Positions 1 through 64,000 of a stretch of DNA of 64,000 nt are shown one piece after another (positions within the stretch are counted from its first letter, which is position 1; each line of letters opens with the position of its first letter). Below the pieces are notes generated by a model. The model worked only from the letters and a program-made list of their open reading frames with translations, was not told the origin of the DNA and made no database searches. Made by a program: the position numbers and the translations under genes. The stretch is from Patescibacteria group bacterium (lineage in GTDB: Bacteria > Patescibacteriota > Patescibacteriia > UBA11705 > DATKZF01), in assembly GCA_049319825.1 (NCBI GenBank), contig JBMORT010000006.1:235641-299640 (forward strand). Direction: 5' to 3'.

Positions 1-13
1 ATCGGCTGAAAAA

Positions 14-3000
14 ATGCCGCATGACGAGAAGTTTTTATATCTGGAAGAAGGCATCCGGACCGGCCAAGTCACTGAACAGCAGCTGATGTCCCTGATCGAC
101 CGGGCAAATGAAGATGACGGTGAGCTGTGGCTCGAGTTTGACCAAGAATTGCTGGATTACCTGCTCACGGCCTATCCGCAGCCCGAAAAGTTCGCGAATT
201 TTATCCTCAGTCATGAAGGGATTGATGCGGACGAATATCCGGATGTCCAGGAAGTTTTAAAATGTTTTGAAATGGTCGATCGAGAAAACAAAGAAAGTAA
301 AAAAGACGCTTGGTTTTCTAGTTATAATAAACAAACGATGCGCGACGCCTGGATAAAAATAATGAGCAATATGTCAACCGAGCAAAGCGACAAGCTGATG
401 GATTTTATCGCGCGCCTCAGCCAACAAAATTTTGACAAATATCAGGTGCTGATCGATCCACTATTTAAGAATTACGATCTCAGAGAGCGGAAGAAAAAGA
501 CCGTCTATAAAAAACGGCAGCGCCGAAAAGAAGAAGTTGAAGGCAATGTGGTCAGGCTAAATGACAATCTTTGGCGCTTGCTGCCGCGCTTTGTCGAACT
601 CAAAGATTTGTACGGTCATGACGAATACATAAAAAAATACATCGAATTGCGAAAACGATTTCACGATGACCACCTAGCTGATGCCGAGGTGATTGATGAG
701 CTGAGAAAGCAGCACCCGAAAGAATCGAAAATCGAAATTCGAAAACGGTTTGTTAATAAACGAAGGGAAATATCGCGCGCGGCCTTTGAAAATATATATG
801 AAGAAATGACGCCGAGGGAAAGGGGACAATATTTCTACAAAATTTTCAGGGAAGAGGTCTGGAGTGAGATTTCCGACACGGTGAGGGAGGGAAAATTCAA
901 GCTTGACGAAATGGAATTTACCGAAAAGGAAAAAGATTTTTTGATCAGAAAATCGCACGACGAACCCGATTTACTGCTCGCCGTTTTCGACTTGATTAAA
1001 CGCGACAGGGGAGCAAAGTATTTGCAGCAGATCATTTTAAATTACATTCAAAGCGGCAGCGAGCTCGTCAGTCATTTAATCCAGACCGGAAATTTCGATA
1101 CGTTCGATAAAAAGACCCAGAAAGCTTTATGCGATGCCGAGATTGCCAGCGTCGAATACGTAATTTCAGATAAATTGTTACAGTTTTCCGGCCATTTGGA
1201 TGTTTTCGATATTAAAAAGTGGTTTGAAAAAATTGCTCGCGACGCTGACATTTCATTGTTGTTAGCCGCTGATAAGGTTTTTAATTTGATTAAGCGGCAT
1301 CCCGAGAGCGGCTTGACCAAAGAGCAGGTCAATCAGACGCTGCGACAAATAATAATTAATTCGCCGGTGGCGGCGATCAGCAAGCCCGGAGTCCGGCTGA
1401 TGCGCGAGATTTATCCCGAGAAAGAAGCGCAGCTTAAGCTGTACAGAAAAGTCGCGTCCAGCTCGGCTTACGGTCTGCTTAAATATTTAAGCTATTTGGA
1501 GGATGGCGAGGCGCCGGAGCTTGACCGCCGATTTTTACTCGAGCAGGTCAATAAATTGTATTTTGATTTTAGAATGCATGACTGGAATCTAAAAGGGATT
1601 AACAAGCTGCTCGGCGGCGTCGCGGGGGTGATGCGGTTTGTCTATGATCACATCAGCGGCATCAATCCGGAAATCGCGGCGTATTTGATTAACGTGCATT
1701 ACCGGGAGGCCCTGTCGATATGCGGCAAGATTTTGGATTATTATGTGGATAAAAATCCCTCAGCCGTTCTGCAAATTTCCAGTGAATTCATCGGCCGTAA
1801 AAAGAACGACAATCGATTCGTTTTAAATCGGATCGAGCAAGTGCTGAAAAGGAATCCGGACATGGTGGCGTCGGAATCAATATTGCGCGGCTTGAATGAT
1901 TTCATCGACATTCCCGAAGTCGGCGCTTATTTAAAAAAGAACATTAAAGAGATAATATCGCGCAATCCCACGTTCACTTCGCAAAATGCCCGAATTTACT
2001 TAAATTATATTTCCGAGGAAGAATTCCTGGAAATAATTCAAAGCCAGGAGGCGGTGTATGCCGGTTATGTGATCGACCGGAAATCTCCTTTGCTGGCCGC
2101 TTTTCCGCAATTGAATCGCGTAAAGATATTATCAAAATACCCGCATGTACTCTATGAAAGTGGATTTTATAAATACCGCATCGAAGAGAATTTGCCTGAA
2201 GTTTATGAGCAGAATCCGCTGGATTTTTTAATGAATAGCCTAAAAGATAAAGCGTTTTATGGATTTTGGAGACAAAAGCTAGAAAAAGAAGCCCACAGAT
2301 TACAAAAGAGCGGCGCTGTCAGAATCAGCCCGACGATTGAAAGTTTGGCGGAAAAAGTGTGCGTGTTATCGGGCAGCCGCTATGCCGGCCGGATTGCCGA
2401 TGAGATTGGCAGTATTTCCGGAGAATCCGACAGGGAAAAATATCTGGATATGGCCTTTAATGTCATTAATTTGGGGCTGGAAAGTAAAATCAATGCTCGG
2501 GGGCGCATTTTGACGCAGCTGATTTCTCTTTTACGAGGCGAAGCAGATAATGTCTTTGGCATCAGCGCGGAAAATGTCGATGAGACCAGCGTTATCTTTA
2601 AAGAAATGGAGCCGTTTTTGACTCATTTTAGAAATCAGGGGAACATTGTCGAAGTCAGGCAGCTGATGAGGGAAGTCATCGACGCTGAACTAAACGGAGT
2701 ATTTTACAATTGGCGGTTTTGGGACGCAAAAAAGCCAGCGCTCGGCGAGACGGACAAGGAAGCCGGTCTGAAAAACCTGAAGCAAAAAGGTTTGCTCCCC
2801 GACAAATTGACCATGGCGCAATATGAAGAATGGATCGCCGAAGATTCCTCGAGCCTGGCTGAAAGTTTTTCCTATGAAATCAATGAAGTGCGGGAAGAGC
2901 TATTCAATATCTTGCGTTACTCTCTGGATAATAGTCACGCGGAATTGTCCATGAGCGAATTTTCCATTGACGAGGCGCAGCTGCGGTTTTTATTGGCGGA

Positions 3001-3889
3001 CGATAATATGCGCAATATCAACGTTGAACTCAGTCAGATCAGAAAAATTATCGCCCAAAATAAGCAGCGGGCAAAAGAAGGCCAAAAGCCGCTCGAATAT
3101 GACGAGGACAGGCTCGAAGCGCTGACCGAGCAATTCGAGCTGGCCAAGGAGGAGCTGAACCAAAGAAAAATCAGGTCGTTTATTTCAAGGATTATCCATC
3201 TTACAGCCCGGGAAGTCCTTGACGGCGGGGTGTATTTAAAAGGCGTGGCGGAAAATAAAGGCGCGGGGCCGTTTGTCCCTTTCGGCAAGGTTTTTGCTTT
3301 TTTAAGAAATGCTTATTCGTCCAACCAGGCTTTTCACGACGATCTGGACAGGATGGAGAACGTCATCGCTCAGTACCGGGCGCAAGAAGCGGGAGAAGGC
3401 CTTGGTAAGGAGGAGTACACTTTCACTGACACCGCGGACATATTAACCATGATCAAAATCGGAGCGGATCCGGTGGCCTCCTGCCAGAGCTATAAAAGCG
3501 AATCCAGCTACGCCACCAGCCTGATGTCTTACGTCGCTGATCCCAATACCAAAGCGTTTATTGTCAAAAAGCCGGACGGATCACTGGTGGCCAGGGCGAT
3601 CGCCAGATTATTAAGCGATGAGGGGGGTAATCCATTCATTGTGCTTGAACCCATGTACTCGGTGAATACTCATCCGCGGCTGCAGGTTTTATTGGCCAAT
3701 GTGGTCAAGCAGAAGGCCGCAAAGCTCGGAATCAAAGCCGTTGTCAGCCGCGGCGGCTATCCTGCCGGCGGTGAACCGGCGCCGGTATTATACAGCCGTG
3801 GCAGCAGGAATATTAATACTTATGTTGACAATATCGGCTCCAAAGCTTATAAGGGAAAATACCAGATCGCGTATGGAATTGAGCTGTAA
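14..3889 (+). CDS. large hypothetical protein (1291 aa), K/E-rich, predicted mostly helical, no signal peptide
   Basis: Uninterrupted 3.9 kb ORF. I recognise no family motifs. Intergenic gap and T-rich terminator-like sequence after the stop at 3889. Confidence 0.5.
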   Translation: MPHDEKFLYLEEGIRTGQVTEQQLMSLIDRANEDDGELWLEFDQELLDYLLTAYPQPEKFANFILSHEGIDADEYPDVQEVLKCFEMVDRENKESKKDAWFSSYNKQTMRDAWIKIMSNMSTEQSDKLMDFIARLSQQNFDKYQVLIDPLFKNYDLRERKKKTVYKKRQRRKEEVEGNVVRLNDNLWRLLPRFVELKDLYGHDEYIKKYIELRKRFHDDHLADAEVIDELRKQHPKESKIEIRKRFVNKRREISRAAFENIYEEMTPRERGQYFYKIFREEVWSEISDTVREGKFKLDEMEFTEKEKDFLIRKSHDEPDLLLAVFDLIKRDRGAKYLQQIILNYIQSGSELVSHLIQTGNFDTFDKKTQKALCDAEIASVEYVISDKLLQFSGHLDVFDIKKWFEKIARDADISLLLAADKVFNLIKRHPESGLTKEQVNQTLRQIIINSPVAAISKPGVRLMREIYPEKEAQLKLYRKVASSSAYGLLKYLSYLEDGEAPELDRRFLLEQVNKLYFDFRMHDWNLKGINKLLGGVAGVMRFVYDHISGINPEIAAYLINVHYREALSICGKILDYYVDKNPSAVLQISSEFIGRKKNDNRFVLNRIEQVLKRNPDMVASESILRGLNDFIDIPEVGAYLKKNIKEIISRNPTFTSQNARIYLNYISEEEFLEIIQSQEAVYAGYVIDRKSPLLAAFPQLNRVKILSKYPHVLYESGFYKYRIEENLPEVYEQNPLDFLMNSLKDKAFYGFWRQKLEKEAHRLQKSGAVRISPTIESLAEKVCVLSGSRYAGRIADEIGSISGESDREKYLDMAFNVINLGLESKINARGRILTQLISLLRGEADNVFGISAENVDETSVIFKEMEPFLTHFRNQGNIVEVRQLMREVIDAELNGVFYNWRFWDAKKPALGETDKEAGLKNLKQKGLLPDKLTMAQYEEWIAEDSSSLAESFSYEINEVREELFNILRYSLDNSHAELSMSEFSIDEAQLRFLLADDNMRNINVELSQIRKIIAQNKQRAKEGQKPLEYDEDRLEALTEQFELAKEELNQRKIRSFISRIIHLTAREVLDGGVYLKGVAENKGAGPFVPFGKVFAFLRNAYSSNQAFHDDLDRMENVIAQYRAQEAGEGLGKEEYTFTDTADILTMIKIGADPVASCQSYKSESSYATSLMSYVADPNTKAFIVKKPDGSLVARAIARLLSDEGGNPFIVLEPMYSVNTHPRLQVLLANVVKQKAAKLGIKAVVSRGGYPAGGEPAPVLYSRGSRNINTYVDNIGSKAYKGKYQIAYGIEL

Positions 3890-4003
3890 AGAGCGCCAAA
3901 CGAAAAATTAATCAGTCCCGCTTCGCGGGACGCTTTTTTTACTCAATTTACCCCCAAAAGGATTTGATTTTATGGCTGATTTTTGATAAAATACAGGCAC
4001 TTT

Positions 4004-5089
4004 ATGAAAAAAGTCCTGCATTTAATCACCGGCCTTGAGCCTTATGGAGGAGCTGAAAAAATGCTGCTGAAAACTTTGCCATACCTTAAAAAGACTGAAA
4101 ACATGGTTTGCTGCGTGACCGGCCACGGCTCCATCGGCTCTGAGCTCGAGCGCAGCGGCGTTCCGGTGCGCTATTTAAATGTCCAAAGCAAATTTGATCC
4201 GCGGGTCGTTTGGCGTTATCGGAGCGTGATCAAAGAGTATGCGCCGGATCTGCAGGTCAATTACCTGATTCACGCCGATTTATTCGGCAGAATATTCGCC
4301 AAGCTGTTCGGAGTTAAAAAAGTGATCGCCTATATTCGAAACAAGCATTTGGATTTGCCCCTGTTATTGAAGCTGGACAAATTGACTTTGAGAAAAATCG
4401 ACTTTTTCCTGTTTAATTCAAACGCGGTAAAAAATTTTTACATTGAAAAGCTTGGGATTTCGGCAGATAAAACAAAATGCATTCCCAACGGAATTGATCT
4501 TTCGAAGTTTGCAATTGAATTTGACAGGATGGCGAAGAGAAAAGAGCTTGGGCTGGCCGGCGATGATTTTGTGATAATAAACATTGCCCGGCTTTATCCG
4601 AGCAAGCGGCAGATTGATATTTTGCGGGCAATGCGAAAAATCGGCAACCCGAAAATAAAATATATTCAAGTGAGCGTCGGCGATGAAGAAGACGTTTTAA
4701 AAACATTTGTTGAAGAGAATGGTCTTCAAAATCAGGTGAAATTTTTGGGATATCGAAATGATATTGTCGAACTTTTAAGAACAGCTGACTTGTATATTTC
4801 CGCTTCGACTCATGAAGGCATGAGCAACTCATTGCTTGAGGCAATGGCCAGCGGCCTGCCGTGCGTTGTTTCCGATATTCCCGAAAATGCCGAGCTGATT
4901 AAAAATAAGCAAAATGGCATTACTTTTAAAGCGGAAGATTCCGATGATCTGGCAATGAAGCTGAAAGAAGCGATTGAAAATTTGGAAAAGATGAAAGAGT
5001 TTGGAAAAAAAGCCAGGAGAACGGTTGAGGGAAATTATAATATAAATAAAATTATTACTCTGCTTGATGAGTTTCTGTGCGAATTTTAA
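4004..5089 (+). CDS. glycosyltransferase family 4 (GT-B, GT1/GT4 superfamily)
   Basis: C-terminal motif EGMSNSLLEAMASGLPCVVSDIPENAELI, typical of GT4 donor-binding domains. N-term MKKVLHLITGLEPYGGAE. The ORF could start at 3983 instead. Confidence 0.8.
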   Translation: MKKVLHLITGLEPYGGAEKMLLKTLPYLKKTENMVCCVTGHGSIGSELERSGVPVRYLNVQSKFDPRVVWRYRSVIKEYAPDLQVNYLIHADLFGRIFAKLFGVKKVIAYIRNKHLDLPLLLKLDKLTLRKIDFFLFNSNAVKNFYIEKLGISADKTKCIPNGIDLSKFAIEFDRMAKRKELGLAGDDFVIINIARLYPSKRQIDILRAMRKIGNPKIKYIQVSVGDEEDVLKTFVEENGLQNQVKFLGYRNDIVELLRTADLYISASTHEGMSNSLLEAMASGLPCVVSDIPENAELIKNKQNGITFKAEDSDDLAMKLKEAIENLEKMKEFGKKARRTVEGNYNINKIITLLDEFLCEF

Positions 5090-5158
5090 TTACGAGATGT
5101 ACGAGATTTGTATACAAGATAGTACAAGAAAACCAAATGAATTGATATTTTTATAAAT

Positions 5159-6271
5159 ATGAGGTTTTTAATCATCGCCCCGAGATACCATATTAACCTT
5201 CACGACCGGATAAAAGCGCTGCAAAAGGCCGGCCATTCAGTTGATCTGATTGTCCAATACAAGGGAAAGTCAGAAAAATACGACTTGATAGAGCCGCAAG
5301 TGATCGGCTACGCGAAATTTTATTTATTTATCGATAAATTTTTAAAAATATTTCAAAAAAGTAATTTAAAAAATTCATGGCAGCTAAAGCTGTCATATCC
5401 TCCTTTGAAAACTTTCAGAAATAAAATAAAAGAAATAAATCCTGACGCAATGATCATCAAAGGATTGAAAAGCTTGTTTTCACTATGCGCGCTTCGTTAC
5501 GCTAAAAAATTTGGCATCAAGTCGATTGTTTTTATTCAGCGGGATCGATTTCGTTGTCAAAGCTTGAAAGAAAAATTTATCTGCTGGCTTTTATTCAAAC
5601 ATTATAAAGTCAAAGCAGTCGCTTCTCCTATTTGTAAAATGGATGGGATTGACAAGCAAAGCCATGAGAAATTTCATTATATTCCTTTTGTTTACGATAT
5701 TATTGACTTTGAAAAATCATATTTTAAAGACGGTAAAATAAATATTTTAAATATTGGCAAATTTGATAAAATTAAAGATCATTTGACGCTTTTGAAAGCA
5801 ATTGAGAAATTAAGAAGCTTTTATCCGATAAAAGTTGTATTGGTCGGTGAAAAAGCTGATCCGAGCTATGTTTTGAAATTAATGGATTTTGTCAAAGAAA
5901 AAAGAATGGAAGATATTGTAGAGTTTAAGTTTGAAGTGCCGCATAATCAGGTGATTGATTTGTACCGGCAGAGCGATTTGTTTGTTTTAACCAGCTATCA
6001 GGACCCGGCATCACTCCAGCCCTTGGAAGCAATGGCCAATAAAGTGCCGGTGATTTCCAGCGATAAAAACGGCACCAAATGTTATATCAAAGAAGCCGAG
6101 AATGGCTATATTTTCAAGAGCCAAGATGTCGATGATTTGGCGCGAAAAATTGAAAGCGTGATTGATGACAAGGATGATGTGATTAATATGGGCAAGGCCG
6201 GGTTTGAGATGGCTAGGGCAAAGCATTTATTGAATTTATTTGAAGAAAAGATTAAAGAAATAATTACATGA
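5159..6271 (+). CDS. glycosyltransferase family 4
   Basis: Motif QDPASLQPLEAMANKVPVISSDKNGTKCYIKEAENGYIF (E-x7-E GT4 signature region). About 370 aa. Confidence 0.75.
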   Translation: MRFLIIAPRYHINLHDRIKALQKAGHSVDLIVQYKGKSEKYDLIEPQVIGYAKFYLFIDKFLKIFQKSNLKNSWQLKLSYPPLKTFRNKIKEINPDAMIIKGLKSLFSLCALRYAKKFGIKSIVFIQRDRFRCQSLKEKFICWLLFKHYKVKAVASPICKMDGIDKQSHEKFHYIPFVYDIIDFEKSYFKDGKINILNIGKFDKIKDHLTLLKAIEKLRSFYPIKVVLVGEKADPSYVLKLMDFVKEKRMEDIVEFKFEVPHNQVIDLYRQSDLFVLTSYQDPASLQPLEAMANKVPVISSDKNGTKCYIKEAENGYIFKSQDVDDLARKIESVIDDKDDVINMGKAGFEMARAKHLLNLFEEKIKEIIT

Positions 6272-7092
6272 AAGAGATTTGCGGGGATAATTTCGGAGAA
6301 AATAAATTAACAATCGGCAATCGAGTAAAATATCTTTTGTTAAATTTTTTCAGAGGCATCAACGGCTACAGAAAGCGATTGAAAAGCAAATATTGGACGC
6401 CGATTAAATTCATAGCCAATAGTTCCTCGCCGTCTAGGCAATATATTGATAATTTTTTAATGCATAAATTTCCAGAAATATTTCCGAGAAAGGAAATAAA
6501 AGTGCTGGATATCGGCTGCGGATCCGGATATGTGAGGGAAATTTTAAATAAACTCGGTTATGAAGTTGATTATACGGGAGTCGATGTCTATCGGCATGAG
6601 CAGTTTGATGATTTCAACCGATTTTGCGTGAAGCCAAGATTTATCCAATCCGAAATAGAAAACCTAGATTTGGATGAAAAATACGATTTAATAATTTCAA
6701 TCAGCGCGCTGGAGCATATCAAGGATGATAAGCTGGCAGTGGAAAAATCCGAGCGGCTGCTGAATCCCGGCGGCGTGGTGATTCATATAGTGCCGTCGTT
6801 TTGGGCTTTATTTCTGTATTTATGGCATGGATATCGGCAGTACACGCCGGCGTTAATTAATAAATTATTCGCGAATAGAGATATTACGGCGTATCGGCTG
6901 GGCGGATTCCTTTCATTTGGCGCGCATTGGGCGCTGATAACCATTCCGGAATTTTTTTCTTCCCAAAATATCAGGCAAACCGGCTTTTATAAAAACTATA
7001 TATATTTTTCGGCGAAATTCGATAAATTTTTGCCGGTTGGATCAACCATTTGGGCTATTGTTTATAAATATGGAAATAACAAAAATATTTAG
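6268..7092 (+). CDS. class I SAM-dependent methyltransferase
   Basis: Motif I VLDIGCGSGYV; downstream LISISALEHIKDD and LLNPGGVVI (MTase motifs II/III, post I). Start overlaps the upstream GT stop (ATGA). Confidence 0.7.
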   Translation: MKEICGDNFGENKLTIGNRVKYLLLNFFRGINGYRKRLKSKYWTPIKFIANSSSPSRQYIDNFLMHKFPEIFPRKEIKVLDIGCGSGYVREILNKLGYEVDYTGVDVYRHEQFDDFNRFCVKPRFIQSEIENLDLDEKYDLIISISALEHIKDDKLAVEKSERLLNPGGVVIHIVPSFWALFLYLWHGYRQYTPALINKLFANRDITAYRLGGFLSFGAHWALITIPEFFSSQNIRQTGFYKNYIYFSAKFDKFLPVGSTIWAIVYKYGNNKNI

Positions 7093-7765
7093 AAAATATC
7101 CGTATAGTGATCGCGAGAGCCGCAATAAATTCATCGCCGCCGAATTCGGTCAATGGCTTGGAGCGAGTGTCTTAAATATCGGCGGCGGGGGGCGGCATCA
7201 TTTAAAAAAATACCTAGCGGCAGATAAACAATATTTTGAATTGGATATTGACGGCGATCCGGATTTGAAAATTAACTTGGAGACGGATTTGCCGCTGCCG
7301 GTTGCGGACCGGCAGTATCAAACAGTCGTTTGCACCGACGTTCTGGAACATCTCGATAATTTGCATCGAGTTTTTGGCGAAATCGTCAGGATCTCCGGAA
7401 AATACATCATTTTATCCCTGCCAAACGCTTTTGCCGATTGCCCGTCATATTTTTTAGGGAAACCATATCAAAATGATTCCATCGAGAGAAAAAAACATTT
7501 CGGAAAATACATGAAATATTACGGGCTGCCCTATGAACCGCCGCCGGATCGCCATAAGTGGTTTTTTAGCTTTACTGAAGCTGAAGAATTCATCGATTAT
7601 CAAATCCATAAATACAATTTAAAATTAGTCACTGCAATGGCGATCGAAAGGGAATCGAATTTGCCGGGGCGAGTGGCGACAAGATTATTATGTTTGTTAG
7701 GAGGTCGAAACTTAGGGAAAGATTTATCCTTAAAAACAATATGGTGCGTTTTTGAAAGACAATAA
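7070..7765 (+). CDS. SAM-dependent methyltransferase (type 11-like)
   Basis: LNIGGGGRHH ... VVCTDVLEHLDNL ... ISGKYIILSLPN. Start uncertain; the ORF opens at 7037 and overlaps the previous gene. Confidence 0.6.
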   Translation: MEITKIFRKYPYSDRESRNKFIAAEFGQWLGASVLNIGGGGRHHLKKYLAADKQYFELDIDGDPDLKINLETDLPLPVADRQYQTVVCTDVLEHLDNLHRVFGEIVRISGKYIILSLPNAFADCPSYFLGKPYQNDSIERKKHFGKYMKYYGLPYEPPPDRHKWFFSFTEAEEFIDYQIHKYNLKLVTAMAIERESNLPGRVATRLLCLLGGRNLGKDLSLKTIWCVFERQ

Positions 7766-7767
7766 AT

Positions 7768-8418
7768 ATGTTAAATATTTTGGAAAAAATTTTTGTCTGG
7801 CTGCATAACTTTTCGTATAAAGCGATTTCGAAAATCGCGATTAAAAAAAATAATGGCATTCATCCTAAGCATGAGATTTTAGGATACCATCAATTTTTTG
7901 TTGATAATGTCGCGGCCGGCGATGCTGTTTTGGATATCGGCTGCGGCAATGGGCTTTTAGCCGGCAGTATCGCTCAAAAAGCGAAAAAAGTGGTTGGTAT
8001 TGATATTGTCCGTAAAAATATTGAAAATGCTCAGGCCCACAATAAGTCTGATAATCTGGAATTTATTTTAGGAAATGCGATCGTTTATGAGTTTAATGAA
8101 AAATTTGATAAGATTGTTTTGTCAAACGTATTGGAACATATTGAGAACAGGATAGATTTTTTAATAAAAACAGGTCGTTTGAGTGATTTAATTTTAATTC
8201 GAGTGCCCCTGATCAATAGAGACTGGCTGGCGGTTTACAAAAAAGAAAATGGACATGAATATCGGCTGGATAAAACTCATTTTATCGAATATACTGTTGA
8301 TAGTTTGAGAAAAGAATTAACTCAAGCTGGGTGGAATTTGGATTCTTATTCGATTCAGTTTGGCGAGCTATGGGGAGTGTTAAAAAAATGTGAATGTTAT
8401 AAAAAAGAAAACTATTGA
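7768..8418 (+). CDS. class I SAM-dependent methyltransferase
   Basis: VLDIGCGNGLLAGSIAQKAKKVVGIDIVRKNIENA and IVLSNVLEHIENRIDFL. Confidence 0.7.
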   Translation: MLNILEKIFVWLHNFSYKAISKIAIKKNNGIHPKHEILGYHQFFVDNVAAGDAVLDIGCGNGLLAGSIAQKAKKVVGIDIVRKNIENAQAHNKSDNLEFILGNAIVYEFNEKFDKIVLSNVLEHIENRIDFLIKTGRLSDLILIRVPLINRDWLAVYKKENGHEYRLDKTHFIEYTVDSLRKELTQAGWNLDSYSIQFGELWGVLKKCECYKKENY

Positions 8419-9637
8419 AGTGCTGCGGCGACTACAGGGGTGGACTAAAACCGACATGGTTTATTTGGCCAAAGGCTGTTTTTGGCTTACATTTGGGCAG
8501 GCGATAACAGCCGTGTCCAGTTTTTTATTGGCGATCGCCTTTGCCAATTTATTATCTCCGGAAGAGTACGGCATGTATAAATACGTGCTGTCCGCAGTAA
8601 TTATTTTATCAATTCCAACTCTGGACGGGATGAACTCGGCCATTGTCCGGGCCGTGGTCAGGGGATTCGACGGCTCGGTCAAGCCGATCATCAAGCTTAG
8701 GATACGCTGGGGTTTGTTCGGCGGGCTGGCCAGTTTGGCTTTTGCCGGATATTATTGGTATGTGGGTCAGAGTTCTTTGGCGATCGCTTTTTTGATTGTC
8801 AGCGCATTCGTGCCATTTCTTGATTCCATAAATTTGTACACCGGCTTTTTAATGGACAGAAAAGAGTTCAAAACGTTGTCAATTTACAATGTCATCATTT
8901 CCGTCGGCGCGGCGATCGTTGTGGCCGGGACGTTGTTTTTTACAAAAAATATATTTTTTCTGATATTCGCGTATTTTTTTTCCAATACATTGCTCAGACT
9001 GATTATAACTTTGGTTACGTTAAAAAAATATCAACTAAACGACCGCCGCGAAGCAGATACGGTCAGCTATGGCAAGCACCTGAGCTTGATGGGAATAATA
9101 TTAAAAATCGCTGATCAGCTGGATAAGGTTTTGATTTTTAATTTTTTGGGCGCGGCGCAGGTGGCGGTTTATTCATTCGCCATTTTGCCGGTGCAGGAAG
9201 CGCGGCTGCCGCTGAGGAATTTGGGAGTGATTTCCCAGCCCAAGTTCAGCCAGCGGAGCATCGCCGAGCTTAAAAAGCATCTGCCGCCGAAGATGCTGAA
9301 ATTTTTTCTGGTACTGGTATTTTTCGTGGCCACTTACATTATTTTTTCTCCAATTATATTTAAAGTATTTTTTCCGCAGTATTTGGATTCAGTGGCGTAT
9401 TCCCAGGTTTATTCCTTATCGCTTTTGTTTTTTCCGGCCATGTTTTTGCTTAGAGTATTGATCGCTCACGCTCAAAAGCGGCAATTATACTGGCTGAGAA
9501 TTGCCGTTCCGGCATTTAAAGTGATTTTCTTTTTCATTGCATTGCCAGTTTGGGGCATCTGGGGCGCGATCGCGTCGCAGCTTGCCGCTGAAGCGGCCAA
9601 TGCCGGCTTGCTAATATATTATTTTAATAAATTGTAG
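8390..9637 (+). CDS. polysaccharide/oligosaccharide flippase (Wzx-like, MOP superfamily)
   Basis: 415 aa, about 12 predicted TM helices. N-terminal pattern LLAIAFANLLSPEEYGMYKY is typical of Wzx. Lies inside the glycan gene cluster. Confidence 0.65.
   Translation: MNVIKKKTIEVLRRLQGWTKTDMVYLAKGCFWLTFGQAITAVSSFLLAIAFANLLSPEEYGMYKYVLSAVIILSIPTLDGMNSAIVRAVVRGFDGSVKPIIKLRIRWGLFGGLASLAFAGYYWYVGQSSLAIAFLIVSAFVPFLDSINLYTGFLMDRKEFKTLSIYNVIISVGAAIVVAGTLFFTKNIFFLIFAYFFSNTLLRLIITLVTLKKYQLNDRREADTVSYGKHLSLMGIILKIADQLDKVLIFNFLGAAQVAVYSFAILPVQEARLPLRNLGVISQPKFSQRSIAELKKHLPPKMLKFFLVLVFFVATYIIFSPIIFKVFFPQYLDSVAYSQVYSLSLLFFPAMFLLRVLIAHAQKRQLYWLRIAVPAFKVIFFFIALPVWGIWGAIASQLAAEAANAGLLIYYFNKL
9333..9439 (+). repeat. 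107-bp segment of the flippase 3' region, duplicated exactly at 10733-10839; diverged homology continues to the flippase stop
   Basis: Identical string cttacattattttttctccaattatatttaaagtattttttccgcagtatttggattcagtggcgtattcccaggtttattccttatcgcttttgttttttccggcc at both loci. Downstream the two copies stay alignable (about 70% at protein level) for ~200 bp. Confidence 0.8.
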
Positions 9638-9641
9638 GATT

Positions 9642-10478
9642 ATGATAAATAAAGAAATCTCTGATATAATTTTATCGCGGCTGAGTGAAGATAGTCTCGT
9701 TTTGGACATCGGCGGCGGCCGAATGCCGTGGTTTCGGGCGAATTATATCATCGATAAAAGAAGGTACGAAAATAGAGTCGGAGATGTTGCTTTTGGAGGC
9801 CGCGAAGAACAAAAGCAGCATTTCAATAAAGACACTTGGATTGAGCATGATTTTTATGATTTGCCTTGGCCGTTTGAGGATGGTTTTTTCGATTTTTCCG
9901 TATGCATGGGGACCCTAGAGGACTTGAGGGATCCTTTGGTTATTTGCCAGGAGATTCAACGAGTTTCAAAAGCGGGGTATATTTCAACTCCCACCAGGGC
10001 GGCGGAAAGTTTTTTTAATTTAAGCTTGGATCCAAGATCGAATAATTTACCAGGCTATTTCCACCATCGGTGGTTCGTGGAAATATTGAACGGTGGTTTA
10101 ATTTTTACGATGAAGACCCCGCTTATTATCCAGCATAAAAGATGGCAGGTAAAAAAATTCAAGCAGCACACGCTTAATTTTTTCTGGGATAAAAATTTTC
10201 AATATAAAGAACATTATGTCGGTGACCACGCCGAAGCGCTGAGAGATCTAAAAAATTTTTATCAGGATCATAAAAATTGGCTTAAAAATTTTGATGAAAG
10301 CAATATTGAAACTCTGAAAAGATACAATTATTGGCCTGACGGATGGGAGAAGTGGCCCGCATTTCAATCCATGTTCAATCCGATTGAAAAAAAGCTGGAC
10401 AATAGATTGAAGGTAAAATTCATTGATGCTTTAAGTAAAAAAATATTCATTAAAATTAATTCGATGAGAAAGAAATAA
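9642..10478 (+). CDS. putative SAM-dependent methyltransferase
   Basis: LVLDIGGGRMPW (motif I-like) ... FDFSVCMGTLEDLRDP ... EIQRVSKAGYIS (type 11 MTase pattern). Confidence 0.5.
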   Translation: MINKEISDIILSRLSEDSLVLDIGGGRMPWFRANYIIDKRRYENRVGDVAFGGREEQKQHFNKDTWIEHDFYDLPWPFEDGFFDFSVCMGTLEDLRDPLVICQEIQRVSKAGYISTPTRAAESFFNLSLDPRSNNLPGYFHHRWFVEILNGGLIFTMKTPLIIQHKRWQVKKFKQHTLNFFWDKNFQYKEHYVGDHAEALRDLKNFYQDHKNWLKNFDESNIETLKRYNYWPDGWEKWPAFQSMFNPIEKKLDNRLKVKFIDALSKKIFIKINSMRKK

Positions 10479-10538
10479 GGTTATGGGAGAAAAATCCCAT
10501 TATCACTTCCATAGATAGGAGACGAGGAAGTAAACGAG

Positions 10539-11063
10539 GTGATCGAAGTATTAAAATCAGGCTGGCTGGCTCCAGGAGAATACAATAAAATGTTCGAATC
10601 GGATTTCGCCAAGTTGGTAGGGGCGAAGCATGCAATTACTATGAATTCTTGCGCGTCCGCACTCGAAATCGCGCTCAAAGCCAATAATATCAAGGGCGAA
10701 GTTATTATTCCGAGTTTTACATTCGTGGCCTCTTACATTATTTTTTCTCCAATTATATTTAAAGTATTTTTTCCGCAGTATTTGGATTCAGTGGCGTATT
10801 CCCAGGTTTATTCCTTATCGCTTTTGTTTTTTCCGGCCGTTTTTTTGGTGCGAGTACTGGTGGCGCATGCCAGAAAAATTGAATTATACTGGCTCAGGAT
10901 AGTCATTCCCATGCTCAAAATCGCTTTATTATTGATTCTATTGCCGTTATTGGGTATCTGGGGCGGAATAATTTCATTGCTGTCTGCGGAATTGATTAAT
11001 GCCATTATGTTGCTCTATTTTTTTAAAAAGATGCCGGTTGATTGGATCAGCGGCTACTATTAA
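10539..11063 (+). pseudogene. chimeric remnant: N-terminal ~65 aa of a DegT/DnrJ/EryC1/StrS sugar aminotransferase fused in frame to a duplicated copy of the flippase C-terminus
   Basis: First 65 aa (EVLKSGWLAPGEYNKMFESDFAKLVGAKHAITMNSCASALEIALKA...IIPSFTFVAS) match the conserved N-terminus of DegT-family PLP aminotransferases, which are normally ~370 aa. At nt 10733 the sequence switches into the 107-bp exact repeat of the flippase gene and continues as a diverged flippase C-terminal TM region. Confidence 0.55.
10733..10839 (+). repeat. second copy of the 107-bp exact repeat (see 9333-9439)
   Basis: Exact identity to 9333-9439. Flanking 8 bp tcgtggcc also conserved. Confidence 0.8.
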
Positions 11064-11083
11064 CGATCGAACTTTATAATAAT

Positions 11084-12199
11084 ATGCATAAAACGCGAAT
11101 ATTCATCGATTTTCCAATTTCCGATTCCAAGGAATTTCAAGGATTGTCATTCCCTCAGGTTTTACACGATTATTTAGTGACCCGAGACGACGTTGAACTG
11201 GTCGGAGAACATGATCAATTCGACGTCATATTAATTCTTAACGGTGGATCTCATTTTATCAGCAAAGCGGAAAAAGCCAAAACGCTTCTGGCCGCGCAGT
11301 TAAATCGTTTGTTCAAAAGAAAGATCGATTACGATAGATTTTTAAAAAGAAACATTCCCTACGAAAAGAGAATTGATGGGCTATTGGCAAAAAATCCCGG
11401 CGCCAAAGTCGCGCTTCGGCTGGATGACCGGTATAAAATGCTTTGTAAGGTGTATGGGTTCGATAAAACCGTGAAAAAATTTATTAAGCAGGCTGACATT
11501 GTCATCTTCCAGTCTGAATACTGTAAATCGCTTTTTACAAAAGGAGTCCACTCGATTTTTGGATTTGAAAAACCGGTTAATGTCAAACGCAGCGTGGTTA
11601 TTCATAATGGTGTAGACACGGAAGTTTTTTCTCCGCAAGGAGGTAGGGTTGATTTGGACGGTAAATATAAAATATTGCATGTCGCAGCAACTGGTATGGT
11701 GAGAAAGGGCTTAGGGAAAGTTTTGGAATATGCACATTTGCTCAAAGATAATCCGCAAATTCAGTTTTTTTTGGTCGGCAAGCAGGCGGAAGATCCGATA
11801 TACGGCGCCGACATTAACAAATTTGGCAATGTGCATCAGCTGGAATTCACCACGGACCGCTACCAACTCGCTCAATATTATCGCAGCTGCGACTTATTAT
11901 TATTCCCTTCGATTAACGATTGCGCGCCGAATGTGGTGCTGGAAGCGATGAGCTGCGGCCTGCCGGTTCTGGCCGCCGACAGCGGTGGCACGCCGGAAAT
12001 GATAATCAAAGAAGATTTAAAAGGCGGGTTGCTGATAAATGACCAGAATCCAATTTATCCGCTTAAGGAAATATTGGAAAATATTATGGATTTTAAGACA
12101 AATGCCCTGCGCTTAATCGATCAATATCATAAAAAAGAAGTAATCGGCCAGCAGTATTTTGATGCATTACAATCAATCGTCTATGAAAAAAACAATTAA
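11084..12199 (+). CDS. glycosyltransferase family 4
   Basis: LLFPSINDCAPNVVLEAMSCGLPVLAADSGGTPEMI. ORF opens at 11042, but that overlaps the pseudogene; ATG at 11084 preferred. Confidence 0.75.
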   Translation: MHKTRIFIDFPISDSKEFQGLSFPQVLHDYLVTRDDVELVGEHDQFDVILILNGGSHFISKAEKAKTLLAAQLNRLFKRKIDYDRFLKRNIPYEKRIDGLLAKNPGAKVALRLDDRYKMLCKVYGFDKTVKKFIKQADIVIFQSEYCKSLFTKGVHSIFGFEKPVNVKRSVVIHNGVDTEVFSPQGGRVDLDGKYKILHVAATGMVRKGLGKVLEYAHLLKDNPQIQFFLVGKQAEDPIYGADINKFGNVHQLEFTTDRYQLAQYYRSCDLLLFPSINDCAPNVVLEAMSCGLPVLAADSGGTPEMIIKEDLKGGLLINDQNPIYPLKEILENIMDFKTNALRLIDQYHKKEVIGQQYFDALQSIVYEKNN

Positions 12200-12848
12200 A
12201 AAATTTTTATTATTTATTTTTCCGTCAAAATACCAGCTAAAGCTTTTATTTCGCGCTCAGTCGTTTATCGATAGTCGGATCAGCGATGCCTGCGTTGATT
12301 ATTATAAAGGGAGACATCCGAAACATTTTCTTTGGACGATTCATTACCAATTCGTGATTGACAATGTCGATACTGGCGACCGGGTTTTGGACGTCGGCAC
12401 CGGCGCCAGCTTGTCATACACTCAGGAGCTGGCCGCCAAAGCGGAGTCGATTGACTGCTGCGATATAAACCCAGAGCTGATCGAAAAATCCAGGCGAGGC
12501 AACAAATTTGCCAATGTCAATTACATTGTGCTCGATGTGACGCAACAGTTGCCGCCAGATAGTTATGACGTGGTCATTTTATCTCATGTTCTGGAGCATT
12601 TGCACGAACCTGAAAAAGTATTAGAAAATTTGAAAAATATAACCCGCAAATTGATTATCAGACTGCCGCGCTATGACGATCATTGGATGTATTTGGTAAA
12701 AAAAGATCTGGGCATGTTTTATTATAAAGATCATGATCATAAAAATGAATATACTTTACGCACGGCCGTTGATCTGGTGGAGAAAAGCGGCTGGCGCGTT
12801 CAAACGGCGTTAAATGACGTTGATGTGAAAATAGTGGCGACTTTATAA
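12159..12848 (+). CDS. class I SAM-dependent methyltransferase
   Basis: VLDVGTGASLSYTQELAAKAESIDCCDINPELIEK ... VVILSHVLEHLHEPEKVL. Start may instead be the M at 12183. Confidence 0.7.
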   Translation: MMHYNQSSMKKTIKKFLLFIFPSKYQLKLLFRAQSFIDSRISDACVDYYKGRHPKHFLWTIHYQFVIDNVDTGDRVLDVGTGASLSYTQELAAKAESIDCCDINPELIEKSRRGNKFANVNYIVLDVTQQLPPDSYDVVILSHVLEHLHEPEKVLENLKNITRKLIIRLPRYDDHWMYLVKKDLGMFYYKDHDHKNEYTLRTAVDLVEKSGWRVQTALNDVDVKIVATL

Positions 12849-12851
12849 TTT

Positions 12852-14630
12852 ATGTGCGGTATTGCCGGTTATATAACCAAAAATCAAGTTGATGAAAAGG
12901 TTTTAATCAAGATGAGAGACGCGCTTTCTCACCGTGGTCCGGACGATGCCGGCATTTTTATTTCCGCCGACAACAAAGTCGGCTTGGCGCACCGCCGGCT
13001 GTCCATTTTGGATTTAAGTCCGGCCGGGCACCAGCCCATGAGCTCAGCGGATGAAAAGATTTGGATTACTTTCAACGGAGAAATTTATAATTTTCTGGAA
13101 ATAAGAAAAGAGCTGGAAAATAAGGGGCAGACATTTAAAAGCAATGGCGACACGGAGGTAATTATTTACGCCTATAAAGAATTTGGAACCGGCTGTTTGG
13201 AAAAATTCAACGGCATGTTTTCTTTTGTAATTTATGATTCAAGTAAGAATCAATTATTTTTCGCCCGCGACCGGTTCGGCATAAAGCCTTTTCATTACGG
13301 ATTTTTGCCCAATGGTGATTTTGTCTTTGCCTCTGAGATTAAAGCGATTGTTCAACATCCCAATTTTCAAAAAGAAATTGATTATGGCGCGCTCGGCGAT
13401 TATTTCAAATACCGCTATATTCCTTCGCCGCGAACCATTTGGAAAAGTATAAAAAAACTGCCTCACGGGCATTTGGGCATATTAAATTTGGATAATTTTG
13501 ATTTGAAAATTGAAAAATATTATGATTTGCCGGAAAAAATCATTGGCCAGCCGAATTCAAGCATTGAACAAGTGGAAGAATTGATCAAGGACGCTGTGAA
13601 AAAAAGACTGATCAGCGATGTCGAAGTGGGAACATTTTTAAGCGGCGGCATTGATTCCAGCTCGATCAGCTATTTTGCCAATAAAGAGCATGAAAAAATC
13701 AAATCATTTTCAATCGGCTTCATGCCGGAAAAATACAGTGAATTAGAGGATTCAGAAATTGTCGCCGAGTTTTTGGGCACCAGTCATATAACCAAAGTGA
13801 TTGAAAATGTTGAGGATGACATTGGAGACCAATTATCTTATACATATGACGAACCACATGCTGATAGTTCAAATATCCCGACTTATTTATTGTCAAAAAT
13901 GACTTCAGAAAATGTTAAAGTCGCTCTGTCAGGCGACGGCGGCGATGAAATTTTTGCGGGTTATCGCTGGTATCGCCAGTATTTATTGGATAGTAAAATC
14001 GAGAAAATAAAAGCGTTATTTGGCACCGGACAAAGTATAAGCGAAGATTTTGAAAATTATTATAATAAGTTGTTACTTAATCGTTTCGACGAAAACAAAT
14101 TTAAAAATCTTTTTGCTCCGGAAATATATAATCAAGTCAAAAACAATGAAAATTTATTTGAAAAATATTTGAATGCAGGATTTAAAAATATCAGACAAAT
14201 ACAGTTTATTGATTTAAATACATTTATGGCGGACGATATTCTATCCAAGGTTGATCGTGCGAGCATGGCGCACGCCCTCGAGGTGAGAGTGCCGTTTCTG
14301 GATTATCGTTTGGTCGAAGCGGTTTTTCGTCTGCCGCAAAAAGATTTCCCCGATGATAGTTATGGCAAGCCGATTTTAAAAAAAATCATGAAAAATAAAT
14401 TGCCAAAGCGTGTTTTATCAAAAAGGAAAAAAGGCTTTTCCGCTCCGGTCACCCAGTGGCCGTTTTACGGTCGGATAAATCAAATTTTATTATCCGGCAG
14501 AGCGGTCGAAGACGGCATTATCCGGAAGGATTTTATTCAAGATTTGCTCGATAATAAATATGAAAACAGCGCCGGCATGCTCTGGATGGCGTATATTTTT
14601 GAGAAATGGTATCAAAAGTGGTTCATATGA
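12852..14630 (+). CDS. asnB: asparagine synthase (glutamine-hydrolysing)
   Basis: N-terminal MCGIAGYI (class II glutamine amidotransferase Cys2 nucleophile). SGGIDSS PP-loop. About 590 aa. Commonly embedded in glycan clusters. Confidence 0.85.
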   Translation: MCGIAGYITKNQVDEKVLIKMRDALSHRGPDDAGIFISADNKVGLAHRRLSILDLSPAGHQPMSSADEKIWITFNGEIYNFLEIRKELENKGQTFKSNGDTEVIIYAYKEFGTGCLEKFNGMFSFVIYDSSKNQLFFARDRFGIKPFHYGFLPNGDFVFASEIKAIVQHPNFQKEIDYGALGDYFKYRYIPSPRTIWKSIKKLPHGHLGILNLDNFDLKIEKYYDLPEKIIGQPNSSIEQVEELIKDAVKKRLISDVEVGTFLSGGIDSSSISYFANKEHEKIKSFSIGFMPEKYSELEDSEIVAEFLGTSHITKVIENVEDDIGDQLSYTYDEPHADSSNIPTYLLSKMTSENVKVALSGDGGDEIFAGYRWYRQYLLDSKIEKIKALFGTGQSISEDFENYYNKLLLNRFDENKFKNLFAPEIYNQVKNNENLFEKYLNAGFKNIRQIQFIDLNTFMADDILSKVDRASMAHALEVRVPFLDYRLVEAVFRLPQKDFPDDSYGKPILKKIMKNKLPKRVLSKRKKGFSAPVTQWPFYGRINQILLSGRAVEDGIIRKDFIQDLLDNKYENSAGMLWMAYIFEKWYQKWFI

Positions 14631-15781
14631 TAATCACAACAGACGGCAACATCCCTTCAAGATTTGCTCACAGCTTCAACGTGACAAAAATGGCGCAGGG
14701 TTTTTATAATATCGGCCAAGATGTTGAATTGGTCACTTTCTTCAGTCTTCGTAATTTATTGTATAAACTTAAAATAAAGGATATTTATGAATATTATGCT
14801 CTTTCAAAAAATATAAAAATAAAAATGCTCCCGGCTTTTGATAAAAATATTTTTATTAAAACGACAGGCGGTGAAAGATATAATAAAAAAGCTGCCCAAT
14901 ACATTGAATCTCAAAATCCCAATTTTGTTTTTTGCCGCAGTTATCTCACCCCTTACTACTGCGTCAAGCTCGGCTTGCCCACGATTATGGAAACGCATAC
15001 GACAAACTATGATTTGCCGGCGTTGCGAAAGTCATTCGGCGCGGCTAAAGATAAAAATTTTTTGGGATTGGTGACGATTAATGAAAAATTAAAAAAAGAA
15101 TATGCCAAAAGGGGAGTACCGGAAGAAAAAATAATTGTCTTGGAAGACGGCGTTGATTTGAATTTGTTTGATATCGAAGACGACAAAGAAATTTGGAGAA
15201 AGGAATTAAGCCTGCCTTCAGATAAAAAAATAATTGCCTATGTCGGCGGATTGTATAGGGAAAAAGGAATTGAACAGATTTTGCTGACTGCTCAAAAGCT
15301 GCAAACAACGGAAATTATATTTGTATTGGTGGGAGGCAAACAAGAGCAGATCAGGGAATGGAAAAAATATTGTGCTGAAAAAAATATTTCAAATGTCGCT
15401 TTTGCGGGATTTGCCTGTCAGTCTGACGTGCCTAAATACATAAAAGCGGCCGATGTTTTGATCATGCCGTATGATACGCGCATCAATTATAAAGTGATGG
15501 ATATCAATTCCACTTCGCCGCTGAAGCTTTTCGAATATATGGGATCAAAGCGTCCGATAGTTTCGACAGCCATTCCGGTAATTGAAAAAGTGGTCAGCCA
15601 CAATGAGAGCGCCATGCTGGCCGAGTCCAACAATGTTGAACAATTGGCCCAGTATGTGAGAGAGTTATTGAATAATCCTGAAAGAGGCGGACAGCTGAGT
15701 GAAAAGGCATTTAAATTGGCTAAGCAATATGAATGGAAAGTCCGATGTGAAAAAATTATCAAAACTTTTATAAAAAATTAA
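14627..15781 (+). CDS. glycosyltransferase (GT4-like)
   Basis: IIAYVGGLYREKGIEQILLTAQKL, and C-terminal PLKLFEYMGSKRPIVSTAIPVIEKVV, resembling the GT-B donor domain. ORF opens at 14606 and overlaps the asnB stop. Confidence 0.6.
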   Translation: MIITTDGNIPSRFAHSFNVTKMAQGFYNIGQDVELVTFFSLRNLLYKLKIKDIYEYYALSKNIKIKMLPAFDKNIFIKTTGGERYNKKAAQYIESQNPNFVFCRSYLTPYYCVKLGLPTIMETHTTNYDLPALRKSFGAAKDKNFLGLVTINEKLKKEYAKRGVPEEKIIVLEDGVDLNLFDIEDDKEIWRKELSLPSDKKIIAYVGGLYREKGIEQILLTAQKLQTTEIIFVLVGGKQEQIREWKKYCAEKNISNVAFAGFACQSDVPKYIKAADVLIMPYDTRINYKVMDINSTSPLKLFEYMGSKRPIVSTAIPVIEKVVSHNESAMLAESNNVEQLAQYVRELLNNPERGGQLSEKAFKLAKQYEWKVRCEKIIKTFIKN

Positions 15782-15828
15782 TAAATCATAAGGCCGAATT
15801 GATTATTTTTTCGGTCTTGATAAAAAAT

Positions 15829-16743
15829 ATGTCCAAATTCCTCATCACCGGCGGCGCCGGGTTTATCGGCGCGAATACAATTAAATATTTCCTGTCTCAA
15901 GGCCACGAAGTGGTTTCTTTTGACAATTATACGGCTGGTAAAAAAGAAGAGCGGTTCCATTCCCCAGCTAAATATGTCGAAGGCGATATCCGCGACATCG
16001 ATGCGTTGAACGCCGTTTGTGCCGAAGGCTTTGACGGCATTATGCATCTGGCCGCTTTGCCGCGCGTCACTTATTCGGTCGAGCACCCTCGCGAAACGCA
16101 CGATACAAACATTACCGGGACGCTGAACGTTCTTTTGGCCGCCAGAGACAATAATATTGAGAAGGTCGTTTTCGCCTCTTCTTCTTCGGTCTATGGCAAT
16201 CCCGATCAATTTCCTGTTGATGAGAATTTTGTTCCCAAGCCGATCAGCCCCTATGCACTTCATAAATTTACCGGTGAGCAGTATTGCCGCATTTTCAGCG
16301 AATTATTCGGGTTAAAAACCGTTGTTTTCAGATATTTTAATGTTTTCGGGCCATATTTTGACCCGGAAGGGCCTTATGCTTTGGTTATCGGTAAATTTAT
16401 CAAGCAGGTAAAGAATGGCGAGCCGATGACGATTTGCGGGGATGGGGAATATTATCGCGATTACGCGCACGCCTTTGACGTGGCCAGGGCGAATTTATTG
16501 GCCCTGACAAATGATGCGGTGGGCAAAGGAGAAATAATCAATATCGGCAGTAATAATCCTTTTTCAGTCAATGAATTGGCCAAACTTATTGGCGGAGAGT
16601 TTATTTATGTGGCCGAGCGGCCCGGAGACGTTCGAAAAACCTATGCTGACATTTCAAAGGCCAAGGAGTTGCTGAATTGGGAGCCGACCATTTCAATCGA
16701 AGAAGGGGTTGCCGAGCTGAAAAAAGAATGGGGATTAGTTTAA
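15829..16743 (+). CDS. NAD-dependent epimerase/dehydratase (UDP-glucose 4-epimerase family, SDR)
   Basis: ITGGAGFIGANTIKYF Rossmann motif; SSSSVYG; YALHK matches the catalytic YxxxK. Confidence 0.8.
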   Translation: MSKFLITGGAGFIGANTIKYFLSQGHEVVSFDNYTAGKKEERFHSPAKYVEGDIRDIDALNAVCAEGFDGIMHLAALPRVTYSVEHPRETHDTNITGTLNVLLAARDNNIEKVVFASSSSVYGNPDQFPVDENFVPKPISPYALHKFTGEQYCRIFSELFGLKTVVFRYFNVFGPYFDPEGPYALVIGKFIKQVKNGEPMTICGDGEYYRDYAHAFDVARANLLALTNDAVGKGEIINIGSNNPFSVNELAKLIGGEFIYVAERPGDVRKTYADISKAKELLNWEPTISIEEGVAELKKEWGLV

Positions 16744-16973
16744 TCACAACAAAATATTTTGAAAAATTAGTCAAATTTGGCTAATTTTTTTTATTCTGTT
16801 AAAATGAATTTACGTTGAGAAGGCTTTAGAAGGCTTAATAAGGCATAAGGAGGCAAAGAAGTAGATAGGTGAGTAGGAAAAGAAGGCTGGACCGCGGCAG
16901 AGCGTTATCTTTACCCATTTACCTATACACCTTTCAAGCCACATAAAGCCCTCTTAAGCCCCCATAAAATTTT

Positions 16974-18578
16974 ATGTCAGTAGCGCTTTATCGCAAATAC
17001 CGGCCGCAAAACTTTTCACAAATTTCCGGCCAAAATCACATTAAGACCACTTTGGTCAACGAGATCGAGTCTGGCAAAATCGGCCATGCCTATCTTTTTT
17101 GCGGCCCGCGCGGCACTGGAAAAACAACCTTGGCGAGGCTGATGGCCAAAGCGGCTAATTGTCTTGATATTCAACCGGGCGGCGAGCCGTGCAATAAATG
17201 CGCTTCTTGTTTGGAAATAATGGAAACTCGTTCGCTTGATGTAATCGAAATCGATGCCGCTTCTCACACCGGAGTGGACAATGTCCGTGAAAATATTATC
17301 AATAATGCTCGATTCACCCCGACTTCCAGAAAATACAAGGTTTTTATCATCGACGAGGTACACATGTTGTCAATCAGCGCATTTAACGCTTTGCTGAAGA
17401 TATTGGAAGAGCCGCCCAAGCACATTATTTTCATTCTGGCCACGACCGAGGTACACAAAGTTCCGGTCACCATCATTTCTCGGTGTCAGCGTTTTGATTA
17501 TAAAAAAATAAATGTTAATGATCTGTTGACTCGGTTAAAATGGATAGTTACCAAAGAGGGAGTGCTGGTTGACGATGAAGTATTGAAGAGAATTGCCAAA
17601 TATTCATTTGGTTGCGTGCGCGACGCGGAAAGCTTGCTGGAGCAAGTACTATCTTTGGGCGAAAAAAAAATAACGTTGGAATTAGCCGAGTTGATTTTAC
17701 CCCGATCCAATTTCCAGGCCATGTTTGATTTTCTCGCGGCATTGATCGCTAAGAATTCTAAAAAATCCATTGAGTTGATCAATCAGCTGGTCGATGAGGG
17801 CGTGGATATCAATCAATTTACCAATGATTTCATAGAATTCGTTCGTAAAGGTTTGTTGTATAAGGTAAAAAACGATTTAACCGAATTGGCGCAGGAATCC
17901 GATGAGAAATCGCTTGTCGAGCTAAAAAATACATTGTCCGCGACAACCCCCGATTTTTTGGCGAATATTATCGCTTGTTTGATGAAAACCAAGGAAGAAT
18001 TCAGGCAAACTTATATTTTACAATTGCCGCTCGAGCTGGCGGTAATCGATTTGTGCTCGGAAGCGGTGGTTCGGCGCGAACCGTCACCGGTAGTTGTCCA
18101 TAAAAAAATTAAAGATTCGGGTCGCTCGGCTCAAGATTCGGGTAGTCCGGCTCAAGATTCGGATCGCTCGGCTCAAGATTCGGGTCATTCCGCTGAAGAG
18201 TCAGATCCGGATCACATTACTTTAACTTTCGCTCAAGTCAAAGCCAAATGGCCGGAGATTGTTAGAAAAATTAAAATTGACAATTATTCACTCAGCATGT
18301 CGCTGGCCGTGGGTCAACCCGTGAATTTGATAAAAAATAAAATCATTGTTTCCTTTCCCTTTAAGCTTCAGCAGCTGAAGGTCGATCAGATCAATAATAA
18401 GACGGTCATCGAAAAGGCGTTGTCCGATATTTTCGACCAAAAGATGCTGATTGAGACAAAGGTTGACGCTTCAAACAAAATTGAGCCGGCTGATGATCGA
18501 GTCGAAATGCGCACCGCTGACGTTTCCGATGCCGACGTCAAGGACGCCTTGGATATTTTTGGGGGTAGCGTGCTTTAG
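16974..18578 (+). CDS. dnaX: DNA polymerase III subunit gamma/tau
   Basis: YRKYRPQNFSQISGQNHI ... GHAYLFCGPRGTGKTT (Walker A) ... Zn module CNKCASCLEI ... FIIDEVHMLS ... SRCQRFDY. Confidence 0.85.
   Translation: MSVALYRKYRPQNFSQISGQNHIKTTLVNEIESGKIGHAYLFCGPRGTGKTTLARLMAKAANCLDIQPGGEPCNKCASCLEIMETRSLDVIEIDAASHTGVDNVRENIINNARFTPTSRKYKVFIIDEVHMLSISAFNALLKILEEPPKHIIFILATTEVHKVPVTIISRCQRFDYKKINVNDLLTRLKWIVTKEGVLVDDEVLKRIAKYSFGCVRDAESLLEQVLSLGEKKITLELAELILPRSNFQAMFDFLAALIAKNSKKSIELINQLVDEGVDINQFTNDFIEFVRKGLLYKVKNDLTELAQESDEKSLVELKNTLSATTPDFLANIIACLMKTKEEFRQTYILQLPLELAVIDLCSEAVVRREPSPVVVHKKIKDSGRSAQDSGSPAQDSDRSAQDSGHSAEESDPDHITLTFAQVKAKWPEIVRKIKIDNYSLSMSLAVGQPVNLIKNKIIVSFPFKLQQLKVDQINNKTVIEKALSDIFDQKMLIETKVDASNKIEPADDRVEMRTADVSDADVKDALDIFGGSVL
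18114..18197 (+). repeat. 4 x 21-nt tandem repeat inside dnaX, encoding DSGRSAQ-type heptads
   Basis: gattcgggtcgctcggctcaa / gattcgggtagtccggctcaa / gattcggatcgctcggctcaa / gattcgggtcattccgctgaa. Translates to DSGRSAQ DSGSPAQ DSDRSAQ DSGHSAE. Confidence 0.65.
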
Positions 18579-18595
18579 TTTTTTAATTTTTTTGA

Positions 18596-18628
18596 AAAAA
18601 AAGCCTCCGTATTACGGAGGTTTTTTTA
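18596..18628. terminator. bidirectional rho-independent terminator between convergent dnaX and HU genes
   Basis: aaaaaaaagcctccgtattacggaggttttttt: GC stem gcctccg/cggaggc flanked by A-run and T-run. Confidence 0.6.
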
Positions 18629-18646
18629 TTCTGATATGAAGTTTAT

Positions 18647-18928
18647 TTACAGTATCGCGTCTTTGGCCGCCTTTGACACTCGGAATTTAACAACGGTTTT
18701 AGCCGGGATCTTAATGGTTTCACCAGTGGCCGGATTTCGTCCCATTCTCTCTTTCCTTTGTTTTTTCACCAATTTCCCAATTCCAGGAACAGTGAATTCA
18801 CCGGATTGTTTGACTTGCGCATAAGCCATTGCCATTAAGGCGTCAATTAAAGCGGTGACATCCTTTTTTGCCAAGCCTGTTTTTTCGGCTAAGGCAGTGA
18901 GCATTTGAGATTTTGTCATTTTTGCCAT
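18647..18928 (-). CDS. hup: HU family DNA-binding protein
   Basis: MAKMTKSQMLTALAEKTGLAKKDVTALIDAL ... GRNPATGETIKIPAKTVVKFRVSKAAKDAI (HU/IHF arm motif GRNPxTG). Confidence 0.85.
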   Translation of the reverse strand: MAKMTKSQMLTALAEKTGLAKKDVTALIDALMAMAYAQVKQSGEFTVPGIGKLVKKQRKERMGRNPATGETIKIPAKTVVKFRVSKAAKDAIL

Positions 18929-19017
18929 AATATTTTGATTAATTATCTTGCTTAGGCATTATAGCGTTTTTTATATAAAAAGTCCATTTTTCAAGGATTT
19001 AATTATACACAGGCAGT

Positions 19018-19091
19018 TGGCTGCGGGACCAGGATTCGAACCTGGGTTACTTGGGCCAGAACCAAGCGTCCTACCGCTAGACGATCCCGCA
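19018..19091 (-). tRNA. tRNA-Gln (anticodon CTG), CCA encoded
   Basis: Minus-strand TGCGGGATCGTCTAGCGGTAGGACGCTTGGTTCTGGCCCAAGTAACCCAGGTTCGAATCCTGGTCCCGCAGCCA. 7-bp acceptor with U1-A72 and G73 (Gln-like). Anticodon loop TTCTGGC. T-loop TTCGAAT. Confidence 0.8.
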
Positions 19092-19182
19092 ATAATTATT
19101 CCAAAATAAAAATTCGAAATAAAATAACAAATAATAAATTACAGTTAAAATTTTAGCAGTTTTTATAAGAAAAAACAAGGTA

Positions 19183-19211
19183 TTGACAATGCCACGGCGA
19201 TTATATATTAT
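19183..19211 (+). promoter_or_regulatory. sigma70-like promoter (TTGACA-17-TATTAT) upstream of ORF 19245
   Basis: ttgacaatgccacggcgattatatattat; consensus -35 hexamer and good -10. Confidence 0.35.
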
Positions 19212-19244
19212 TTTCTGTTAAAATATGTTAAAATTGTCTTAGTT

Positions 19245-19793
19245 ATGCAGAAAATAATCGCCATCCCCAATATACACCTGCCCAGCTCCAGTTTTGTCGT
19301 TTGGGCGCAAAATCTTTCAAATTCGGTAAAAGATATCGATATTTTTAATAAATCGGTCGTGAATAAAACCTGGGCGGAAATGCTTACTGAACTGTCGGAG
19401 TTGGTGGATCAGAAAGTGGCCAAAGGCACTGAACTCTATATGTTAACCGAAGGCTGGGGCATATTGCCGGCATTGGCCATTGCCGAGAGCCATGGTATCA
19501 GCGGGATTTTTTCCATCCACCCGATTATTTATCCGCCGAGCACCGCTCAAATCCATCCTTTTTATCAAGAATGTCCCAAAGCGGTTCATTTGATTGAAAG
19601 AAGTCAGGTGTCGCTCGATTTATTCATGCCGGAAAAAGCTTTTGAAAATAATCACCGGCGATCAATTAAATTTTTAAAAAGCATGTCTAAACCCAATGTG
19701 GCGGTGAAACCATATGAGCAGACCACGCTATATTCCAGTGATTGCTTAGGAGAGATCGAAAGATATATTTTGTACAAATTGGGCAAGAGATAG
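19245..19793 (+). CDS. hypothetical protein (182 aa)
   Basis: ORF fills an intergenic gap downstream of a promoter-like sequence. No recognised motifs. Confidence 0.4.
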   Translation: MQKIIAIPNIHLPSSSFVVWAQNLSNSVKDIDIFNKSVVNKTWAEMLTELSELVDQKVAKGTELYMLTEGWGILPALAIAESHGISGIFSIHPIIYPPSTAQIHPFYQECPKAVHLIERSQVSLDLFMPEKAFENNHRRSIKFLKSMSKPNVAVKPYEQTTLYSSDCLGEIERYILYKLGKR

Positions 19794-20099
19794 AGTTTTA
19801 AAATAAGTTTAAGACAAAATAGCAAATATAAAAATTATGGTGTCCCTCGCGCGACATTTTTTTTTTGAAGTAATACATTTGGGCGGTAGGCCAGAGGCGA
19901 TGGTCCGGACTTAATTATATTACCACCGCCCGTGTTTAAAATCGCCTATTTCCCCGATCGTCCTTTTTCTTGATTTCAACGTTCGACCAATCGGCAGTCT
20001 AAATCCGTGTGGATAAATCCTTGAAATATTATCAAAAAGTAATATACTGCAATTAGTAATAGTAATAAGTTGTAAATAGGAATGATTATCTATTAAATT

Positions 20100-20516
20100 A
20101 TGTTAAATAAGCATAAATCAAGGCTAACGAATCAAAAAAAGATGATTCTTAATTTCTTATTAAATACTGATAGTCATCCAACCGCGGAAGGTGTTTTTTT
20201 GGCGGTGCGCAGCTTACTGCCGCAGATAAGTTTTGCTACGGTTTATCGAAATTTAAATAATTTGGTCGAAGAAACGTTAATACAGACGCTGGATTTTGAT
20301 AAAGGTCCCGCGCATTATTGCGCCAGGCGAAATGACGGACATTTTATATGCGATACTTGCGGACAAATATTTGATGTGATGTCCTTTGATTCCGGTCGGT
20401 TGACCAAAAAGGTCATCAAAGATTTGCGCGTGAAAGTCAGTAAGCAGACTTTTTATTTTTTCGGACAATGTGCCGATTGCGCTAAGCCAAACACGATCGA
20501 AAAGAAATGGCGATAA
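20100..20516 (+). CDS. Fur family transcriptional regulator (Fur/Zur/PerR-like)
   Basis: N-terminal winged-helix region LTNQKKMILNFLL...HPTAEGVF...; metal-site motifs HYCARRNDGHFICDTCG and CADC (Cys4 structural Zn plus His-rich site). Confidence 0.75.
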   Translation: MLNKHKSRLTNQKKMILNFLLNTDSHPTAEGVFLAVRSLLPQISFATVYRNLNNLVEETLIQTLDFDKGPAHYCARRNDGHFICDTCGQIFDVMSFDSGRLTKKVIKDLRVKVSKQTFYFFGQCADCAKPNTIEKKWR

Positions 20517-20563
20517 GCTGACAATATTTTCAACTATTGATCTTTTTATGTTATAATTCACTC

Positions 20564-21724
20564 ATGAAAATCGCTTTCATCGGTCAAAAAGGCATCCCCA
20601 CTAAATTTGGCGGCATCGAGAGACACGCTGAAAATTTAGCGGTTAATTTGGCCCAATTGGGCCATGAAATTTTTGTATATACCCGGCCTTGGTATACCGA
20701 CAAGCAACTGAAGGAATATAAAGGAGTAAGATTAATATCAGTTCCGTCAATTAAAACTAAGCATCTGGACGCCATCAGCCATGCTTTTTTTTGTAGCCTT
20801 CACGCACTTTTTAAATCTTACGATATCGTACACTATCATGGAGTCGGACCATCACTGGCCGCTTGGATTCCCAAATTATTCAAATGGAAAACTAAAATTA
20901 TCGTCACTTTCCACTGTCGCGACAGCGAGCATGATAAGTGGGGGAGTATAGCGCGATTTTTTTTACGATTGGGCGAGTGGTTGGCCATCGCCATTCCGGA
21001 TGAGACAATTACCGTTTCCCAATCGCTGCAAAAATATTGCCAAAGGCAGTATCATAAAAAGACCATCTATATTCCCAATGGCGCCGACATTCCGGACATG
21101 GTCGGTGATAATATAATTTTTGAAAAATTCGGTTTAAGGCGAAATTCTTACTTGTTGATTGCCGTCAGATTGGTTCGTCATAAGCGGCTTGATTTGCTGA
21201 TTAATGCATTTAAAAATATCAAAACCGAAAAAAGATTGGTCATTGCCGGCGGTTCGGCGTTCACCGATGATTATGTGGCCAGCATAAAAAAATTGGCGGC
21301 CGATGACAAGAGAATATTATTTACCGGCTACCAATCTGGAGAATCGCTCAGTCAGCTTTTCGCCAACGCTTTGGTTTTCGTTCATCCTTCTGATTTGGAA
21401 GGTTTGCCGGTTTCGGTTATCGAATCAATGTCGTTCGCGGTGCCGCCATTGGTATCCAGCATCCCCGAGCATCTGGAATTAATTCCCGACGACCTTCACA
21501 GTTATCTGGTATTCAAGCAGGGCAGTGTCGGAGATTTGGAGATAAAATTGTCGCGACTCATTCAAAATACCAATTGGTTGCCGACATTCGGCCAGCGGTT
21601 GCGGGAGCTGGTTAAAGAAAATTATAATTGGCAAAATATCGCTTTCAGCACGGAGAAGCTTTATAAAGACACGTTGACTCGAAGCCAGATTAAAAAAATC
21701 AATCCGGCGAGAATCATCAATTAA
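20564..21724 (+). CDS. glycosyltransferase family 4
   Basis: MKIAFIGQKGIPTKFGGIERHAENLAVNLAQLGHEI (GT4 N-domain) and C-terminal FVHPSDLEGLPVSVIESMSFAVPPLVSSIPEH. Confidence 0.75.
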   Translation: MKIAFIGQKGIPTKFGGIERHAENLAVNLAQLGHEIFVYTRPWYTDKQLKEYKGVRLISVPSIKTKHLDAISHAFFCSLHALFKSYDIVHYHGVGPSLAAWIPKLFKWKTKIIVTFHCRDSEHDKWGSIARFFLRLGEWLAIAIPDETITVSQSLQKYCQRQYHKKTIYIPNGADIPDMVGDNIIFEKFGLRRNSYLLIAVRLVRHKRLDLLINAFKNIKTEKRLVIAGGSAFTDDYVASIKKLAADDKRILFTGYQSGESLSQLFANALVFVHPSDLEGLPVSVIESMSFAVPPLVSSIPEHLELIPDDLHSYLVFKQGSVGDLEIKLSRLIQNTNWLPTFGQRLRELVKENYNWQNIAFSTEKLYKDTLTRSQIKKINPARIIN

Positions 21725-21811
21725 AAAACGCCAGATGGCGTTTTTGAAATTAATGGTGAAAATGTAAAAAACGACGGAATTATAAATGTCACGGAAGGGA
21801 ACACCAATTTT

Positions 21812-22132
21812 TCATTTGTCTTTTTCTACTGTCTGAGGGTTTGGCGAAAAAAGCTTATTTGCTATTTTCCATTTATCAACGAATTGTCCAATACCGTCCT
21901 TTTCCATTTTATGTTTTATTCTGATATTTTTTTGCGACCATTTGATGAGGCTTTCCAGATTTATTTTGTAGCGGCCGTGCACCACCACGTAGGTAATATC
22001 TTGTGATTTTAGCGCTCTTCGAATTGTTTGAGAATCAACGCCAAAAAGACGGCCGGCTTCCGATACCGAGACGCGAATGATTTTTTTCGTTTTGGCATTT
22101 TTTTTCATAACCGTCGTTATTATTGTAATCAA
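21812..22132 (-). CDS. small HTH DNA-binding protein (MerR/excisionase-like helix-turn-helix)
   Basis: RVSVSEAGRLFGVDSQTIRRALKSQDITYVVVHGRYKI, resembling the excisionase/MerR-type HTH_17 pattern. Divergent from the ECF sigma gene. Confidence 0.4.
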   Translation of the reverse strand: MITIITTVMKKNAKTKKIIRVSVSEAGRLFGVDSQTIRRALKSQDITYVVVHGRYKINLESLIKWSQKNIRIKHKMEKDGIGQFVDKWKIANKLFSPNPQTVEKDK

Positions 22133-22141
22133 GGCGCTTCT

Positions 22142-22165
22142 AAAAGTCTAGATAAATCTAGACTT
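22142..22165. promoter_or_regulatory. perfect inverted repeat (10-bp arms, 4-bp spacer) in the divergent promoter region between the HTH gene and the ECF sigma gene
   Basis: aaagtctaga taaa tctagacttt. Confidence 0.35.
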
Positions 22166-22342
22166 TCGTATTGATAAAAAACAATAAATTTATAATTTTG
22201 TCAAGGTGCCTGGTTCTTGATTTTTTCCCCCTTTTCCGCTATAATAATTGAATAATTTTAATATCACATGAGTATTTACTTTCGCATCAAAATATCTTAC
22301 CATTAATGCTGTAACGTTTTTATTAATTTGGCGACCTCTACA

Positions 22343-22897
22343 ATGAATAAGAACAAATTTACAATCAAATATCTTGTTTATCAGACTAGAAACCAAAAAG
22401 ATCCGGAAAGCTTTGCCAGGCTTTACGATATGTATGTGGATCAAATTTTCCGCTTTGTTCGCTTTAAGGTGGAGACGGAAGAAATCGCTCAGGATATCAC
22501 CTCAGATATTTTTTTAAGAACTTGGCAATATCTTTTGGAAAGTTCAAGGCCAATTGATAACTTCAACGCGTTGATATACCGAATTTGCCGGAACTGCGTT
22601 GTCGATCATTATCGGAAAAGAAGTCGGGAAGCGCAGGTTTATAACGCGGAAAATTTTGAGCAGCTGATACATGACCGCCAGGATATAACCGAGGATATAG
22701 ATAATAAAATCGATTTTGGTCAGATCGAAGAAAAGCTGAAACTGCTTAAGGAGGAATACCGGGAAGTGATCATCTTGCGATACGTGGAAGGATTAACCGT
22801 AAGCGAGATTTCCAAAATATTGGATAAAACAAAAAGCAATGTCAGGGTGCTGATACACCGCGCGTTAAAAACATTAAAAGACATCATTCATGACTGA
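22343..22897 (+). CDS. ECF-type sigma-70 family RNA polymerase sigma factor
   Basis: Region 2: FARLYDMYVDQIFRFVRFKV...DITSDIFLRTWQ. Region 4: REVIILRYVEGLTVSEISKILDKTKSNVRVLIHRALKTLK. Confidence 0.75.
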   Translation: MNKNKFTIKYLVYQTRNQKDPESFARLYDMYVDQIFRFVRFKVETEEIAQDITSDIFLRTWQYLLESSRPIDNFNALIYRICRNCVVDHYRKRSREAQVYNAENFEQLIHDRQDITEDIDNKIDFGQIEEKLKLLKEEYREVIILRYVEGLTVSEISKILDKTKSNVRVLIHRALKTLKDIIHD

Positions 22898-24128
22898 AGC
22901 AGATTTAATCAAACAGCTGAAGGGCTTAAGCGGCATGGGCGCCAGCAGTGATTGGAAAACAGCTAATCGCCATCTTTTGATTTCACAGATTTCTGGGCAG
23001 TCGGTTAATCGCCAGCCAGCGTCGTTTGATAAAAAGGTTTGGTATGGTTTTCGCGCGATGATGCCCACCAGCCTGAAGAATTTCATTCTCAAGCCGATTG
23101 GAGCGATCTCTTTAATGTTGGCCATAATCATGGGAGCTTCCGTGGTTTCGGTCAGCGCGTCGCGAGGCAGCGTTCCCGGTGACCTATTATATAAAGTAAA
23201 ATTGACTTCGGAAAAAATCCAGGCCGGACTGACGGTGAATGATGAAAAGAAAACCGATCTTTACATAAATTTTGCCGGCGAGCGGCTCCACGAAATGGAT
23301 AAGATCAAAGATGCCGGACAGGCGGAAAAGAAATCGGAAAATATAAAAATTGCCTTGGATGGCTTCACTAAGCAAATGAACACGGTCAAAACGCATATTG
23401 AGAAAGTTAGTGAAAAGCCAAAGCCGGCTCAGGATATCGTAGTGGTCGCTAAGAAAGTTGATGATAAGGTCGTGGAATTTACAGATAGAATAGATCAGAA
23501 AAAAGCGGAGATGCTCGATTTTGCCCAAAAAGATTTAGTCCGCGAATTGGATAACGCCAAAGAGGCGGTTGAAGAGGCGTCAGACGTAGCCATCGAGGTG
23601 ATTATCGAAAAGCATGTAAAGGGGGAGGCCGAAATTCCGGTGGAAGAGTTGGCCGGTAAACTCGAGCAAAAAATTAAGCGAGCCGAGGAAAAAATTATTA
23701 AAACTCAAGAAGAAGTTGAATATTTAAAGGACATTAATTCCGGCGATACTGAAGCTGAAATAAAAAATCCAGCCGGAGAGCAGTCGGTTGATTCGGCGAC
23801 GGCTGATCAAGTGGCGTCCATCGATCAGGTGGCCATGCCAGAACCGACAACAACCAAACCGATTGATTTACTGAATCAAGTTGAAGATAAACCAAAGGAA
23901 GCGCAGCAGCTGGTAGAACAAGCGAAAGAATTACTGTTATCGGGCGATTTGTCCAGCGCATTTAGCCGCATTATCGAAAGCAAACAGATTACCCGTCAAA
24001 TCGAAGAAACAATCAATACCGTTTCCGGCGATGGCGCGTCTGCCGAACCAAGCATGAAAGCCGACAGTTTGCCGGCCGGCACCGCGTCGAGCGCGCCAGC
24101 CAGCGGCGACGCAACAACAATAGATTAA
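22890..24128 (+). CDS. putative anti-sigma factor-like membrane protein (single TM, long coiled-coil extracytoplasmic region)
   Basis: Start overlaps the sigma-factor stop (ATGACTGA), suggesting translational coupling. Short cytoplasmic N-term, then TM IGAISLMLAIIMGASVVSVSA, then K/E-rich coiled coil. Confidence 0.45.
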   Translation: MTEADLIKQLKGLSGMGASSDWKTANRHLLISQISGQSVNRQPASFDKKVWYGFRAMMPTSLKNFILKPIGAISLMLAIIMGASVVSVSASRGSVPGDLLYKVKLTSEKIQAGLTVNDEKKTDLYINFAGERLHEMDKIKDAGQAEKKSENIKIALDGFTKQMNTVKTHIEKVSEKPKPAQDIVVVAKKVDDKVVEFTDRIDQKKAEMLDFAQKDLVRELDNAKEAVEEASDVAIEVIIEKHVKGEAEIPVEELAGKLEQKIKRAEEKIIKTQEEVEYLKDINSGDTEAEIKNPAGEQSVDSATADQVASIDQVAMPEPTTTKPIDLLNQVEDKPKEAQQLVEQAKELLLSGDLSSAFSRIIESKQITRQIEETINTVSGDGASAEPSMKADSLPAGTASSAPASGDATTID

Positions 24129-24307
24129 TTAAAAACCAAAGGGCATTACCTATATTTATTAATAATCAGCTCTTTAGGTTGTCGTAGCCTGAAAGGTCGA
24201 GTCCTAGCGATAGGGCGACTATGACATAATTTTAGATAGAGGCCTCGGCACTCTAACATTCTATAAGGATGTTAAAGAGCCAAGAGGTACAGGAGATTTC
24301 ATTAACT

Positions 24308-27300
24308 ATGGAAAACCTTAAAAAATTGTTTACTTTTGGGGTTGTATTAGCGACCATTGTTTGGGCAATGGGCGTTGCTACTTTTGTTCCAGTCGCCAGC
24401 GCGGCCGTTATCGAGCCGGGCGATGTGATCAAGGGCAGCTTTGACGCGGTGTATTTCTATGCATCTGACGGCAAACGATACGTTTACCCACAGGATAAAT
24501 ACTACTTCACTTGGCAGTATGATTTTTCTGGCGTTATGACCATTACTGACGGTGAATTAGCAGACATTCCATTAGCTGGTAATGTTGTTACCAGATACGG
24601 AACAAAACTGATCAAGATTTTATCTATTCCTTCTGTTTACGCTGTCAGCCGAGAGGGAACTCTTTATCGAGTGCCTGATCAAGCGACCGCTGAATCAATG
24701 TTCGGCACCGCTTGGGGCGGACGCGTAATGGATGTGCAGGATGGCTTTTGGCCAAACTACACCGATACCGGCATGGCCCTTGACGGCACTTGGTATCCGG
24801 ATGGATTCTTATTGAAGGCTGCGACCAGCTCAGATGTTTATTTCATTTGGGATGGCATGAAGAGTTTGATCCCGTCTGAAGATGCGTTCTACGCGAACCG
24901 CTTTATGTGGGAATACGTCACTGTGACCACTCAGGCAGTCTTGGATTCTTACACTGACGGCCCGGTATTATCAGGCGCTGATTCAATGCTGCTTGATGAT
25001 TCGCAGGGCGGCGGCGGTGCTGTCCCGGTTCCGGGCGAAGGCACTTTGAACGTCACCTTGTCTTCCAGCACTCCGGCCAGCCAGACCGCTCCTCGCGGAG
25101 CCACTGGCGTGGAAGTTGCCAAATACAACTTTACCGCTGGCGCTGATGCGGGCATCACTTTGAATTCATTGACCATTCATCGAACCGGTTTGGGAGATCC
25201 TCAGGAAATCTCAAAACTGTATTTGTACAATGGATCTTCAAAGCTGACCTCAGGTAAGACTATTTCAACTTCAACCAACAACGCACTGTTCGCTAATTTG
25301 AACTGGTACGTTGGACCTGGCCAAACTGGCACTTTGACTTTAGTCGCCGATGTAAGCTCGACTTATACCGCGACCAACGGCTCTCACCAGTTTGAAATCG
25401 TCAATGCCAATGCTGTTGACAGCACTGCTGAATCAGTAATGGGCAACTTCCCGGTCATGTCAAATACTTTGAACATCTCGACCGTAACCACTGGCAGCGT
25501 CGATTTAGAGTCTTCATCCAACACCTACACCAGAAAAGTCGGTGAAAAAGGCGTTGAAGTCGGTAGATTTACCACTTACGTGAATAACACCGAAGATGCT
25601 CATTTTGCCGGCGTTACCATTTACAATGCTGGCCGAGACATCTATGACAACATGAAGATCTATCGCGGCAGCGATTTAGCTTCAACCTGCTCAGAGAGCG
25701 GCGATTACTTTGTCTGCAGCATGAGCACCCCATGGCCGATTCAGAAAGGCGATTCCGCGTCTTTCACAGCGAAAGCTGATGTAACCGGCCGAGACGGCGA
25801 TCAGGGTAAATTGTATGTTCGCTATAATACTGACGTTCGCGTCACCGGCGACACCTATGGATTTAACATGGCTGTTGACGGCACTTTGGGCGGCAGCGCC
25901 ACTGATTCATACGTTGATGAAGCGGCTTCAGCTGCTAGCGGCACCCTGCAATTCGACCAGACCACTGTTGAAGCCGGACAAGTGACTTTCACTTTCAACG
26001 GTCCGAGCTCAGCTGACGTCTCTAAGAATACCAGCGATATCGTTTTGATGAACTTCTCGGTTACCGCTGGTTCTAACATTGATGTGGAAAAGACCGTAAT
26101 CAATTTGTCAGATTCTGCCACCAATTTGGCGGCGGCTGATATGGACGATTTAGAGTTGGTCTGCGACGGCTTGATTGTCGCTTCAGATTCAACCCCGGCT
26201 GTCGGTGATAATTCTTTCACTGATACCTGGTCTTTGACCGCTGGTCATACCACTGAATGCCAAGTCCGAGTTGATTTAACCAATGCTCCGACTGGCAATG
26301 AAAATATCAAAGCGACCTTAAAGAACCCAAGCGCAAACTGGACATTTAAGGACGCTGATTCCGGCGACACCGTCACTGACATCGTGCCGTCCGGAGACAT
26401 CGCCGGCAATGAAATGGACATTACTGTCGCTTCATTGACCATTGATGTCGCTTCAACCCCGGCCACCGGCGCCACTTATGTGACCGGTTCGACCAACGTT
26501 GATGCGGTTGGCTTTACTTTCCAAGCAGGCACCGCGACAGACGTTAAAGTTAACTCTGTCAAATTAGCCGCTTACTTGGATGACGATACAGATACCTTTG
26601 GCGATGCTAGCGACTTTAATCAGTTGTCCGGCGCCAAAGACGTGATCGTCAAAGTGACGATTTACGACGCTGACGCTCCGGCCACTCCGCTGGCTTCATC
26701 CAAGGGCTTGACTCTGGGTACCGCTGATATCACCGTTCAGTTTGATTCATTAAACTGGACCATCCCGGCGGGCACCACCAAGAAATTATTGGTAGTCGTG
26801 GATATTTCCACCACCGCGCCAAAGAGCGCCAATGACGATTACTTCGCGCTGGCGATCGATAGCGTCGATGCGGAATACGGCACCGGTACTTCTTTAACTC
26901 CGTCATACACCGATGACAACACCGCCCCGAACATTTATCAGGTTGTCACCACTGCCGGCACTTTGGACATGGTAATCGATGCTGATACTCCGAATTCAGC
27001 GCTGCTGGTTTCCGGCACTTCAAACAATGCCGCCACCAAGGTGAAATTCAATTCAACCAAGGAAGCGTTCACAGTTGAGAAACTGCGAATATTCCAGAAC
27101 GCTGCTGGCGGAAATGACGAAGTTGCTTCAGTCACCCTCGAATATGAGAACAGCTTAGGCGCGACCGAATCGGTCACTCAGCCGCTTGACTTCACCAATG
27201 GCACGGCGAACTTCACCAATTTGGACATTTATGTTCCAAAGGATGGCAGCGCCACCGCCATGGTTTACGTCAAACTCAACACCACCACCGGCGGTGCTGA

Positions 27301-27964
27301 TGACGGCGATGACATTATCTTAAGCGCCGAAGACGGCAGCGTGGCCGGCACCTTCCGAGCGGTTGGAGTCGGTTCCAGCACTGTCATCACTCAGACTTTG
27401 AGCGGTGATCAGGATGGCAACACGCATTATGTGTATGAAGCCTATCCGGCAATTACTTTCGCTTCCGATACCCCGTCCGGCAACTTCGTACCGAGCGCGA
27501 ACACTTTGGTCGCCAAGATCAAGGTAACCGCGACCGGCGGCAAGGACATCACTTTTGATGGCCCGACCGCTCCTAACTCAGCTGATCCTGATGATGAATT
27601 CGTCATTTCAGTATCTGCTTCAAGATCTGATAACGATGGCGTTGCTGAAACATGGGTATTAAAGGATGGCAGCGGCAATCAATTGGATTCTATCGCTGTC
27701 GACATCATCGGTGACGGCAACAACGAAGTAATCTTTGACTTCAATGACAAAGACTTCGTCGTTCCGGCCGGTCAGACCAAGTATTTGTATGTCTATACTA
27801 ATACTTTGGACTTAGAGACTGTCGGCGATTCCATCCAGATCTGGTTAGACGACGCCCCGACTTCTGCGGGCAATTGGAGCATCAATTACAATGCTGCCGA
27901 TTGGGCCAACTGGGATATTATCTTTAGAGGTGATATCTTCGGCGGTGCGTTAGTTAAACCGTAA
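24308..27964 (+). CDS. giant secreted surface protein (about 1218 aa). Signal peptide, N-terminal copy of the shared ~120-aa YxxxDGxRHxFP repeat domain, then Thr/Ser/Gly-rich beta-rich region
   Basis: RBS aggag at 24290. Signal peptide MENLKKLFTFGVVLATIVWAMGVATFVPVASA. Domain VYFYASDGKRYVYPQDKYYFTW ... DVYFIWDGMKSLIPSEDAF is homologous to the C-terminal domains of the three downstream proteins. Confidence 0.6.
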   Translation: MENLKKLFTFGVVLATIVWAMGVATFVPVASAAVIEPGDVIKGSFDAVYFYASDGKRYVYPQDKYYFTWQYDFSGVMTITDGELADIPLAGNVVTRYGTKLIKILSIPSVYAVSREGTLYRVPDQATAESMFGTAWGGRVMDVQDGFWPNYTDTGMALDGTWYPDGFLLKAATSSDVYFIWDGMKSLIPSEDAFYANRFMWEYVTVTTQAVLDSYTDGPVLSGADSMLLDDSQGGGGAVPVPGEGTLNVTLSSSTPASQTAPRGATGVEVAKYNFTAGADAGITLNSLTIHRTGLGDPQEISKLYLYNGSSKLTSGKTISTSTNNALFANLNWYVGPGQTGTLTLVADVSSTYTATNGSHQFEIVNANAVDSTAESVMGNFPVMSNTLNISTVTTGSVDLESSSNTYTRKVGEKGVEVGRFTTYVNNTEDAHFAGVTIYNAGRDIYDNMKIYRGSDLASTCSESGDYFVCSMSTPWPIQKGDSASFTAKADVTGRDGDQGKLYVRYNTDVRVTGDTYGFNMAVDGTLGGSATDSYVDEAASAASGTLQFDQTTVEAGQVTFTFNGPSSADVSKNTSDIVLMNFSVTAGSNIDVEKTVINLSDSATNLAAADMDDLELVCDGLIVASDSTPAVGDNSFTDTWSLTAGHTTECQVRVDLTNAPTGNENIKATLKNPSANWTFKDADSGDTVTDIVPSGDIAGNEMDITVASLTIDVASTPATGATYVTGSTNVDAVGFTFQAGTATDVKVNSVKLAAYLDDDTDTFGDASDFNQLSGAKDVIVKVTIYDADAPATPLASSKGLTLGTADITVQFDSLNWTIPAGTTKKLLVVVDISTTAPKSANDDYFALAIDSVDAEYGTGTSLTPSYTDDNTAPNIYQVVTTAGTLDMVIDADTPNSALLVSGTSNNAATKVKFNSTKEAFTVEKLRIFQNAAGGNDEVASVTLEYENSLGATESVTQPLDFTNGTANFTNLDIYVPKDGSATAMVYVKLNTTTGGADDGDDIILSAEDGSVAGTFRAVGVGSSTVITQTLSGDQDGNTHYVYEAYPAITFASDTPSGNFVPSANTLVAKIKVTATGGKDITFDGPTAPNSADPDDEFVISVSASRSDNDGVAETWVLKDGSGNQLDSIAVDIIGDGNNEVIFDFNDKDFVVPAGQTKYLYVYTNTLDLETVGDSIQIWLDDAPTSAGNWSINYNAADWANWDIIFRGDIFGGALVKP

Positions 27965-28007
27965 TCGTTGATATACGCAGTTGGCGGTCAGCTTTAAACC
28001 GCTGCGC

Positions 28008-28040
28008 AAAAGCCCCCGGCCGTTTGGCCGGGGCTTTTGT
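28008..28040 (+). terminator. rho-independent terminator
   Basis: aaagcccccggccgtttggccggggcttttg: 9-bp GC stem and T-run. Confidence 0.55.
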
Positions 28041-28182
28041 ATTAATTAGGCAGTGGGCAGAAGGAAATAGGCAAGAGTAATGCATCGATTGCTGCATACC
28101 TGCCCTCTGCCCGCCGCCTTTCGTTTTTTCTTTTAATTTGGTTTATGCTATAATATTATCAGCCAATCATAACTTCGCGTAT

Positions 28183-29823
28183 ATGAAAAAATTTTTCATT
28201 TTTCTTTTCATTTTACTTTTTATAATGGCTGGAGGGTTCACCCGAGCAGCGGAAATGGCTGATTATGTCAACATTGGCGCGCCAGCAGGGAGTTTTTTCA
28301 ATTCCGATTTTGACGTTTTGGTCATGGATATTGAAATACCCGATAACTCCGGACAGAGCGACATGCTCGAAGCGATTACCGTAAAAAACAACGGCAGCGC
28401 GCAAGCGTTGCGCAATATCGAAAAAGTGGCGATTTGGGTTGATGCCGGTCCGGTTGGGTTTGACGGTATGGGAGTCGATGAGTTTTTGGGATACGCGGCG
28501 CAAGATGGATACAGCATTTGGTATTTATCCGATATTTATCGTGGCGTTCCGGTCGGCGGGTTGCGTGTTTTCGTGTCGATTGAAACCGCTTACAGTTTTT
28601 CAACCACGACCACTACGCAGTTTTCCGTGCCGGCGCTTTTTGATGAAAATGGCAATGGCCGTTTTGATTACGGCGATACCGGTATATTCGTATCATCGGA
28701 AAACGATGGTCCGACCGACGAAGCCATTGTGAATTCGGCTTCACAAGAACTTCACAAATTGTCTTTTGATTATTTATCGCCAAAAGCGGTTATAGATAAT
28801 TTGAGCGATGGCGACTCCATATCCATTTCTTCCGGTGAGGTAACGATCACCGGACAGGCGCGCGATCGCGGCGGATCGTACCCGGCCGCCGTGTCAATTG
28901 GTATTAATGGTCAATGGTTTGAGGTGGAGAATACCGGAACATATTTTTCCGCTTGGCAATATCAATGGTTTGACTTTGGAACGCAGTCGAGCCACGAGAT
29001 TATCGTCCGCGCCACTGATTTTATAGGCAATCAGTTTGTTTCCGCGCCGATTAATGTGACGGTTGTGGGCACGGGCGATTTTACGTATGAAAATTCGATC
29101 ATCGAAACAGCCGTTTCTTCGGCCGATATCGATCAGACGGTTGATGTCACCGTTCATGTAATCGACAGCTATGGCGAACCGGTTTCCGGCGTTCAAGTCG
29201 ATTTGTTTTCATCAAAGGCTGGATATGATCAAATAACGGCCATTAATAATATCACCGATTCTGATGGTCAAGCTTTTTTCGCCATCACTTCCGGTTTGCC
29301 GGGCACGACTTTGTTTTACGCCATGATCGGCGACCAGTTGCTTGAATGGAATATCGGCGGACAATCAATTCCGGTCTCGACGGTGCTGACCATCAGCAGC
29401 GGCGCGGAATTGGCCGGCCGGCTGGTGAAGTCCACGGAATTGTCAACCGTTTATTTGCTTGATGAAGACAATATCCGCCATGCTTTTCCCAATGAAAATA
29501 TTTATCGGTCATGGTTTGACGATTTCAGCCGGGTGGAAGTGCTTTCGGCTCAGGAAATCGCCGCTTATCCGCTTTCCAGCAACGTAAAATACAAACCGGG
29601 CAGTATGATAAAAATGCCGTCGGTGCCGCGAGTGTACATGGTTGATCAAGATCATAATTTGCGCTGGCTGGAAAATCAAAATATCGCCTTCATGCTTTTC
29701 AGTTCAAAGTGGGCATCACGTATCGATGATATGTCCGAGGCATTTTTCAGCGATTATCGGGAAGGGGAGACGATTCTCGAAGCGAATATGTCGATTGAGG
29801 TGTTCAGGAGTTTGTTGCCCTAA
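28183..29823 (+). CDS. secreted protein with bacterial Ig-like (Big) domain and C-terminal shared ~120-aa surface domain
   Basis: Signal peptide MKKFFIFLFILLFIMAGGFTRAAE. Big-like VDVTVHVIDSYGEPVSGVQVDLFSS...DSDGQAFFAITSG. C-term TVYLLDEDNIRHAFPNENIYRSWFDDFSRVEV...RVYMVDQDHNLRWLENQ. Confidence 0.55.
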   Translation: MKKFFIFLFILLFIMAGGFTRAAEMADYVNIGAPAGSFFNSDFDVLVMDIEIPDNSGQSDMLEAITVKNNGSAQALRNIEKVAIWVDAGPVGFDGMGVDEFLGYAAQDGYSIWYLSDIYRGVPVGGLRVFVSIETAYSFSTTTTTQFSVPALFDENGNGRFDYGDTGIFVSSENDGPTDEAIVNSASQELHKLSFDYLSPKAVIDNLSDGDSISISSGEVTITGQARDRGGSYPAAVSIGINGQWFEVENTGTYFSAWQYQWFDFGTQSSHEIIVRATDFIGNQFVSAPINVTVVGTGDFTYENSIIETAVSSADIDQTVDVTVHVIDSYGEPVSGVQVDLFSSKAGYDQITAINNITDSDGQAFFAITSGLPGTTLFYAMIGDQLLEWNIGGQSIPVSTVLTISSGAELAGRLVKSTELSTVYLLDEDNIRHAFPNENIYRSWFDDFSRVEVLSAQEIAAYPLSSNVKYKPGSMIKMPSVPRVYMVDQDHNLRWLENQNIAFMLFSSKWASRIDDMSEAFFSDYREGETILEANMSIEVFRSLLP

Positions 29824-29983
29824 GGAGTTAGAGTTACCGTTTGTGGATAAGTTATAAAAAATAATTATTTTAGCTGTATAATGTCAGCAGAAAGAACTAT
29901 AAAATTTATATAAAATTTAGGGCATCTAATTTTGCTCGAATTTAATTATTATTAAAAAAATTTTGCATTTTTTAAAAAAAATT

Positions 29984-32900
29984 ATGAAAAAGCGAAATAA
30001 CACATTATCTTTGGTGTCAAAGATAATCAGCATCGCCTCCATTTGCGGACTGTTGGCTGTGCCGTATTTGGCCGATGCTTCCAACTTCGCCGATTTCGGC
30101 GGACCGGGCGCTCCGGCCATCACTGTCGGCCCGAGTTCTACCAATGTTGTGACTATGGCCGTTACCATTCCGGATGCCTGGAATGGCGGCGCGTTCACCG
30201 CGGATATTGCTAAAAAAGCGGGCGCCAATTCATTTTGGCAAGGAGACTCTTTGAATTCTATCCCGGCATTGGGGACGACATCCGGCGTCGGTTATAAAGA
30301 AGATGGCACCGGCGGCTTTCAGGGCACAGAGCCGGTAGTCCGTGATTTGGACGCGGATAGCGCATATACTTCAGCCGCCGACACCACTATCGCCGGTGTG
30401 CCGCCAGCCGCGGGCACGACCATCACCACCACCAAAGACGCGGACTGGACTTCAGTTTATTTTTACGATGCTGTTGGCGGCGGCGCCTGGAGTGCCGCGG
30501 CTGACTTGATTTTCAATGACGACGGCAATGTTTACTATGATATCGGACCCGATACTCTTGAAGCCGGCACCGGCGCGGAAAATACTTTAGGCACGCTGAC
30601 CGAGCCGGCAAACTGGGGGCTGTACTATTATGACGCGGTAAACGGCAATGTTTATAACGGCGGCCTAGACTGGATCGGTCGAGATGACGATGCCGATCAG
30701 GTTTACACTTCGGCCGCGGACGTAATCTACATTGATCAGGCAGATTTACCTCTTGCGGGCAATACATATTATGACGTAGTCGCCGCCGATCAAGTGTGCT
30801 CGGATAACAGCGATTTGGCCGCGGCTTCCTGCGTCTATACGGATTCGGGCGGCGATTGCGACGCTACCGACGGCGATACCCACACTTATTATATGGGAGC
30901 GGCTTGCGGCACCGCGACCGATACCTTAATCGTCACCGGCGACAACTGGATGACCACTGATGATACCATTGATAACACTACCGATTTTATTAAAGAAAAT
31001 GTCGCCGAAGAACTGACCTATTCCGCGGCCGCGGACGCCACCATTGACGGCGTGGCGCCGGTCGCGGGGACAGCCATAGTGAACGCCAAGGATGCTGATT
31101 GGACATTGCTTTATTTTTATGACGCGGTGGCCGGCGGCGGCTGGAATGCCGGCACAGACTTGATTTTTAATGACAGCGGATTTGTGTATTATGATATCGG
31201 CCTTGATACTTATATCGCTGGCAATTCGGTGGAAAATCAGCTTGGCAATATCAATGAGCCGGCAAATTGGAATTTGTTTTACTATGACGCCGTTAATCTT
31301 GACGCTTGGAATAACGCCGCTGACTGGTTGGGAACCGATGACGGCGGATCCGGAACTTTCTCCACCAGCGCGGATGTCGATGTTTATAGCACCGGCGGTT
31401 TATCGAACGCCGACGCGCTGGCGAATTTCGCCGCTGATTGCGATGGCGGCGGTGCGGGCACCCAAGCTTGCGCTTATACCGGCAGCGCTCCGATAGACGC
31501 GGGTGATTCGATTTTGGTGGATCAGGGAACGGCCGCTGGCGCGGCGCCGAACGCGGTCGTTGACAAGCAAGCTGACCAGTTGATCGGTATCGGGGTCACC
31601 AACGCGCTGGGCAACGCCGTTAATCCAACTGATATCGGTAGCGTGTATATTTTCAGAGACGGACCGTCCGCCGGCTGGACCGGTGATGAGGTATTATTGG
31701 GTGCGATGACGCGTCATTCTGTCAATCAAAACGAATGGCGGCTCGATATATCGGCAACGCCTCAAGCGGTGAGCGCCGGCGGCTTATCGATATTCGTCAC
31801 CGCCGACATAACCGCCACTCCCACCCATGGACGAACTTTGCAGTTCGCCATCCCGATATATAACGATACGGGCGCAGACAATATCGCCAATTCAGACGGT
31901 GATTTGGGAGTCTTTATGTCTTCAAATAACGACGGTCCGCTCGATGCGGGCATTGCCAATGGCGCGGCCCAGACAATAGACGCGCTACCGCCGACGCTTC
32001 AGAGCTTTACTTCAACTACGGTCGATGGCACTTACGGACCCGGTTCAAACATCAATGTCACCGCCACTTACAATGAAAATATTGCCGGCGGCAGTTTGAT
32101 GACGGTTACTTTGGATAATGGCGTCAATGTGACTTTGAATAATATCGTGGGCTCGACCATTTCCGGAACCTACACGGTTGGCGTTACCGGCAGCGGCGAA
32201 GATTCGGCCGATTTGACCGTAGCCAGCATTCTTTCGGAAAGCGTGGCCGATTCTTATGGAAACATTCAAGGAAGTTCAGCTGTTCCCGGCTCTCCGAACA
32301 ATATAGCCGACACGAGTGCGATCGTTATTGATACCACCGCTCCGACGATTACCGAGGTGACGCCGGTGCCGACCCCCACCAATAATCAGAATCCTTCCTA
32401 TACTTTAAATACCGATGAAGCGATCGGGTTGTCTTGGGCCGGCGGTTGCGACAGTGTCACCGGTGCTGTCGGCACCGGCAATCAAACGGTAACCCTTGAC
32501 GCCGACGGCGCCGGCGCTGTGTTGCCAGCAGCAACTTATAATTGCACCTTGACCGGCACTGATGGCGCGGGCAATGCTGGAAATTTGATTATGTCCGCTT
32601 TTACTGTGGATATTACCGCTCCTTCCATAACCGCCGCTCAGCTGGAGGACACCGATAATGACGGGTATGCCGACCGAATCGGCTTAACGTGGGATGAGGC
32701 ATTGTTTGATACCGCATCGGCGGCTAACGGCTTTGATGTGACTTCCGCATCTGATCATGGTTCGTGCGTCGGCGAATCGGCTGATCCGGACGGCACGAAT
32801 TCAGTGGATGTTGATTTTACTTGTTCAATTCCTTATACCGATGTTGGGGATATGAATTTGTCATTGACTCAAAATGCCGGGGTTCGAGACGCGGCCGGCA

Positions 32901-34216
32901 ATCAATCGCTTACGACCGTGCTGACTGCCATTTCAGCGCCGGCGATTATTGACGCGGCGGATCCGGTGATTTTAACAACGTCACCGGCCAATTCGGCCAG
33001 CGGCGTGGGCATTGCCCAAGATGTGGTGGTAACATTTAGTGAGCCCATGAATACCGGTACCGTGACCCAGACTTCAGTTCCTGATCCCACCGGCTGGTCC
33101 GTCGTTTGGACCTCGGGCAATACGGTGGCCACTTACAGCCATGCAGTAAACTTCAATTCCAGCACAGCCTATACCGAGCAAATTACCGCCGGACAAGATA
33201 CCAACGGACGAAATTTGGCTGCCGGACCGGTGGCCAATCCTTGGACGTTTACGACCGGAGCTCCCAGTGGTGGCGGTGGCGGTGGTACTGTTTCTCCGAT
33301 AAATTATTCCCTCTTGATTAATAATGGCAGCGCACAAACTAATTCATCAATCGTGACCTTAAAGTTATCGGCAGAAAACGCCGCCTATATGTTGATTTCA
33401 GAAGATCCTGATTTTACCGATGCCAATTGGCAAGCATACGCGACGACCAAGACATTTACGCTCAGCAGCGGTTACGGCACCAAGAACGTATACGCCAAAT
33501 TCAAATCTTCAACCAATAATCAGTCAAGCCGAGTTTCGGATTCAATACAATACGTGGAAACAATAACGGAGGAACCGGTAGAGGAACCGACACCCGAGCC
33601 TTCGGAGGGTGAATATCCTTCCGGATTGGTTGCCGGAGATTTGGTTAAAACCTCTGATTCTTCGTCTGTTTATGTGCTTGGCGCCGATTCCAAGCGGCAT
33701 GCTTTCCCCAATGAGGACGTATATTTCAGCTGGTACGCAGACTTTTCACAGGTTAAAGTCATTTCCAGCAGCGTATTGGCTTCGATTCCTTTGGGTAAAA
33801 ACGCAACCATGCGCCCGGGCACTTGGCTGATAAAGGTGAAATCATTGCCGAATGTTTACGCGGTTGAGCCGGGCGGAGTGATCCGTTGGATTGAAAATCA
33901 GGGGCTGGCAGAAGAGTTGTACGGCAGCACTTGGAACGAAATGATCAAAGATGTCAGTGACGCTTTCTGGTCAAATTACACTCCGAATGGCAGTATCAGC
34001 GAAGTTATTCATCCCACCGGCGCGGTTATTCAGTATAATGGCCAAACCGCCATATATTTCATCGAAAACGGCGCTACTCGGTATTTGACGGCAGACGCCT
34101 TTGCCGCCGGGGGGTTCAGGCATATGTTCACGATAAAGAATGTTTCCGGCTCGATCAGTTATCCGGCTGGTGGAGATTATGCTGTCAGCAGCACGATCAA
34201 GATCATGGGATTATAG
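29984..34216 (+). CDS. giant secreted surface protein (about 1410 aa) with a ~215-aa internal tandem duplication, Ig-like domains, and C-terminal shared domain
   Basis: Signal peptide; repeats beginning D-x-D-S-x-YTSAAD. SbsA/Big-like segment DPVILTTSPANSASGVGIAQDVVVTFSEPM. G-rich linker GGGGGG. C-term SVYVLGADSKRHAFPNEDVYFSWYADF. Start could be 29963. Confidence 0.6.
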   Translation: MKKRNNTLSLVSKIISIASICGLLAVPYLADASNFADFGGPGAPAITVGPSSTNVVTMAVTIPDAWNGGAFTADIAKKAGANSFWQGDSLNSIPALGTTSGVGYKEDGTGGFQGTEPVVRDLDADSAYTSAADTTIAGVPPAAGTTITTTKDADWTSVYFYDAVGGGAWSAAADLIFNDDGNVYYDIGPDTLEAGTGAENTLGTLTEPANWGLYYYDAVNGNVYNGGLDWIGRDDDADQVYTSAADVIYIDQADLPLAGNTYYDVVAADQVCSDNSDLAAASCVYTDSGGDCDATDGDTHTYYMGAACGTATDTLIVTGDNWMTTDDTIDNTTDFIKENVAEELTYSAAADATIDGVAPVAGTAIVNAKDADWTLLYFYDAVAGGGWNAGTDLIFNDSGFVYYDIGLDTYIAGNSVENQLGNINEPANWNLFYYDAVNLDAWNNAADWLGTDDGGSGTFSTSADVDVYSTGGLSNADALANFAADCDGGGAGTQACAYTGSAPIDAGDSILVDQGTAAGAAPNAVVDKQADQLIGIGVTNALGNAVNPTDIGSVYIFRDGPSAGWTGDEVLLGAMTRHSVNQNEWRLDISATPQAVSAGGLSIFVTADITATPTHGRTLQFAIPIYNDTGADNIANSDGDLGVFMSSNNDGPLDAGIANGAAQTIDALPPTLQSFTSTTVDGTYGPGSNINVTATYNENIAGGSLMTVTLDNGVNVTLNNIVGSTISGTYTVGVTGSGEDSADLTVASILSESVADSYGNIQGSSAVPGSPNNIADTSAIVIDTTAPTITEVTPVPTPTNNQNPSYTLNTDEAIGLSWAGGCDSVTGAVGTGNQTVTLDADGAGAVLPAATYNCTLTGTDGAGNAGNLIMSAFTVDITAPSITAAQLEDTDNDGYADRIGLTWDEALFDTASAANGFDVTSASDHGSCVGESADPDGTNSVDVDFTCSIPYTDVGDMNLSLTQNAGVRDAAGNQSLTTVLTAISAPAIIDAADPVILTTSPANSASGVGIAQDVVVTFSEPMNTGTVTQTSVPDPTGWSVVWTSGNTVATYSHAVNFNSSTAYTEQITAGQDTNGRNLAAGPVANPWTFTTGAPSGGGGGGTVSPINYSLLINNGSAQTNSSIVTLKLSAENAAYMLISEDPDFTDANWQAYATTKTFTLSSGYGTKNVYAKFKSSTNNQSSRVSDSIQYVETITEEPVEEPTPEPSEGEYPSGLVAGDLVKTSDSSSVYVLGADSKRHAFPNEDVYFSWYADFSQVKVISSSVLASIPLGKNATMRPGTWLIKVKSLPNVYAVEPGGVIRWIENQGLAEELYGSTWNEMIKDVSDAFWSNYTPNGSISEVIHPTGAVIQYNGQTAIYFIENGATRYLTADAFAAGGFRHMFTIKNVSGSISYPAGGDYAVSSTIKIMGL

Positions 34217-34335
34217 AGTTAATATAATAAAAAAGGGCTTTGGCGAGTCCTTTTTTATTTCAAGTTTTGTGGATAAATTGTTTACAATTATTGAAAATAA
34301 TTGTATAATAATAAATGATTTTTTAAAAAAAATAT

Positions 34336-36756
34336 ATGAAATTGAAAATTTTCTCAATGTTTTTAATTTGTTTTGTCGTCGTTGGTGCTTGCGCCGTTTT
34401 CAGCGTGATGCCAGCGACCGCGACAACCGCTGATTTTTTCGAAGTACGATTTGATTCAACAACATTAATGAACAATGATTGGATTTATGTTAAATTCAAT
34501 CAGCATGTTTGGGGAGCTGGGGGAGTGTCATTAAAGCCAAGCGATTTTATCTACACCGATGGCAATGGCGCGGGCATGAGCGCGATCAAATCCGTCGTCG
34601 TTCATAATCCCGGTGACGATTACGCCATATTGGAAATGAATGCCGCCGCTGTCGCTGGAGACACGGCCGATACATTAGAAGCTGATTTTGGCAAAATCTG
34701 GACAGTATCCGGCGGAGCATTGCCCGGCAAAACTCCAGTATCCTTAGTTGACAATAACGGAGCGGGCCCCACTTTATATGCCTATACTGGAACCGGAGCC
34801 GGCGCGGTCGCTCAAATCGGAGCGAGTAATATGATGGTTGAGTTTATGAGCACAACTCTCGGTGCCGGCGGTAACGCATTGCCTACGCCGATATTCTCCT
34901 CGGCTATTTTTCCGCCATATATTGGGCCGTTAAACTCATCCAATTTTACATATACCAATAATGGGGGCGGCGGGGTCGGACAAGGCATCTCTTCGATCAT
35001 TCATTTTAATTTTGGTGACAGCCGTGTTTACCTGAAAATGAATTTAGCGGTTACCGGTGAAATTGGCACTGATTCACTAGATTGCAACGCAACTGCTTTT
35101 GATATGTGGGGAAATCCCTGCGTCGCCACGCCACCGGCGCTGATTCAGGCGGATGGTGGAGCGCCAACGCTGAGCACCGTTGAAACAACGGAAGGGGTCG
35201 GAACCGGGGAGATGGTCTTTATTGATCCGGCGAGAAATGCGCCCGAGCCGATTTTTGGCAACGCTGGCTTTTCCATGCCAATAACCGCAGCGGAGTTAAC
35301 TTATAAAGATAACAATCCAGGCGGTGCCACCTCATTGATCAGTGTCACCCATGCCGTTGGCAATGATTACGCGATCATGAATTTCGACAGATTCGTCGCC
35401 TCAACCGATTTTTCGGTGGATAATATCAGTTCAACCATCACTCCAGGCGTGGATTTATTCAATAATTCAATAATTGGTTCTGCCGTGCTGGCCGACACGA
35501 TCGATCCGGTGATTATCAGTTATTCACCAACAGATAACGCCACCAACGTGTCGATTGATTCACCGTTAGTTGTCGATTTCAGCGAACCGATCAACACCGG
35601 ATCATTAACCGGCACGATTTCGCCTGATCCTGGTAATTGGGTTAACAATTGGAGCAATGGCGACAAAAGAGTCAGCATGACGCATGATCAATATCTTTAT
35701 TTCACACAGTACGTGATTACCAACGGCACAGTTGATGATACCGCCGGTAACTCCATGGGCGGATTTAACGGCTGGGATTTTACCACCAGCAAACGTTCTT
35801 CTGGCGGTTCACTTTACCCAACCAATTATTCGCTTAGAATTAATAATGATGATGTCACCACGAACTCTTTGAACGTATCCCTGGACATTAATGCGGAGAA
35901 TGCCGATAAAATGATGATTTCCAATTATTCGAATTTCATTGATTCCGATTGGGAGGATTTTGACACCGGTAAACTCTGGACGTTGCTTGAAGGCGCCGGC
36001 ACTAAGACCGTCTATATGTTATTCAAAAATTTGAATGGCAATCAATCGATTGTTGTTTCGGATACCATTGAATACGCCGCAGCTGATGACGCGACCACAT
36101 CGAATGTCGATGATGAATCGGATCAAGCCGAGCCAGCCGAGACAATAATGTTTCCTGATGGATTAACGGCGGGAGAATTGGTAAAAGTGATGAACACCTC
36201 GGCTGTTTATTTGCTCGGAGCGGATGGCGATAGACACGCATTTCCCAATGAAGATGTGTACATGAGTTGGTTTGATGATTTTTCCTCGGTAAAAGTGGTT
36301 TCCAACAGCACCCTGGCAAAGATCGCTTTGGGAAAAAATATTACCATGCGTCCGGGAACATGGTTGATAAAAATTAAATCATTGCCAAATGTGTATGCGG
36401 TTGAACCCGGTGGTTTGATTGAATGGATTGAATCGGAGGATTTAGCCGAAGATTTATACGGCAGCGGCTGGAATATAAGGATTAAGGATTTAAGCGATGC
36501 GTTTTGGCCCGATTACAAAAAGAACGGATCAATTACCGATCCGGTCCATCCCTGCGGCACATTGATTCGATACGCGGGAGAAAACAATGTTTATTACATA
36601 GATGCGGACGCTAAGCGATTTATTTCACCGTCGATATTCCAGGCCAATGGATTCAAAGAATCATTCATCGTCGATAATGTGCCCAGCTCGTTTGTGTATT
36701 CGGCCGGCGATGATTTGTCTATCAGCGGCATGACCGCCATGATGTTTGCTCAATAA
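34336..36756 (+). CDS. secreted surface protein (806 aa), paralog of the preceding protein over its C-terminal ~450 aa
   Basis: Signal peptide MKLKIFSMFLICFVVVGACAVFSVMPATA. Shares the DPVIISYSPTDNATNVSIDSPLVVDFSEPIN Ig-like domain, the ...YPTNYSLRINN... domain, and the C-term AVYLLGADGDRHAFPNEDVYMSWFDDF domain. Paralog nucleotide identity ~80% over 36.18-36.5 kb vs 33.65-34.0 kb. Confidence 0.6.
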   Translation: MKLKIFSMFLICFVVVGACAVFSVMPATATTADFFEVRFDSTTLMNNDWIYVKFNQHVWGAGGVSLKPSDFIYTDGNGAGMSAIKSVVVHNPGDDYAILEMNAAAVAGDTADTLEADFGKIWTVSGGALPGKTPVSLVDNNGAGPTLYAYTGTGAGAVAQIGASNMMVEFMSTTLGAGGNALPTPIFSSAIFPPYIGPLNSSNFTYTNNGGGGVGQGISSIIHFNFGDSRVYLKMNLAVTGEIGTDSLDCNATAFDMWGNPCVATPPALIQADGGAPTLSTVETTEGVGTGEMVFIDPARNAPEPIFGNAGFSMPITAAELTYKDNNPGGATSLISVTHAVGNDYAIMNFDRFVASTDFSVDNISSTITPGVDLFNNSIIGSAVLADTIDPVIISYSPTDNATNVSIDSPLVVDFSEPINTGSLTGTISPDPGNWVNNWSNGDKRVSMTHDQYLYFTQYVITNGTVDDTAGNSMGGFNGWDFTTSKRSSGGSLYPTNYSLRINNDDVTTNSLNVSLDINAENADKMMISNYSNFIDSDWEDFDTGKLWTLLEGAGTKTVYMLFKNLNGNQSIVVSDTIEYAAADDATTSNVDDESDQAEPAETIMFPDGLTAGELVKVMNTSAVYLLGADGDRHAFPNEDVYMSWFDDFSSVKVVSNSTLAKIALGKNITMRPGTWLIKIKSLPNVYAVEPGGLIEWIESEDLAEDLYGSGWNIRIKDLSDAFWPDYKKNGSITDPVHPCGTLIRYAGENNVYYIDADAKRFISPSIFQANGFKESFIVDNVPSSFVYSAGDDLSISGMTAMMFAQ

Positions 36757-36772
36757 AAATAAAATTTATGAA

Positions 36773-36800
36773 CGCCCTCGGTTTCCGGGGGCTTTTTTTT
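36773..36800 (+). terminator. rho-independent terminator
   Basis: gccctcggtttccgggggcttttttttat: 7-bp stem with one G-U, T8 run. Confidence 0.55.
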
Positions 36801-36884
36801 ATAACTTAAATATGGTTAAATAGTAAAATACAGCCGTTAGAAAGAATTTTTGTCTAAAATTGTATTAAAAAATAGAATAATGAC

Positions 36885-37439
36885 ATGGATTATTCCAATC
36901 TTGACGACATCAGTATTGTCGAAATCACAATAAAAAACGATAAAAATGCTTTTGCGGTGCTAATTTCCAGATATCAGGGTAAATTGTTTTCCTATATTTT
37001 AAGGTTGATAAATCATCGCGAGGAGTCTGCGGATGTTCTGCAAGAGGTGTTTTTAAAGGCTTACAAAAGTTTAAAAAGTTTTAATTCCAAAAAAAGTTTT
37101 TCCAGCTGGATATATCGAATCGCTCACAATGAATCGGTCAATTGGCTGAAAAAAAACACCAAATATAAAAAGCAATCGCTTGATGATGAAAACAATCCAA
37201 TTGACGTGTCGGACAGTCATGATCTTTCGGCGGCGTCAATAATCAACGAAGAAAGGGTTGAATTGATTAAATCGCTGGCTAAATTGCCAATCAAATATAA
37301 GGAAGTGCTGGTGTTGCGGTTTGTTGAGGAAAAATCATATGAAGAAATTTCTCAAATTATCAGCAAGTCGGTCAATGCCGTCGGCATTATGATCAATCGC
37401 GCGAAAAAAATGTTGGCGGAAATTCATAAAATTGATTAA
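36885..37439 (+). CDS. ECF-type sigma-70 family sigma factor
   Basis: Region 2 LISRYQGKLFSYILRLINHREESADVLQEVFLKAYKSL...FSSWIYRIAHNESVNWLKK. Region 4 YKEVLVLRFVEEKSYEEISQIISKSVNAVGIMINRAKKMLAE. Confidence 0.75.
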   Translation: MDYSNLDDISIVEITIKNDKNAFAVLISRYQGKLFSYILRLINHREESADVLQEVFLKAYKSLKSFNSKKSFSSWIYRIAHNESVNWLKKNTKYKKQSLDDENNPIDVSDSHDLSAASIINEERVELIKSLAKLPIKYKEVLVLRFVEEKSYEEISQIISKSVNAVGIMINRAKKMLAEIHKID

Positions 37440-37447
37440 ATGCAAGT

Positions 37448-38389
37448 ATGAACAATTGGGAAAAAAAATTAGGCGGTTTGCGACAGGATTTTAACGTTGA
37501 GGTTCAAGCTCGGGTAATGGAAAAAATAAGCAATGTTAAAATGACGCCGAAAATATATTTTCAATCAAAAAAGACATTGATGATTTTATTGTTTTTGTCG
37601 TTATTATTAGCTGTCGTGTTTATAATCAATTTGGCTTTATACGATGTTCAGCAAAGCGCCAGCTATGAATACATTAATTTTGGCGCATCCGGTATCGGCG
37701 TCTTTTTGCGCAATTTGCCTTATCTGCTACTGTTTAGCATGCTTGTTTTTCTGGCATTGTCCATCTGGATGATGTCCAAGTTTGAATTGTCTTATAAAAA
37801 ATATTTCGCTGTTTTCATTGTAGTTATCGTGGCCGGAACATCCATGGGCGGCACCGCGCTGTTTGCCTCCGGTTTCAACGATCAAATGCGAAATAAAGTT
37901 GATAATCAGGAATTGACAATGCCGCTGGTGCGGCCGGTCGCCCGTAAGCTTTATAATACATACGGACCGAGAATGATCGATCGCAGCTTGGTCGGCAGGG
38001 TCGCGGTGCCGCCCGGAGAATCGAGGGAAATGCTGGTGATAACGCCTCAGGGACAGCAGGTGACGGTGAAAATACAAAAAAATTGTAAAATAGTATCGGC
38101 GCAAGGAACAGTCGCTTCCGGCGACATGTTGATTATAATGGGTGAGCCGGTCGTTAATTTTCATGCCAGCGGCATTAAAGTTATCGAAGATCAGCGGCGC
38201 GCCATCGATATGATGAAAACGCTCAGCCGCCGGCAGCTGATGGTAAAATTCAGGAAACCAGAACCGCTCAACGACGCGATTGAGTTCCCTTTTGATCCGG
38301 AAAAAAAGATTAAATTTATGGAAAACATGGGCGGAGTGCTGCAATCGGGCAGCCAGGTTAAGACGGCGAATATTATTTGGGGCGATTGA
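37448..38389 (+). CDS. membrane protein downstream of the ECF sigma (possible anti-sigma factor)
   Basis: Short cytoplasmic N-term, then at least 3 predicted TM segments, then a ~180-aa extracytoplasmic domain. Position immediately 3' of the sigma gene with an 8-nt gap. Confidence 0.35.
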   Translation: MNNWEKKLGGLRQDFNVEVQARVMEKISNVKMTPKIYFQSKKTLMILLFLSLLLAVVFIINLALYDVQQSASYEYINFGASGIGVFLRNLPYLLLFSMLVFLALSIWMMSKFELSYKKYFAVFIVVIVAGTSMGGTALFASGFNDQMRNKVDNQELTMPLVRPVARKLYNTYGPRMIDRSLVGRVAVPPGESREMLVITPQGQQVTVKIQKNCKIVSAQGTVASGDMLIIMGEPVVNFHASGIKVIEDQRRAIDMMKTLSRRQLMVKFRKPEPLNDAIEFPFDPEKKIKFMENMGGVLQSGSQVKTANIIWGD

Positions 38390-38502
38390 AATAAAAGAAA
38401 AAGCGATATTTAGGCAGTGGGCGAGTGATACGTTATAATTGCCTGCTGCCTTTTATTTTTAATTTTTCATTTTTCCTTGGTAATTAATAAATTTGTCCAC
38501 AG

Positions 38503-38522
38503 CTGTCGAGCGCGCTCGACAG
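38503..38522. repeat. 20-bp perfect GC-rich palindrome
   Basis: ctgtcgagcgcgctcgacag. A partial third arm (cgcgacagc) follows at 38527-38537. Confidence 0.7.
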
Positions 38523-38643
38523 AAATCGCGACAGCTTGATTTGATCTTGTGAAAACTGCTGATATAAAGCGGTTTTTTGTTCGCTTTGCCCGACAAAAAA
38601 GTCTATTCAAATCTGTTCAAACAAGAGACAATATGGGTGAGGG

Positions 38644-38694
38644 GTTCCCGAAGAAGCGCGCGAAATATTTCGCACTCAAGCGCTTCTCGGGAAC
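38644..38694. repeat. nested hairpin: 15-16-bp inverted arms enclosing a 14-bp perfect palindrome
   Basis: gttcccgaagaagcgc [gcgaaatatttcgc] actcaa gcgcttctcgggaac. Confidence 0.7.
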
Positions 38695-38867
38695 AAAATC
38701 AAGAGCCAAGATCAATAATGATGGCTAGAAATTGATGAAGGCAACGCTATATCCCCAAGCAAAGGTAAAGATACCAAGCCGAAATAAAGATCATACCAAC
38801 AAATTCGCGTTTTCTATCTGTAAACATTGCCTGCGCAGGCATACATTAAAAAATAACTAAAACTTTT

Positions 38868-39449
38868 ATGCAAAAATTCATTGAACGACAAGCCGGCGGC
38901 ACTTACTTTTATTCCAGCACCGTGGCCGGCAAAAAAAACTTATTCGTCAGCCAAGTTTATCTTGATTTGATGATTAAAAATATCAAGGAGGTGGCCAAAG
39001 AGATGAACGTTAAAAACCTGGGGTATTTGATAATGCCAAATCATTTTTACTGGCTGTTTAAGCTGCCCAAAGAACAAGATAATCCCGTGAAAGTTTACGG
39101 TGAACTGAAAAAAAGAGTATCTTTTCAGATTCTGGACCAACTTCGCGCCGAAGCCAAGGTCGATGAAAAACAGCCGATGGTCAAGCTGTTCGATACGAAC
39201 GAGCGCGTTAGCCGCTCTCACGCTAGAAGAATCATTTGGTTTTTTAAGGAAGAGGCGAAAAAGCTTGAAAACGGAAAAAAAATGAAAATGTGGGAAACTG
39301 ATTCAAAATTGAATTTGGTCAAAGACGAGGAGTCTTTGGGTAGAGCGATTGAGGTATTGAAAAGCGGGCCGATCAAAGATCGATGGCAATTGGTGGAAAA
39401 ATCGGAAGATTATCCTTATTTGTTTTTATCGCCAAAGCCGTGTGTTTGA
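38868..39449 (+). CDS. IS200/IS605-like (RAYT/Y1 HuH transposase-like) protein with a degenerate HuH motif; probably inactive or domesticated
   Basis: LGYLIMPNHFYWLFKLP aligns to the canonical (h)AYxLMPNHVHLLh motif of Y1/RAYT proteins, but H-V-H is replaced by H-F-Y. C-terminal SEDYPYLFLS resembles the RAYT C-terminal EDYPWSS motif. Flanked on both sides by GC-rich palindromes. Confidence 0.45.
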   Translation: MQKFIERQAGGTYFYSSTVAGKKNLFVSQVYLDLMIKNIKEVAKEMNVKNLGYLIMPNHFYWLFKLPKEQDNPVKVYGELKKRVSFQILDQLRAEAKVDEKQPMVKLFDTNERVSRSHARRIIWFFKEEAKKLENGKKMKMWETDSKLNLVKDEESLGRAIEVLKSGPIKDRWQLVEKSEDYPYLFLSPKPCV

Positions 39450-39454
39450 GCGCT

Positions 39455-39600
39455 GACGGGCAAAACCTACTGGCCGGCCCTACCTGGCCAATAAGATTGC
39501 TCGTCGTTCGCAGGCAATTTTAATAAAAGCTCGGCGGGCCGGCCTTTGGGAGACGGACGGCCCGTCGAGACAAAGTATTATAAAGAATATACATTTTTAA
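39455..39600. repeat. GC-rich palindrome-containing segment 3' of the RAYT-like gene
   Basis: ggccggcc, ctggcc direct repeat, cggcgggccggcc, gacggacggcccgtc. Local GC is much higher than the window average. Confidence 0.4.
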
Positions 39601-39623
39601 TCACTGATTCGTAAAAAATCGCA

Positions 39624-42341
39624 ATGAGTGATGAAAAAATGAAAAATAGGATTTGGCAATTAGGTCAATTCGAAATTAAATTTAAATATATGACATATGA
39701 TTTGAGAAAAGAACTACTCGTGCTGGCTTTAATCGGTTGCCTGCTGCTGATAAGTTCATTTTTTTTCATTCACCAGGCGCAGGCCGCAGATTTTTCCGTA
39801 GTTATCAGTGAGCTGGCCTGGGCCGGGTCGAGCTATTCGGCCAATGACGAATTCATTGAATTAAAAAATTTAACTGACCGGGAAATTGATTTAAGCGGCT
39901 GGAAATTAACCAAGCTTTCCGGCGGACAAGAGCAGGTAATGATCGAATTTCCGCCGGCAGCGATTATCGAATCAGAAAATTTTTTTGTGATATCTAATTT
40001 TGGCAGCGAAGATTCGGTTTTAAATATTGAACCGGACCTGGCAGATAGCGCGGTCAGTTTAAGCAATTCAAATCTGGAAATTAAATTATATGATTCAGCC
40101 GGCATATTAATCGATGTCGCCGGAGACGGCAGCGCGCCGTTTTACGGTGATAACGAATTTAAAGCTTCTATGGTCAGGAATTTTACTATTGGATCAGGTG
40201 AGATTGAATCATCCTGGTCAGGAAGCTTGATCTCGGAAAATTTGGATGCTGACGCCCCTGACTTCGCATCTCCGGCCGCGGAAAATTTTTTAGGAATTGA
40301 TATTATCCCGGCCGCTGACGATTTGACTGCTATCGAAGAGGAGAGCGTCGCTTCTGATGATGAAGTAATTATTGAAAATTTCGCCAGCGATGATGAGACG
40401 ATCAGTGAAGATATGGCCACACAAGACGCGTTGCCGGACATAATTGAAGACGCTGCCTCAGATGATCAGTCAGTGATTATCGAAGATGATACCGGCCAAG
40501 CGCCGCCAATAGCGGGCAAGCTGCTGATCAATGAAATCGCTTTTAAAGAAGATCAAGACTGGGTGGAACTGGCAGTGGCTGAGCAGGGAAATTTTAAGGG
40601 CTGGAAAATATTTCAAGGCGAAAGCTTGATTTCAGAGATAAATCAGGACTCAGTTTATCCACAGGGTAGTTTTATTTTAATAAATTTAGATAAAAATTTG
40701 ACCGGAACTGACAATGTCATAGTCGTGCGAAATGAAAATTATGAAATCGAAGATACGGCGCTTTGGAGCAATCATGATGGCAAATTTACCAAATCAAAGG
40801 CTTTCGCAGTGTACTTGGTCGAAACCGAACAATGGCTGACAAAAAATGATTTTGAAAAAAATGACGAAGTTTCCTGGATCAGCAGCGATGAGCTGAAAGC
40901 GGGCATGAGCTTGGCGCGAGTTTCGGATATTGATACCAATTCCGGCAATGACTGGATTATTACCGCCAAGCAAACGCCCGGACAGGAAAACGAGATTTGT
41001 TTTGCGTCATCGACTGATCCAGTCTCAGATGATCTGAATTCAGCTTCTGATGCATCGAGTGAGGATCTTGATGAAGCAGTATTGCCAATCGATGAGCCAG
41101 TGCCGGTCGATGTGGTCGGAAAGATAGTCATTAATGAAGTTTTAAGCCAGCCTGAAAGCGGGCAGCCGGAATGGGTCGAGATTTACAATTTGTCTGCCGC
41201 GGAGATTGAGGTGACTGATTTTTATCTGCAAGAGGGAAGCGGAACCAAATTTAAACTTAAGGGCAAATTGCCCGCGAAAAAATATATGGTGGTCAACGTT
41301 AAAAATTTAAATAATGCCGGCGACCTGTTGCAGCTGCATACCGGCGATGGTCAATTGCTCGATCAGATGGTTTATGGTTCTTTGGATAACACTCAAATTG
41401 ACTTTGATTTTCAAAAGATCGTATTGCCATATGCGTTAATACGCGACCGCAGCGGATTTTGGAAGCTGACGACATTGCCGACTCCGGGCAGTGAAAATAT
41501 TTTTCAAGAAATGATTGAAGAAAAAGAATCCCAAGTTAGCGGCGTGAAAGCGGTGTCGGTTCAAGCGACATCTTCGTCGAAGAAGACTGCTCAGACGGTG
41601 GCGCAGCCTATCGTTTTAACCCGAGGCAATGTTGATTCGCTTGAAGATGATGACTTGGTTTATTTCGCAGGCACAGTGACGGTCACTCCGGGATTGTTTC
41701 TGAAGCAAAGAATGTACGCTCAAAATGAAGATATCGGCGTGGAAATATATTTTAACAGAGCGGATTGGCCGAATTTGAAAATCGGCCAGCAAATCCGAGT
41801 CAGCGGCAAATTCGCGGCCAAGGATTTGCCTCAAATAAAAATTTATTCAACCGACGATATTCAGGTTTTGGGGAGTGGCGAAGCTGAGCTAAAGGAATTT
41901 AAGCTGGCCGACCAGGAAAATTTAATCGGATTTTTAACCGCCGGCGACGGAGAAGTATCTGAAAAATTGGCCGGAGGATTTAATCTGGTGACCGCCGAAG
42001 GCGATGTGCCGGTTTGCTTTAGGCAAAACGCCAAGCTGGATACCGGTCAGATTGAAAACGGCCAGCGCATATTTGTCAGCGGAATTTTATTGCCATATAA
42101 AGACAGCGTCTGTTTATATCCCAGAATCGATGAGGATATGTCGATTTTGCCGTCCGCGGCAGAGCTGGCCGCTCCGATCAGCGAATCCGTGCCGCTAGGC
42201 GGAAATTTGCCCGCGAAGTCCATTTTGACAGTCGCCGCCGGGGTTTTAGCCGGTGGTTTGGGGGTGATTACATTAATAAAAAAATTAAAATCTTTAAAAA
42301 AGATTTCCCCCCTATGGCCGGGCGTCGGCAACACCAAATGA
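39624..42341 (+). CDS. lamin tail domain (LTD)-containing surface protein with three LTD copies, acidic linker regions and a C-terminal TM anchor
   Basis: LTD signatures VVISELAWAGSSYSANDEFIELKNLTDREIDLSGWKL; KLLINEIAFKEDQDWVELAV...FKGWKI; KIVINEVLSQPESGQPEWVEIYNLSAAEIEVTDFYL. Signal peptide. C-term ILTVAAGVLAGGLGVITLIKKLK. Start may be M at 39690. Confidence 0.6.
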   Translation: MSDEKMKNRIWQLGQFEIKFKYMTYDLRKELLVLALIGCLLLISSFFFIHQAQAADFSVVISELAWAGSSYSANDEFIELKNLTDREIDLSGWKLTKLSGGQEQVMIEFPPAAIIESENFFVISNFGSEDSVLNIEPDLADSAVSLSNSNLEIKLYDSAGILIDVAGDGSAPFYGDNEFKASMVRNFTIGSGEIESSWSGSLISENLDADAPDFASPAAENFLGIDIIPAADDLTAIEEESVASDDEVIIENFASDDETISEDMATQDALPDIIEDAASDDQSVIIEDDTGQAPPIAGKLLINEIAFKEDQDWVELAVAEQGNFKGWKIFQGESLISEINQDSVYPQGSFILINLDKNLTGTDNVIVVRNENYEIEDTALWSNHDGKFTKSKAFAVYLVETEQWLTKNDFEKNDEVSWISSDELKAGMSLARVSDIDTNSGNDWIITAKQTPGQENEICFASSTDPVSDDLNSASDASSEDLDEAVLPIDEPVPVDVVGKIVINEVLSQPESGQPEWVEIYNLSAAEIEVTDFYLQEGSGTKFKLKGKLPAKKYMVVNVKNLNNAGDLLQLHTGDGQLLDQMVYGSLDNTQIDFDFQKIVLPYALIRDRSGFWKLTTLPTPGSENIFQEMIEEKESQVSGVKAVSVQATSSSKKTAQTVAQPIVLTRGNVDSLEDDDLVYFAGTVTVTPGLFLKQRMYAQNEDIGVEIYFNRADWPNLKIGQQIRVSGKFAAKDLPQIKIYSTDDIQVLGSGEAELKEFKLADQENLIGFLTAGDGEVSEKLAGGFNLVTAEGDVPVCFRQNAKLDTGQIENGQRIFVSGILLPYKDSVCLYPRIDEDMSILPSAAELAAPISESVPLGGNLPAKSILTVAAGVLAGGLGVITLIKKLKSLKKISPLWPGVGNTK

Positions 42342-42571
42342 TCGGTCATCAATGGGCATTAATTTTTTGCAGATATTATAATGTCGTGCTGTTGATAACT
42401 CGCAAAGATCGCTTCGGCAGAGGCGATTTTTGTGTTATAATTAGAATAACTAGGATTGCGCCTAGAATTTATTAAGATTTAAAAAATCTGAAAATTTTTC
42501 TGAATAAAATTGTTCAAAAAGCCAAGGCGCTATTATTTTCGGTTAAACAAAATAAAGCGCGGTCGTTCACC

Positions 42572-44977
42572 GTGGCCACCATTGTTTTTTTGATTCTGGG
42601 CATTGGCTTGGCTTTTAACTCGGCCTTGGCCCAATCTGTGATCGGCGACACATTGGCTCAGGCTTTTGCCTGGATTTTTTACGGTATCGCTTATTTACTC
42701 GGCTGGATCACGATGTTGATTTTTTCCATGGTGATTACCATGAGCGGATTTCAGGATTTCATCAATAATCCCGGCGTCATTACCGGCTGGACCATTGTGC
42801 GCGACATTTGCAACATGTTTTTTGTGGTCATTCTTTTAATCATCGCTTTCGCCACGATTTTGCAAAGTGAAAAATATTCGATCAAGTCGCTTTTGCCCAG
42901 AGTTATTTTTGCCGCCGTGGTTATAAATTTCAGTAAATTGATTTGCGGTTTGATAATAGATTTCGGACAGATTGTCATGTTGACATTCGTTAACGGATTC
43001 AAGGCATCGGCCGGAGCCAATTTAATCAATGGCTTGCGGATGCAAAGCTGGATGTCGCTGGACACGGCCAACGCCAAGGATGTCAATGAAGTTGATTTTT
43101 GGGACATCACGTTGGCTTTATTTTTAGCATGCATTTTATTTTTCTTTACGTTGATCGTGACGATCATCATGCTGGCCATCATCACCATTCGAATTATAAT
43201 TTTATGGATATTGATAGTCCTGTCGCCGTTTGCTTTTGTCGGCACACTGCTGCCGTTTACGCAGTCGCTGGCCCGGCAATGGTGGTCAAAGTTCGGTACC
43301 TGGGTGGCGATCGGTCCGATTTTAGCTTTTTTCTTATGGTTGTCGCTGCTGATGATGCAAACCGGCATCAGCACGGATTTGGACGCGATCACCACCGAAG
43401 CTAACGTAAAATCCCAGATTACAGGCAAAAAACTTCAGGGCGGCAATTTATCGCAAGGATCGTCGATGCCCAATATGGCGCAGTTTGCGGTTGGCGTGGC
43501 CCTGCTTTACGGCGCCGTGACGCTGACGCGTCAAATGGGCGGCGCGGTCGGCGGCGCCATCGGCGGCAAAGTCTTCGGCGCGGCCACTGGTGCGGCGTTT
43601 GCCCTCACCGGCGCCAGAGCGGTGACCGAGCGGGCCAAAGCTGTCAGTGGCGTTTTGCAGCGCCGACGTGCGGAGAGAGTCTCTCGTTTTGGAGAGCGAG
43701 CCGGAGCGGCGATAACCAGAGTGACCGAACCGGTCAGAGCGGCGGCGTTGGGTGCGGCAGTCACACCGTTCAGAGTGTTGGGAGCGCCTCTTCGAGCGCC
43801 TAGGATTTTGGGTGCGATGCGTGAGCGCTACAGGCAAATCCGCGAAGGCGGCGGCGGCAAAGCGCTGGCCGCGCTGAGCGCAGGTATAAAATTACCGAGT
43901 GAGATATTAGATACCAGAAAATTCGCTTCTTCGATTCGAGCGGCCAGAAACAAATCTCGCGGTGCGGCTTATGAATTAAGTCGCAATGAAGTGACTAAAA
44001 ATTTGGCAGATTTTAAAAATGCCAGATTTGATCCGGAGCAATCTGTCCGCTTGATGTCCGAAGCCGGCACGACGGAGGAACAAGTCGCTCATGCTATTTA
44101 CGCGCTCAAAAAAGGCAAAATAACGGAAGAAAATAATAAACCGTTGATGCGATTATTGTCCAAGGTCGAAAATACTCCGCTCGGAGACGTTTTGGCCGAT
44201 GAGACCAATAAAAAATTCGCCCATGCGCGATTTCAGTTGGATAATTTTGATCAACGTCAAAAGTTAATGGAAGTGCACGATGACGGCGATACTGATTTGA
44301 CCAATCTCGATCCCAGCGCTTACAAAGACGCCCGGGTGGTCGAGACAATCATGGAAAAATTCGGCTCGAACGCGGATCAAATGTTTAAAAAAGTTTTTGA
44401 GCGGGGAGGAAAATACGCGGAGAGTTTAGTTGAGGGGCTTAATGCGGTGAACACGCCAGAATTTCAGCAAAGCGTTCGTGATCGGTCCAAAGAATTAACC
44501 GATAAAGGCCCGGCCGAATGGACCGCCTCCGAGGAAAAGGAAGCGGAATTATTGGAAAATGTCATAAAATTCAAGCCGCAGGAGACTGTCGCGAAATTGA
44601 CGACCAAGCCGTTTACCGTCTTCACAAAAGAAACCGATCCGGATATGAAATCTCTTGGGGAATTCGTTAAAAAGCAAAAAGTGGAAGATATTGAAAAATA
44701 TAAAGTTGAAAAAGATTCTGTGGGCAGACAGCGGCTGGCCGGTGCGACCGATGATCAGCGAGCGGCAGTGGCCATGAATGTCGGTTTTGAAAAGCTGGCC
44801 GCGATAATGAAGCGCGGTCAGGGAGACGTGGTTAAAGCCGTCATTAATAAGAAAATAGAATTGGCGTCCGCCGGAAACGTGACGCAAAAGAAAGATTTGC
44901 AAATAGCCATTCAAAATCAAACGTTTATGGATAGCCTTGAACCTGAAATGCAAAAGGAAATTAAAGGAGCCGTTTAA
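42572..44977 (+). CDS. VirB6/TrbL-like polytopic membrane protein with long Ala/Gly/Arg-rich hydrophilic C-terminal extension
   Basis: Signal peptide plus about 7 TM helices in the first ~270 aa (ICNMFFVVILLIIAFATIL; LALFLACILFFFTLIVTIIMLAIITIRIIILWILIVLSPFAFVG), the architecture of T4SS VirB6/TrbL channel subunits. Lies in the same operon-like run as PrgI-like and VirB4. Confidence 0.45.
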   Translation: MATIVFLILGIGLAFNSALAQSVIGDTLAQAFAWIFYGIAYLLGWITMLIFSMVITMSGFQDFINNPGVITGWTIVRDICNMFFVVILLIIAFATILQSEKYSIKSLLPRVIFAAVVINFSKLICGLIIDFGQIVMLTFVNGFKASAGANLINGLRMQSWMSLDTANAKDVNEVDFWDITLALFLACILFFFTLIVTIIMLAIITIRIIILWILIVLSPFAFVGTLLPFTQSLARQWWSKFGTWVAIGPILAFFLWLSLLMMQTGISTDLDAITTEANVKSQITGKKLQGGNLSQGSSMPNMAQFAVGVALLYGAVTLTRQMGGAVGGAIGGKVFGAATGAAFALTGARAVTERAKAVSGVLQRRRAERVSRFGERAGAAITRVTEPVRAAALGAAVTPFRVLGAPLRAPRILGAMRERYRQIREGGGGKALAALSAGIKLPSEILDTRKFASSIRAARNKSRGAAYELSRNEVTKNLADFKNARFDPEQSVRLMSEAGTTEEQVAHAIYALKKGKITEENNKPLMRLLSKVENTPLGDVLADETNKKFAHARFQLDNFDQRQKLMEVHDDGDTDLTNLDPSAYKDARVVETIMEKFGSNADQMFKKVFERGGKYAESLVEGLNAVNTPEFQQSVRDRSKELTDKGPAEWTASEEKEAELLENVIKFKPQETVAKLTTKPFTVFTKETDPDMKSLGEFVKKQKVEDIEKYKVEKDSVGRQRLAGATDDQRAAVAMNVGFEKLAAIMKRGQGDVVKAVINKKIELASAGNVTQKKDLQIAIQNQTFMDSLEPEMQKEIKGAV

Positions 44978-44980
44978 TGT

Positions 44981-46453
44981 ATGACCAGCAAAATCACAAA
45001 TAAAATGGCTGATAAAGTGTTTGCTTCCAGCTTTGGCGCATGGATAAATTTTGATGTCGCCTCGCAGTATAAAATAAGCTCGAAAAAGTTGGTCGACTTT
45101 GCCGATATTATCAATTCAATAATGTTAAAGAAGATCAAGCTGGAGAATTTGGATAAAGAATTGACCAAGCGATTACGATTGCCGGCGCAGAAATCAAAAC
45201 TCATCGCCAAAGAAATAACCGGCAGAAAATTTTTATTGATCGATGATTATTTCGGCGGTGCGGCCAGCAAGTATTTAACGGTATTGGGCGCGCGGCCGGA
45301 AAATTATAAAGATCAAATCGAATTATTAAAATCCAAATTGCACGAAGAGGATGCGCTGGTAGCGGAAAAAGAAACGCCGTTTGAGGGGTTCATTACCCCG
45401 GCGGAGAAAAAAGAATCAGGGTCATTGCCGCCGATAGAGATAAAAGATCAGGAGAAAGACGCTCGGGAAATCGCTTCGATATTCGACGAGCAGGTGATGG
45501 GCATTATCAATGACGGTGATTTTCGGCTGAAAGGGGATTTAAACGCTTATATTGTCTTGCTGCTGCTCGAGAAAGAAGATTTTCGTCAGACTTTGCTTCA
45601 AAAAATGGTTAATAACCGTGAAAAAGTGACCGCCAAAGAGATAGTCATCGGCGGTCAGCCCAGCGAGCCGAACGTTAGTAATTGGCTGAAGGATTTTATT
45701 TCCATCGTTGGCGTGGATGGTTCGGTGTCTTCCATCAATAAAGCGAGATACATGTCGGAAAGCAAAAACGTTCGTTCGCTATCGGCGGATGAACAGCGAC
45801 GGCTGGATATGGTGCTTGATGTTTACACCAGTATCAGGAATTTTCCGCAAGACGCCACGCGGATGAATTTAGGAGATATTGCCATTTTTCCGTTTAGTGA
45901 CGAGGATATTAAGGCAATGAAAGCCGCCGCCGAGTCCGTGAAGACCAAGCCGGCCACTCCCCGGCAGTTGCCAAAAGACATATTCGAGCTCTACATGGGC
46001 AGCAAGGAAGAGCAGGCGAAAATCGAAGCGGCCAAAGAAGCTTTGGAGAATAAAATTTCAGGCAACGTCAAATTGCTCGCCGATGAGCTGGAAGATGGAT
46101 TTTTAAAGAAAGAAAAACAAAAAACGATCGCCGCGCTGATGTTGCTGGTTGAAAAAGGAGCGTTCATAAATTTACTTCGAGAAGACATCAGATACCGTGA
46201 TTATTTAACCAGTTATTTGAATCGCGTCGGTAAAGCGACACTGGTCAATTCATTCGTCGTCAATCCAACCCAGCCGCAGTTCGTTATTTATTTATTAAAA
46301 TACATTCTCGAGGAAAGATTGAGCCTGTCGGTTTCGGAAGCCGCCCGAATTGCCGCCCATTTCAATACGATTTATACCAAGCGCGGTCAGGAACAGTACG
46401 GCAGGCTGGCATATTTCGATATGAACGAGCAGACATTCGTGTGGGGACAGTAG
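44981..46453 (+). CDS. hypothetical protein (490 aa) of the T4SS-like module
   Basis: ORF immediately after the VirB6-like gene (4-nt gap). No TM. No recognised motifs. Confidence 0.4.
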   Translation: MTSKITNKMADKVFASSFGAWINFDVASQYKISSKKLVDFADIINSIMLKKIKLENLDKELTKRLRLPAQKSKLIAKEITGRKFLLIDDYFGGAASKYLTVLGARPENYKDQIELLKSKLHEEDALVAEKETPFEGFITPAEKKESGSLPPIEIKDQEKDAREIASIFDEQVMGIINDGDFRLKGDLNAYIVLLLLEKEDFRQTLLQKMVNNREKVTAKEIVIGGQPSEPNVSNWLKDFISIVGVDGSVSSINKARYMSESKNVRSLSADEQRRLDMVLDVYTSIRNFPQDATRMNLGDIAIFPFSDEDIKAMKAAAESVKTKPATPRQLPKDIFELYMGSKEEQAKIEAAKEALENKISGNVKLLADELEDGFLKKEKQKTIAALMLLVEKGAFINLLREDIRYRDYLTSYLNRVGKATLVNSFVVNPTQPQFVIYLLKYILEERLSLSVSEAARIAAHFNTIYTKRGQEQYGRLAYFDMNEQTFVWGQ

Positions 46454-46474
46454 AAATAAAAAAGCTTTTTTTTC

Positions 46475-47458
46475 TTGGATATATGTATGCCCCAACAAAA
46501 TCAGCAAAAGAATACCAATGACCAGCCGCTGGCTTTTGAATTTGTTTTGGTGAAGGATGAGAGCGGGGAGTTCAAATATTATCATCACGGCCGTTTTTAT
46601 TCGTACGCTGAGGTGTCAAATTTACTCAGCCCCAAAGAATTGGAGAAATTGAATCAGCAGCGGCCAATTCAGCCAACGATTGAAAAAGAACCGGTGCCGG
46701 CGGAAATGCCGGTTGACAAGCGTCAGCTGGAGCAGCAAATGATCGAGGCGGTGGCTCGCCGGGCATACTCAGCCATTACCGAAAAAATCGGAAAACAGGA
46801 TGAAAACAAGATGATGAATATAATTATCTCATTTCTGCGCCTGGTTAGAAAAGAGGTGGAAATCAAATATATCTTAACCGCTTCGATGCGCTCCGGAGGT
46901 ATTGGACTCGATGATCAGCGCGCTGAGACGGTAATTCAAATTATAAAAAGTTTCCTGCCGGAAATATCCCGCAAACGACTAAAAATTTTACGCGGGGAGC
47001 CGCTGGAGATCGAATCGCGCCAGACTCCACCCATAGCCAAATCCGCCGAACCGGCGCCGCTGATCGGCCGGAAAAAATTAAGCGGCCTCGATGAAACGAA
47101 ACCAGTGATTTCCGATATCACACTCGGCCCCGGACTGACCGGTCCGGTTGAGGAGCTCGGCGGCATGGATTTAATTAATATCCGAAGACTCGGATCAAAC
47201 CGGGAAGAGATCGTCAGTGAAATAATGGAAAGAATAAATCTTTTGGCGGAACAGTCGCTGGAGCAGAAAATCAGGGGCATTAAGGCTTGGCAGCAATCGC
47301 CGGTTTATCGCATGTACGTTGATTTGGGATTTGAAAGCATCAGCAATAACATTCCAGTGGAAAAATTGATCGAACAAAAAATCGCCGAGGGAAAAAAAGT
47401 ATTAAACAGAGAAGAATTTCAGGCGATGGTGGAGATAAACGGCAGGATGCAGTTTTAA
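46475..47458 (+). CDS. hypothetical protein (327 aa) of the T4SS-like module
   Basis: Long ORF with a 21-nt gap to the upstream gene; no recognised motifs. Confidence 0.4.
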   Translation: MDICMPQQNQQKNTNDQPLAFEFVLVKDESGEFKYYHHGRFYSYAEVSNLLSPKELEKLNQQRPIQPTIEKEPVPAEMPVDKRQLEQQMIEAVARRAYSAITEKIGKQDENKMMNIIISFLRLVRKEVEIKYILTASMRSGGIGLDDQRAETVIQIIKSFLPEISRKRLKILRGEPLEIESRQTPPIAKSAEPAPLIGRKKLSGLDETKPVISDITLGPGLTGPVEELGGMDLINIRRLGSNREEIVSEIMERINLLAEQSLEQKIRGIKAWQQSPVYRMYVDLGFESISNNIPVEKLIEQKIAEGKKVLNREEFQAMVEINGRMQF

Positions 47459-47517
47459 GGCGAAAGTCGAGAGGCGAGAAGCGAGAGGCGAAAGACGAAA
47501 CACGAAATACGAAAATT
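47459..47517 (+). repeat. degenerating ~14-nt tandem repeats (ggcgaaagtcgaga / ggcgagaagcgaga / ggcgaaagacgaaa / cacgaaatacgaaa)
   Basis: Read directly from the sequence. No spacers, so not CRISPR-like. Confidence 0.4.
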
Positions 47518-47612
47518 GATAATTGTTGATTCTTATAACCCGGATTCCCCGAATAGTTTGCTACAGGCTACATGTTATATGCTATGTGCTACGTGCTCCA
47601 TGTATTATCAAT

Positions 47613-48065
47613 ATGGCTGTCCAAAAATATATCGTTCCACAATTCATCGAAGTCGAAGACAAAATAATCGGTCCGATTACCGTTCGGCAGTTTATATTAC
47701 TTTTGGTCGGCGGCTTGATTATTTTTTTGCTGTGGCAATTCGGCGGTTTGTTGGCGCTGATCGCCGGTGGAATTTTGGATATCGCGGTTTTCGCCGGTTT
47801 GGCCTTTGTCAAAATCAACGGCCGGCCGATTCATTTTTTTCTGCTAAACTTTATCCAAACCATGAAGCGGCCTCGATTGCGTATTTGGAACAAAGAAGCG
47901 TATGTGAGCGCGGTTCATGAAAAAAAAGAGGTGGAAGAAAGACCCATGACCGCCAAAGCGCCCAAACCGGCCATTACCGGTTCGCGGTTGTCCGATTTGA
48001 GCTTGGTGGTCAATACCGGCGGTGTTTATCAGGGAGAAGAATTGTCTCTTGGTAATCAAAAATAA
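47613..48065 (+). CDS. PrgI/VirB3-like small membrane protein of Gram-positive-type T4SS
   Basis: MAVQKYIVPQFIEVEDKIIGPITVRQFILLLVGGLIIFLLW matches the PrgI-family N-terminal pattern (Y-x-VP-x-x-x-x-V-x-D/K-K-I-x-x-x-LT-x-RQ-LI), then two TM helices. ORF opens at 47523 but the M at 47613 is the conserved start. Confidence 0.5.
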   Translation: MAVQKYIVPQFIEVEDKIIGPITVRQFILLLVGGLIIFLLWQFGGLLALIAGGILDIAVFAGLAFVKINGRPIHFFLLNFIQTMKRPRLRIWNKEAYVSAVHEKKEVEERPMTAKAPKPAITGSRLSDLSLVVNTGGVYQGEELSLGNQK

Positions 48066-48068
48066 CAT

Positions 48069-48782
48069 ATGACCAATAAAAGACCGGAAATGCAAAGCGA
48101 AAAACTGAAAAAAAAGAGCGTCAGCCAGTCGACTCAGCTTTTTCTGGACATTTCCGAAATTCGAAACAACACCGTGATTCTAAAAGACGGCACGCTCCGA
48201 GCGGTTATTTTAGTTTCCAGCGTGAATTTTGCTCTCAAATCGGAGGAAGAGCAGCAAGCGATTGTCGCCGCCTATGTGGGTTTTTTAAATTATCTTGATC
48301 ATCCAATTCAAATCGTGATTCAATCCAGGAAATTGAATATCGAAGGATATATCGCGCGTCTGCATGAGCGAGAAAAAGAAGTCACCAACGAACTGTTAAA
48401 AAAACAGATAGACAATTACATACAATATGTTCAAGAACTGGTTGAGCTAGGCGATATTATGAGTAAAAGATTTTTTTTGGTTGTGCCGTACAGCCCGCTC
48501 GAAGAAAAAGCGCAGGCCAAACCGTCCGGATTCTTTTCCAAACTTTCGGCGCTGTTTACTCCCGGACAGGTGATTAAGCTGAAAAAGGAAAAATTTGAAA
48601 AATATTACCGTCAACTGATGCAGCGAGTCGATCATATTCAGGGTAATTTGAACAGCATGGGACTAAAATCTGCTCAGCTGGATACTCAAGGACTGATCGA
48701 GCTGTATTACAATGTTTATAATCCCGGCATGGCCGAGCAGCAGCAACTGAGTGATGTTGAAAAATTAAGGTTGGAGACATAA
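48069..48782 (+). CDS. VirB4/TraE-family N-terminal domain (split from the ATPase domain)
   Basis: TQLFLDISEIRNNTVILKDGTLRAVILVSSVNFALKSEEEQQAIVAAYVGFLNYLDHPIQIVIQS is the conserved N-terminal segment of Gram-positive VirB4 homologues (PrgJ/TcpF type). Stop TAA is 1 nt before the ATG of the next ORF, in a different frame. Confidence 0.5.
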   Translation: MTNKRPEMQSEKLKKKSVSQSTQLFLDISEIRNNTVILKDGTLRAVILVSSVNFALKSEEEQQAIVAAYVGFLNYLDHPIQIVIQSRKLNIEGYIARLHEREKEVTNELLKKQIDNYIQYVQELVELGDIMSKRFFLVVPYSPLEEKAQAKPSGFFSKLSALFTPGQVIKLKKEKFEKYYRQLMQRVDHIQGNLNSMGLKSAQLDTQGLIELYYNVYNPGMAEQQQLSDVEKLRLET

Positions 48783-48783
48783 T

Positions 48784-50712
48784 ATGATAAAACCAATTGG
48801 CATCGAACCCAAAAAAGCGGCTGAGCCGCGTTCAAAGACAACCGAGCAAGTCGAAGCCGAAAAGACCAAAAAAACCATTGAAGAGCAGCGCGTTTACGCG
48901 CGCGGTGTCGTTTCCATTTTGGATTTGGTGGCGCCGTCGGCGCTGGAGGTTAAACCGGATTATATTCGTCTCGGATCCAGGTTTATTCGAACATTGTTCG
49001 TATTGACGTATCCGCGCTATATCAGTGTCGGCTGGTTCGCGCCGATCATCAATTATAACGCCACGCTGGACATCAGCATGTTTTTTTACCCGCTAAAATC
49101 GGATATCGTGTTAAAACAATTGAGAGATAAGGTGGGCGTGCTGCGCGCGCAGCTGACCGCGGATGCGGAAAAGGGCGCGCCGCGCGACCCGATGAGGGAA
49201 ACCGCACTGCAAGATATTGAACAGCTCAGAGACGATTTGACTCAGGGTATTGAAAAGTTTTTCCAATTTTCACTTTACACCACCTTATACGCAAAAAGCG
49301 TTAAAGAGCTCGATGATCTGACCGAAGACGTTGAAGACCTGTTCGGATCAAAATTGGTTTTCACCAAGCGAGTGCTGTATCAATCCGAGCAAGGGTTCAA
49401 TTCGACAGTGCCGATCGGCAATGATGAATTGATGATTTCCGCCAATCTTAACTCATCGCCGATTGCTTCTTCTTTTCCGTTCGTTTCATCCGAATTGACC
49501 AGCGATCAGGGGGTGCTGTTCGGCATCAATCGACACAATAACAGCTTGATTATTTTCGATCGTTTCACTTTACCGAACGCCAATGCGGTGGTATTCGCCA
49601 CTTCGGGAGCCGGAAAAAGCTATACCATTAAATTAGAGGTGCTGAGGACAATGATGCTCGGCACGGATATAATGATTATCGATCCGGAAAGAGAATACAA
49701 GCATTTAAGCGACGCGGTTGGCGGCAGTTATGTCAATATCTCATTGGCCTCGGAAAGCAAAATCAATCCGTTTGATTTGCCTCGCCCCGTCGGCGAGCAG
49801 ACTTCGTCTGAAGACATTATTCGCAGCGCGGTGATTACCTTAAAAGGCTTGATTCGGCTGATGATTGGCGACCTGAGTTATCAGGAGGATTCCATCATCG
49901 ATCAAGCCTTGCTTCAAACATACGCCAAAAAAGATATTACTCCGGAAACCGATCTGACCAAGCCGGTGGAGCCGCCGCTGATGGGCGATTTGTATGAAGT
50001 GCTCGAAGGCATGGAGGGCGGGCATGATTTGGCGCTCAGACTGAAAAAATTCACTGAAGGCACTTTTTCCGGTTTGTTCAATTCTCCGACAAACGTTGAC
50101 GTAAAAAATCAATTGGTTGTTTTTTCTGTAAGAGATTTGGAAGACGAACTGCGTCCGATGGCCATTTATAACATTGTCAGCCATATCTGGAACACGGTCA
50201 GATCTGAATTGCGGCGGCGCATTTTAATTATCGATGAAGCGTGGTGGCTGATGCAGCGAAAAGATTCGGCTGATTTCATCTACGCTTTGGTTAAGCGCTG
50301 CCGAAAGTATTATTTGGGCGTCACCACCATCACCCAAGATGTCAATGACTTTTTGATTTCCACGCAGGGAAAAGCGATCCTGCAGAATTCAGCCATTCAG
50401 TTTTTGCTGCGACAGTCGCCGGCGGCGATTGATTTGGTTCAGGAAACTTTTCAATTAACCGAGGGTGAAAGATATTTATTGCTCGAAGCCGGGGTCGGTG
50501 AAGGCATATTTTTTGCCGGCGACAGGCACGCGGCCATTAAAGTGGTCGCCTCGGGTATGGAGGATCAGCTGATTACTTCCGATCCGCGGCAGCTCCTCGA
50601 GATCGAGCGCGCCAGAAAAGAAATGGAAGAAGAAATGGCTGCCGGGCGAGACCAGCTTCAAACGCAGCGACAGCTGAGACAACAATCCGGGCCGGGCGAT
50701 AAATCTAAATAA
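48784..50712 (+). CDS. virB4: VirB4-like type IV secretion ATPase, C-terminal ATPase domain
   Basis: Walker A VVFATSGAGKSYTIK; Walker B RRILIIDEAWWLM; ITQDVNDF. About 640 aa, consistent with the C-terminal two-thirds of VirB4/TrsE/CagE. Confidence 0.8.
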   Translation: MIKPIGIEPKKAAEPRSKTTEQVEAEKTKKTIEEQRVYARGVVSILDLVAPSALEVKPDYIRLGSRFIRTLFVLTYPRYISVGWFAPIINYNATLDISMFFYPLKSDIVLKQLRDKVGVLRAQLTADAEKGAPRDPMRETALQDIEQLRDDLTQGIEKFFQFSLYTTLYAKSVKELDDLTEDVEDLFGSKLVFTKRVLYQSEQGFNSTVPIGNDELMISANLNSSPIASSFPFVSSELTSDQGVLFGINRHNNSLIIFDRFTLPNANAVVFATSGAGKSYTIKLEVLRTMMLGTDIMIIDPEREYKHLSDAVGGSYVNISLASESKINPFDLPRPVGEQTSSEDIIRSAVITLKGLIRLMIGDLSYQEDSIIDQALLQTYAKKDITPETDLTKPVEPPLMGDLYEVLEGMEGGHDLALRLKKFTEGTFSGLFNSPTNVDVKNQLVVFSVRDLEDELRPMAIYNIVSHIWNTVRSELRRRILIIDEAWWLMQRKDSADFIYALVKRCRKYYLGVTTITQDVNDFLISTQGKAILQNSAIQFLLRQSPAAIDLVQETFQLTEGERYLLLEAGVGEGIFFAGDRHAAIKVVASGMEDQLITSDPRQLLEIERARKEMEEEMAAGRDQLQTQRQLRQQSGPGDKSK

Positions 50713-50727
50713 TAATAAAAATTCAAT

Positions 50728-51321
50728 ATGCTAGACAGACTATCAGTCGGATCGAAAATCATCATATTATCCTTAATCGGCATTATCATCATTGCCGCCA
50801 TTGTTTTGGGTTTTTTGTATTACCGACAGCGCCAACAGCCGACCGGACCGGCGGTGATTGATGAAACGACCTCTCCGCCTCGGCAGACGATTATTCCAAC
50901 AGAACCGTCTAAACCGTCGGTGGTATTGCCCGCCATGACCGATGAAGAAAAAAATTCCGAAGAATTGACCAATTTGGCCAAGATTTTTGCCGAGCGATTC
51001 GGCAGTTTTTCCAATCAGGGCGGATTCGATAATTTGGATATTGTTCAGTCGATGGCGACCGACAGCATGAAATCATGGCTGGTCAGTCAGAAAAAAAGCT
51101 TGGAACAGAAGTATCCGATCAGCGATGCGTATTATGGAGTAACCACTCAATCGCCGATCGCCAAAGTATTGAGTTATGGTGAAAATAACGCTTCTGTGCT
51201 GGTAACCACTCAGCGGCAAGAAAGAAAGAATGGTGATGAAAATAATTATACGCAAGACATAAAAATTGAATTTGTTAAAATAAACGGCAATTGGTTAATC
51301 AATGCAGCATACTGGCAATAA
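50728..51321 (+). CDS. membrane-anchored protein (N-terminal TM, Pro-rich linker, ~130-aa globular domain); possibly VirB8-like
   Basis: MLDRLSVGSKIIILSLIGIIIIAAIVLGFLYY TM anchor. The placement between VirB4 and ComFC, and the bitopic architecture, fit VirB8/TcpC-type proteins. No sequence-level proof. Confidence 0.3.
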   Translation: MLDRLSVGSKIIILSLIGIIIIAAIVLGFLYYRQRQQPTGPAVIDETTSPPRQTIIPTEPSKPSVVLPAMTDEEKNSEELTNLAKIFAERFGSFSNQGGFDNLDIVQSMATDSMKSWLVSQKKSLEQKYPISDAYYGVTTQSPIAKVLSYGENNASVLVTTQRQERKNGDENNYTQDIKIEFVKINGNWLINAAYWQ

Positions 51322-52024
51322 AAATCTTTTTTTTCGAATACAGAACGCTCTCCTCGATTTATTGTTTCCCAAAAAATGTTTGGGTTGCAAGCAGGAGGGT
51401 TGTTTTTTGTGCGCGGATTGCTTCGCTGGTTTAGAGGTTGGGGTTGAGAAAAAATGCGCTATTTGCGGCCGAGAAATATTAAATTTAAATCAAATTTGTG
51501 AAAATTGCCGGCCAAATTTTTTGTTCGATTCGATCTGGTCGGCCAGTCATTATCAAGGGCTGATAAAAGAACTGATCAGCGCTCTCAAATTTGATTACAT
51601 TGAGGAAATCGCCGAGGGATTGGCTCGACATTTCGTGCGGGCGATTGACAAAGCCGGGTTAGCTGATAAACTGAAGGGACAGATTATAACACCCGTGCCG
51701 CTTCATAAAAAGCGGTATTTGGAAAGGGGATTCAACCAATCAGAATTGATTAGCGCGAAAATAGCGGAATTATTGGGAATGAAATTAGCTCGGGGTGCAT
51801 TATTAAGGATAAAAAACACGCGTCAGCAGTCCAAACTTAACAAATCAGAAAGGATTGAAAACATGCGCGAGGCGTTTAGCGCCACTCTGGCGCCGGCGCC
51901 GGAATTCGTTTTTTTATTCGATGATGTTTTTACCACCGGCCAGACCACGAATGAGGCGGCCAAAGCGCTGAAGATCGCCGGTGTCAAGCAGGTTCATGTT
52001 CTGGCGATAGCTCAGGGGAGATAG
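51302..52024 (+). CDS. comFC: ComF family protein (ComFC-like phosphoribosyltransferase-domain competence protein)
   Basis: N-terminal Zn-finger CxxC...CxxC (CLGCKQEGCFLCADC ... CAICGREI). SASHYQGLIKELISALKF; PRTase motif FLFDDVFTTGQTTNEAAKALKIAG. Confidence 0.75.
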   Translation: MQHTGNKNLFFRIQNALLDLLFPKKCLGCKQEGCFLCADCFAGLEVGVEKKCAICGREILNLNQICENCRPNFLFDSIWSASHYQGLIKELISALKFDYIEEIAEGLARHFVRAIDKAGLADKLKGQIITPVPLHKKRYLERGFNQSELISAKIAELLGMKLARGALLRIKNTRQQSKLNKSERIENMREAFSATLAPAPEFVFLFDDVFTTGQTTNEAAKALKIAGVKQVHVLAIAQGR

Positions 52025-52025
52025 A

Positions 52026-52149
52026 GTTACAAATTTACATATTGATTACATATATTACAAATGGTTACAAATACCATAAATAGTTATCTGGCGATCATAT
52101 TGGTAACCCATTTGTAATATTTGTACATATTCGTAATTTGTAACCGTAT
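52026..52149. promoter_or_regulatory. repeat-rich intergenic region with at least 8 copies of GTTACAAAT/ATTTGTAAC-like words in direct and inverted orientation, upstream of murG
   Basis: gttacaaatttacatattgattacatatattacaaatggttacaaataccataaatagttatctggcgatcatattggtaacccatttgtaatatttgtacatattcgtaatttgtaaccg. Confidence 0.35.
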
Positions 52150-53196
52150 ATGAAAATATTATTTTCCGGCGGCGGGACAATGGGATCGGTGATGCCTCTG
52201 TTGGCGATAAAAGATGCGCTGCAAAATAAAAACGCCGAGTTTTTTTGGATTGGCACGAAAAACGGACCCGAGAGAGAGGTAATCGAAAAGTCGGGGATTC
52301 GATTTTATTCAATTCATTCCGGTAAACTAAGGAGATATTTCAGCTTGGCAACATTGATTGCTCCGGTTTTATTGATTGCCGGCGTCTGCCAAAGTTTGCG
52401 GTTGATATTAAAATTTAAACCGGACATCATTCTGGCCGCCGGTGGTTATGTCGGTGTGCCGGTGGTCTGGGCGGGCTGGATGCTTCGAAAAAAAATAATT
52501 GTGCATCAGCAGGATTTAATTGTCGGTCTGGCCAATAAGCTGATGACCCCTTTGGCCGATAAAATTACTGTCAGTCTGGAAGAGCAAAAAAAATGTTTTC
52601 CGCAAAATAAAGTGGTGGTCACCGGAAATCCGGTGAGAAAAATGATCTTTCAGGGTTCAAAAGATTCCGCGATCAAGCGTTTCGGTTTGTTGGCGGATTT
52701 ACCGACGATATTGGTAATGGGCGGTGGTACCGGCGCCTTGGCGATCAATAAGTTGATCCGACAGCTGCTGCCTGAACTGGTCAGATTCTGTCAAATCATT
52801 CATCTGACCGGCCCGGGCAAGAAATTATATTTCCAGCATCGGCGATATCATTCGTTTGAATTTTTAAATCAGGAACTGGCCGATGCCTTTGCGGCCGCTG
52901 ATTTGGTCATATCCAGAGCGGGATTTTCGGCGCTGACGGAATTAGCGGCGTTGGCCAAGCCGGTAATTTTAATCCCCCTGCCGAATGACGATCAATTAAG
53001 CAATGCTCGATATTTCGAGACGAAAAAAGCGGCGGAGATCTTTGATCAGGAAAAAATGACCGGCGCTGAATTGCTAAAAAAAATTAAAACGCTATTGAGC
53101 GATAGTCAATCGGCTGCCGCCTTGTCGGGCAATATCGGGCAAATAATGAGCCGAAACGCCGGTCGATTATTCGTTGACGTCATCAATAATTTATAA
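52150..53196 (+). CDS. murG: UDP-N-acetylglucosamine--N-acetylmuramyl-(pentapeptide) pyrophosphoryl-undecaprenol N-acetylglucosamine transferase
   Basis: MKILFSGGGTMGSVMPLLAI (G-loop 1) ... ILAAGGYVGVPVVWAG ... LVMGGGTGALAIN ... LVISRAGFSALTELAALAKPVILIPLP (typical MurG GT28 motifs). Confidence 0.85.
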   Translation: MKILFSGGGTMGSVMPLLAIKDALQNKNAEFFWIGTKNGPEREVIEKSGIRFYSIHSGKLRRYFSLATLIAPVLLIAGVCQSLRLILKFKPDIILAAGGYVGVPVVWAGWMLRKKIIVHQQDLIVGLANKLMTPLADKITVSLEEQKKCFPQNKVVVTGNPVRKMIFQGSKDSAIKRFGLLADLPTILVMGGGTGALAINKLIRQLLPELVRFCQIIHLTGPGKKLYFQHRRYHSFEFLNQELADAFAAADLVISRAGFSALTELAALAKPVILIPLPNDDQLSNARYFETKKAAEIFDQEKMTGAELLKKIKTLLSDSQSAAALSGNIGQIMSRNAGRLFVDVINNL

Positions 53197-53225
53197 TACA
53201 ATTTACAACGGTTGTTTCGGCGGTT

Positions 53226-53576
53226 ATGCAGGAGGGATCATTGGAAAATAGGCCATTTGAACTAAAATGCCGAGAAGTGATGGCGTTTTTGGAAAGCACG
53301 GGCGCGATTTTTCGTATCAGTGGCGATCTGCTGCCGGCATATCGTCTTGAATTGGTGACGACACAAGGCGGGCGAGTCAATGGTTTCGGGTATTTGAATT
53401 CAGCCAAACAAGCTATCGTTTTTTGGACAAAAATCCCCCAACCGGCAAATCCGAATATTTCGATGCTACGTTATTCGATCATTACCGCCGGCAGTTTTGC
53501 TTGGCAAGACATCGCCGTGACCTCGGACAAGCAATTCATTTTTGAGCGGGCAACCAAATTCTTTCATGAGGCCTAA
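53226..53576 (+). CDS. hypothetical protein (116 aa)
   Basis: ORF in the gap between murG and a tRNA. No motifs. Confidence 0.35.
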   Translation: MQEGSLENRPFELKCREVMAFLESTGAIFRISGDLLPAYRLELVTTQGGRVNGFGYLNSAKQAIVFWTKIPQPANPNISMLRYSIITAGSFAWQDIAVTSDKQFIFERATKFFHEA

Positions 53577-53647
53577 GCTCTGATCACATCAGAGTTTTTT
53601 AAATTAAAAAAAACAGGCTAATCCTGATTTTACGATAAATGGTCGGA

Positions 53648-53724
53648 TGGTGGGTCCTCTGGGATTCGAACCCAGGACGCCCAGCTTAAAAGGCTGGCGC
53701 TCTAACCGACTGAGCTAAGGACCC
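53648..53724 (-). tRNA. tRNA-Lys (anticodon TTT), CCA encoded
   Basis: Minus-strand GGGTCCTTAGCTCAGTCGGTTAGAGCGCCAGCCTTTTAAGCTGGGCGTCCTGGGTTCGAATCCCAGAGGACCCACCA. Anticodon loop CTTTTAA. Confidence 0.8.
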
Positions 53725-53929
53725 TCCGTTTAAAAATCATAAATGCCAAATTACATACTCCACGATAATCAATCCAAATCCCAATTGCCTGATATTCAAT
53801 GAAATTGCAATTTAACAAAACTATGGATATTATACGGCATTTGAATTTAATTGTCAATATTTTTGGTTGACAAAATAGATCGTTGATATTAAAATGATAA
53901 TATTAATATAGCGGTCAAGGAGGGCGGCA

Positions 53930-54145
53930 ATGGCCGATTTTAGTGATCAAATCGATTCATATTATTTTTCAATCGTCGATAAATGGCTGGCCGAGGGGCG
54001 GCGAAAATTCGGCTTTTGCATCATTAGCCCTGTTCAAGCCAATCATATCGTTAATTATTTGATTGAAAAACAATTTGAGGTTCGCAGTTATTTGCAAAGC
54101 CAGGTCACTTTTTTTGAAATCGATGATACGCCCGGCAAAATTTGA
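53930..54145 (+). CDS. small hypothetical protein (71 aa)
   Basis: Strong RBS aaggaggg 7 nt upstream of ATG; no recognised motifs. Confidence 0.35.
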   Translation: MADFSDQIDSYYFSIVDKWLAEGRRKFGFCIISPVQANHIVNYLIEKQFEVRSYLQSQVTFFEIDDTPGKI

Positions 54146-54302
54146 TGATTGATTAGAAATTGCTGACACCAAGCGGGCTGCTTAATGGTTCGCCTCAGTC
54201 AATAACCTCATGCTGCTGAAATCAATATTCGGCAGTTTTTTAATTAAATGGAAGAGTGAAAAGTGCAGCGGTTCATAAGTCAGATGAATTTAAGTTTAGT
54301 TT

Positions 54303-57005
54303 GTGCTAAAATTAAGATATGATAAAAATATGGCCGGAAAAAAAGCTTGGCACAATTTTAGCGTAGAGCAGGTATTGGGAAAGTTAATGACTTCAGAAAA
54401 TGGTTTGACCGGGCAAGAGGGGGAAAAAAGATTGTTAAAATTCGGTTTGAATAAAATTGAAGAGGAAAAGCCTTTTTCTGCGATCAAGCTGCTGTCTCAT
54501 CAGTTCAAGTCTGTTTTGATATTGATTTTAGTCATTGCGGCCATTATTTCTGCTTTCTTGAACGAATGGCTGGATGTCTCTGTTATCATCGGAGCCGTGA
54601 TGATCAATGTCGCCGTTGGATTCCTTCAGGAATATAAAGCGCAAAGAGCGTTGTCTGAATTAAAAAAAGTATTAAAGCCCCGCGCCATTGTTTTTCGTGG
54701 CGGGAATAAAATTGACATCTCGGCTGAAGAATTGGTGCCCGGAGACATTGTTTATTTGGAAGCGGGTAATCAAGTGCCGGCTGACGTTCGATTATTAGAA
54801 GTCAACCAATTTCAGACTCAGGAGGCCATATTAACGGGAGAATCGGAGGCGGTCATAAAATCCGTTGAACTGATCAAAAAGGAATCGGTAATTACGGCGG
54901 AAAAAAAGAACATGGCGTTTATGGGTACATTGGTCAGCCAAGGAACGGCTTTGGCGGTGGTCGTCGAGACTGGCATGTCCACTGAAATCGGAAAAATCGC
55001 GCGAATGCTGAAGGCCGAAAAAGACGAAAAGACCCCTTTTCAGCTACAGTTACAAAAGTTTGGCCGAAAAATTGGAACGGTTTTAATTTTTCTGGCAGTG
55101 ATGATTTTTGTTTTTGGCATTATCAGCGGCCGCGGCGTTTCGGAAATATTCCAAGTATCGGTTGCCAGCGCCGTTTCCGCCATTCCTGAAGGTTTGCCCG
55201 TGGCGGTAACGGTGATTTTAGCTATCGGTATGCAGCGCATTTTAAAGAAAAAGTCTCTGGTTAGAAAATTAGTGGCGGCGGAAACTCTCGGCTCAACATC
55301 GGTCATTTGCGTGGATAAAACCGGAACCATCACCACCGGCGTGATGAAGCTTGAAAAAATTAGCACTCACGATCGAGACTTGACTTTAAATAAAAAGAGA
55401 TTGATTGAACCGGAGAAATTTTTATTTTTGGCCGGTGCTTTATGCAATAACGCCGCGGTCAGTAATCCGGAGGAAAATAAAGAAAAGTGGAGGATCATCG
55501 GTTCACCCACTGAAAAAGCGATTTTAGAGGGTGCGTTGGCGCAAAATATTGATTTTCTTTCTTGGCAAAAAGAGTACCCGAGAATATCAGAGTTGCCGTT
55601 TGCCGCGAAATACAGAATGATGTTCACCATTCATAAATTCAGTGATGAAAAAAATCGAATATTCTGCAAGGGCGCACCTGAAAACGTGATGGAGCTTTGC
55701 CAATATTATTTAGGGGATAAGCAGGTTTTGATGACCGGAGATATCAGGCGATATTTACAGGAAAAATATTTGGCATACAGCCAAAAAGGATACCGTGTAT
55801 TGGCGGCGGCGTATCAAGATCAGGATAATAAGATAAAGCAGATCATCCGTGATAAAAAATACGTTTTTTTAGGTTTTTACATTATCCGCGACCAGTTGAG
55901 GCCTGGTGTTAAACAAATAGTCAAAGATATTAAACGCGCCGGTATAAAGATGGTGATGATTACCGGTGATCATGAGCTGACTGCCAAGGCCGTGGCTAAA
56001 GAAATAGGATTGAACACCTCCGCTGGCGCAGTCATGAACGGAGAAACGTTAGCCAGGATGAGCGATGAGGCATTGGCTCGAGAGATTGATAAAATCAGTG
56101 TTTTTGCCAGGGTAAGCCCTCGGGATAAATTTAAAATAGTTAATGCTTACCAGCGTATCGGTCAGGTGGTGGCCATGACCGGCGATGGCGTCAATGACGC
56201 GCCCGCGTTAAAAACTGCTGATGTGGGTATCGCTGTGGGCGGAGGATCGGAAATTACCAAGCAAACAGCCGATCTGATTTTACTGGATAATCGTCTCTCG
56301 ACCATTGTGGATGCCATTGGAGAGGGCAGGGTGATATTTCAGAATATAAAAAAAGTGATTGTATATCTGCTCGCCAATTCGTTTTCGGAAATTATATTAA
56401 TTTTCGGCAGCTTGCTTTTGGGGTTGCCTTTACCGCTGACGGCAGCTCAGATTTTGTGGATAAATTTGGTGACCGATAGCCTGCCCGCCGCGTCTTTGAC
56501 CTTGGAAAAAAATGAACCCGGAATAATGAGGGAGTCTCCGATTCCGCGCGGAACGAAAATAATGGACAGGGAAATGTTATCAATAATTTTTATTATCGGA
56601 CTTTTAACCGATATAATCATATTCGGTTTATTCTATTGGCAATACAGCATTCAAACGGTTGAAATTTCTCAACTCAGAACATTTATTTTCGCAACTTTGG
56701 GTTTGGGCACGTTATTTATCATTTTTAGCTGCCGCAGCCTGAAGCTATCAATTTTAAAAATAAAATTTTGGACGAATAAGTGGCTCTTGGGAGCGGTGGC
56801 ATTGGGAGCGCTAACCATTGTTTTGCCTATATATATTCCCGCTTTATCCGGAATTTTTGATTTTGTCCCGCTTGATTTAAACAGCTGGCTGTTATTGCTC
56901 ACGGCTTCGATTATCCGGTTGATCGGCATCGAAATCGTAAAATATATTTTTGTTAAAAAAAACGGGAGATTTTTCAATCGTTTCGACGCTCGAAAAATTG
57001 CATAA
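54303..57005 (+). CDS. P-type cation-transporting ATPase (PII-type, Ca2+/Mg2+ family)
   Basis: Phosphorylation motif CVDKTGTITTG; TGES; MITGDHELTA; hinge VAMTGDGVNDAPALKTADVGIAVG; 10 TM. Alternative start at M 54330. Confidence 0.85.
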   Translation: MLKLRYDKNMAGKKAWHNFSVEQVLGKLMTSENGLTGQEGEKRLLKFGLNKIEEEKPFSAIKLLSHQFKSVLILILVIAAIISAFLNEWLDVSVIIGAVMINVAVGFLQEYKAQRALSELKKVLKPRAIVFRGGNKIDISAEELVPGDIVYLEAGNQVPADVRLLEVNQFQTQEAILTGESEAVIKSVELIKKESVITAEKKNMAFMGTLVSQGTALAVVVETGMSTEIGKIARMLKAEKDEKTPFQLQLQKFGRKIGTVLIFLAVMIFVFGIISGRGVSEIFQVSVASAVSAIPEGLPVAVTVILAIGMQRILKKKSLVRKLVAAETLGSTSVICVDKTGTITTGVMKLEKISTHDRDLTLNKKRLIEPEKFLFLAGALCNNAAVSNPEENKEKWRIIGSPTEKAILEGALAQNIDFLSWQKEYPRISELPFAAKYRMMFTIHKFSDEKNRIFCKGAPENVMELCQYYLGDKQVLMTGDIRRYLQEKYLAYSQKGYRVLAAAYQDQDNKIKQIIRDKKYVFLGFYIIRDQLRPGVKQIVKDIKRAGIKMVMITGDHELTAKAVAKEIGLNTSAGAVMNGETLARMSDEALAREIDKISVFARVSPRDKFKIVNAYQRIGQVVAMTGDGVNDAPALKTADVGIAVGGGSEITKQTADLILLDNRLSTIVDAIGEGRVIFQNIKKVIVYLLANSFSEIILIFGSLLLGLPLPLTAAQILWINLVTDSLPAASLTLEKNEPGIMRESPIPRGTKIMDREMLSIIFIIGLLTDIIIFGLFYWQYSIQTVEISQLRTFIFATLGLGTLFIIFSCRSLKLSILKIKFWTNKWLLGAVALGALTIVLPIYIPALSGIFDFVPLDLNSWLLLLTASIIRLIGIEIVKYIFVKKNGRFFNRFDARKIA

Positions 57006-57048
57006 AAATTTTAGTATATTTGGCGAATTGGTCTAAACAATTAACTTT

Positions 57049-57774
57049 ATGTTCGAATTTAAAACACCAATCAAATTGGAAAGAGATGAAGAATTTATCC
57101 TGAAGGTGCATCATTATTTTTTCGTGTTTGCGCCGCATTTGGCGTTTACATTTTTAATCATCGTGCTTGATTTCTTTTTACTGTTTCTGTTGTTTAGACA
57201 AGGCAACTGGGGAGTCTGGATTTTTTTGGCGGTATTGGCGTTTAGTGTTTTTTACGGATTGCGAGTGATATTTTTCTGGTATAAAAATTATTTCGTCATT
57301 ACCGACAAACGTTTGATTGATTTCGATCAAAGCGGACTTTTTTCTAAAAAAGTTTCGGATTTGCCGTTTGAAAACATAAAAGAAGTATCATTTCGCCAGC
57401 AGGGATTTTGGCAAACGGCGTTAAAGTTCGGCAACATACATTTGAGCCCGATCAATACCGATAAGTCATTTGTTTTATTTAATATCAAGGATCCGGGAGA
57501 CGTGCAAAGCTTATTGTCAAAGTTTGTGAAAAAATCCAGGCTGGCGCCAGCCCCAGAAAATTCATCGGCAACAGACGACGCCGAGGATTTATCTCCTATT
57601 TTGGCGCAGATAGGGAATTTAAGCGATGCGGGGCAGATGAAACTAATGGATATTTTAAAAAATAAATTAATGGCAGATGAGGATAAAATCGCAATAAAAC
57701 ATGGCAAATCAACGGAAAAAGAAGAAGCTGACGAAGACTTTCTAAAACAATATTGGAAGGAAGAAAATATTTGA
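57049..57774 (+). CDS. membrane protein with bacterial PH-like (YdbT/bPH_2-like) domain
   Basis: Two N-terminal TM helices followed by ITDKRLIDFDQSGLFSKKVSDLPFENIKEVSFRQQGFWQTALKFGNIHL. Confidence 0.4.
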   Translation: MFEFKTPIKLERDEEFILKVHHYFFVFAPHLAFTFLIIVLDFFLLFLLFRQGNWGVWIFLAVLAFSVFYGLRVIFFWYKNYFVITDKRLIDFDQSGLFSKKVSDLPFENIKEVSFRQQGFWQTALKFGNIHLSPINTDKSFVLFNIKDPGDVQSLLSKFVKKSRLAPAPENSSATDDAEDLSPILAQIGNLSDAGQMKLMDILKNKLMADEDKIAIKHGKSTEKEEADEDFLKQYWKEENI

Positions 57775-57805
57775 ACAGCCCATTACTTTTTGCTATAATT
57801 TAAAT

Positions 57806-58228
57806 ATGAAAAAGAATTTCAGATCTTTATGGAGCAGCTCGAGGCTAATTTACGCTTTGGGGATAATTTTAATAATCGCTTTTTCTGTCGCGGGCAGCAA
57901 GGAATATATTAAAAAGCACCAGCTGGATAAGGAAATCGCCGAATTGGAAAGTGAGGTCGCCAGTCTTCAAGTTGAACAAGAGGAATTTCTGCAGCTTTTG
58001 GAAAATTATAATTCTGAAAATTTTATCGAACAGGAAGCCCGCGTTAATTTTAATTATAAAAGGAAGGGCGAGCAGGTGGTCATCATTCGTAGCGATGAAA
58101 ATAAAGTGTATTTAAATTCAAATAATGTTTCCGGCCAAGAAAACACATCGGCTTTAGCTGACGATGTCGAAAAAAGTTCCAACCCCAAATTGTGGTGGGA
58201 TTATTTCTTTGGCGAGAAAATAATGTAA
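57806..58228 (+). CDS. septum formation initiator family protein (FtsB/DivIC-like)
   Basis: N-terminal TM (LIYALGIILIIAFSVAG) then coiled coil KEIAELESEVASLQVEQEEFLQLLENYNSENFIEQEARVNFNYKRKGEQVVII, matching the FtsB/DivIC pattern. Confidence 0.55.
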   Translation: MKKNFRSLWSSSRLIYALGIILIIAFSVAGSKEYIKKHQLDKEIAELESEVASLQVEQEEFLQLLENYNSENFIEQEARVNFNYKRKGEQVVIIRSDENKVYLNSNNVSGQENTSALADDVEKSSNPKLWWDYFFGEKIM

Positions 58229-58232
58229 ATTT

Positions 58233-59189
58233 ATGGAATCAGCAGCACAAACTGTAACCGGGGCGGTGTCCACGGCCAAAAAGAACAGCGCATTCAGATA
58301 TAACCATCCCGTGTTTTTCATTTTATTGATTTTGGTTTGTTTGGTATGTTTGATACTGGCTTCAGGCTTGCTATCTTATAAATTGGGCACCAAGAACGCT
58401 TACTTGCGGACATTAACCGCCATTGTCCCATATCCGGCGGCAGTGGTGAATTGGGATATAATCGACCTGGCCACATATAATGAAGAATCCGAGGTTTTGG
58501 AGAATTTGGTAATCAAACAGCAAGGCGAGGTGACCGCGGAAACCAGGGCCGATATTCGCTCTGATGTTTTAGATAAATTGATACAAGAAAAAATAATCAT
58601 GCAGCTGGCCAATAAATTTGGAGTTAAGTTGTCAGATTCGGATATCGAAGCGGAAAAACAAAAAATTATTGATGAAGTCGGTGAAACGAAAGAGGAACTT
58701 AATACGAAACTCCAGGATGCTTATGGCTGGGATTTTGATACTTTTTTTGATAAGGTCATCAAAGTTTCAGTCTATCAGCAAAAAGTCAGCGAGCAGTTCT
58801 ATCAGGACGATGCCAGAACAAAAGATGCCGAAAAACAGGCGAAAGATGTTTTACGGTTGGTGAAAAAGGGAGATGAACAATTTCAGGATCTGGCGAAAAA
58901 ATACAGCCAGGACACGCGTACCGCTCAGCTCGGCGGCGAGCTGGGCTGGGTGAGCCGGGGCGATCTGCCCGCTGCGGTCGAGCAGGCGGCGTTTGGTATG
59001 GAAATCGGCGATGTCAGCGATTTAATTAAAGCTGAGAGCGGTTATCATATAATTAAAATCGGGGATAAAAAAATTGAAGGTGAAAATCAAGAAGTTTTTG
59101 TGTATGACATGTTTTTCCCATTCCCGACATTCGAGGATTATTTGAAGGATTATATTATCTCGAGCAAGGTTTATCGGTTTGTTAAATAG
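58233..59189 (+). CDS. peptidyl-prolyl cis-trans isomerase, parvulin (PpiC) type, PrsA/SurA-like, membrane anchored
   Basis: N-terminal TM; C-terminal PpiC domain VLRLVKKGDEQFQDLAKKYSQDTRTAQLGGELGWVSRGDLPAAVEQAAFGMEIGDVSDLIKAESGYHIIKI. Confidence 0.7.
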   Translation: MESAAQTVTGAVSTAKKNSAFRYNHPVFFILLILVCLVCLILASGLLSYKLGTKNAYLRTLTAIVPYPAAVVNWDIIDLATYNEESEVLENLVIKQQGEVTAETRADIRSDVLDKLIQEKIIMQLANKFGVKLSDSDIEAEKQKIIDEVGETKEELNTKLQDAYGWDFDTFFDKVIKVSVYQQKVSEQFYQDDARTKDAEKQAKDVLRLVKKGDEQFQDLAKKYSQDTRTAQLGGELGWVSRGDLPAAVEQAAFGMEIGDVSDLIKAESGYHIIKIGDKKIEGENQEVFVYDMFFPFPTFEDYLKDYIISSKVYRFVK

Positions 59190-59296
59190 CCTCCGGATGA
59201 TGAGCGGTGAGAAGCGATTTTACGCAAAAGACGGTAATAAAAGTTCGCATGTTTTTTTAACTTTGATAAAAAAAAACGCCTAGCGCGTCTTGATAA

Positions 59297-59372
59297 TGGA
59301 GCCGAGAGCGGGATTCGAACCCGCGACCTCTGCTTTACGAAAGCATTGCTCTACCAGCTGAGCTATCTCGGC
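59297..59372 (-). tRNA. tRNA-Thr (anticodon CGT), CCA encoded
   Basis: Minus-strand GCCGAGATAGCTCAGCTGGTAGAGCAATGCTTTCGTAAAGCAGAGGTCGCGGGTTCGAATCCCGCTCTCGGCTCCA. Anticodon loop TTCGTAA. Confidence 0.8.
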
Positions 59373-59464
59373 GAAATTAGGGGATGAAGATAAGGATAAG
59401 TCGACTGAGCTTATTCAGTCATTTCATTAAAGCATTATAACATAATTTATAAGATTAATCAATT

Positions 59465-60223
59465 ATGAAACAAGCTCTTGTCGTTATGATTGGTTTGGCG
59501 ACGCTTGCGTGTTTGGCGCCAACGGCCAATGCTGATATTTACGATCCTTTAATCCACAGTTTGTTTATTGATGAAGCGACATTAAGCCGAGGATACACCA
59601 TCATCAGTTCGGATAAAGTTTTTTACGTCGGCGTGACGCCAGATGTATTAACTCAACCCAGTGACGTGGTCACCAAACAGCTGAGCCGGGAAATTTTTGA
59701 TTTTCCGGCCGGTCTGGCGCCGATCAGCGACGTCTATGAATTTGATTTGGTGAATAAAGACGCTTTTAACGATGACAAACCGGTTTGGATTAAAATAAAG
59801 CCGTTCAGACAGACTGACTGGAGAAGACGAATGTATTTTTACAATGGAGTCAGCCAGCGGTGGGAGGAGCTTCCGACTTATAAAGCGGATGCGGAGTTCG
59901 TTAAGGCCGCGTTTCACCTGCCGTACGCTCGTCTGGTAGTTTTAACCAATGATGACGCCGGCAATGTGGGCCAGGCCAGTTGGTATGCGTATAAGAACTG
60001 TTTATGCGCCGCGTCGCCTGATTATCCGAAAGGGAGCATTGTCGAGGTGACCAATTTGGATAACGGTTCATCCGTAAATGTTAAAATAAACGATTATGGT
60101 CCGGATCGGTCAATTTTTCCGGATCGGGTAATTGATTTGGATAAGGTGGCGTTTGAGCGACTGGGATCGCTGCGCGATGGGATATTAAAAAATGTTAAAG
60201 TCAGGCTGATCAGCCTGCCATAA
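59465..60223 (+). CDS. secreted RlpA-like double-psi beta-barrel (DPBB) domain protein
   Basis: Signal peptide MKQALVVMIGLATLACLAPTANA. C-terminal GQASWYAYKNCLCAASPDYPKGSIVEVTNLDNGSSVNVKINDYGP matches the RlpA DPBB signature SWYG...TASGE...V.V.NL.NG.SV.V.VNDRGP. Confidence 0.65.
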   Translation: MKQALVVMIGLATLACLAPTANADIYDPLIHSLFIDEATLSRGYTIISSDKVFYVGVTPDVLTQPSDVVTKQLSREIFDFPAGLAPISDVYEFDLVNKDAFNDDKPVWIKIKPFRQTDWRRRMYFYNGVSQRWEELPTYKADAEFVKAAFHLPYARLVVLTNDDAGNVGQASWYAYKNCLCAASPDYPKGSIVEVTNLDNGSSVNVKINDYGPDRSIFPDRVIDLDKVAFERLGSLRDGILKNVKVRLISLP

Positions 60224-60238
60224 AGCTGAACCACCCTT

Positions 60239-60919
60239 ATGATAAAATTTCAAGGGGTAACCAAAATGTACGGGCATGATACGAAGGCGTTGAATAACGT
60301 CAATTTGCACATTAAGCCCAGGGAGTTTGTTTCCATTGTCGGTCAGAGCGGTACCGGTAAGACGACTTTGATTAAACTCCTCACCGCCGAAGAAAAACCA
60401 ACCAAGGGTGATATTTTGGTTGGCGGTTGGAATATTGCCAATATTAAATTCGGTGATATTCCTATTTTACGAAGGCAGATCGGCGTGATTTTTCAGGATT
60501 TTAAGTTGTTAAAAAAGAAAACGATTTTTGAGAATATCGCTTTCGCGCTGGAAGTGTGCGGAGCGCCATACGGGAAAATAAAAAAAATCGTACCGCAAAT
60601 TTTGAAAATTGTCGGTTTGGCCGACAAAATCGATCGTTATCCGCGCCAGCTTTCGGGCGGCGAGCAGCAGCGCGTGGCGATTGCCAGAGCGTTGATTCAT
60701 CGCCCGAAGATTTTATTGGCGGATGAGCCGACGGGAAATTTGGATTCCATCAATACCAAGGAAATCATTGATTTATTGGTCAAGATCAATGAATTGGGCA
60801 CGACAGTGCTGTTAGTCACCCACAATCGTGAGATCGTCAATTTGCTAAAACAGCGGGTGATTACTTTGGAAAACGGCCAGGTAATCAGCGATCAGAAGCA
60901 CGGCCGTTATGTTTTATAA
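60239..60919 (+). CDS. ftsE: cell division ABC transporter ATP-binding protein FtsE
   Basis: Walker A GQSGTGKTT; signature LSGGEQQRVAIARAL; Walker B ILLADEPTGNLD; followed directly by ftsX. Confidence 0.8.
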   Translation: MIKFQGVTKMYGHDTKALNNVNLHIKPREFVSIVGQSGTGKTTLIKLLTAEEKPTKGDILVGGWNIANIKFGDIPILRRQIGVIFQDFKLLKKKTIFENIAFALEVCGAPYGKIKKIVPQILKIVGLADKIDRYPRQLSGGEQQRVAIARALIHRPKILLADEPTGNLDSINTKEIIDLLVKINELGTTVLLVTHNREIVNLLKQRVITLENGQVISDQKHGRYVL

Positions 60920-60958
60920 ATTAAAATTTTTTCAAAAAGGCGATTTTTTTATAGCCAG

Positions 60959-61909
60959 TTGAATCGTTTTATAGATTTTAATTTTACTTTTCATATGTTC
61001 GTCGCCACTCTGCGAATATTAAAATTTGCCGTTCAAGATTTTTGGAGAAACATCTGGCTTTCTTTGGTTACCGTCAGCATTTTAACATTGGCGTTGCTGT
61101 CCGTTAATATTTTGATTTTCATGAACGCCATGACCGCGGAAGTTATCGCCTCGGTCCAGGATAAAATCGACGTCAATTTATCATTTAAATCCGGCACCAG
61201 CCCAGCGGAAATCGATAATTTCCAATCAAAACTCGGTGAAATTCCTCAAGTAAAAGAAATATCATTCATATCCAAAGAGCAGGCGCTTCAGGATTTTAAG
61301 AAAAAGCATCACGACGATCAAAAGGTATTGGAAACATTGTCTGAGCTCGGAGACAACCCGTTGCTTGATTCTTTGGTCATCAAGGCGCAGACCGTGGAAG
61401 ATTACGAGACCATTTTAATTTTTATAGAAAATCCGGATTACGCCGCATTAATTCAGGATAAAAATTTTACTGATCATCGATTGATAATCAATAAAATCGA
61501 AGGTATTACCGATAAAGTGGATCGGTTCGGAGTGACGATTAGCATAATTTTCGGAATAATCGCCGTTTTGATAGTTTACAACGCCATTAGAGTCATTATT
61601 TATACGCATCGTGAAGAAATAGCGGTAATGAGGCTGGTGGGCGCCACCAACAGCTTTATTAGAACTCCGTTTTTGGTTGAGAGTTTAATGTACGCTTTGA
61701 TTTCCGTGGGGTTGACCTTGGCGATTTTATACCCGATGCTGGGTTTGGTCCAGCCTTATTTCAATAATTTGTTAGCAGATTACGGTTTTGATTTGGTATC
61801 CTATTTTAACAGCCATTTTCTCCTGATTTTCGGTGTTGAATTGGTGAGTGTGATCATCTTGACGGCAATAAGCAGCGGTTTGGCAATCAGTAAGTATTTG
61901 CGGGTTTAG
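60959..61909 (+). CDS. ftsX: cell division permease FtsX
   Basis: 4-TM FtsX topology: N-terminal TM, large extracellular loop, three C-terminal TMs (IIFGIIAVLIVYNAIRVIIYTHREEIAVMRLVGAT matches the FtsX box). Confidence 0.75.
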   Translation: MNRFIDFNFTFHMFVATLRILKFAVQDFWRNIWLSLVTVSILTLALLSVNILIFMNAMTAEVIASVQDKIDVNLSFKSGTSPAEIDNFQSKLGEIPQVKEISFISKEQALQDFKKKHHDDQKVLETLSELGDNPLLDSLVIKAQTVEDYETILIFIENPDYAALIQDKNFTDHRLIINKIEGITDKVDRFGVTISIIFGIIAVLIVYNAIRVIIYTHREEIAVMRLVGATNSFIRTPFLVESLMYALISVGLTLAILYPMLGLVQPYFNNLLADYGFDLVSYFNSHFLLIFGVELVSVIILTAISSGLAISKYLRV

Positions 61910-62016
61910 TCCTTTCGTAACGGCCAGCGCAATCTTTACAAATTGATCCAATCGTGCTAAAATTCAGAAATCCTTGTTGGATTGAAAATTTTTGACAAGG
62001 CTTGAAATTCCCATCA

Positions 62017-62107
<91 letters not shown>

Positions 62108-62201
62108 CCTTCGCTCCTCCCTCTCGACAAGCTCGAGGTCGGAGCTTCGGCTGGCAGCCGTTATTATGAGATGTGTTCCATGATATGTGATTTATGACCG
62201 G

Positions 62202-62292
62202 GGAGAGGTGCGCCGAATGGTAAGGCAGCGGTTTGCTAAACCGTCACCGTCTAAAAAGCGGTGTGCGGGTTCGACTCCCGCCCTCTCCGCCA
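62202..62292 (+). tRNA. tRNA-Ser (anticodon GCT), long variable arm, CCA encoded
   Basis: GGAGAGGTGCGCCGAATGGTAAGGCAGCGGTTTGCTAAACCGTCACCGTCTAAAAAGCGGTGTGCGGGTTCGACTCCCGCCCTCTCCGCCA. Anticodon loop TTGCTAA. Confidence 0.8.
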
Positions 62293-62346
62293 GTTTGCGC
62301 CCTGTCAATACGAATTCGCTGCTAAAAAAACATCTCAGAATTATTT

Positions 62347-62964
62347 ATGGATAAACGTTCAACCAAACTGCGGCATTATTTTTTGAAGGATATCAATCCT
62401 GTTGTCAGATTCCTGATAATTTCTGATACGGTTCTGATCGGCGCGGCCGGCTTGCTCGGTCCGATATTCGCTTTATTCATTGAAAATTTCATTGTTGGCG
62501 GCAACGCTTCGGTCGCCGGAATCGCGGCCGGCATATATTTGTTCACGAAAAGCGTTTTTCAGGTGCCGATAGCGAATTTAATCGATCGGATACGAGGCGA
62601 AAAAGACGATTATTGGCTGATGTTCATTTTTACGATAATGATTGCGATTATTCCGCTTTTATATTTGATTATTGATACTCCTTTTCAGTTGTATTCAGTT
62701 CAATTTTTATTGGGGTGTTTTACCGCCTTTACTTTTCCCACATACATGGCGTTATTCACTCGGCATATTGATAAAGCCAAAGAGGGAACCGAGTGGGGGG
62801 TTTATTTTACCTTAACCGATTTGACCAGCGCGGCGCTGGCCACTATCGGTGGTTACATTGCCACGGCTTCCGGATTTCCGACATTGATCGTTACGGTGGT
62901 GGTAATTTCACTGCTTGGAGCGCTGCTGCTTTTACCCATTAAGTCATACATTAAGTTAAGATAA
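62347..62964 (+). CDS. hypothetical polytopic membrane protein (6 TM; resembles half of an MFS-type transporter)
   Basis: Six hydrophobic segments. No diagnostic motif. Confidence 0.4.
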   Translation: MDKRSTKLRHYFLKDINPVVRFLIISDTVLIGAAGLLGPIFALFIENFIVGGNASVAGIAAGIYLFTKSVFQVPIANLIDRIRGEKDDYWLMFIFTIMIAIIPLLYLIIDTPFQLYSVQFLLGCFTAFTFPTYMALFTRHIDKAKEGTEWGVYFTLTDLTSAALATIGGYIATASGFPTLIVTVVVISLLGALLLLPIKSYIKLR

Positions 62965-62970
62965 AAAAAT

Positions 62971-63465
62971 ATGGAGGAAGAAAAAATTGCTCAACCGGGA
63001 AAAATTTTAATTGATTGGGATTTCCCGGAGTATTATCAATACGCCAGAAGCAAAAAATGGTATATCGCGGCCGCTATTTTGATAATGTTTTTTTTAACGT
63101 ACGCCATCTGGGTAAAAAACATACTGTTCGCGATTATTCTGGTGTTAGCCGCGTTCATCAGCGTTTTACAGCAATTTCAAAAACCGAAACAGTTAACCGC
63201 GGCCGTAACGGATATGGGGATAATGGTCGGTGACAAGCTGTATCCTTATGCGGAAATAAAAAAGTTTTGGATAATCTATAATCCGCCAATGGCCAAGCTG
63301 ATGTATTTGGATTTCAATAATCCTTTAAAAAAAACATTGCCCGTGCCACTCGAAAAAGTTGATCCGGTAAAACTCAGAGAAATACTCAATAGATACTTAA
63401 AAGAGGATTTGGAAAAAGAAGAAGAGGAGCTTGGCGATAGAATGGCCAGAGTATTTAAAATATAA
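62971..63465 (+). CDS. hypothetical membrane protein (164 aa)
   Basis: Two TM helices (ILIMFFLTYAIWV; ILFAIILVLAAFISVL), then a soluble domain. No motifs. Confidence 0.4.
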   Translation: MEEEKIAQPGKILIDWDFPEYYQYARSKKWYIAAAILIMFFLTYAIWVKNILFAIILVLAAFISVLQQFQKPKQLTAAVTDMGIMVGDKLYPYAEIKKFWIIYNPPMAKLMYLDFNNPLKKTLPVPLEKVDPVKLREILNRYLKEDLEKEEEELGDRMARVFKI

Positions 63466-63490
63466 TTGAAAATGTGGAATTTAAAATTTA

Positions 63491-63518
63491 AACCAGTAAA
63501 TTCCTTTACTGGTTTTTA
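63491..63518 (+). terminator. rho-independent terminator
   Basis: aaccagtaaattcctttactggttttt: stem accagtaaa/tttactggt plus T-run. Confidence 0.55.
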
Positions 63519-63525
63519 ATAATAT

Positions 63526-63602
63526 GTGTCCGTAGCTCAGCTGGATAGAGCGTCAGCTTGCGGAGCTGAAGGTCGGAGGTTCAAGCCCTCCCGGACACGC
63601 CA
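63526..63602 (+). tRNA. tRNA-Arg (anticodon GCG), CCA encoded
   Basis: GTGTCCGTAGCTCAGCTGGATAGAGCGTCAGCTTGCGGAGCTGAAGGTCGGAGGTTCAAGCCCTCCCGGACACGCCA. Anticodon loop TTGCGGA. Confidence 0.75.
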
Positions 63603-63756
63603 TGAAATAAATTCTAAATTCGAATTTCCAAATCATAAACAATATCGAAATTCCAATGTTTCAAATTCCAAACAATGGTGTTTGGGAAATTAAGATTTAG
63701 ATATTAGAATTTGTTTTAGTTCAGTGTTTCAGCGCTTAATATTTAATAAATAATTT

Positions 63757-63833
63757 GTGGCTATAGCTCAGCTGGATAGAGCGCAAGCCTCCGGAGCTTG
63801 AGATCGCAGGTTCAAATCCTGCTAGCCACGCCA
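63757..63833 (+). tRNA. tRNA-Arg (anticodon CCG), CCA encoded
   Basis: GTGGCTATAGCTCAGCTGGATAGAGCGCAAGCCTCCGGAGCTTGAGATCGCAGGTTCAAATCCTGCTAGCCACGCCA. Anticodon loop CTCCGGA. Confidence 0.75.
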
Positions 63834-63935
63834 TGTCAATTTAAGTTGTCAGTCGAAAGATTGAAGATTAAAGTCCATTTCTCCGGACTTTTTTGCTATT
63901 TTAAAAAAGCGTGATTTCGATTAAAATATTAGTGT

Positions 63936-64000
63936 ATGCGGCCAGATCAATCCATCGAGCGGCTTCACCGCGTGGGCAAAACCACGGTAAAACAATTGGA
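63936..64000 (+). CDS. 5' end of an ORF running off the window (MRPDQSIERLHRVGKTTVKQL...)
   Basis: ATG at 63936 with an open frame to the window end; too short to assign. Confidence 0.2.
   Translation, partial: MRPDQSIERLHRVGKTTVKQL

Follow-up and report, generated by a model that had tools for sequence, protein, structure and literature searches.

A chromosomal Patescibacteria type IV secretion locus with an attached comF gene and a possible role in DNA import

Analysis of the window (the whole 64-kb stretch of DNA studied here) revealed a gene run that is very probably a chromosomal type IV secretion system (T4SS) of the kind usually found in the ultrasmall Patescibacteria (CPR), here in its comF-attached arrangement. 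As a whole, the locus is likely best explained as a Patescibacteria T4SS with a linked ComF, for which inward-moving DNA is put forward, tentatively, as the likeliest substrate in the lineage. The comF-attached layout is already known and the import idea is a published proposal, both from the survey of Quiñonero-Coronel et al. 2025 (PMC12102498). The run comprises, in order, a lamin tail domain (LTD) protein, VirB6L, p490, p327, PrgI/VirB3, a TrsD-like ORF, the VirB4 ATPase ORF, a VirB8-like protein and ComF, and from the extended VirB6 onwards this agrees with the layout of class ABY1 (Falkowbacteria-like). All the ORFs of an earlier, sequence-only reading were found at their positions (Table 1), and its Gram-positive-type T4SS core was confirmed as MPF-FATA-like through the CD1110-family VirB4, PrgI and the VirB8-like fold. 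The ancestry of the system is the monoderm MPF-FATA conjugation machinery.

Table 1. Features of the T4SS-ComF locus and its surroundings, in window coordinates.
Feature	Position	Strand	Basis
LTD membrane-anchored surface protein, 905 aa	39624..42341	+	Pfam LTD E=3.5e-28, 2 significant copies
Spacer LTD/VirB6L, 230 nt	42342..42571	+	perfect 15-bp hairpin 42401-42434; promoter-like hexamers
VirB6L, extended VirB6-like polytopic protein, 801 aa	42572..44977	+	TM profile, weak family matches
p490, soluble lineage-specific protein, 490 aa	44981..46453	+	no Pfam/PDB match
p327, soluble conserved protein, 327 aa	46475..47458	+	constant place just upstream of PrgI
PrgI/VirB3-like small membrane protein	47613..48065 (ORF open from 47523)	+	PF12666 E=1.6e-8, above cut-off
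TrsD-like protein, free-standing VirB4 N-terminal domain	48069..48782	+	NCBIfam, PF26593
VirB4 ATPase motor domain, CD1110/MPF-FATA type	48784..50712	+	NF045971 E=1.5e-103
VirB8/PrgL-like bitopic protein, 197 aa	50728..51321	+	AF2 + Foldseek
ComF (ComFC/GntX-like)	51302..52024	+	double zinc ribbon + type-I phosphoribosyltransferase domain
Spacer ComF/murG	52025..52149	+	single long imperfect hairpin of TTACAAAT / ATTTGTAA words
164-aa c11 family protein	62971..63465	+	tblastn E=8e-35 to c11 family members

The N-domain and ATPase domain recognised earlier for VirB4 proved to lie in two ORFs. The ATPase scored 347.5 bits against NF045971 (cut-off 325), matched PDB entry 4ag5 (E=1.7e-50) and has intact Walker A (ATSGAGKS) and Walker B (ILIIDE) motifs; the best plasmid VirB4 shares at most 37% identity with it. 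The TrsD-like ORF matched positions 93–239 of NCBIfam VirB4_plasma (E=2.6e-13), TrsD/TraD (E=5e-7) and the TraC-like family PF26593. The genome collection yielded 574 confirmed relatives, of which 80 were fetched as loci (Patescibacteria-type VirB4, 67–75% identity). The TrsD-like protein is a separate ORF in about 78 of these, so the division into two genes is genuine rather than the product of a frameshift. The profile search with PF12666 bore out the PrgI call, and this gene probably starts at the ATG at 47613, giving 150 aa, as indicated by a 150-aa gene call in one related locus (L081) and by homologs of 141–160 aa in 75/80 loci. For the 197-aa protein, described before as possibly VirB8-like, the AF2 model (mean pLDDT 89.7) supports that suggestion, with an N-terminal TM helix, a linker and an extracytoplasmic NTF2-like domain whose top Foldseek matches were CagV, the VirB8 domain of PrgL (7aed, 21% identity), pIP501 TraH, TcpC, TrwG and Agrobacterium VirB8.

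The VirB6 identity of VirB6L, which rests on weak matches, is suggested by about six TM segments in residues 1–270, followed by a hydrophilic, coiled-coil-like tail of about 500 aa. The window protein gave no Pfam match, and its sole match was the NCBIfam conjugation TM protein pLS20_p028 (E=3e-4, sub-threshold); five of 40 family members matched Pfam TrbL/VirB6 (best E=4.6e-5). A search of the PDB with the family profile returned coiled-coil noise only. VirB6L is kept upstream of VirB4 in half of the loci (40/80). The two proteins that follow, listed as unknown in the sequence-only reading, had no match in Pfam or the PDB either as single sequences or as family profiles. p327 has a small beta domain and a helical one, a disordered linker and, at its C-terminus, a conserved helical domain, while p490 is less conserved, with tblastn homologs in 32/80 loci, every time between VirB6L and p327.

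ComF carries nine Cys in residues 26–69 and the motif FDDVFTTGQT. Its DZR_2 match lies above the Pfam cut-off (32.8 bits against 27) and its PRT match below (22.5 against 26.3); the best NCBIfam matches, GntX (E=1e-31) and TIGR00201 (E=2e-30), uphold the ComFC assignment, but both fall under their trusted cut-offs. The overlap reported for the last two genes is correct (20 nt, 51302 vs 51321), and ComF is probably translationally coupled to the VirB8-like gene.

The order VirB6L–p490–p327–PrgI–TrsD–VirB4–VirB8L recurs across the 80 fetched loci. The VirB8-like gene is the next after VirB4 in 58 of the 62 evaluable loci, and ComF follows it directly in 36 of them, often with negative gaps (overlap), and lies within three genes after VirB4 in three more. 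ComF is absent from this slot in about one third of the related loci, and in some of these it is occupied by cassettes that encode Cys-rich proteins with a T4SS_pilin domain together with a DsbA-like protein. Of the 39 loci with at least 8 kb of downstream sequence, 37 carried at least one of ComF, RecG and RadA in the 10 kb downstream. RecG lies just past the window end: the related locus L082 has it downstream, along with a DNA glycosylase gene and a 407-aa gene that is cut; the c11 family, whose representative has two TM segments, precedes RecG in many related T4SS loci. The gene order proposed earlier is conserved for VirB6–PrgI–VirB4–ComF, but not for the LTD slot (4/80). Part of this neighbourhood conservation within one class may stem from synteny that was inherited and not from function.

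The coupling of ComF to the VirB8-like gene and the recurrence of RecG and RadA beside the locus make inward-moving DNA the likeliest substrate in the lineage, and this neighbourhood suggests, tentatively, that the T4SS imports DNA. In such a scheme VirB6L, PrgI and the VirB8-like protein would form a translocon in the cytoplasmic membrane, powered by the split VirB4 (TrsD plus ATPase), with p327 and p490 working at the cytoplasmic face; DNA from a host cell or the environment would move inwards, and the imported ssDNA would pass to ComF and on to recombination or nucleotide salvage. For Patescibacteria T4SSs, described as lacking a relaxase and linked in ABY1 to comF, recG and radA, the survey proposes import of DNA or other macromolecules (PMC12102498). 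In Southlakia epibionticum (Saccharibacteria), the only tested relative, cells cannot do without the T4SS but can do without ComEC, ComF and DprA, and transformation needs ComEC (Wang et al. 2023, PMC10633639). The essential role there is independent of the Com pathway; the conserved function of the T4SS may thus lie elsewhere than in Com-type DNA uptake, and the import reading is unproven. Thus, of the T4SS-derived uptake apparatus suggested earlier, the ComF linkage is real and conserved, whereas uptake itself is read from the neighbourhood.

The same Southlakia result favours a machine for host interaction, which is a serious possibility at somewhat under even chances. The T4SS would export effector proteins or take up non-DNA host molecules on contact, and ComF, RecG and RadA would adjoin it by inherited synteny or shared expression needs. 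Wang et al. 2023 point to the lack of a coupling protein (T4CP) and a relaxase and, for this reason, suggest protein export or 'an alternative capacity' (PMC10633639). The pilin-domain and DsbA-like cassettes that replace ComF resemble surface or host-contact functions, and the surface proteins and sigma pairs upstream (see below) fit as well; however, the ComF start overlaps the VirB8-like stop in the window and many relatives, at least one of three different DNA-processing genes is linked to the locus in 37/39 cases, and no effector or chaperone gene candidates were recognised.

That the system instead donates chromosomal DNA to neighbours, like the Neisseria gonorrhoeae GGI, is very improbable. 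The T4SS ancestry of the system lies in DNA export, and genes for DNA processing are close by, but to our knowledge the DNA-secreting T4SSs known so far require a relaxase and a coupling protein. Neither turned up in the Pfam scans of the window, and the reported action of ComF is on ssDNA that comes in (Damke et al. 2022, cited in PMC10633639).

The window is a piece of Patescibacteria chromosome with housekeeping genes (DnaX, MurG, FtsE/X, DivIC, tRNAs), all of them on one strand, and a steady GC skew, and no compositional island was seen at the T4SS locus. The surrounding synteny (murG, P-type ATPase, divIC, ppiC) is shared with three related loci (L001, L006, L047). When the + strand ORFs of 100 aa or more that do not lie inside a longer ORF were scanned against Pfam, no VirD4/T4CP, relaxase, integrase or VirB11 was found in the 64 kb, and the 2.5 kb of L082 past the right end held no integrase, relaxase or T4CP. 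The earlier statements on relaxase, integrase and VirB11 were thus borne out; that on the coupling protein holds for the window, but in many Patescibacteria genomes VirD4-like genes are located at a distance from virB4 (PMC12102498). The reading as an ordinary conjugative element (ICE or plasmid remnant), with its T4CP, relaxase and oriT outside the window, could draw on those distant genes, on the CD1110 conjugative family of VirB4 and on a weak, sub-threshold IS200-like (HUH-family) ORF at 38868-39449 (E=0.0033), but is extremely improbable given this context, the same core order in 80 loci from distinct species and the presence of relaxases in only 103 of the Patescibacteria genomes surveyed (PMC12102498). 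In line with the sequence-only reading, the locus is not a conjugative element, nor is the window a mobile one; the T4SS is a conserved apparatus of the cell itself.

Comparison with known systems places the locus closest to the Patescibacteria-clade T4SS (PMC12102498; Southlakia SEML1_0006-0019 cluster, PMC10633639), which it resembles in chromosomal location, VirB4, TrsD, PrgI/VirB3, a VirB6-like protein, the VirB8-like component (found by the survey mainly in ABY1), the lack of a nearby relaxase or T4CP, and the ABY1-type comF, recG and radA neighbourhood. It differs in that no VirB2-like pilin or VirB1-like hydrolase gene was found adjoining the cluster and in the subclade-specific LTD protein upstream; p327, p490 and the VirB8-like/comF translational coupling are not named in the survey text drawn on here (PMC12102498). 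With Gram-positive conjugative MPF-FATA systems (pCF10 Prg/Pcf, pIP501 Tra, CTn2/CD1110) it shares the CD1110 VirB4, PrgI, the VirB6-like polytopic protein, the PrgL/TraH-like VirB8 fold and a TrsD-like protein as in pGO1, but it has no PcfC/VirD4, relaxase, oriT, PrgK-type cell-wall hydrolase or PrgB-type adhesin and is chromosomal, vertically conserved and ComF-linked. Helicobacter pylori ComB is likewise a T4SS without relaxase or T4CP proposed to import DNA, with ComFC acting downstream. However, ComB operates in a diderm and includes VirB7/9/10 plus a VirB11-like ATPase (PMC13395361). It moves dsDNA to the periplasm only, with ComEC and ComFC then taking over for passage across the inner membrane, and comFC lies outside the comB operons; the window locus has no outer-membrane core and differs in its MPF-FATA ancestry. 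The archaeal, UV-induced Ced system of Crenarchaeota (CedA/CedB) imports DNA into a single-membrane cell with a VirB4/HerA-like ATPase, a polytopic membrane protein and no relaxase, but the window VirB4 matches CedB marginally (34 bits against a cut-off of 700) and there are no CedA homologs. The closest plasmid VirB4 (36.6% identity) is on a Pontibacillus sp. megaplasmid (NZ_CP062975, typed non-mobilizable), in a module that, besides a split CD1110 VirB4, has a pilin-like gene, a hypothetical protein of 779 aa, small ORFs, one ORF of 274 aa and a peptidoglycan hydrolase, and the 12 kb around it carry no T4CP or relaxase annotation; it differs in its pilin and hydrolase genes, the lack of ComF and its setting in a Firmicute replicon among flagellar genes.

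The LTD protein, which has a signal/TM segment at its N-terminus and a TM anchor at its C-terminus, had been credited with three lamin tail domains; two are significant and the third, at about residues 295–465, is degenerate, with a weak likeness to copy 3 (pairwise E=5e-5). Its proposed role as part of the system and DNA receptor was not sustained: homologs at this position occur in four loci (L001, L006, L010, L047), and the C-terminal hint of a DNA-binding OB-fold is non-significant (E=0.048). It is a peripheral neighbour outside the T4SS core and is confined to a small subclade. The region upstream of the locus encodes large Ig-like and LTD surface proteins as well as ECF sigma pairs.

The single tightly packed operon described before holds from VirB6L to ComF, apart from 64–154 nt between p327 and PrgI, but not for the LTD gene, which is probably a separate transcription unit. 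The spacer behind it (MFE -57.9 kcal/mol, z=-3.4) is a probable unit boundary, its hairpin and hexamer matches being at consensus level only. At the other end, the ComF/murG spacer (MFE -34.5 kcal/mol, z=-4.3) carries five of the seven window copies of the 8-mer and is a probable end of the T4SS-ComF unit or regulatory site.

The open reading frames of the T4SS run were all found where the sequence-only reading had placed them, and profile searches confirmed most of its labels. PrgI matched its Pfam family above the cut-off, with the ATG at 47613 as the probable true start. The N-domain and ATPase domain attributed to VirB4 are both present and reside in two separate reading frames, one TrsD-like and the other belonging to the CD1110 ATPase family, the best model for this protein (E=1.5e-103, above the curated cut-off). 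The ATPase also matches PDB entry 4ag5 (1.7e-50) and its Walker motifs are intact. Of the 80 related loci (the best 80 of 574 confirmed VirB4 relatives), about 78 have the same split into TrsD-like and ATPase reading frames, which can therefore be taken as genuine. Next to virB4, the TrsD-like gene is kept in about 78 and the PrgI/VirB3-like gene in about 75 of these 80 loci. The locus has the parts of a monoderm T4SS translocon of the inner membrane, with an intact ATPase, and in its working the system is like a minimised Gram-positive T4SS.

Features of the locus and of its surroundings (window positions)
Feature	Position	Strand	Description
Glycosyltransferase/methyltransferase cluster	3983-16743		
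DegT/DnrJ/EryC1-matching ORF	10539-11063		174 aa
First ECF sigma/putative anti-sigma pair	22328-24128		with DUF5667
Second ECF sigma/putative anti-sigma pair	36885-38389		
Y1 transposase-like ORF	38868-39449		193 aa, upstream of LTD gene
LTD protein	39624-42341	+	905 aa; N-terminal signal/TM segment, C-terminal TM anchor
LTD-VirB6L spacer	42342-42571		230 nt; perfect 15-bp stem at 42401-42434, two promoter-like hexamer pairs
VirB6L	42572-44977	+	801 aa; about 6 TM segments, then hydrophilic tail of about 500 aa
p490	44981-46453		
p327	46475-47458		
TrsD-like protein	48069-48782		
VirB4 ATPase	48784-50712		CD1110 family
ComF-like protein	51302-52024	+	double zinc ribbon and type-I PRT domain; overlaps VirB8-like gene by 20 nt
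ComF-murG spacer	52025-52149		one long imperfect hairpin, -34.5 kcal/mol, z=-4.3
c11-family gene	62971-63465		164 aa

The call of the extended VirB6-like protein (VirB6L) as VirB6/TrbL-like fits its topology and the matches of its family, five of whose 40 members are recognized by Pfam TrbL/VirB6, but the window protein itself has no Pfam match and hits the pLS20_p028 conjugation membrane protein of NCBIfam below threshold. On this basis the name VirB6-like seems reasonable but weakly supported. The family profile gave nothing against the PDB beyond coiled-coil noise, arising from the C-terminal tail.

The tentative assignment of the 197-aa protein to VirB8 gained strength from its predicted structure and its position. 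The confident AlphaFold2 model (33 homologs, mean pLDDT 89.7) has a TM helix at the N-terminus, joined by a linker to an NTF2-like domain, the arrangement of a bitopic protein with its domain on the extracytoplasmic side. Its top PDB matches in Foldseek include CagV, the PrgL VirB8 domain of pCF10 (21% identity), TraH of pIP501, TcpC, TrwG and Agrobacterium VirB8, these VirB8 homologs (E=5e-5 to 5e-4) being interleaved with generic NTF2-like folds. The gene directly follows that of VirB4 in 58 of the 62 loci (the subset of the 80 with enough downstream sequence). The structural matches and this conserved place support the call, and the modeled protein combines the features of the VirB8/PrgL family, namely a bitopic topology, an NTF2-like domain and a gene next to virB4.

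Both p490 and p327, the two uncharacterised proteins encoded between VirB6L and PrgI, are devoid of TM segments and are probably cytoplasmic. The more conserved of the two is p327, found in 68 of the 80 loci and every time just upstream of PrgI. Its model is confident domain by domain (mean pLDDT 83) and gave no meaningful match by structure or sequence; no match was found for p490 either. With 2,488 representatives at 50% identity clustering, p327 constitutes a large uncharacterised family, whose structure is predicted with confidence and corresponds to no known fold, and is a lead in its own right. A paralogous relationship between the two proteins was considered and rejected, as they co-clustered solely via fusion proteins in other genomes.

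Clustering of the ORFs called in the 80 loci revealed a rule of gene order, VirB6L, p490, p327, PrgI, TrsD, VirB4 and VirB8-like. Conservation extends from VirB6L through the VirB8-like gene, with ComF frequent, and does not include the LTD gene, which occupies this position in only four of the 80 loci (the closest relatives L001, L006, L010 and L047). In L005, L008, L020, L033, L034, L046, L052, L066 and L067, genes for metK, ahcY, a sugar kinase or riboflavin synthase subunits lie between p490 and p327. Because of these housekeeping insertions the tightest core runs from p327 through the VirB8-like gene, and the VirB6L/p490 part is separable from this block. The 574 VirB4 relatives come from GTDB species-representative genomes; the best 80, at 67-75% identity, are mostly Falkowbacteria, Parcubacteria or unclassified Patescibacteria MAGs. 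Many records with Patescibacteria-type loci (among them L002, L004, L007 and L009) bear the title 'uncultured Gammaproteobacteria bacterium' (MAG TPA_asm), and the one of L080 bears 'Nanoarchaeota archaeon'; these titles are probably wrong.

The window is a piece of Patescibacteria chromosome. A protein identical to the 197-aa one is encoded on a 365-kb contig of an NCBI MAG labelled 'Patescibacteria group bacterium'. Nearly all its genes lie on one strand, the GC skew is steady, no compositional island was seen at the T4SS locus, and the flanking genes are housekeeping ones (dnaX, murG, ftsE/X, divIC, ppiC, a P-type ATPase, tRNAs). The T4SS locus is chromosomal and vertically conserved, is tightly coupled to ComF, and has RecG and RadA as recurrent neighbors.

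The ComFC call was upheld for the domain architecture, the N-terminal zinc ribbon and type-I PRT domain with its PRPP loop being those of the family, but not at the level of curated models. DZR_2 passes its Pfam cut-off and the PRT domain narrowly misses its own; nine Cys are found in residues 26–69, together with an FDDVFTTGQT motif. The best NCBIfam matches, GntX (110 bits, cut-off 304) and ComF (TIGR00201, 106 bits, cut-off 233.55), both remain under their trusted cut-offs, and the sequence found no match in the PDB. The protein is a divergent member of the family. The overlap noted between the last two genes (51302 against 51321) is real. ComF comes straight after the VirB8-like gene in 36 of the 62 loci; in 3 others it lies no more than three genes after VirB4. 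ComF and the VirB8-like gene frequently overlap and are probably translationally coupled. This direct linkage is a second lead. The supplementary tables of PMC12102498 give no comF counts.

Further downstream, ComF, RecG or RadA is encoded within 10 kb in 37 of the 39 loci with at least 8 kb of downstream sequence (ComF in 26, RecG in 20, RadA in 13). In the present genome RecG lies just past the right end of the window, after the c11-family gene. A record extending about 2.5 kb further (L082) shows, after the window's last genes, a 691-aa RecG and, on the minus strand, a purine DNA glycosylase and a cut gene of 407 aa, possibly radA. The c11 family, whose representative has two TM segments, precedes RecG in 21 related loci, and was the sole result when homologs of pilin, DsbA, RecG, RadA and the ComEC-like metallo-beta-lactamase were sought inside the window. 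Cassettes of Cys-rich T4SS_pilin (PF18895) proteins, a DsbA-like thioredoxin and small 2-TM proteins lie in or near the ComF slot of L002, L007, L009, L030, L031, L045, L064 and others, in some loci in place of ComF. In L040, L054 and L077 a stand-alone metallo-beta-lactamase similar to the C-terminal domain of ComEC follows the VirB8-like gene or ComF. Neither a PF18895-family homolog nor a small 2-TM ORF that might encode a VirB2-like pilin was found between 20000 and 64000; a pilin cassette might sit past the end of the window, as in relatives that have one downstream of RecG/RadA.

The proposal of a single operon applies best to 42572-52024, with the LTD gene set apart by a hairpin-containing spacer and probably, from these sequence features, transcribed separately. 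At the other end, the single long hairpin that makes up the ComF-murG spacer suggests that the T4SS unit ends after comF. This spacer holds five of the window's seven TTACAAAT/ATTTGTAA 8-mers, its counterpart in L001 has the same architecture with a different word (GTTGAT/ATCAAC), and the hairpin could serve as an operator, a processing site or a terminator. Terminator-like sites exceed shuffled sequences (35 vs 24.0±3.9) and sigma-70 promoter-like sites do not (38 vs 32.9±6.0); as both are consensus matches, the limits of the operons are drawn chiefly from the two hairpins. Between LTD and VirB6L, record L081 has a called gene of 53 aa, which is Arg-rich, not pilin-like, and probably spurious.

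Two of the three lamin tail domains attributed to the LTD protein are significant (Pfam LTD E=3.5e-28), the third being degenerate and weakly detectable; a candidate OB-fold at the C-terminus was not significant (E=0.048). The protein is rare among the loci, is set apart by the spacer, and has its position taken by unrelated large secreted proteins (family c10) in other lineages. It fits better as one among many variable surface proteins beside the system than as the dedicated extracellular DNA receptor that was suggested. The Y1 transposase-like ORF upstream, with a homolog at the same place in L047, has a sub-threshold IS200-like match (E=0.0033, 18 bits, cut-off 23) and a degenerate HUH motif (NHFYW), and may encode an HUH protein that has decayed or been domesticated.

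Quiñonero-Coronel et al. 2025 (PMC12102498) have described a Patescibacteria clade of VirB4 that is monophyletic and related to MPF-FATA, and the system figures as a new type of T4SS in a 2025 review (PMC12857230). These T4SS comprise TrsD, PrgI/VirB3 and VirB6, VirB2-like pilin genes near virB4 being frequent and not universal; relaxases are nearly absent, VirD4-like genes usually lie far from virB4, and VirB8/PrgL-like proteins were detected almost only in class ABY1, where co-location with comF, recG and radA is frequent (PMC12102498). By sequence, the window VirB4 would belong to this clade, sister to MPF-FATA. The locus shares with it the chromosomal setting, the lack of a relaxase in the window and the ABY1-type comF/recG/radA linkage, and carries its components except for a local pilin gene, VirB6 being a candidate whose own match is sub-threshold. 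The same work proposed that DNA or other macromolecules are imported from hosts (PMC12102498). As both system and DNA-import hypothesis are already in the literature, the present finding is confirmatory.

The cargo of this near-universal, relaxase-less system matters for about a quarter of bacterial diversity. ABY1-type loci offer the clearest genomic hint that it is DNA, through the coupling of comF to the VirB8-like gene and the repeated presence of RecG and RadA nearby. That DNA would be the substrate, moving inward to ComF, is a tentative reading which falls clearly short of an even chance. A more specific version is unlikely: the ABY1 T4SS would be a single-membrane DNA importer in which ComF, docked on the VirB4/TrsD/VirB8-like complex, possibly through p327 and p490, takes ssDNA from the channel, ComEC being replaced or bypassed. 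If true, this would make it the first T4SS importer of a monoderm bacterium, by which host DNA could be taken for recombination or nucleotide salvage. The main rival, which comes close to an even chance, holds that the system is conserved for host interaction or protein transfer, the neighboring DNA genes being a matter of inherited synteny. In Saccharibacteria, the one case tested, the T4SS is essential for epibiotic growth while comEC, comF and dprA are not, ComEC being needed for natural transformation; protein export or another role was suggested (Wang et al. 2023, PMC10633639). These genetics favor an essential role independent of Com, but the comF linkage is missing in that lineage. Export of DNA is very unlikely with neither relaxase nor T4CP found in the window, and a conventional conjugative element is likewise very unlikely.

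The sequence-only proposal of a DNA-uptake rather than a conjugative system stands in its second half, DNA import being an interpretation already published as a hypothesis. Pfam scans of the window's plus-strand ORFs of 100 aa or more that are not contained within a longer one found no coupling protein, relaxase, integrase or VirB11; no VirD4/TcpA coupling protein was seen in the 64 kb or, past the right end, in L082. With conserved housekeeping synteny on its flanks, the locus is not a conjugative MPF-FATA element or ICE. It is not a ComB or a Ced system either. The source organism is monoderm according to the literature, and the window differs from H. pylori ComB in having no domains of a VirB7/9/10 outer-membrane core or of a VirB11-like ATPase. 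The latter is also needed by ComB (PMC13395361). The closest plasmid VirB4 (36.6% identity) belongs to a similar minimal module on a Pontibacillus megaplasmid (NZ_CP062975, 344325-370067), with a pilin-like gene, another for a 779-aa protein, small ORFs, one ORF of 274 aa, a VirB4 that is also split, and a PG hydrolase. This module lies among flagellar genes, neither a T4CP nor a relaxase is annotated within 12 kb of it, and the record is typed as non-mobilizable.

Elsewhere in the window, four very large secreted proteins (1231, 561, 1417 and 806 aa) with Big_1 and Big_5 Ig-like domains are encoded between the two ECF sigma pairs, their G+C being raised (0.45-0.55 vs about 0.42 for the window). 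The DegT/DnrJ/EryC1-matching ORF covers only positions 13–78 of the 360-position aminotransferase profile and has the look of a gene that was truncated or fragmented; it lies in the glycosyltransferase/methyltransferase cluster.

What the first reader, a model, noticed from the sequence alone, without database searches (positions are those of the whole stretch)
48069..50712. VirB4 encoded as two tightly coupled ORFs (N-terminal domain, then ATPase domain) in different frames
The 237-aa ORF carries the conserved VirB4 N-terminal segment; the next 642-aa ORF carries Walker A/B and the rest of the ATPase. Together they are about 880 aa, a normal VirB4 length. The junction is ...GAGACATAAtATGATA...: stop TAA, 1 nt, then ATG, in a +1 frame relationship. 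This is either a genuine split into two translationally coupled polypeptides, a recent frameshift (pseudogenisation), or a sequencing error.
Basis: seen in the sequence. Interest (0 to 1): 0.55.

Follow-up and report, generated by a model that had tools for sequence, protein, structure and literature searches.

The report
Conserved two-gene VirB4 (TrsD-like plus ATPase)

Summary
ORF1 (48069-48782, 237 aa) ends in TAA, then comes one base, then ORF2 (48784-50712, 642 aa) starts in the +1 frame.

ORF1 matches the N-terminal part of fused VirB4 families. Its predicted fold matches only R388 TrwK/VirB4 among solved structures. ORF2 matches the rest and scores above the curated cut-off of the CD1110 VirB4 family. 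The two matches are collinear and do not overlap.

The split is old and under selection:
- The top 120 database relatives of each half are stand-alone proteins (217-264 aa and 616-678 aa).
- In all 80 species-representative genomes retrieved, the two genes are adjacent and never fused.
- Their spacing runs from -8 to +511 nt, in all three relative frames. Four loci carry an extra small gene between them.
- Synonymous sites are saturated, while pN/pS is 0.12-0.17.

This excludes a recent frameshift, a sequencing error and conserved recoding.

The cut falls where pGO1 TrsD/TrsE is cut, inside the VirB4 N-terminal domain and not at its border with the ATPase domain. A natural fused form (797 aa) exists in Ca. 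Colwellbacteria.

The arrangement is published: Quinonero-Coronel 2025 reports 2,272 TrsD homologues in Patescibacteria, 1,664 of them next to virB4. It is ordinary, so interest is low.

The parts
47523..48065 (+). PrgI-family (VirB3-like) small membrane protein gene, directly upstream of ORF1
   Evidence: Pfam PrgI, 35.4 bits against a cut-off of 27, E 1.6e-8. A PrgI-family gene sits in the same position in L001, L003, L089, the Miltoncostaea plasmid and C. perfringens pJFP838A; pGO1 has an unnamed 135-aa ORF there, taken as VirB3-like from its position only. The mechanical TTG start is not verified.
48069..48782 (+). ORF1: TrsD-like / 'TraC-like' protein, the detached first half of the VirB4 N-terminal domain (237 aa)
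   Evidence: NCBIfam hits to the N-terminus of VirB4_plasma, TrsD/TraD and CD1110. The identical NCBI protein P0001 carries a precomputed PF26593 TraC-like annotation. AlphaFold2 model with pLDDT 85.4; its top 14 PDB fold matches are all R388 TrwK/VirB4. hhalign to pGO1 TrsD covers ORF1 15-219 against TrsD 27-217, E 2.4e-5. An alternative start is M8 at 48090.
48780..48786 (+). Junction: TAA stop of ORF1, one T, ATG of ORF2 (+1 frame)
   Evidence: Read directly from the sequence. The same stop-T-ATG layout occurs in L001/L002, L017, L028, L034, L043, L065 and L078. Other relatives have gaps from -8 to +511 nt.
48784..50712 (+). ORF2: VirB4-like ATPase, containing the second half of the N-terminal domain plus the ATPase domain (642 aa)
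   Evidence: NCBIfam conju_CD1110, 347.5 bits against a cut-off of 325, positions 167-729 of 752. Pfam P-loop_TraG, AAA_10 and DUF87. PDB 4AG5 VirB4 C-terminal domain, E 5.7e-63, and TrwK residues 446-735. 25% identity to pGO1 TrsE, E 5e-49, starting at ORF2 46 against TrsE 35.
49606..49620 (+). Walker A motif GAGKS (ORF2 residues 275-279)
   Evidence: G275, G277, K278 and S279 are invariant in alignment A2.
50221..50247 (+). Walker B region ILIIDEAWW (ORF2 residues 480-488)
   Evidence: D484, E485, W487 and W488 are invariant in alignment A2.
42572..44977 (+). Large membrane protein gene, a candidate VirB6-like channel subunit of the same cluster (weak evidence)
   Evidence: NCBIfam pLS20_p028 conjugation transmembrane protein, E 3.2e-4, 19.7 bits, below the cut-off of 150. 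An 800-920 aa gene occupies the same position in L001-L004.
50728..51321 (+). Conserved 197-aa ORF directly downstream of ORF2, function unknown
   Evidence: No family hit. A 191-197 aa gene sits in the same position in L001 and L003, and a 163-aa gene sits in that position in L089; its similarity to the window ORF was not tested.

Best explanation
[quoted passage not shown] ORF1 is a TrsD-like ('TraC-like') protein that corresponds to the first half of the VirB4 N-terminal domain. ORF2 supplies the second half of that domain and the P-loop ATPase domain.

Inferred, not shown: the two polypeptides are made separately and assemble non-covalently, together with the PrgI/VirB3-like protein encoded just upstream, into a VirB4-like unit at the cytoplasmic face of the membrane. 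That unit would power assembly of, or transport through, the secretion system.

In this genome the 1-nt gap makes co-translation from one mRNA likely, possibly by termination-reinitiation. This is also an inference. No frameshifting is needed and no fused protein is expected.
For: Shown here.

(1) The two ORFs are complementary and collinear with fused VirB4 families. In VirB4_plasma, ORF1 matches positions 93-239 and ORF2 matches 281-893. In CD1110, ORF1 matches 19-88 and ORF2 matches 167-729. ORF1 and ORF2 have no similarity to each other.

(2) The ORF1 model (pLDDT 85.4) matches only TrwK/VirB4 chains at the top of the PDB search: 14 hits, probability 0.87-1.00, about 165-200 aligned columns.

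(3) The split is conserved. ORF1 has 4,280 homologues, and the top 120 are 217-264 aa. The top 120 ORF2 homologues are 616-678 aa. Of the 150 best 50%-identity cluster representatives, 149 are 132-443 aa.

(4) In all 80 species-representative loci the two genes are adjacent and separate. Gaps run from -8 to +511 nt. The relative frames are 33, 33 and 19 (counts over all 85 sequences, including the window and two duplicate loci).

(5) Both halves are under purifying selection. pN/pS is 0.17 for ORF1 and 0.12 for ORF2 against L001, with synonymous sites saturated.

(6) The order PrgI, TrsD-like, ATPase is the same in pGO1 (trsC-trsD-trsE), and the breakpoint is the same. It also appears in actinobacterial and clostridial plasmids, and a similar TrsD-like plus transfer-protein pair, with no PrgI annotated, on a Halobacterium plasmid.

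(7) A natural fused form of 797 aa exists in Ca. Colwellbacteria. It is seen in three sequences on three contigs, in the same PrgI context, and it aligns end to end with ORF1 plus ORF2.

From the literature. TrsD is the most abundant T4SS component found in Patescibacteria, with 2,272 homologues, 1,664 of them next to virB4. The TrsD homologue of Ca. Southlakia epibionticum is listed as essential (PMC12102498). T4SS genes are essential for epibiotic growth (PMC10633639).
Against: No direct evidence shows that the two proteins bind each other. The attempt to model the fused homologue gave a poor model (pLDDT 53.7), so the interface could not be examined.

ORF1's match to the curated TrsD/TraD model is far below its cut-off (29.7 against 200 bits). 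The hhalign probability to pGO1 TrsD is only 75.6%.

The local Pfam scan did not report PF26593 for ORF1. That assignment rests on precomputed annotation.

The GGAG located 7 nt before the ORF2 ATG is weak evidence for an independent ribosome-binding site. Only 5 of 45 ORF starts in the window have such a motif, and the bases encode the conserved KLR(L/V)E tail.
Confidence: 0.9

Rival explanations
1. Recent frameshift mutation: a once-fused virB4 gene has been broken and is decaying into a pseudogene in this genome.
For: In isolation, the stop / 1 nt / ATG junction in a +1 frame relation looks like a single-base indel. The combined length of 879 aa is typical for VirB4.
Against: All close and distant relatives are split as well. 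Their junctions have different lengths and frames, so a single indel cannot restore a common frame. pN/pS of 0.12-0.17 with saturated synonymous sites shows long-term constraint on both halves. The fused Colwellbacteria protein lacks the ORF1 tail of about 18 aa and the ORF2 leader of about 40 aa, so the junction here is not a fused gene minus one base.
Confidence: 0.01
2. Sequencing or assembly error at the junction of a metagenome-assembled genome.
For: The source is a MAG, and homopolymer errors are common in some sequencing technologies.
Against: The identical architecture appears in 80 independently assembled species-level genomes and in several sequencing projects. There is no homopolymer run at the junction.
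Confidence: 0.01
3. Programmed +1 ribosomal frameshifting at the ORF1 stop codon (prfB-like) produces a fused full-length VirB4 as well as, or instead of, the two separate proteins.
For: A +1 shift at ACA-TAA-T would read into the ORF2 frame. An SD-like GGAG lies just upstream (48773-48776), and prfB uses such an element (plus my own knowledge of prfB).
Against: There is no slippery codon, because ACA cannot re-pair on CAT. Frame relations in relatives are 33 at +1, 33 at +2 and 19 in frame, with spacers up to 511 nt and inserted genes, so no recoding signal is conserved. ORF2 homologues share a conserved N-terminus (MIKP, MFKP or MAFK) that begins at the ATG. SD motifs are rare in this genome.
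Confidence: 0.02
4. ORF1 is an independent accessory factor, an adaptor or regulator that merely descends from a VirB4 N-terminus. It is not a structural complement of ORF2, which would work as a naturally short VirB4 on its own.
For: The literature assigns no function to TrsD (PMC12102498). Many ORF1 homologues carry long disordered C-terminal tails, up to about 440 aa in total. The paper reports about a quarter of Patescibacteria TrsD homologues as not associated with virB4, notably in Gracilibacteria. Large spacers and hairpins between the genes would allow unequal expression.
Against: The matches to fused VirB4 models are complementary and non-overlapping. A natural fusion joins the two in the expected order. 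Adjacency is strict in all 80 loci examined.
Confidence: 0.06

Closest known systems
TrsD/TrsE of Staphylococcus aureus plasmid pGO1 (and pSK41; TraD/TraE of pIP501 according to the NCBIfam family name), MPF-FATA class T4SS
   Same: The gene order matches: a small upstream ORF (taken as VirB3-like from its position; PrgI-family in the window), a 227-aa TrsD and a 672-aa DUF87/VirB4 ATPase. The breakpoint is the same: ORF2 residue 46 aligns with TrsE residue 35 (25% identity, E 5e-49), and ORF1 15-219 aligns with TrsD 27-217.
   Different: Sequence divergence is high, and ORF1 scores 29.7 bits against the family cut-off of 200. pGO1 is a conjugative plasmid with a relaxase and a VirD4 coupling protein. 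The window's cluster is chromosomal, among housekeeping genes (murG, comF, tRNAs). No relaxase or coupling protein was found among the 32 ORFs I scanned; about 14 large ORFs at 12-22 kb and 57.8-63.5 kb were not scanned.
Patescibacteria T4SS as described by Quinonero-Coronel et al. 2025 (PMC12102498) and Wang et al. 2023 (PMC10633639)
   Same: This is the same system. TrsD, VirB4, PrgI/VirB3 and VirB6 homologues are widely distributed and clustered in Patescibacteria. The ORF1 and ORF2 proteins are 100% identical to NCBI entries from a 'Patescibacteria group bacterium' MAG.
   Different: Nothing substantive differs. The paper describes TrsD as remotely homologous to the VirB4 N-terminus with no assigned function. 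It does not spell out that TrsD and the short VirB4 are complementary pieces, and the phrase 'split VirB4' occurs nowhere in the searchable library.
Single-chain VirB4/TraC ATPases (R388 TrwK, PDB 7O41/8RTD; CD1110 family; Mbov_0397 family)
   Same: The ATPase domain and the overall collinear layout are shared. The ORF1 fold matches TrwK, and ORF2 matches TrwK residues 446-735 and the 4AG5 C-terminal domain.
   Different: Those proteins are one polypeptide of 750-900 aa. Here the first 200 or so residues of the N-terminal domain are a separate protein.
Fused TraC-like plus ATPase protein of Ca. Colwellbacteria (P0341, 797 aa; MBI3088895.1, MBI2506916.1)
   Same: It has 41% identity to ORF1 and 48% to ORF2 over the alignment (phmmer gave 42% for ORF1). 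A PrgI gene lies upstream in the same arrangement.
   Different: It is a single ORF. It lacks the ORF1 C-terminal tail and the charged ORF2 leader of about 40 aa.

Membership tests
VirB4-like conjugal transfer ATPase, CD1110 family (NCBIfam NF045971) | Whole-protein score above the curated cut-off (325 bits) | tested here: met
   ORF2 scores 347.5 bits, E 1.5e-103, covering model positions 167-729 of 752. NCBI gives the identical protein the same name.
VirB4-like conjugal transfer ATPase, CD1110 family (NCBIfam NF045971) | P-loop ATPase C-terminal domain with Walker A and Walker B motifs | tested here: met
   GAGKS at residues 275-279 and DEAWW at 484-488 are invariant in alignment A2. PDB 4AG5 matches at E 5.7e-63. 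Pfam P-loop_TraG matches at E 8.4e-26.
VirB4-like conjugal transfer ATPase, CD1110 family (NCBIfam NF045971) | Complete N-terminal domain on the same polypeptide (model positions 1-166) | tested here: not met
   ORF2 starts at model position 167. Positions 19-88 are matched by ORF1 instead.
T4SS gene cluster of MPF-FATA type | VirB3/PrgI-like and VirB6-like genes next to virB4 | tested here: met
   A PrgI gene lies directly upstream, above the Pfam cut-off. The VirB6-like assignment is weak: pLS20_p028, E 3.2e-4, below cut-off.
T4SS gene cluster of MPF-FATA type | Relaxase and VirD4 coupling protein, needed for a conjugative function | tested here: inconclusive
   None was found among the 32 window ORFs scanned. 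About 14 large ORFs, at 12-22 kb and 57.8-63.5 kb, were not scanned, and such genes can lie elsewhere in the genome. The literature reports that most Patescibacteria clusters lack a relaxase.
TrsD/TraD family conjugative transfer protein (NCBIfam NF041427) | Score above the curated cut-off (200 bits) | tested here: not met
   ORF1 scores 29.7 bits, E 5.1e-7, positions 13-143 of 201. It is homologous to this narrow subfamily but not a member of it.
TrsD/TraD family conjugative transfer protein (NCBIfam NF041427) | End-to-end homology to prototype pGO1 TrsD, and a position between the VirB3-like gene and the VirB4 ATPase gene | tested here: met
   hhalign of the ORF1 family profile against pGO1 TrsD gives 183 columns, E 2.4e-5 and a moderate probability of 75.6%. 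The gene order is identical.
Pfam PF26593 'TraC-like' domain | Match to the Pfam model | tested here: inconclusive
   Precomputed annotation assigns PF26593 to the identical protein P0001 and to all 120 top homologues. The local Pfam scan did not list it at E <= 1, perhaps because the local copy lacks the model.
Programmed +1 frameshift gene (prfB-like recoding) | Slippery P-site codon, and a frame relation and shift site conserved among orthologues | tested here: not met
   The ACA-TAA-T junction has no re-pairing option. Relatives use all three frames and gaps from -8 to +511 nt.
Pseudogene produced by frameshift | Relaxed selection, and an intact single-ORF gene in close relatives | tested here: not met
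   pN/pS is 0.12-0.17. All 80 species-level relatives are split.

The most novel reading that the evidence does not exclude
The detached TrsD-like half may be more than a cut-off piece of VirB4. It could be a separately dosed or exchangeable subunit. Its stoichiometry would be set by the variable spacer, by the hairpins between the genes, and by the disordered tails. It would control when and where the essential Patescibacteria T4SS motor assembles on the PrgI/VirB3 platform. On this reading, keeping the genes apart is itself functional, which would explain why fission is retained in thousands of lineages while re-fusion is rare (Colwellbacteria).
Probability: 0.12. Interest if true: 0.5.

Novelty: already known. 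Interest (0 to 1): 0.15.

Why it matters
For annotation, the message is practical. The stop / 1 nt / ATG junction must not be 'repaired' or flagged as a pseudogene. ORF1, deposited as 'hypothetical protein', can be named a TrsD-like / VirB4 N-terminal subunit.

For biology, the locus belongs to the chromosomal T4SS that the literature reports as essential for the epibiotic lifestyle of the one Patescibacteria strain tested. Anyone modelling or purifying the motor needs both polypeptides, and probably PrgI as well.

The only modest additions here beyond the literature are these:
- The two proteins are complementary.
- The breakpoint is shared with pGO1 TrsD/TrsE.
- The cut lies inside the N-terminal domain.
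- A natural fusion exists in Colwellbacteria.

Tried and rejected
- **The search for related loci with the ORF1 alignment** failed because no stretch was conserved enough. The survey was therefore seeded with the ORF2 alignment. It is limited to the best 80 loci, at 66-73% identity to ORF2, so it samples one large clade and not the whole phylum.
- **Profile search of ORF1 against PDB sequences** found nothing relevant. Only the fold comparison reached TrwK, and its output gives no target residue ranges. Placement of ORF1 on the TrwK N-terminal domain therefore rests on the NCBIfam coordinates.
- **AlphaFold2 of the natural fused homologue**, meant to show how the halves pack, gave an unusable model (pLDDT 53.7, pTM 0.30).
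- **dN/dS proper** could not be computed because synonymous sites are saturated (pS 0.78-0.87). pN/pS is reported instead.
- **The GGAG before the ORF2 ATG** was considered as a ribosome-binding site and then down-weighted. Only 5 of 45 ORF starts in the window have such a motif.
- **Guglielmini 2014**, the cited source for the TrsD/VirB4 homology, does not mention TrsD in its main text. **Wallden 2012**, the 4AG5 paper, is not held. My recollection that the crystallised Thermoanaerobacter VirB4 is itself a short, ORF2-like form could therefore not be checked.
Full report
**Observation.**
- ORF1 runs 48069-48782 (+, ATG, 237 aa) and ends in TAA.
- A single T follows at 48783.
- ORF2 runs 48784-50712 (+, ATG, 642 aa), in the +1 frame relative to ORF1.
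- ORF2 has a Walker A motif (GAGKS, residues 275-279) and a Walker B region (ILIIDEAWW, residues 480-488).

**What the two ORFs are.**

ORF2 is a VirB4-type ATPase:
- It exceeds the curated cut-off of the NCBIfam 'VirB4-like conjugal transfer ATPase, CD1110 family' (347.5 against 325 bits), matching model positions 167-729 of 752.
- It also matches positions 281-893 of 894 of the Mbov_0397 VirB4 family.
- It has Pfam P-loop_TraG, AAA_10 and DUF87 domains.

ORF1 matches the N-terminal parts of the same fused families: VirB4_plasma 93-239 (E 2.6e-13) and CD1110 19-88. It also matches the stand-alone TrsD/TraD family at positions 13-143 of 201 (E 5e-7).

The two sets of coordinates are collinear and do not overlap, and ORF1 and ORF2 have no similarity to each other. 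ORF1 is therefore the missing piece of ORF2 and not a duplicate of part of it.

An AlphaFold2 model of ORF1 built on 40 homologues is confident (pLDDT 85.4). Its 14 best matches among solved structures are all chains of R388 TrwK/VirB4 (probability 0.87-1.00, about 165-200 aligned columns, TM up to 0.47).

**Where the cut lies.** The ORF2 family profile aligns from position 253 onward with the crystallised VirB4 C-terminal ATPase domain (4AG5, E 5.7e-63). Its positions 278-574 align with TrwK 446-735. ORF2 therefore still carries about 210 residues of N-terminal-domain sequence (about 41-250), preceded by a charged leader of about 40 residues. The cut is inside the N-terminal domain and not at its border with the ATPase domain.

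**Is the split real and old?** Yes.
- The ORF1 protein is 100% identical to an NCBI 'hypothetical protein' from a Patescibacteria MAG. It has 4,280 homologues at E <= 1e-3, and the 120 best (56-79% identity) are all 217-264 aa.
- The 120 best ORF2 homologues (70-89% identity) are all 616-678 aa.
- An exhaustive search of 1.8 billion 50%-identity cluster representatives found 2,514 ORF1 relatives. Of the best 150, 149 are 132-443 aa, the longer ones carrying disordered Pro/Ala/Gln-rich tails. One is 797 aa.
- I retrieved 80 species-representative genome loci with the ORF2 alignment and measured every junction. The ORF1 homologue lies directly upstream of the ORF2 homologue in all of them, and the two are never fused.
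- The distance from stop to start ranges from -8 to +511 nt. It is 10 nt or less in 37 of the 85 sequences. The relative frame is +1 in 33, +2 in 33 and 0 in 19. These counts include the window and two duplicate loci.
- The window's stop-T-ATG layout recurs in seven other loci.
- In four loci an unrelated small gene sits between the two halves, flanked by inverted repeats. It is a four-helix-bundle protein (TIGR02436) or a GxxExxY protein (TIGR04256).
- Between the window and relatives at 63-85% protein identity, synonymous sites are saturated (pS 0.78-0.87). Non-synonymous divergence is low (pN 0.10-0.25). Against L001, pN/pS is 0.17 for ORF1 and 0.12 for ORF2.

Together these results exclude a recent frameshift, a sequencing error and any conserved recoding signal.

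**Context.** The neighbourhood is conserved in relatives, in this order:
1. a large membrane protein, weakly VirB6-like
2. two genes of unknown function
3. a PrgI/VirB3-like gene
4. ORF1
5. ORF2
6. a 190-197 aa gene of unknown function
7. comF

The window is chromosomal. It carries tRNAs, murG, a P-type ATPase, a sigma factor and polysaccharide-synthesis genes. No relaxase or coupling protein was found among the 32 ORFs scanned; about 14 large ORFs were not scanned.

**Comparison with known systems.** Plasmid pGO1, the prototype of one MPF-FATA subclass, has the same layout: trsC (taken as VirB3-like from its position), trsD (227 aa), trsE (672 aa, DUF87).
- ORF2 aligns with TrsE at 25% identity over 590 residues (E 5e-49), starting at ORF2 46 against TrsE 35.
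- The ORF1 family profile aligns with TrsD nearly end to end (15-219 against 27-217, E 2.4e-5, probability 75.6%).

The breakpoint is therefore shared. The PrgI / TrsD-like / DUF87 triad also occurs on a Miltoncostaea (Actinomycetota) megaplasmid and C. perfringens pJFP838A, and a similar TrsD-like plus 'transfer complex protein' pair, with no PrgI annotated, on a Halobacterium plasmid.

The 797-aa exception is a true fusion from Ca. Colwellbacteria. It is present as three sequences on three contigs, downstream of PrgI and near dnaA. It aligns with ORF1 and then ORF2 in order, omitting only the ORF1 tail and the ORF2 leader. This natural fusion indicates that the two halves act as one unit.

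**Literature.**
- Quinonero-Coronel et al. [quoted passage not shown] They count 2,272 homologues, 1,664 associated with VirB4. They state that no function is assigned, and that the homologue in Ca. Southlakia epibionticum is listed as essential.
- Wang et al. 2023 (PMC10633639) found the T4SS cluster essential for epibiotic growth, with no recognisable relaxase or coupling protein.
- The phrase 'split VirB4' does not occur in the searchable library.

The arrangement itself is therefore already described in exactly this phylum.

**Mechanism.** Shown here: the two proteins are complementary, conserved, adjacent and under selection, and a natural fusion exists. Inferred:
- The two polypeptides assemble non-covalently, with the PrgI/VirB3-like protein, into a VirB4-like motor at the membrane.
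- In this genome the 1-nt gap probably couples their translation.
- The GGAG 7 nt before the ORF2 ATG is weak evidence for a dedicated ribosome-binding site. Such motifs precede only 5 of 45 ORF starts in the window, and the bases encode a conserved C-terminal KLR(L/V)E motif.

**Limits.**
- No interaction data exist.
- The model of the fused homologue was unusable.
- The survey covers one large clade at 66-73% identity.
- The PF26593 assignment rests on precomputed annotation, not on my own scan.

**Verdict.** The feature is ordinary and already known, so interest is low.

Noticed in passing
L005:3376-3456, L014:3347-3443, L061:3285-3395, L072:3433-3493; L008:2903-3359, L071:2914-3356; also L009 and L068 (the spacer between the two VirB4 halves in relatives; not present in the window): In many relatives the spacer between the two genes holds long imperfect inverted repeats, with arms of 27-54 nt. 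In four loci the spacer instead holds a small gene flanked by inverted repeats, for example 20 nt at 100% complementarity, 417 nt apart, in L008. The gene is a four-helix-bundle protein (TIGR02436) or a GxxExxY protein (TIGR04256). These look like hairpin cassettes, either empty or loaded, that colonise this intergenic site repeatedly.
   Followed up: partly
window 10539-11063 (+): A 174-aa ORF matches only positions 13-78 of 360 of the DegT/DnrJ/EryC1 aminotransferase family. It sits inside a polysaccharide-synthesis cluster and may be a truncated or fragmented gene.
   Followed up: no
window, all large + strand ORF starts: Only 5 of 45 mechanically called starts have a Shine-Dalgarno-like motif. 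Leaders are AT-rich and nearly all genes lie on one strand. This suggests mostly SD-independent initiation in this genome.
   Followed up: partly
window 47523-48065, 48069-48782, 48784-50712, against NCBIfam SCO6880_fam: The 477-position actinomycete SCO6880 family model is hit weakly by three ORFs in order: the PrgI-like ORF (12-95), ORF1 (240-293) and ORF2 (364-476). This hints that actinomycetes fuse VirB3 with the whole VirB4 N-terminal domain and cut the module at a different place.
   Followed up: no
L005, L006, L009 and many other genome-contig loci: Dozens of the retrieved MAG records are titled 'uncultured Gammaproteobacteria bacterium', and single ones Planctomycetota, Methylomirabilis or Bipolaricaulota. 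Yet they carry this Patescibacteria-type locus at about 70% identity, so the record titles look like placeholder or wrong taxonomy.
   Followed up: no
window 24269-36756 and 39624-42341 (+): A run of very large ORFs (1231, 561, 1417, 806 and 905 aa) lies just upstream of the T4SS genes. They carry bacterial Ig-like or lamin-tail domains, and their G+C is higher (up to 0.55) than the rest of the window (about 0.40-0.45). They may be surface or adhesin proteins.
   Followed up: no
window 48762-48779 (ORF1 C-terminus) and 48784-48795 (ORF2 N-terminus): Both termini created by the split are conserved among homologues: ORF1 ends in KLR(V/L)E and ORF2 begins with MIKP or MFKP. Neither motif is present in the fused Colwellbacteria protein. 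They could be docking or processing motifs specific to the split form.
   Followed up: partly
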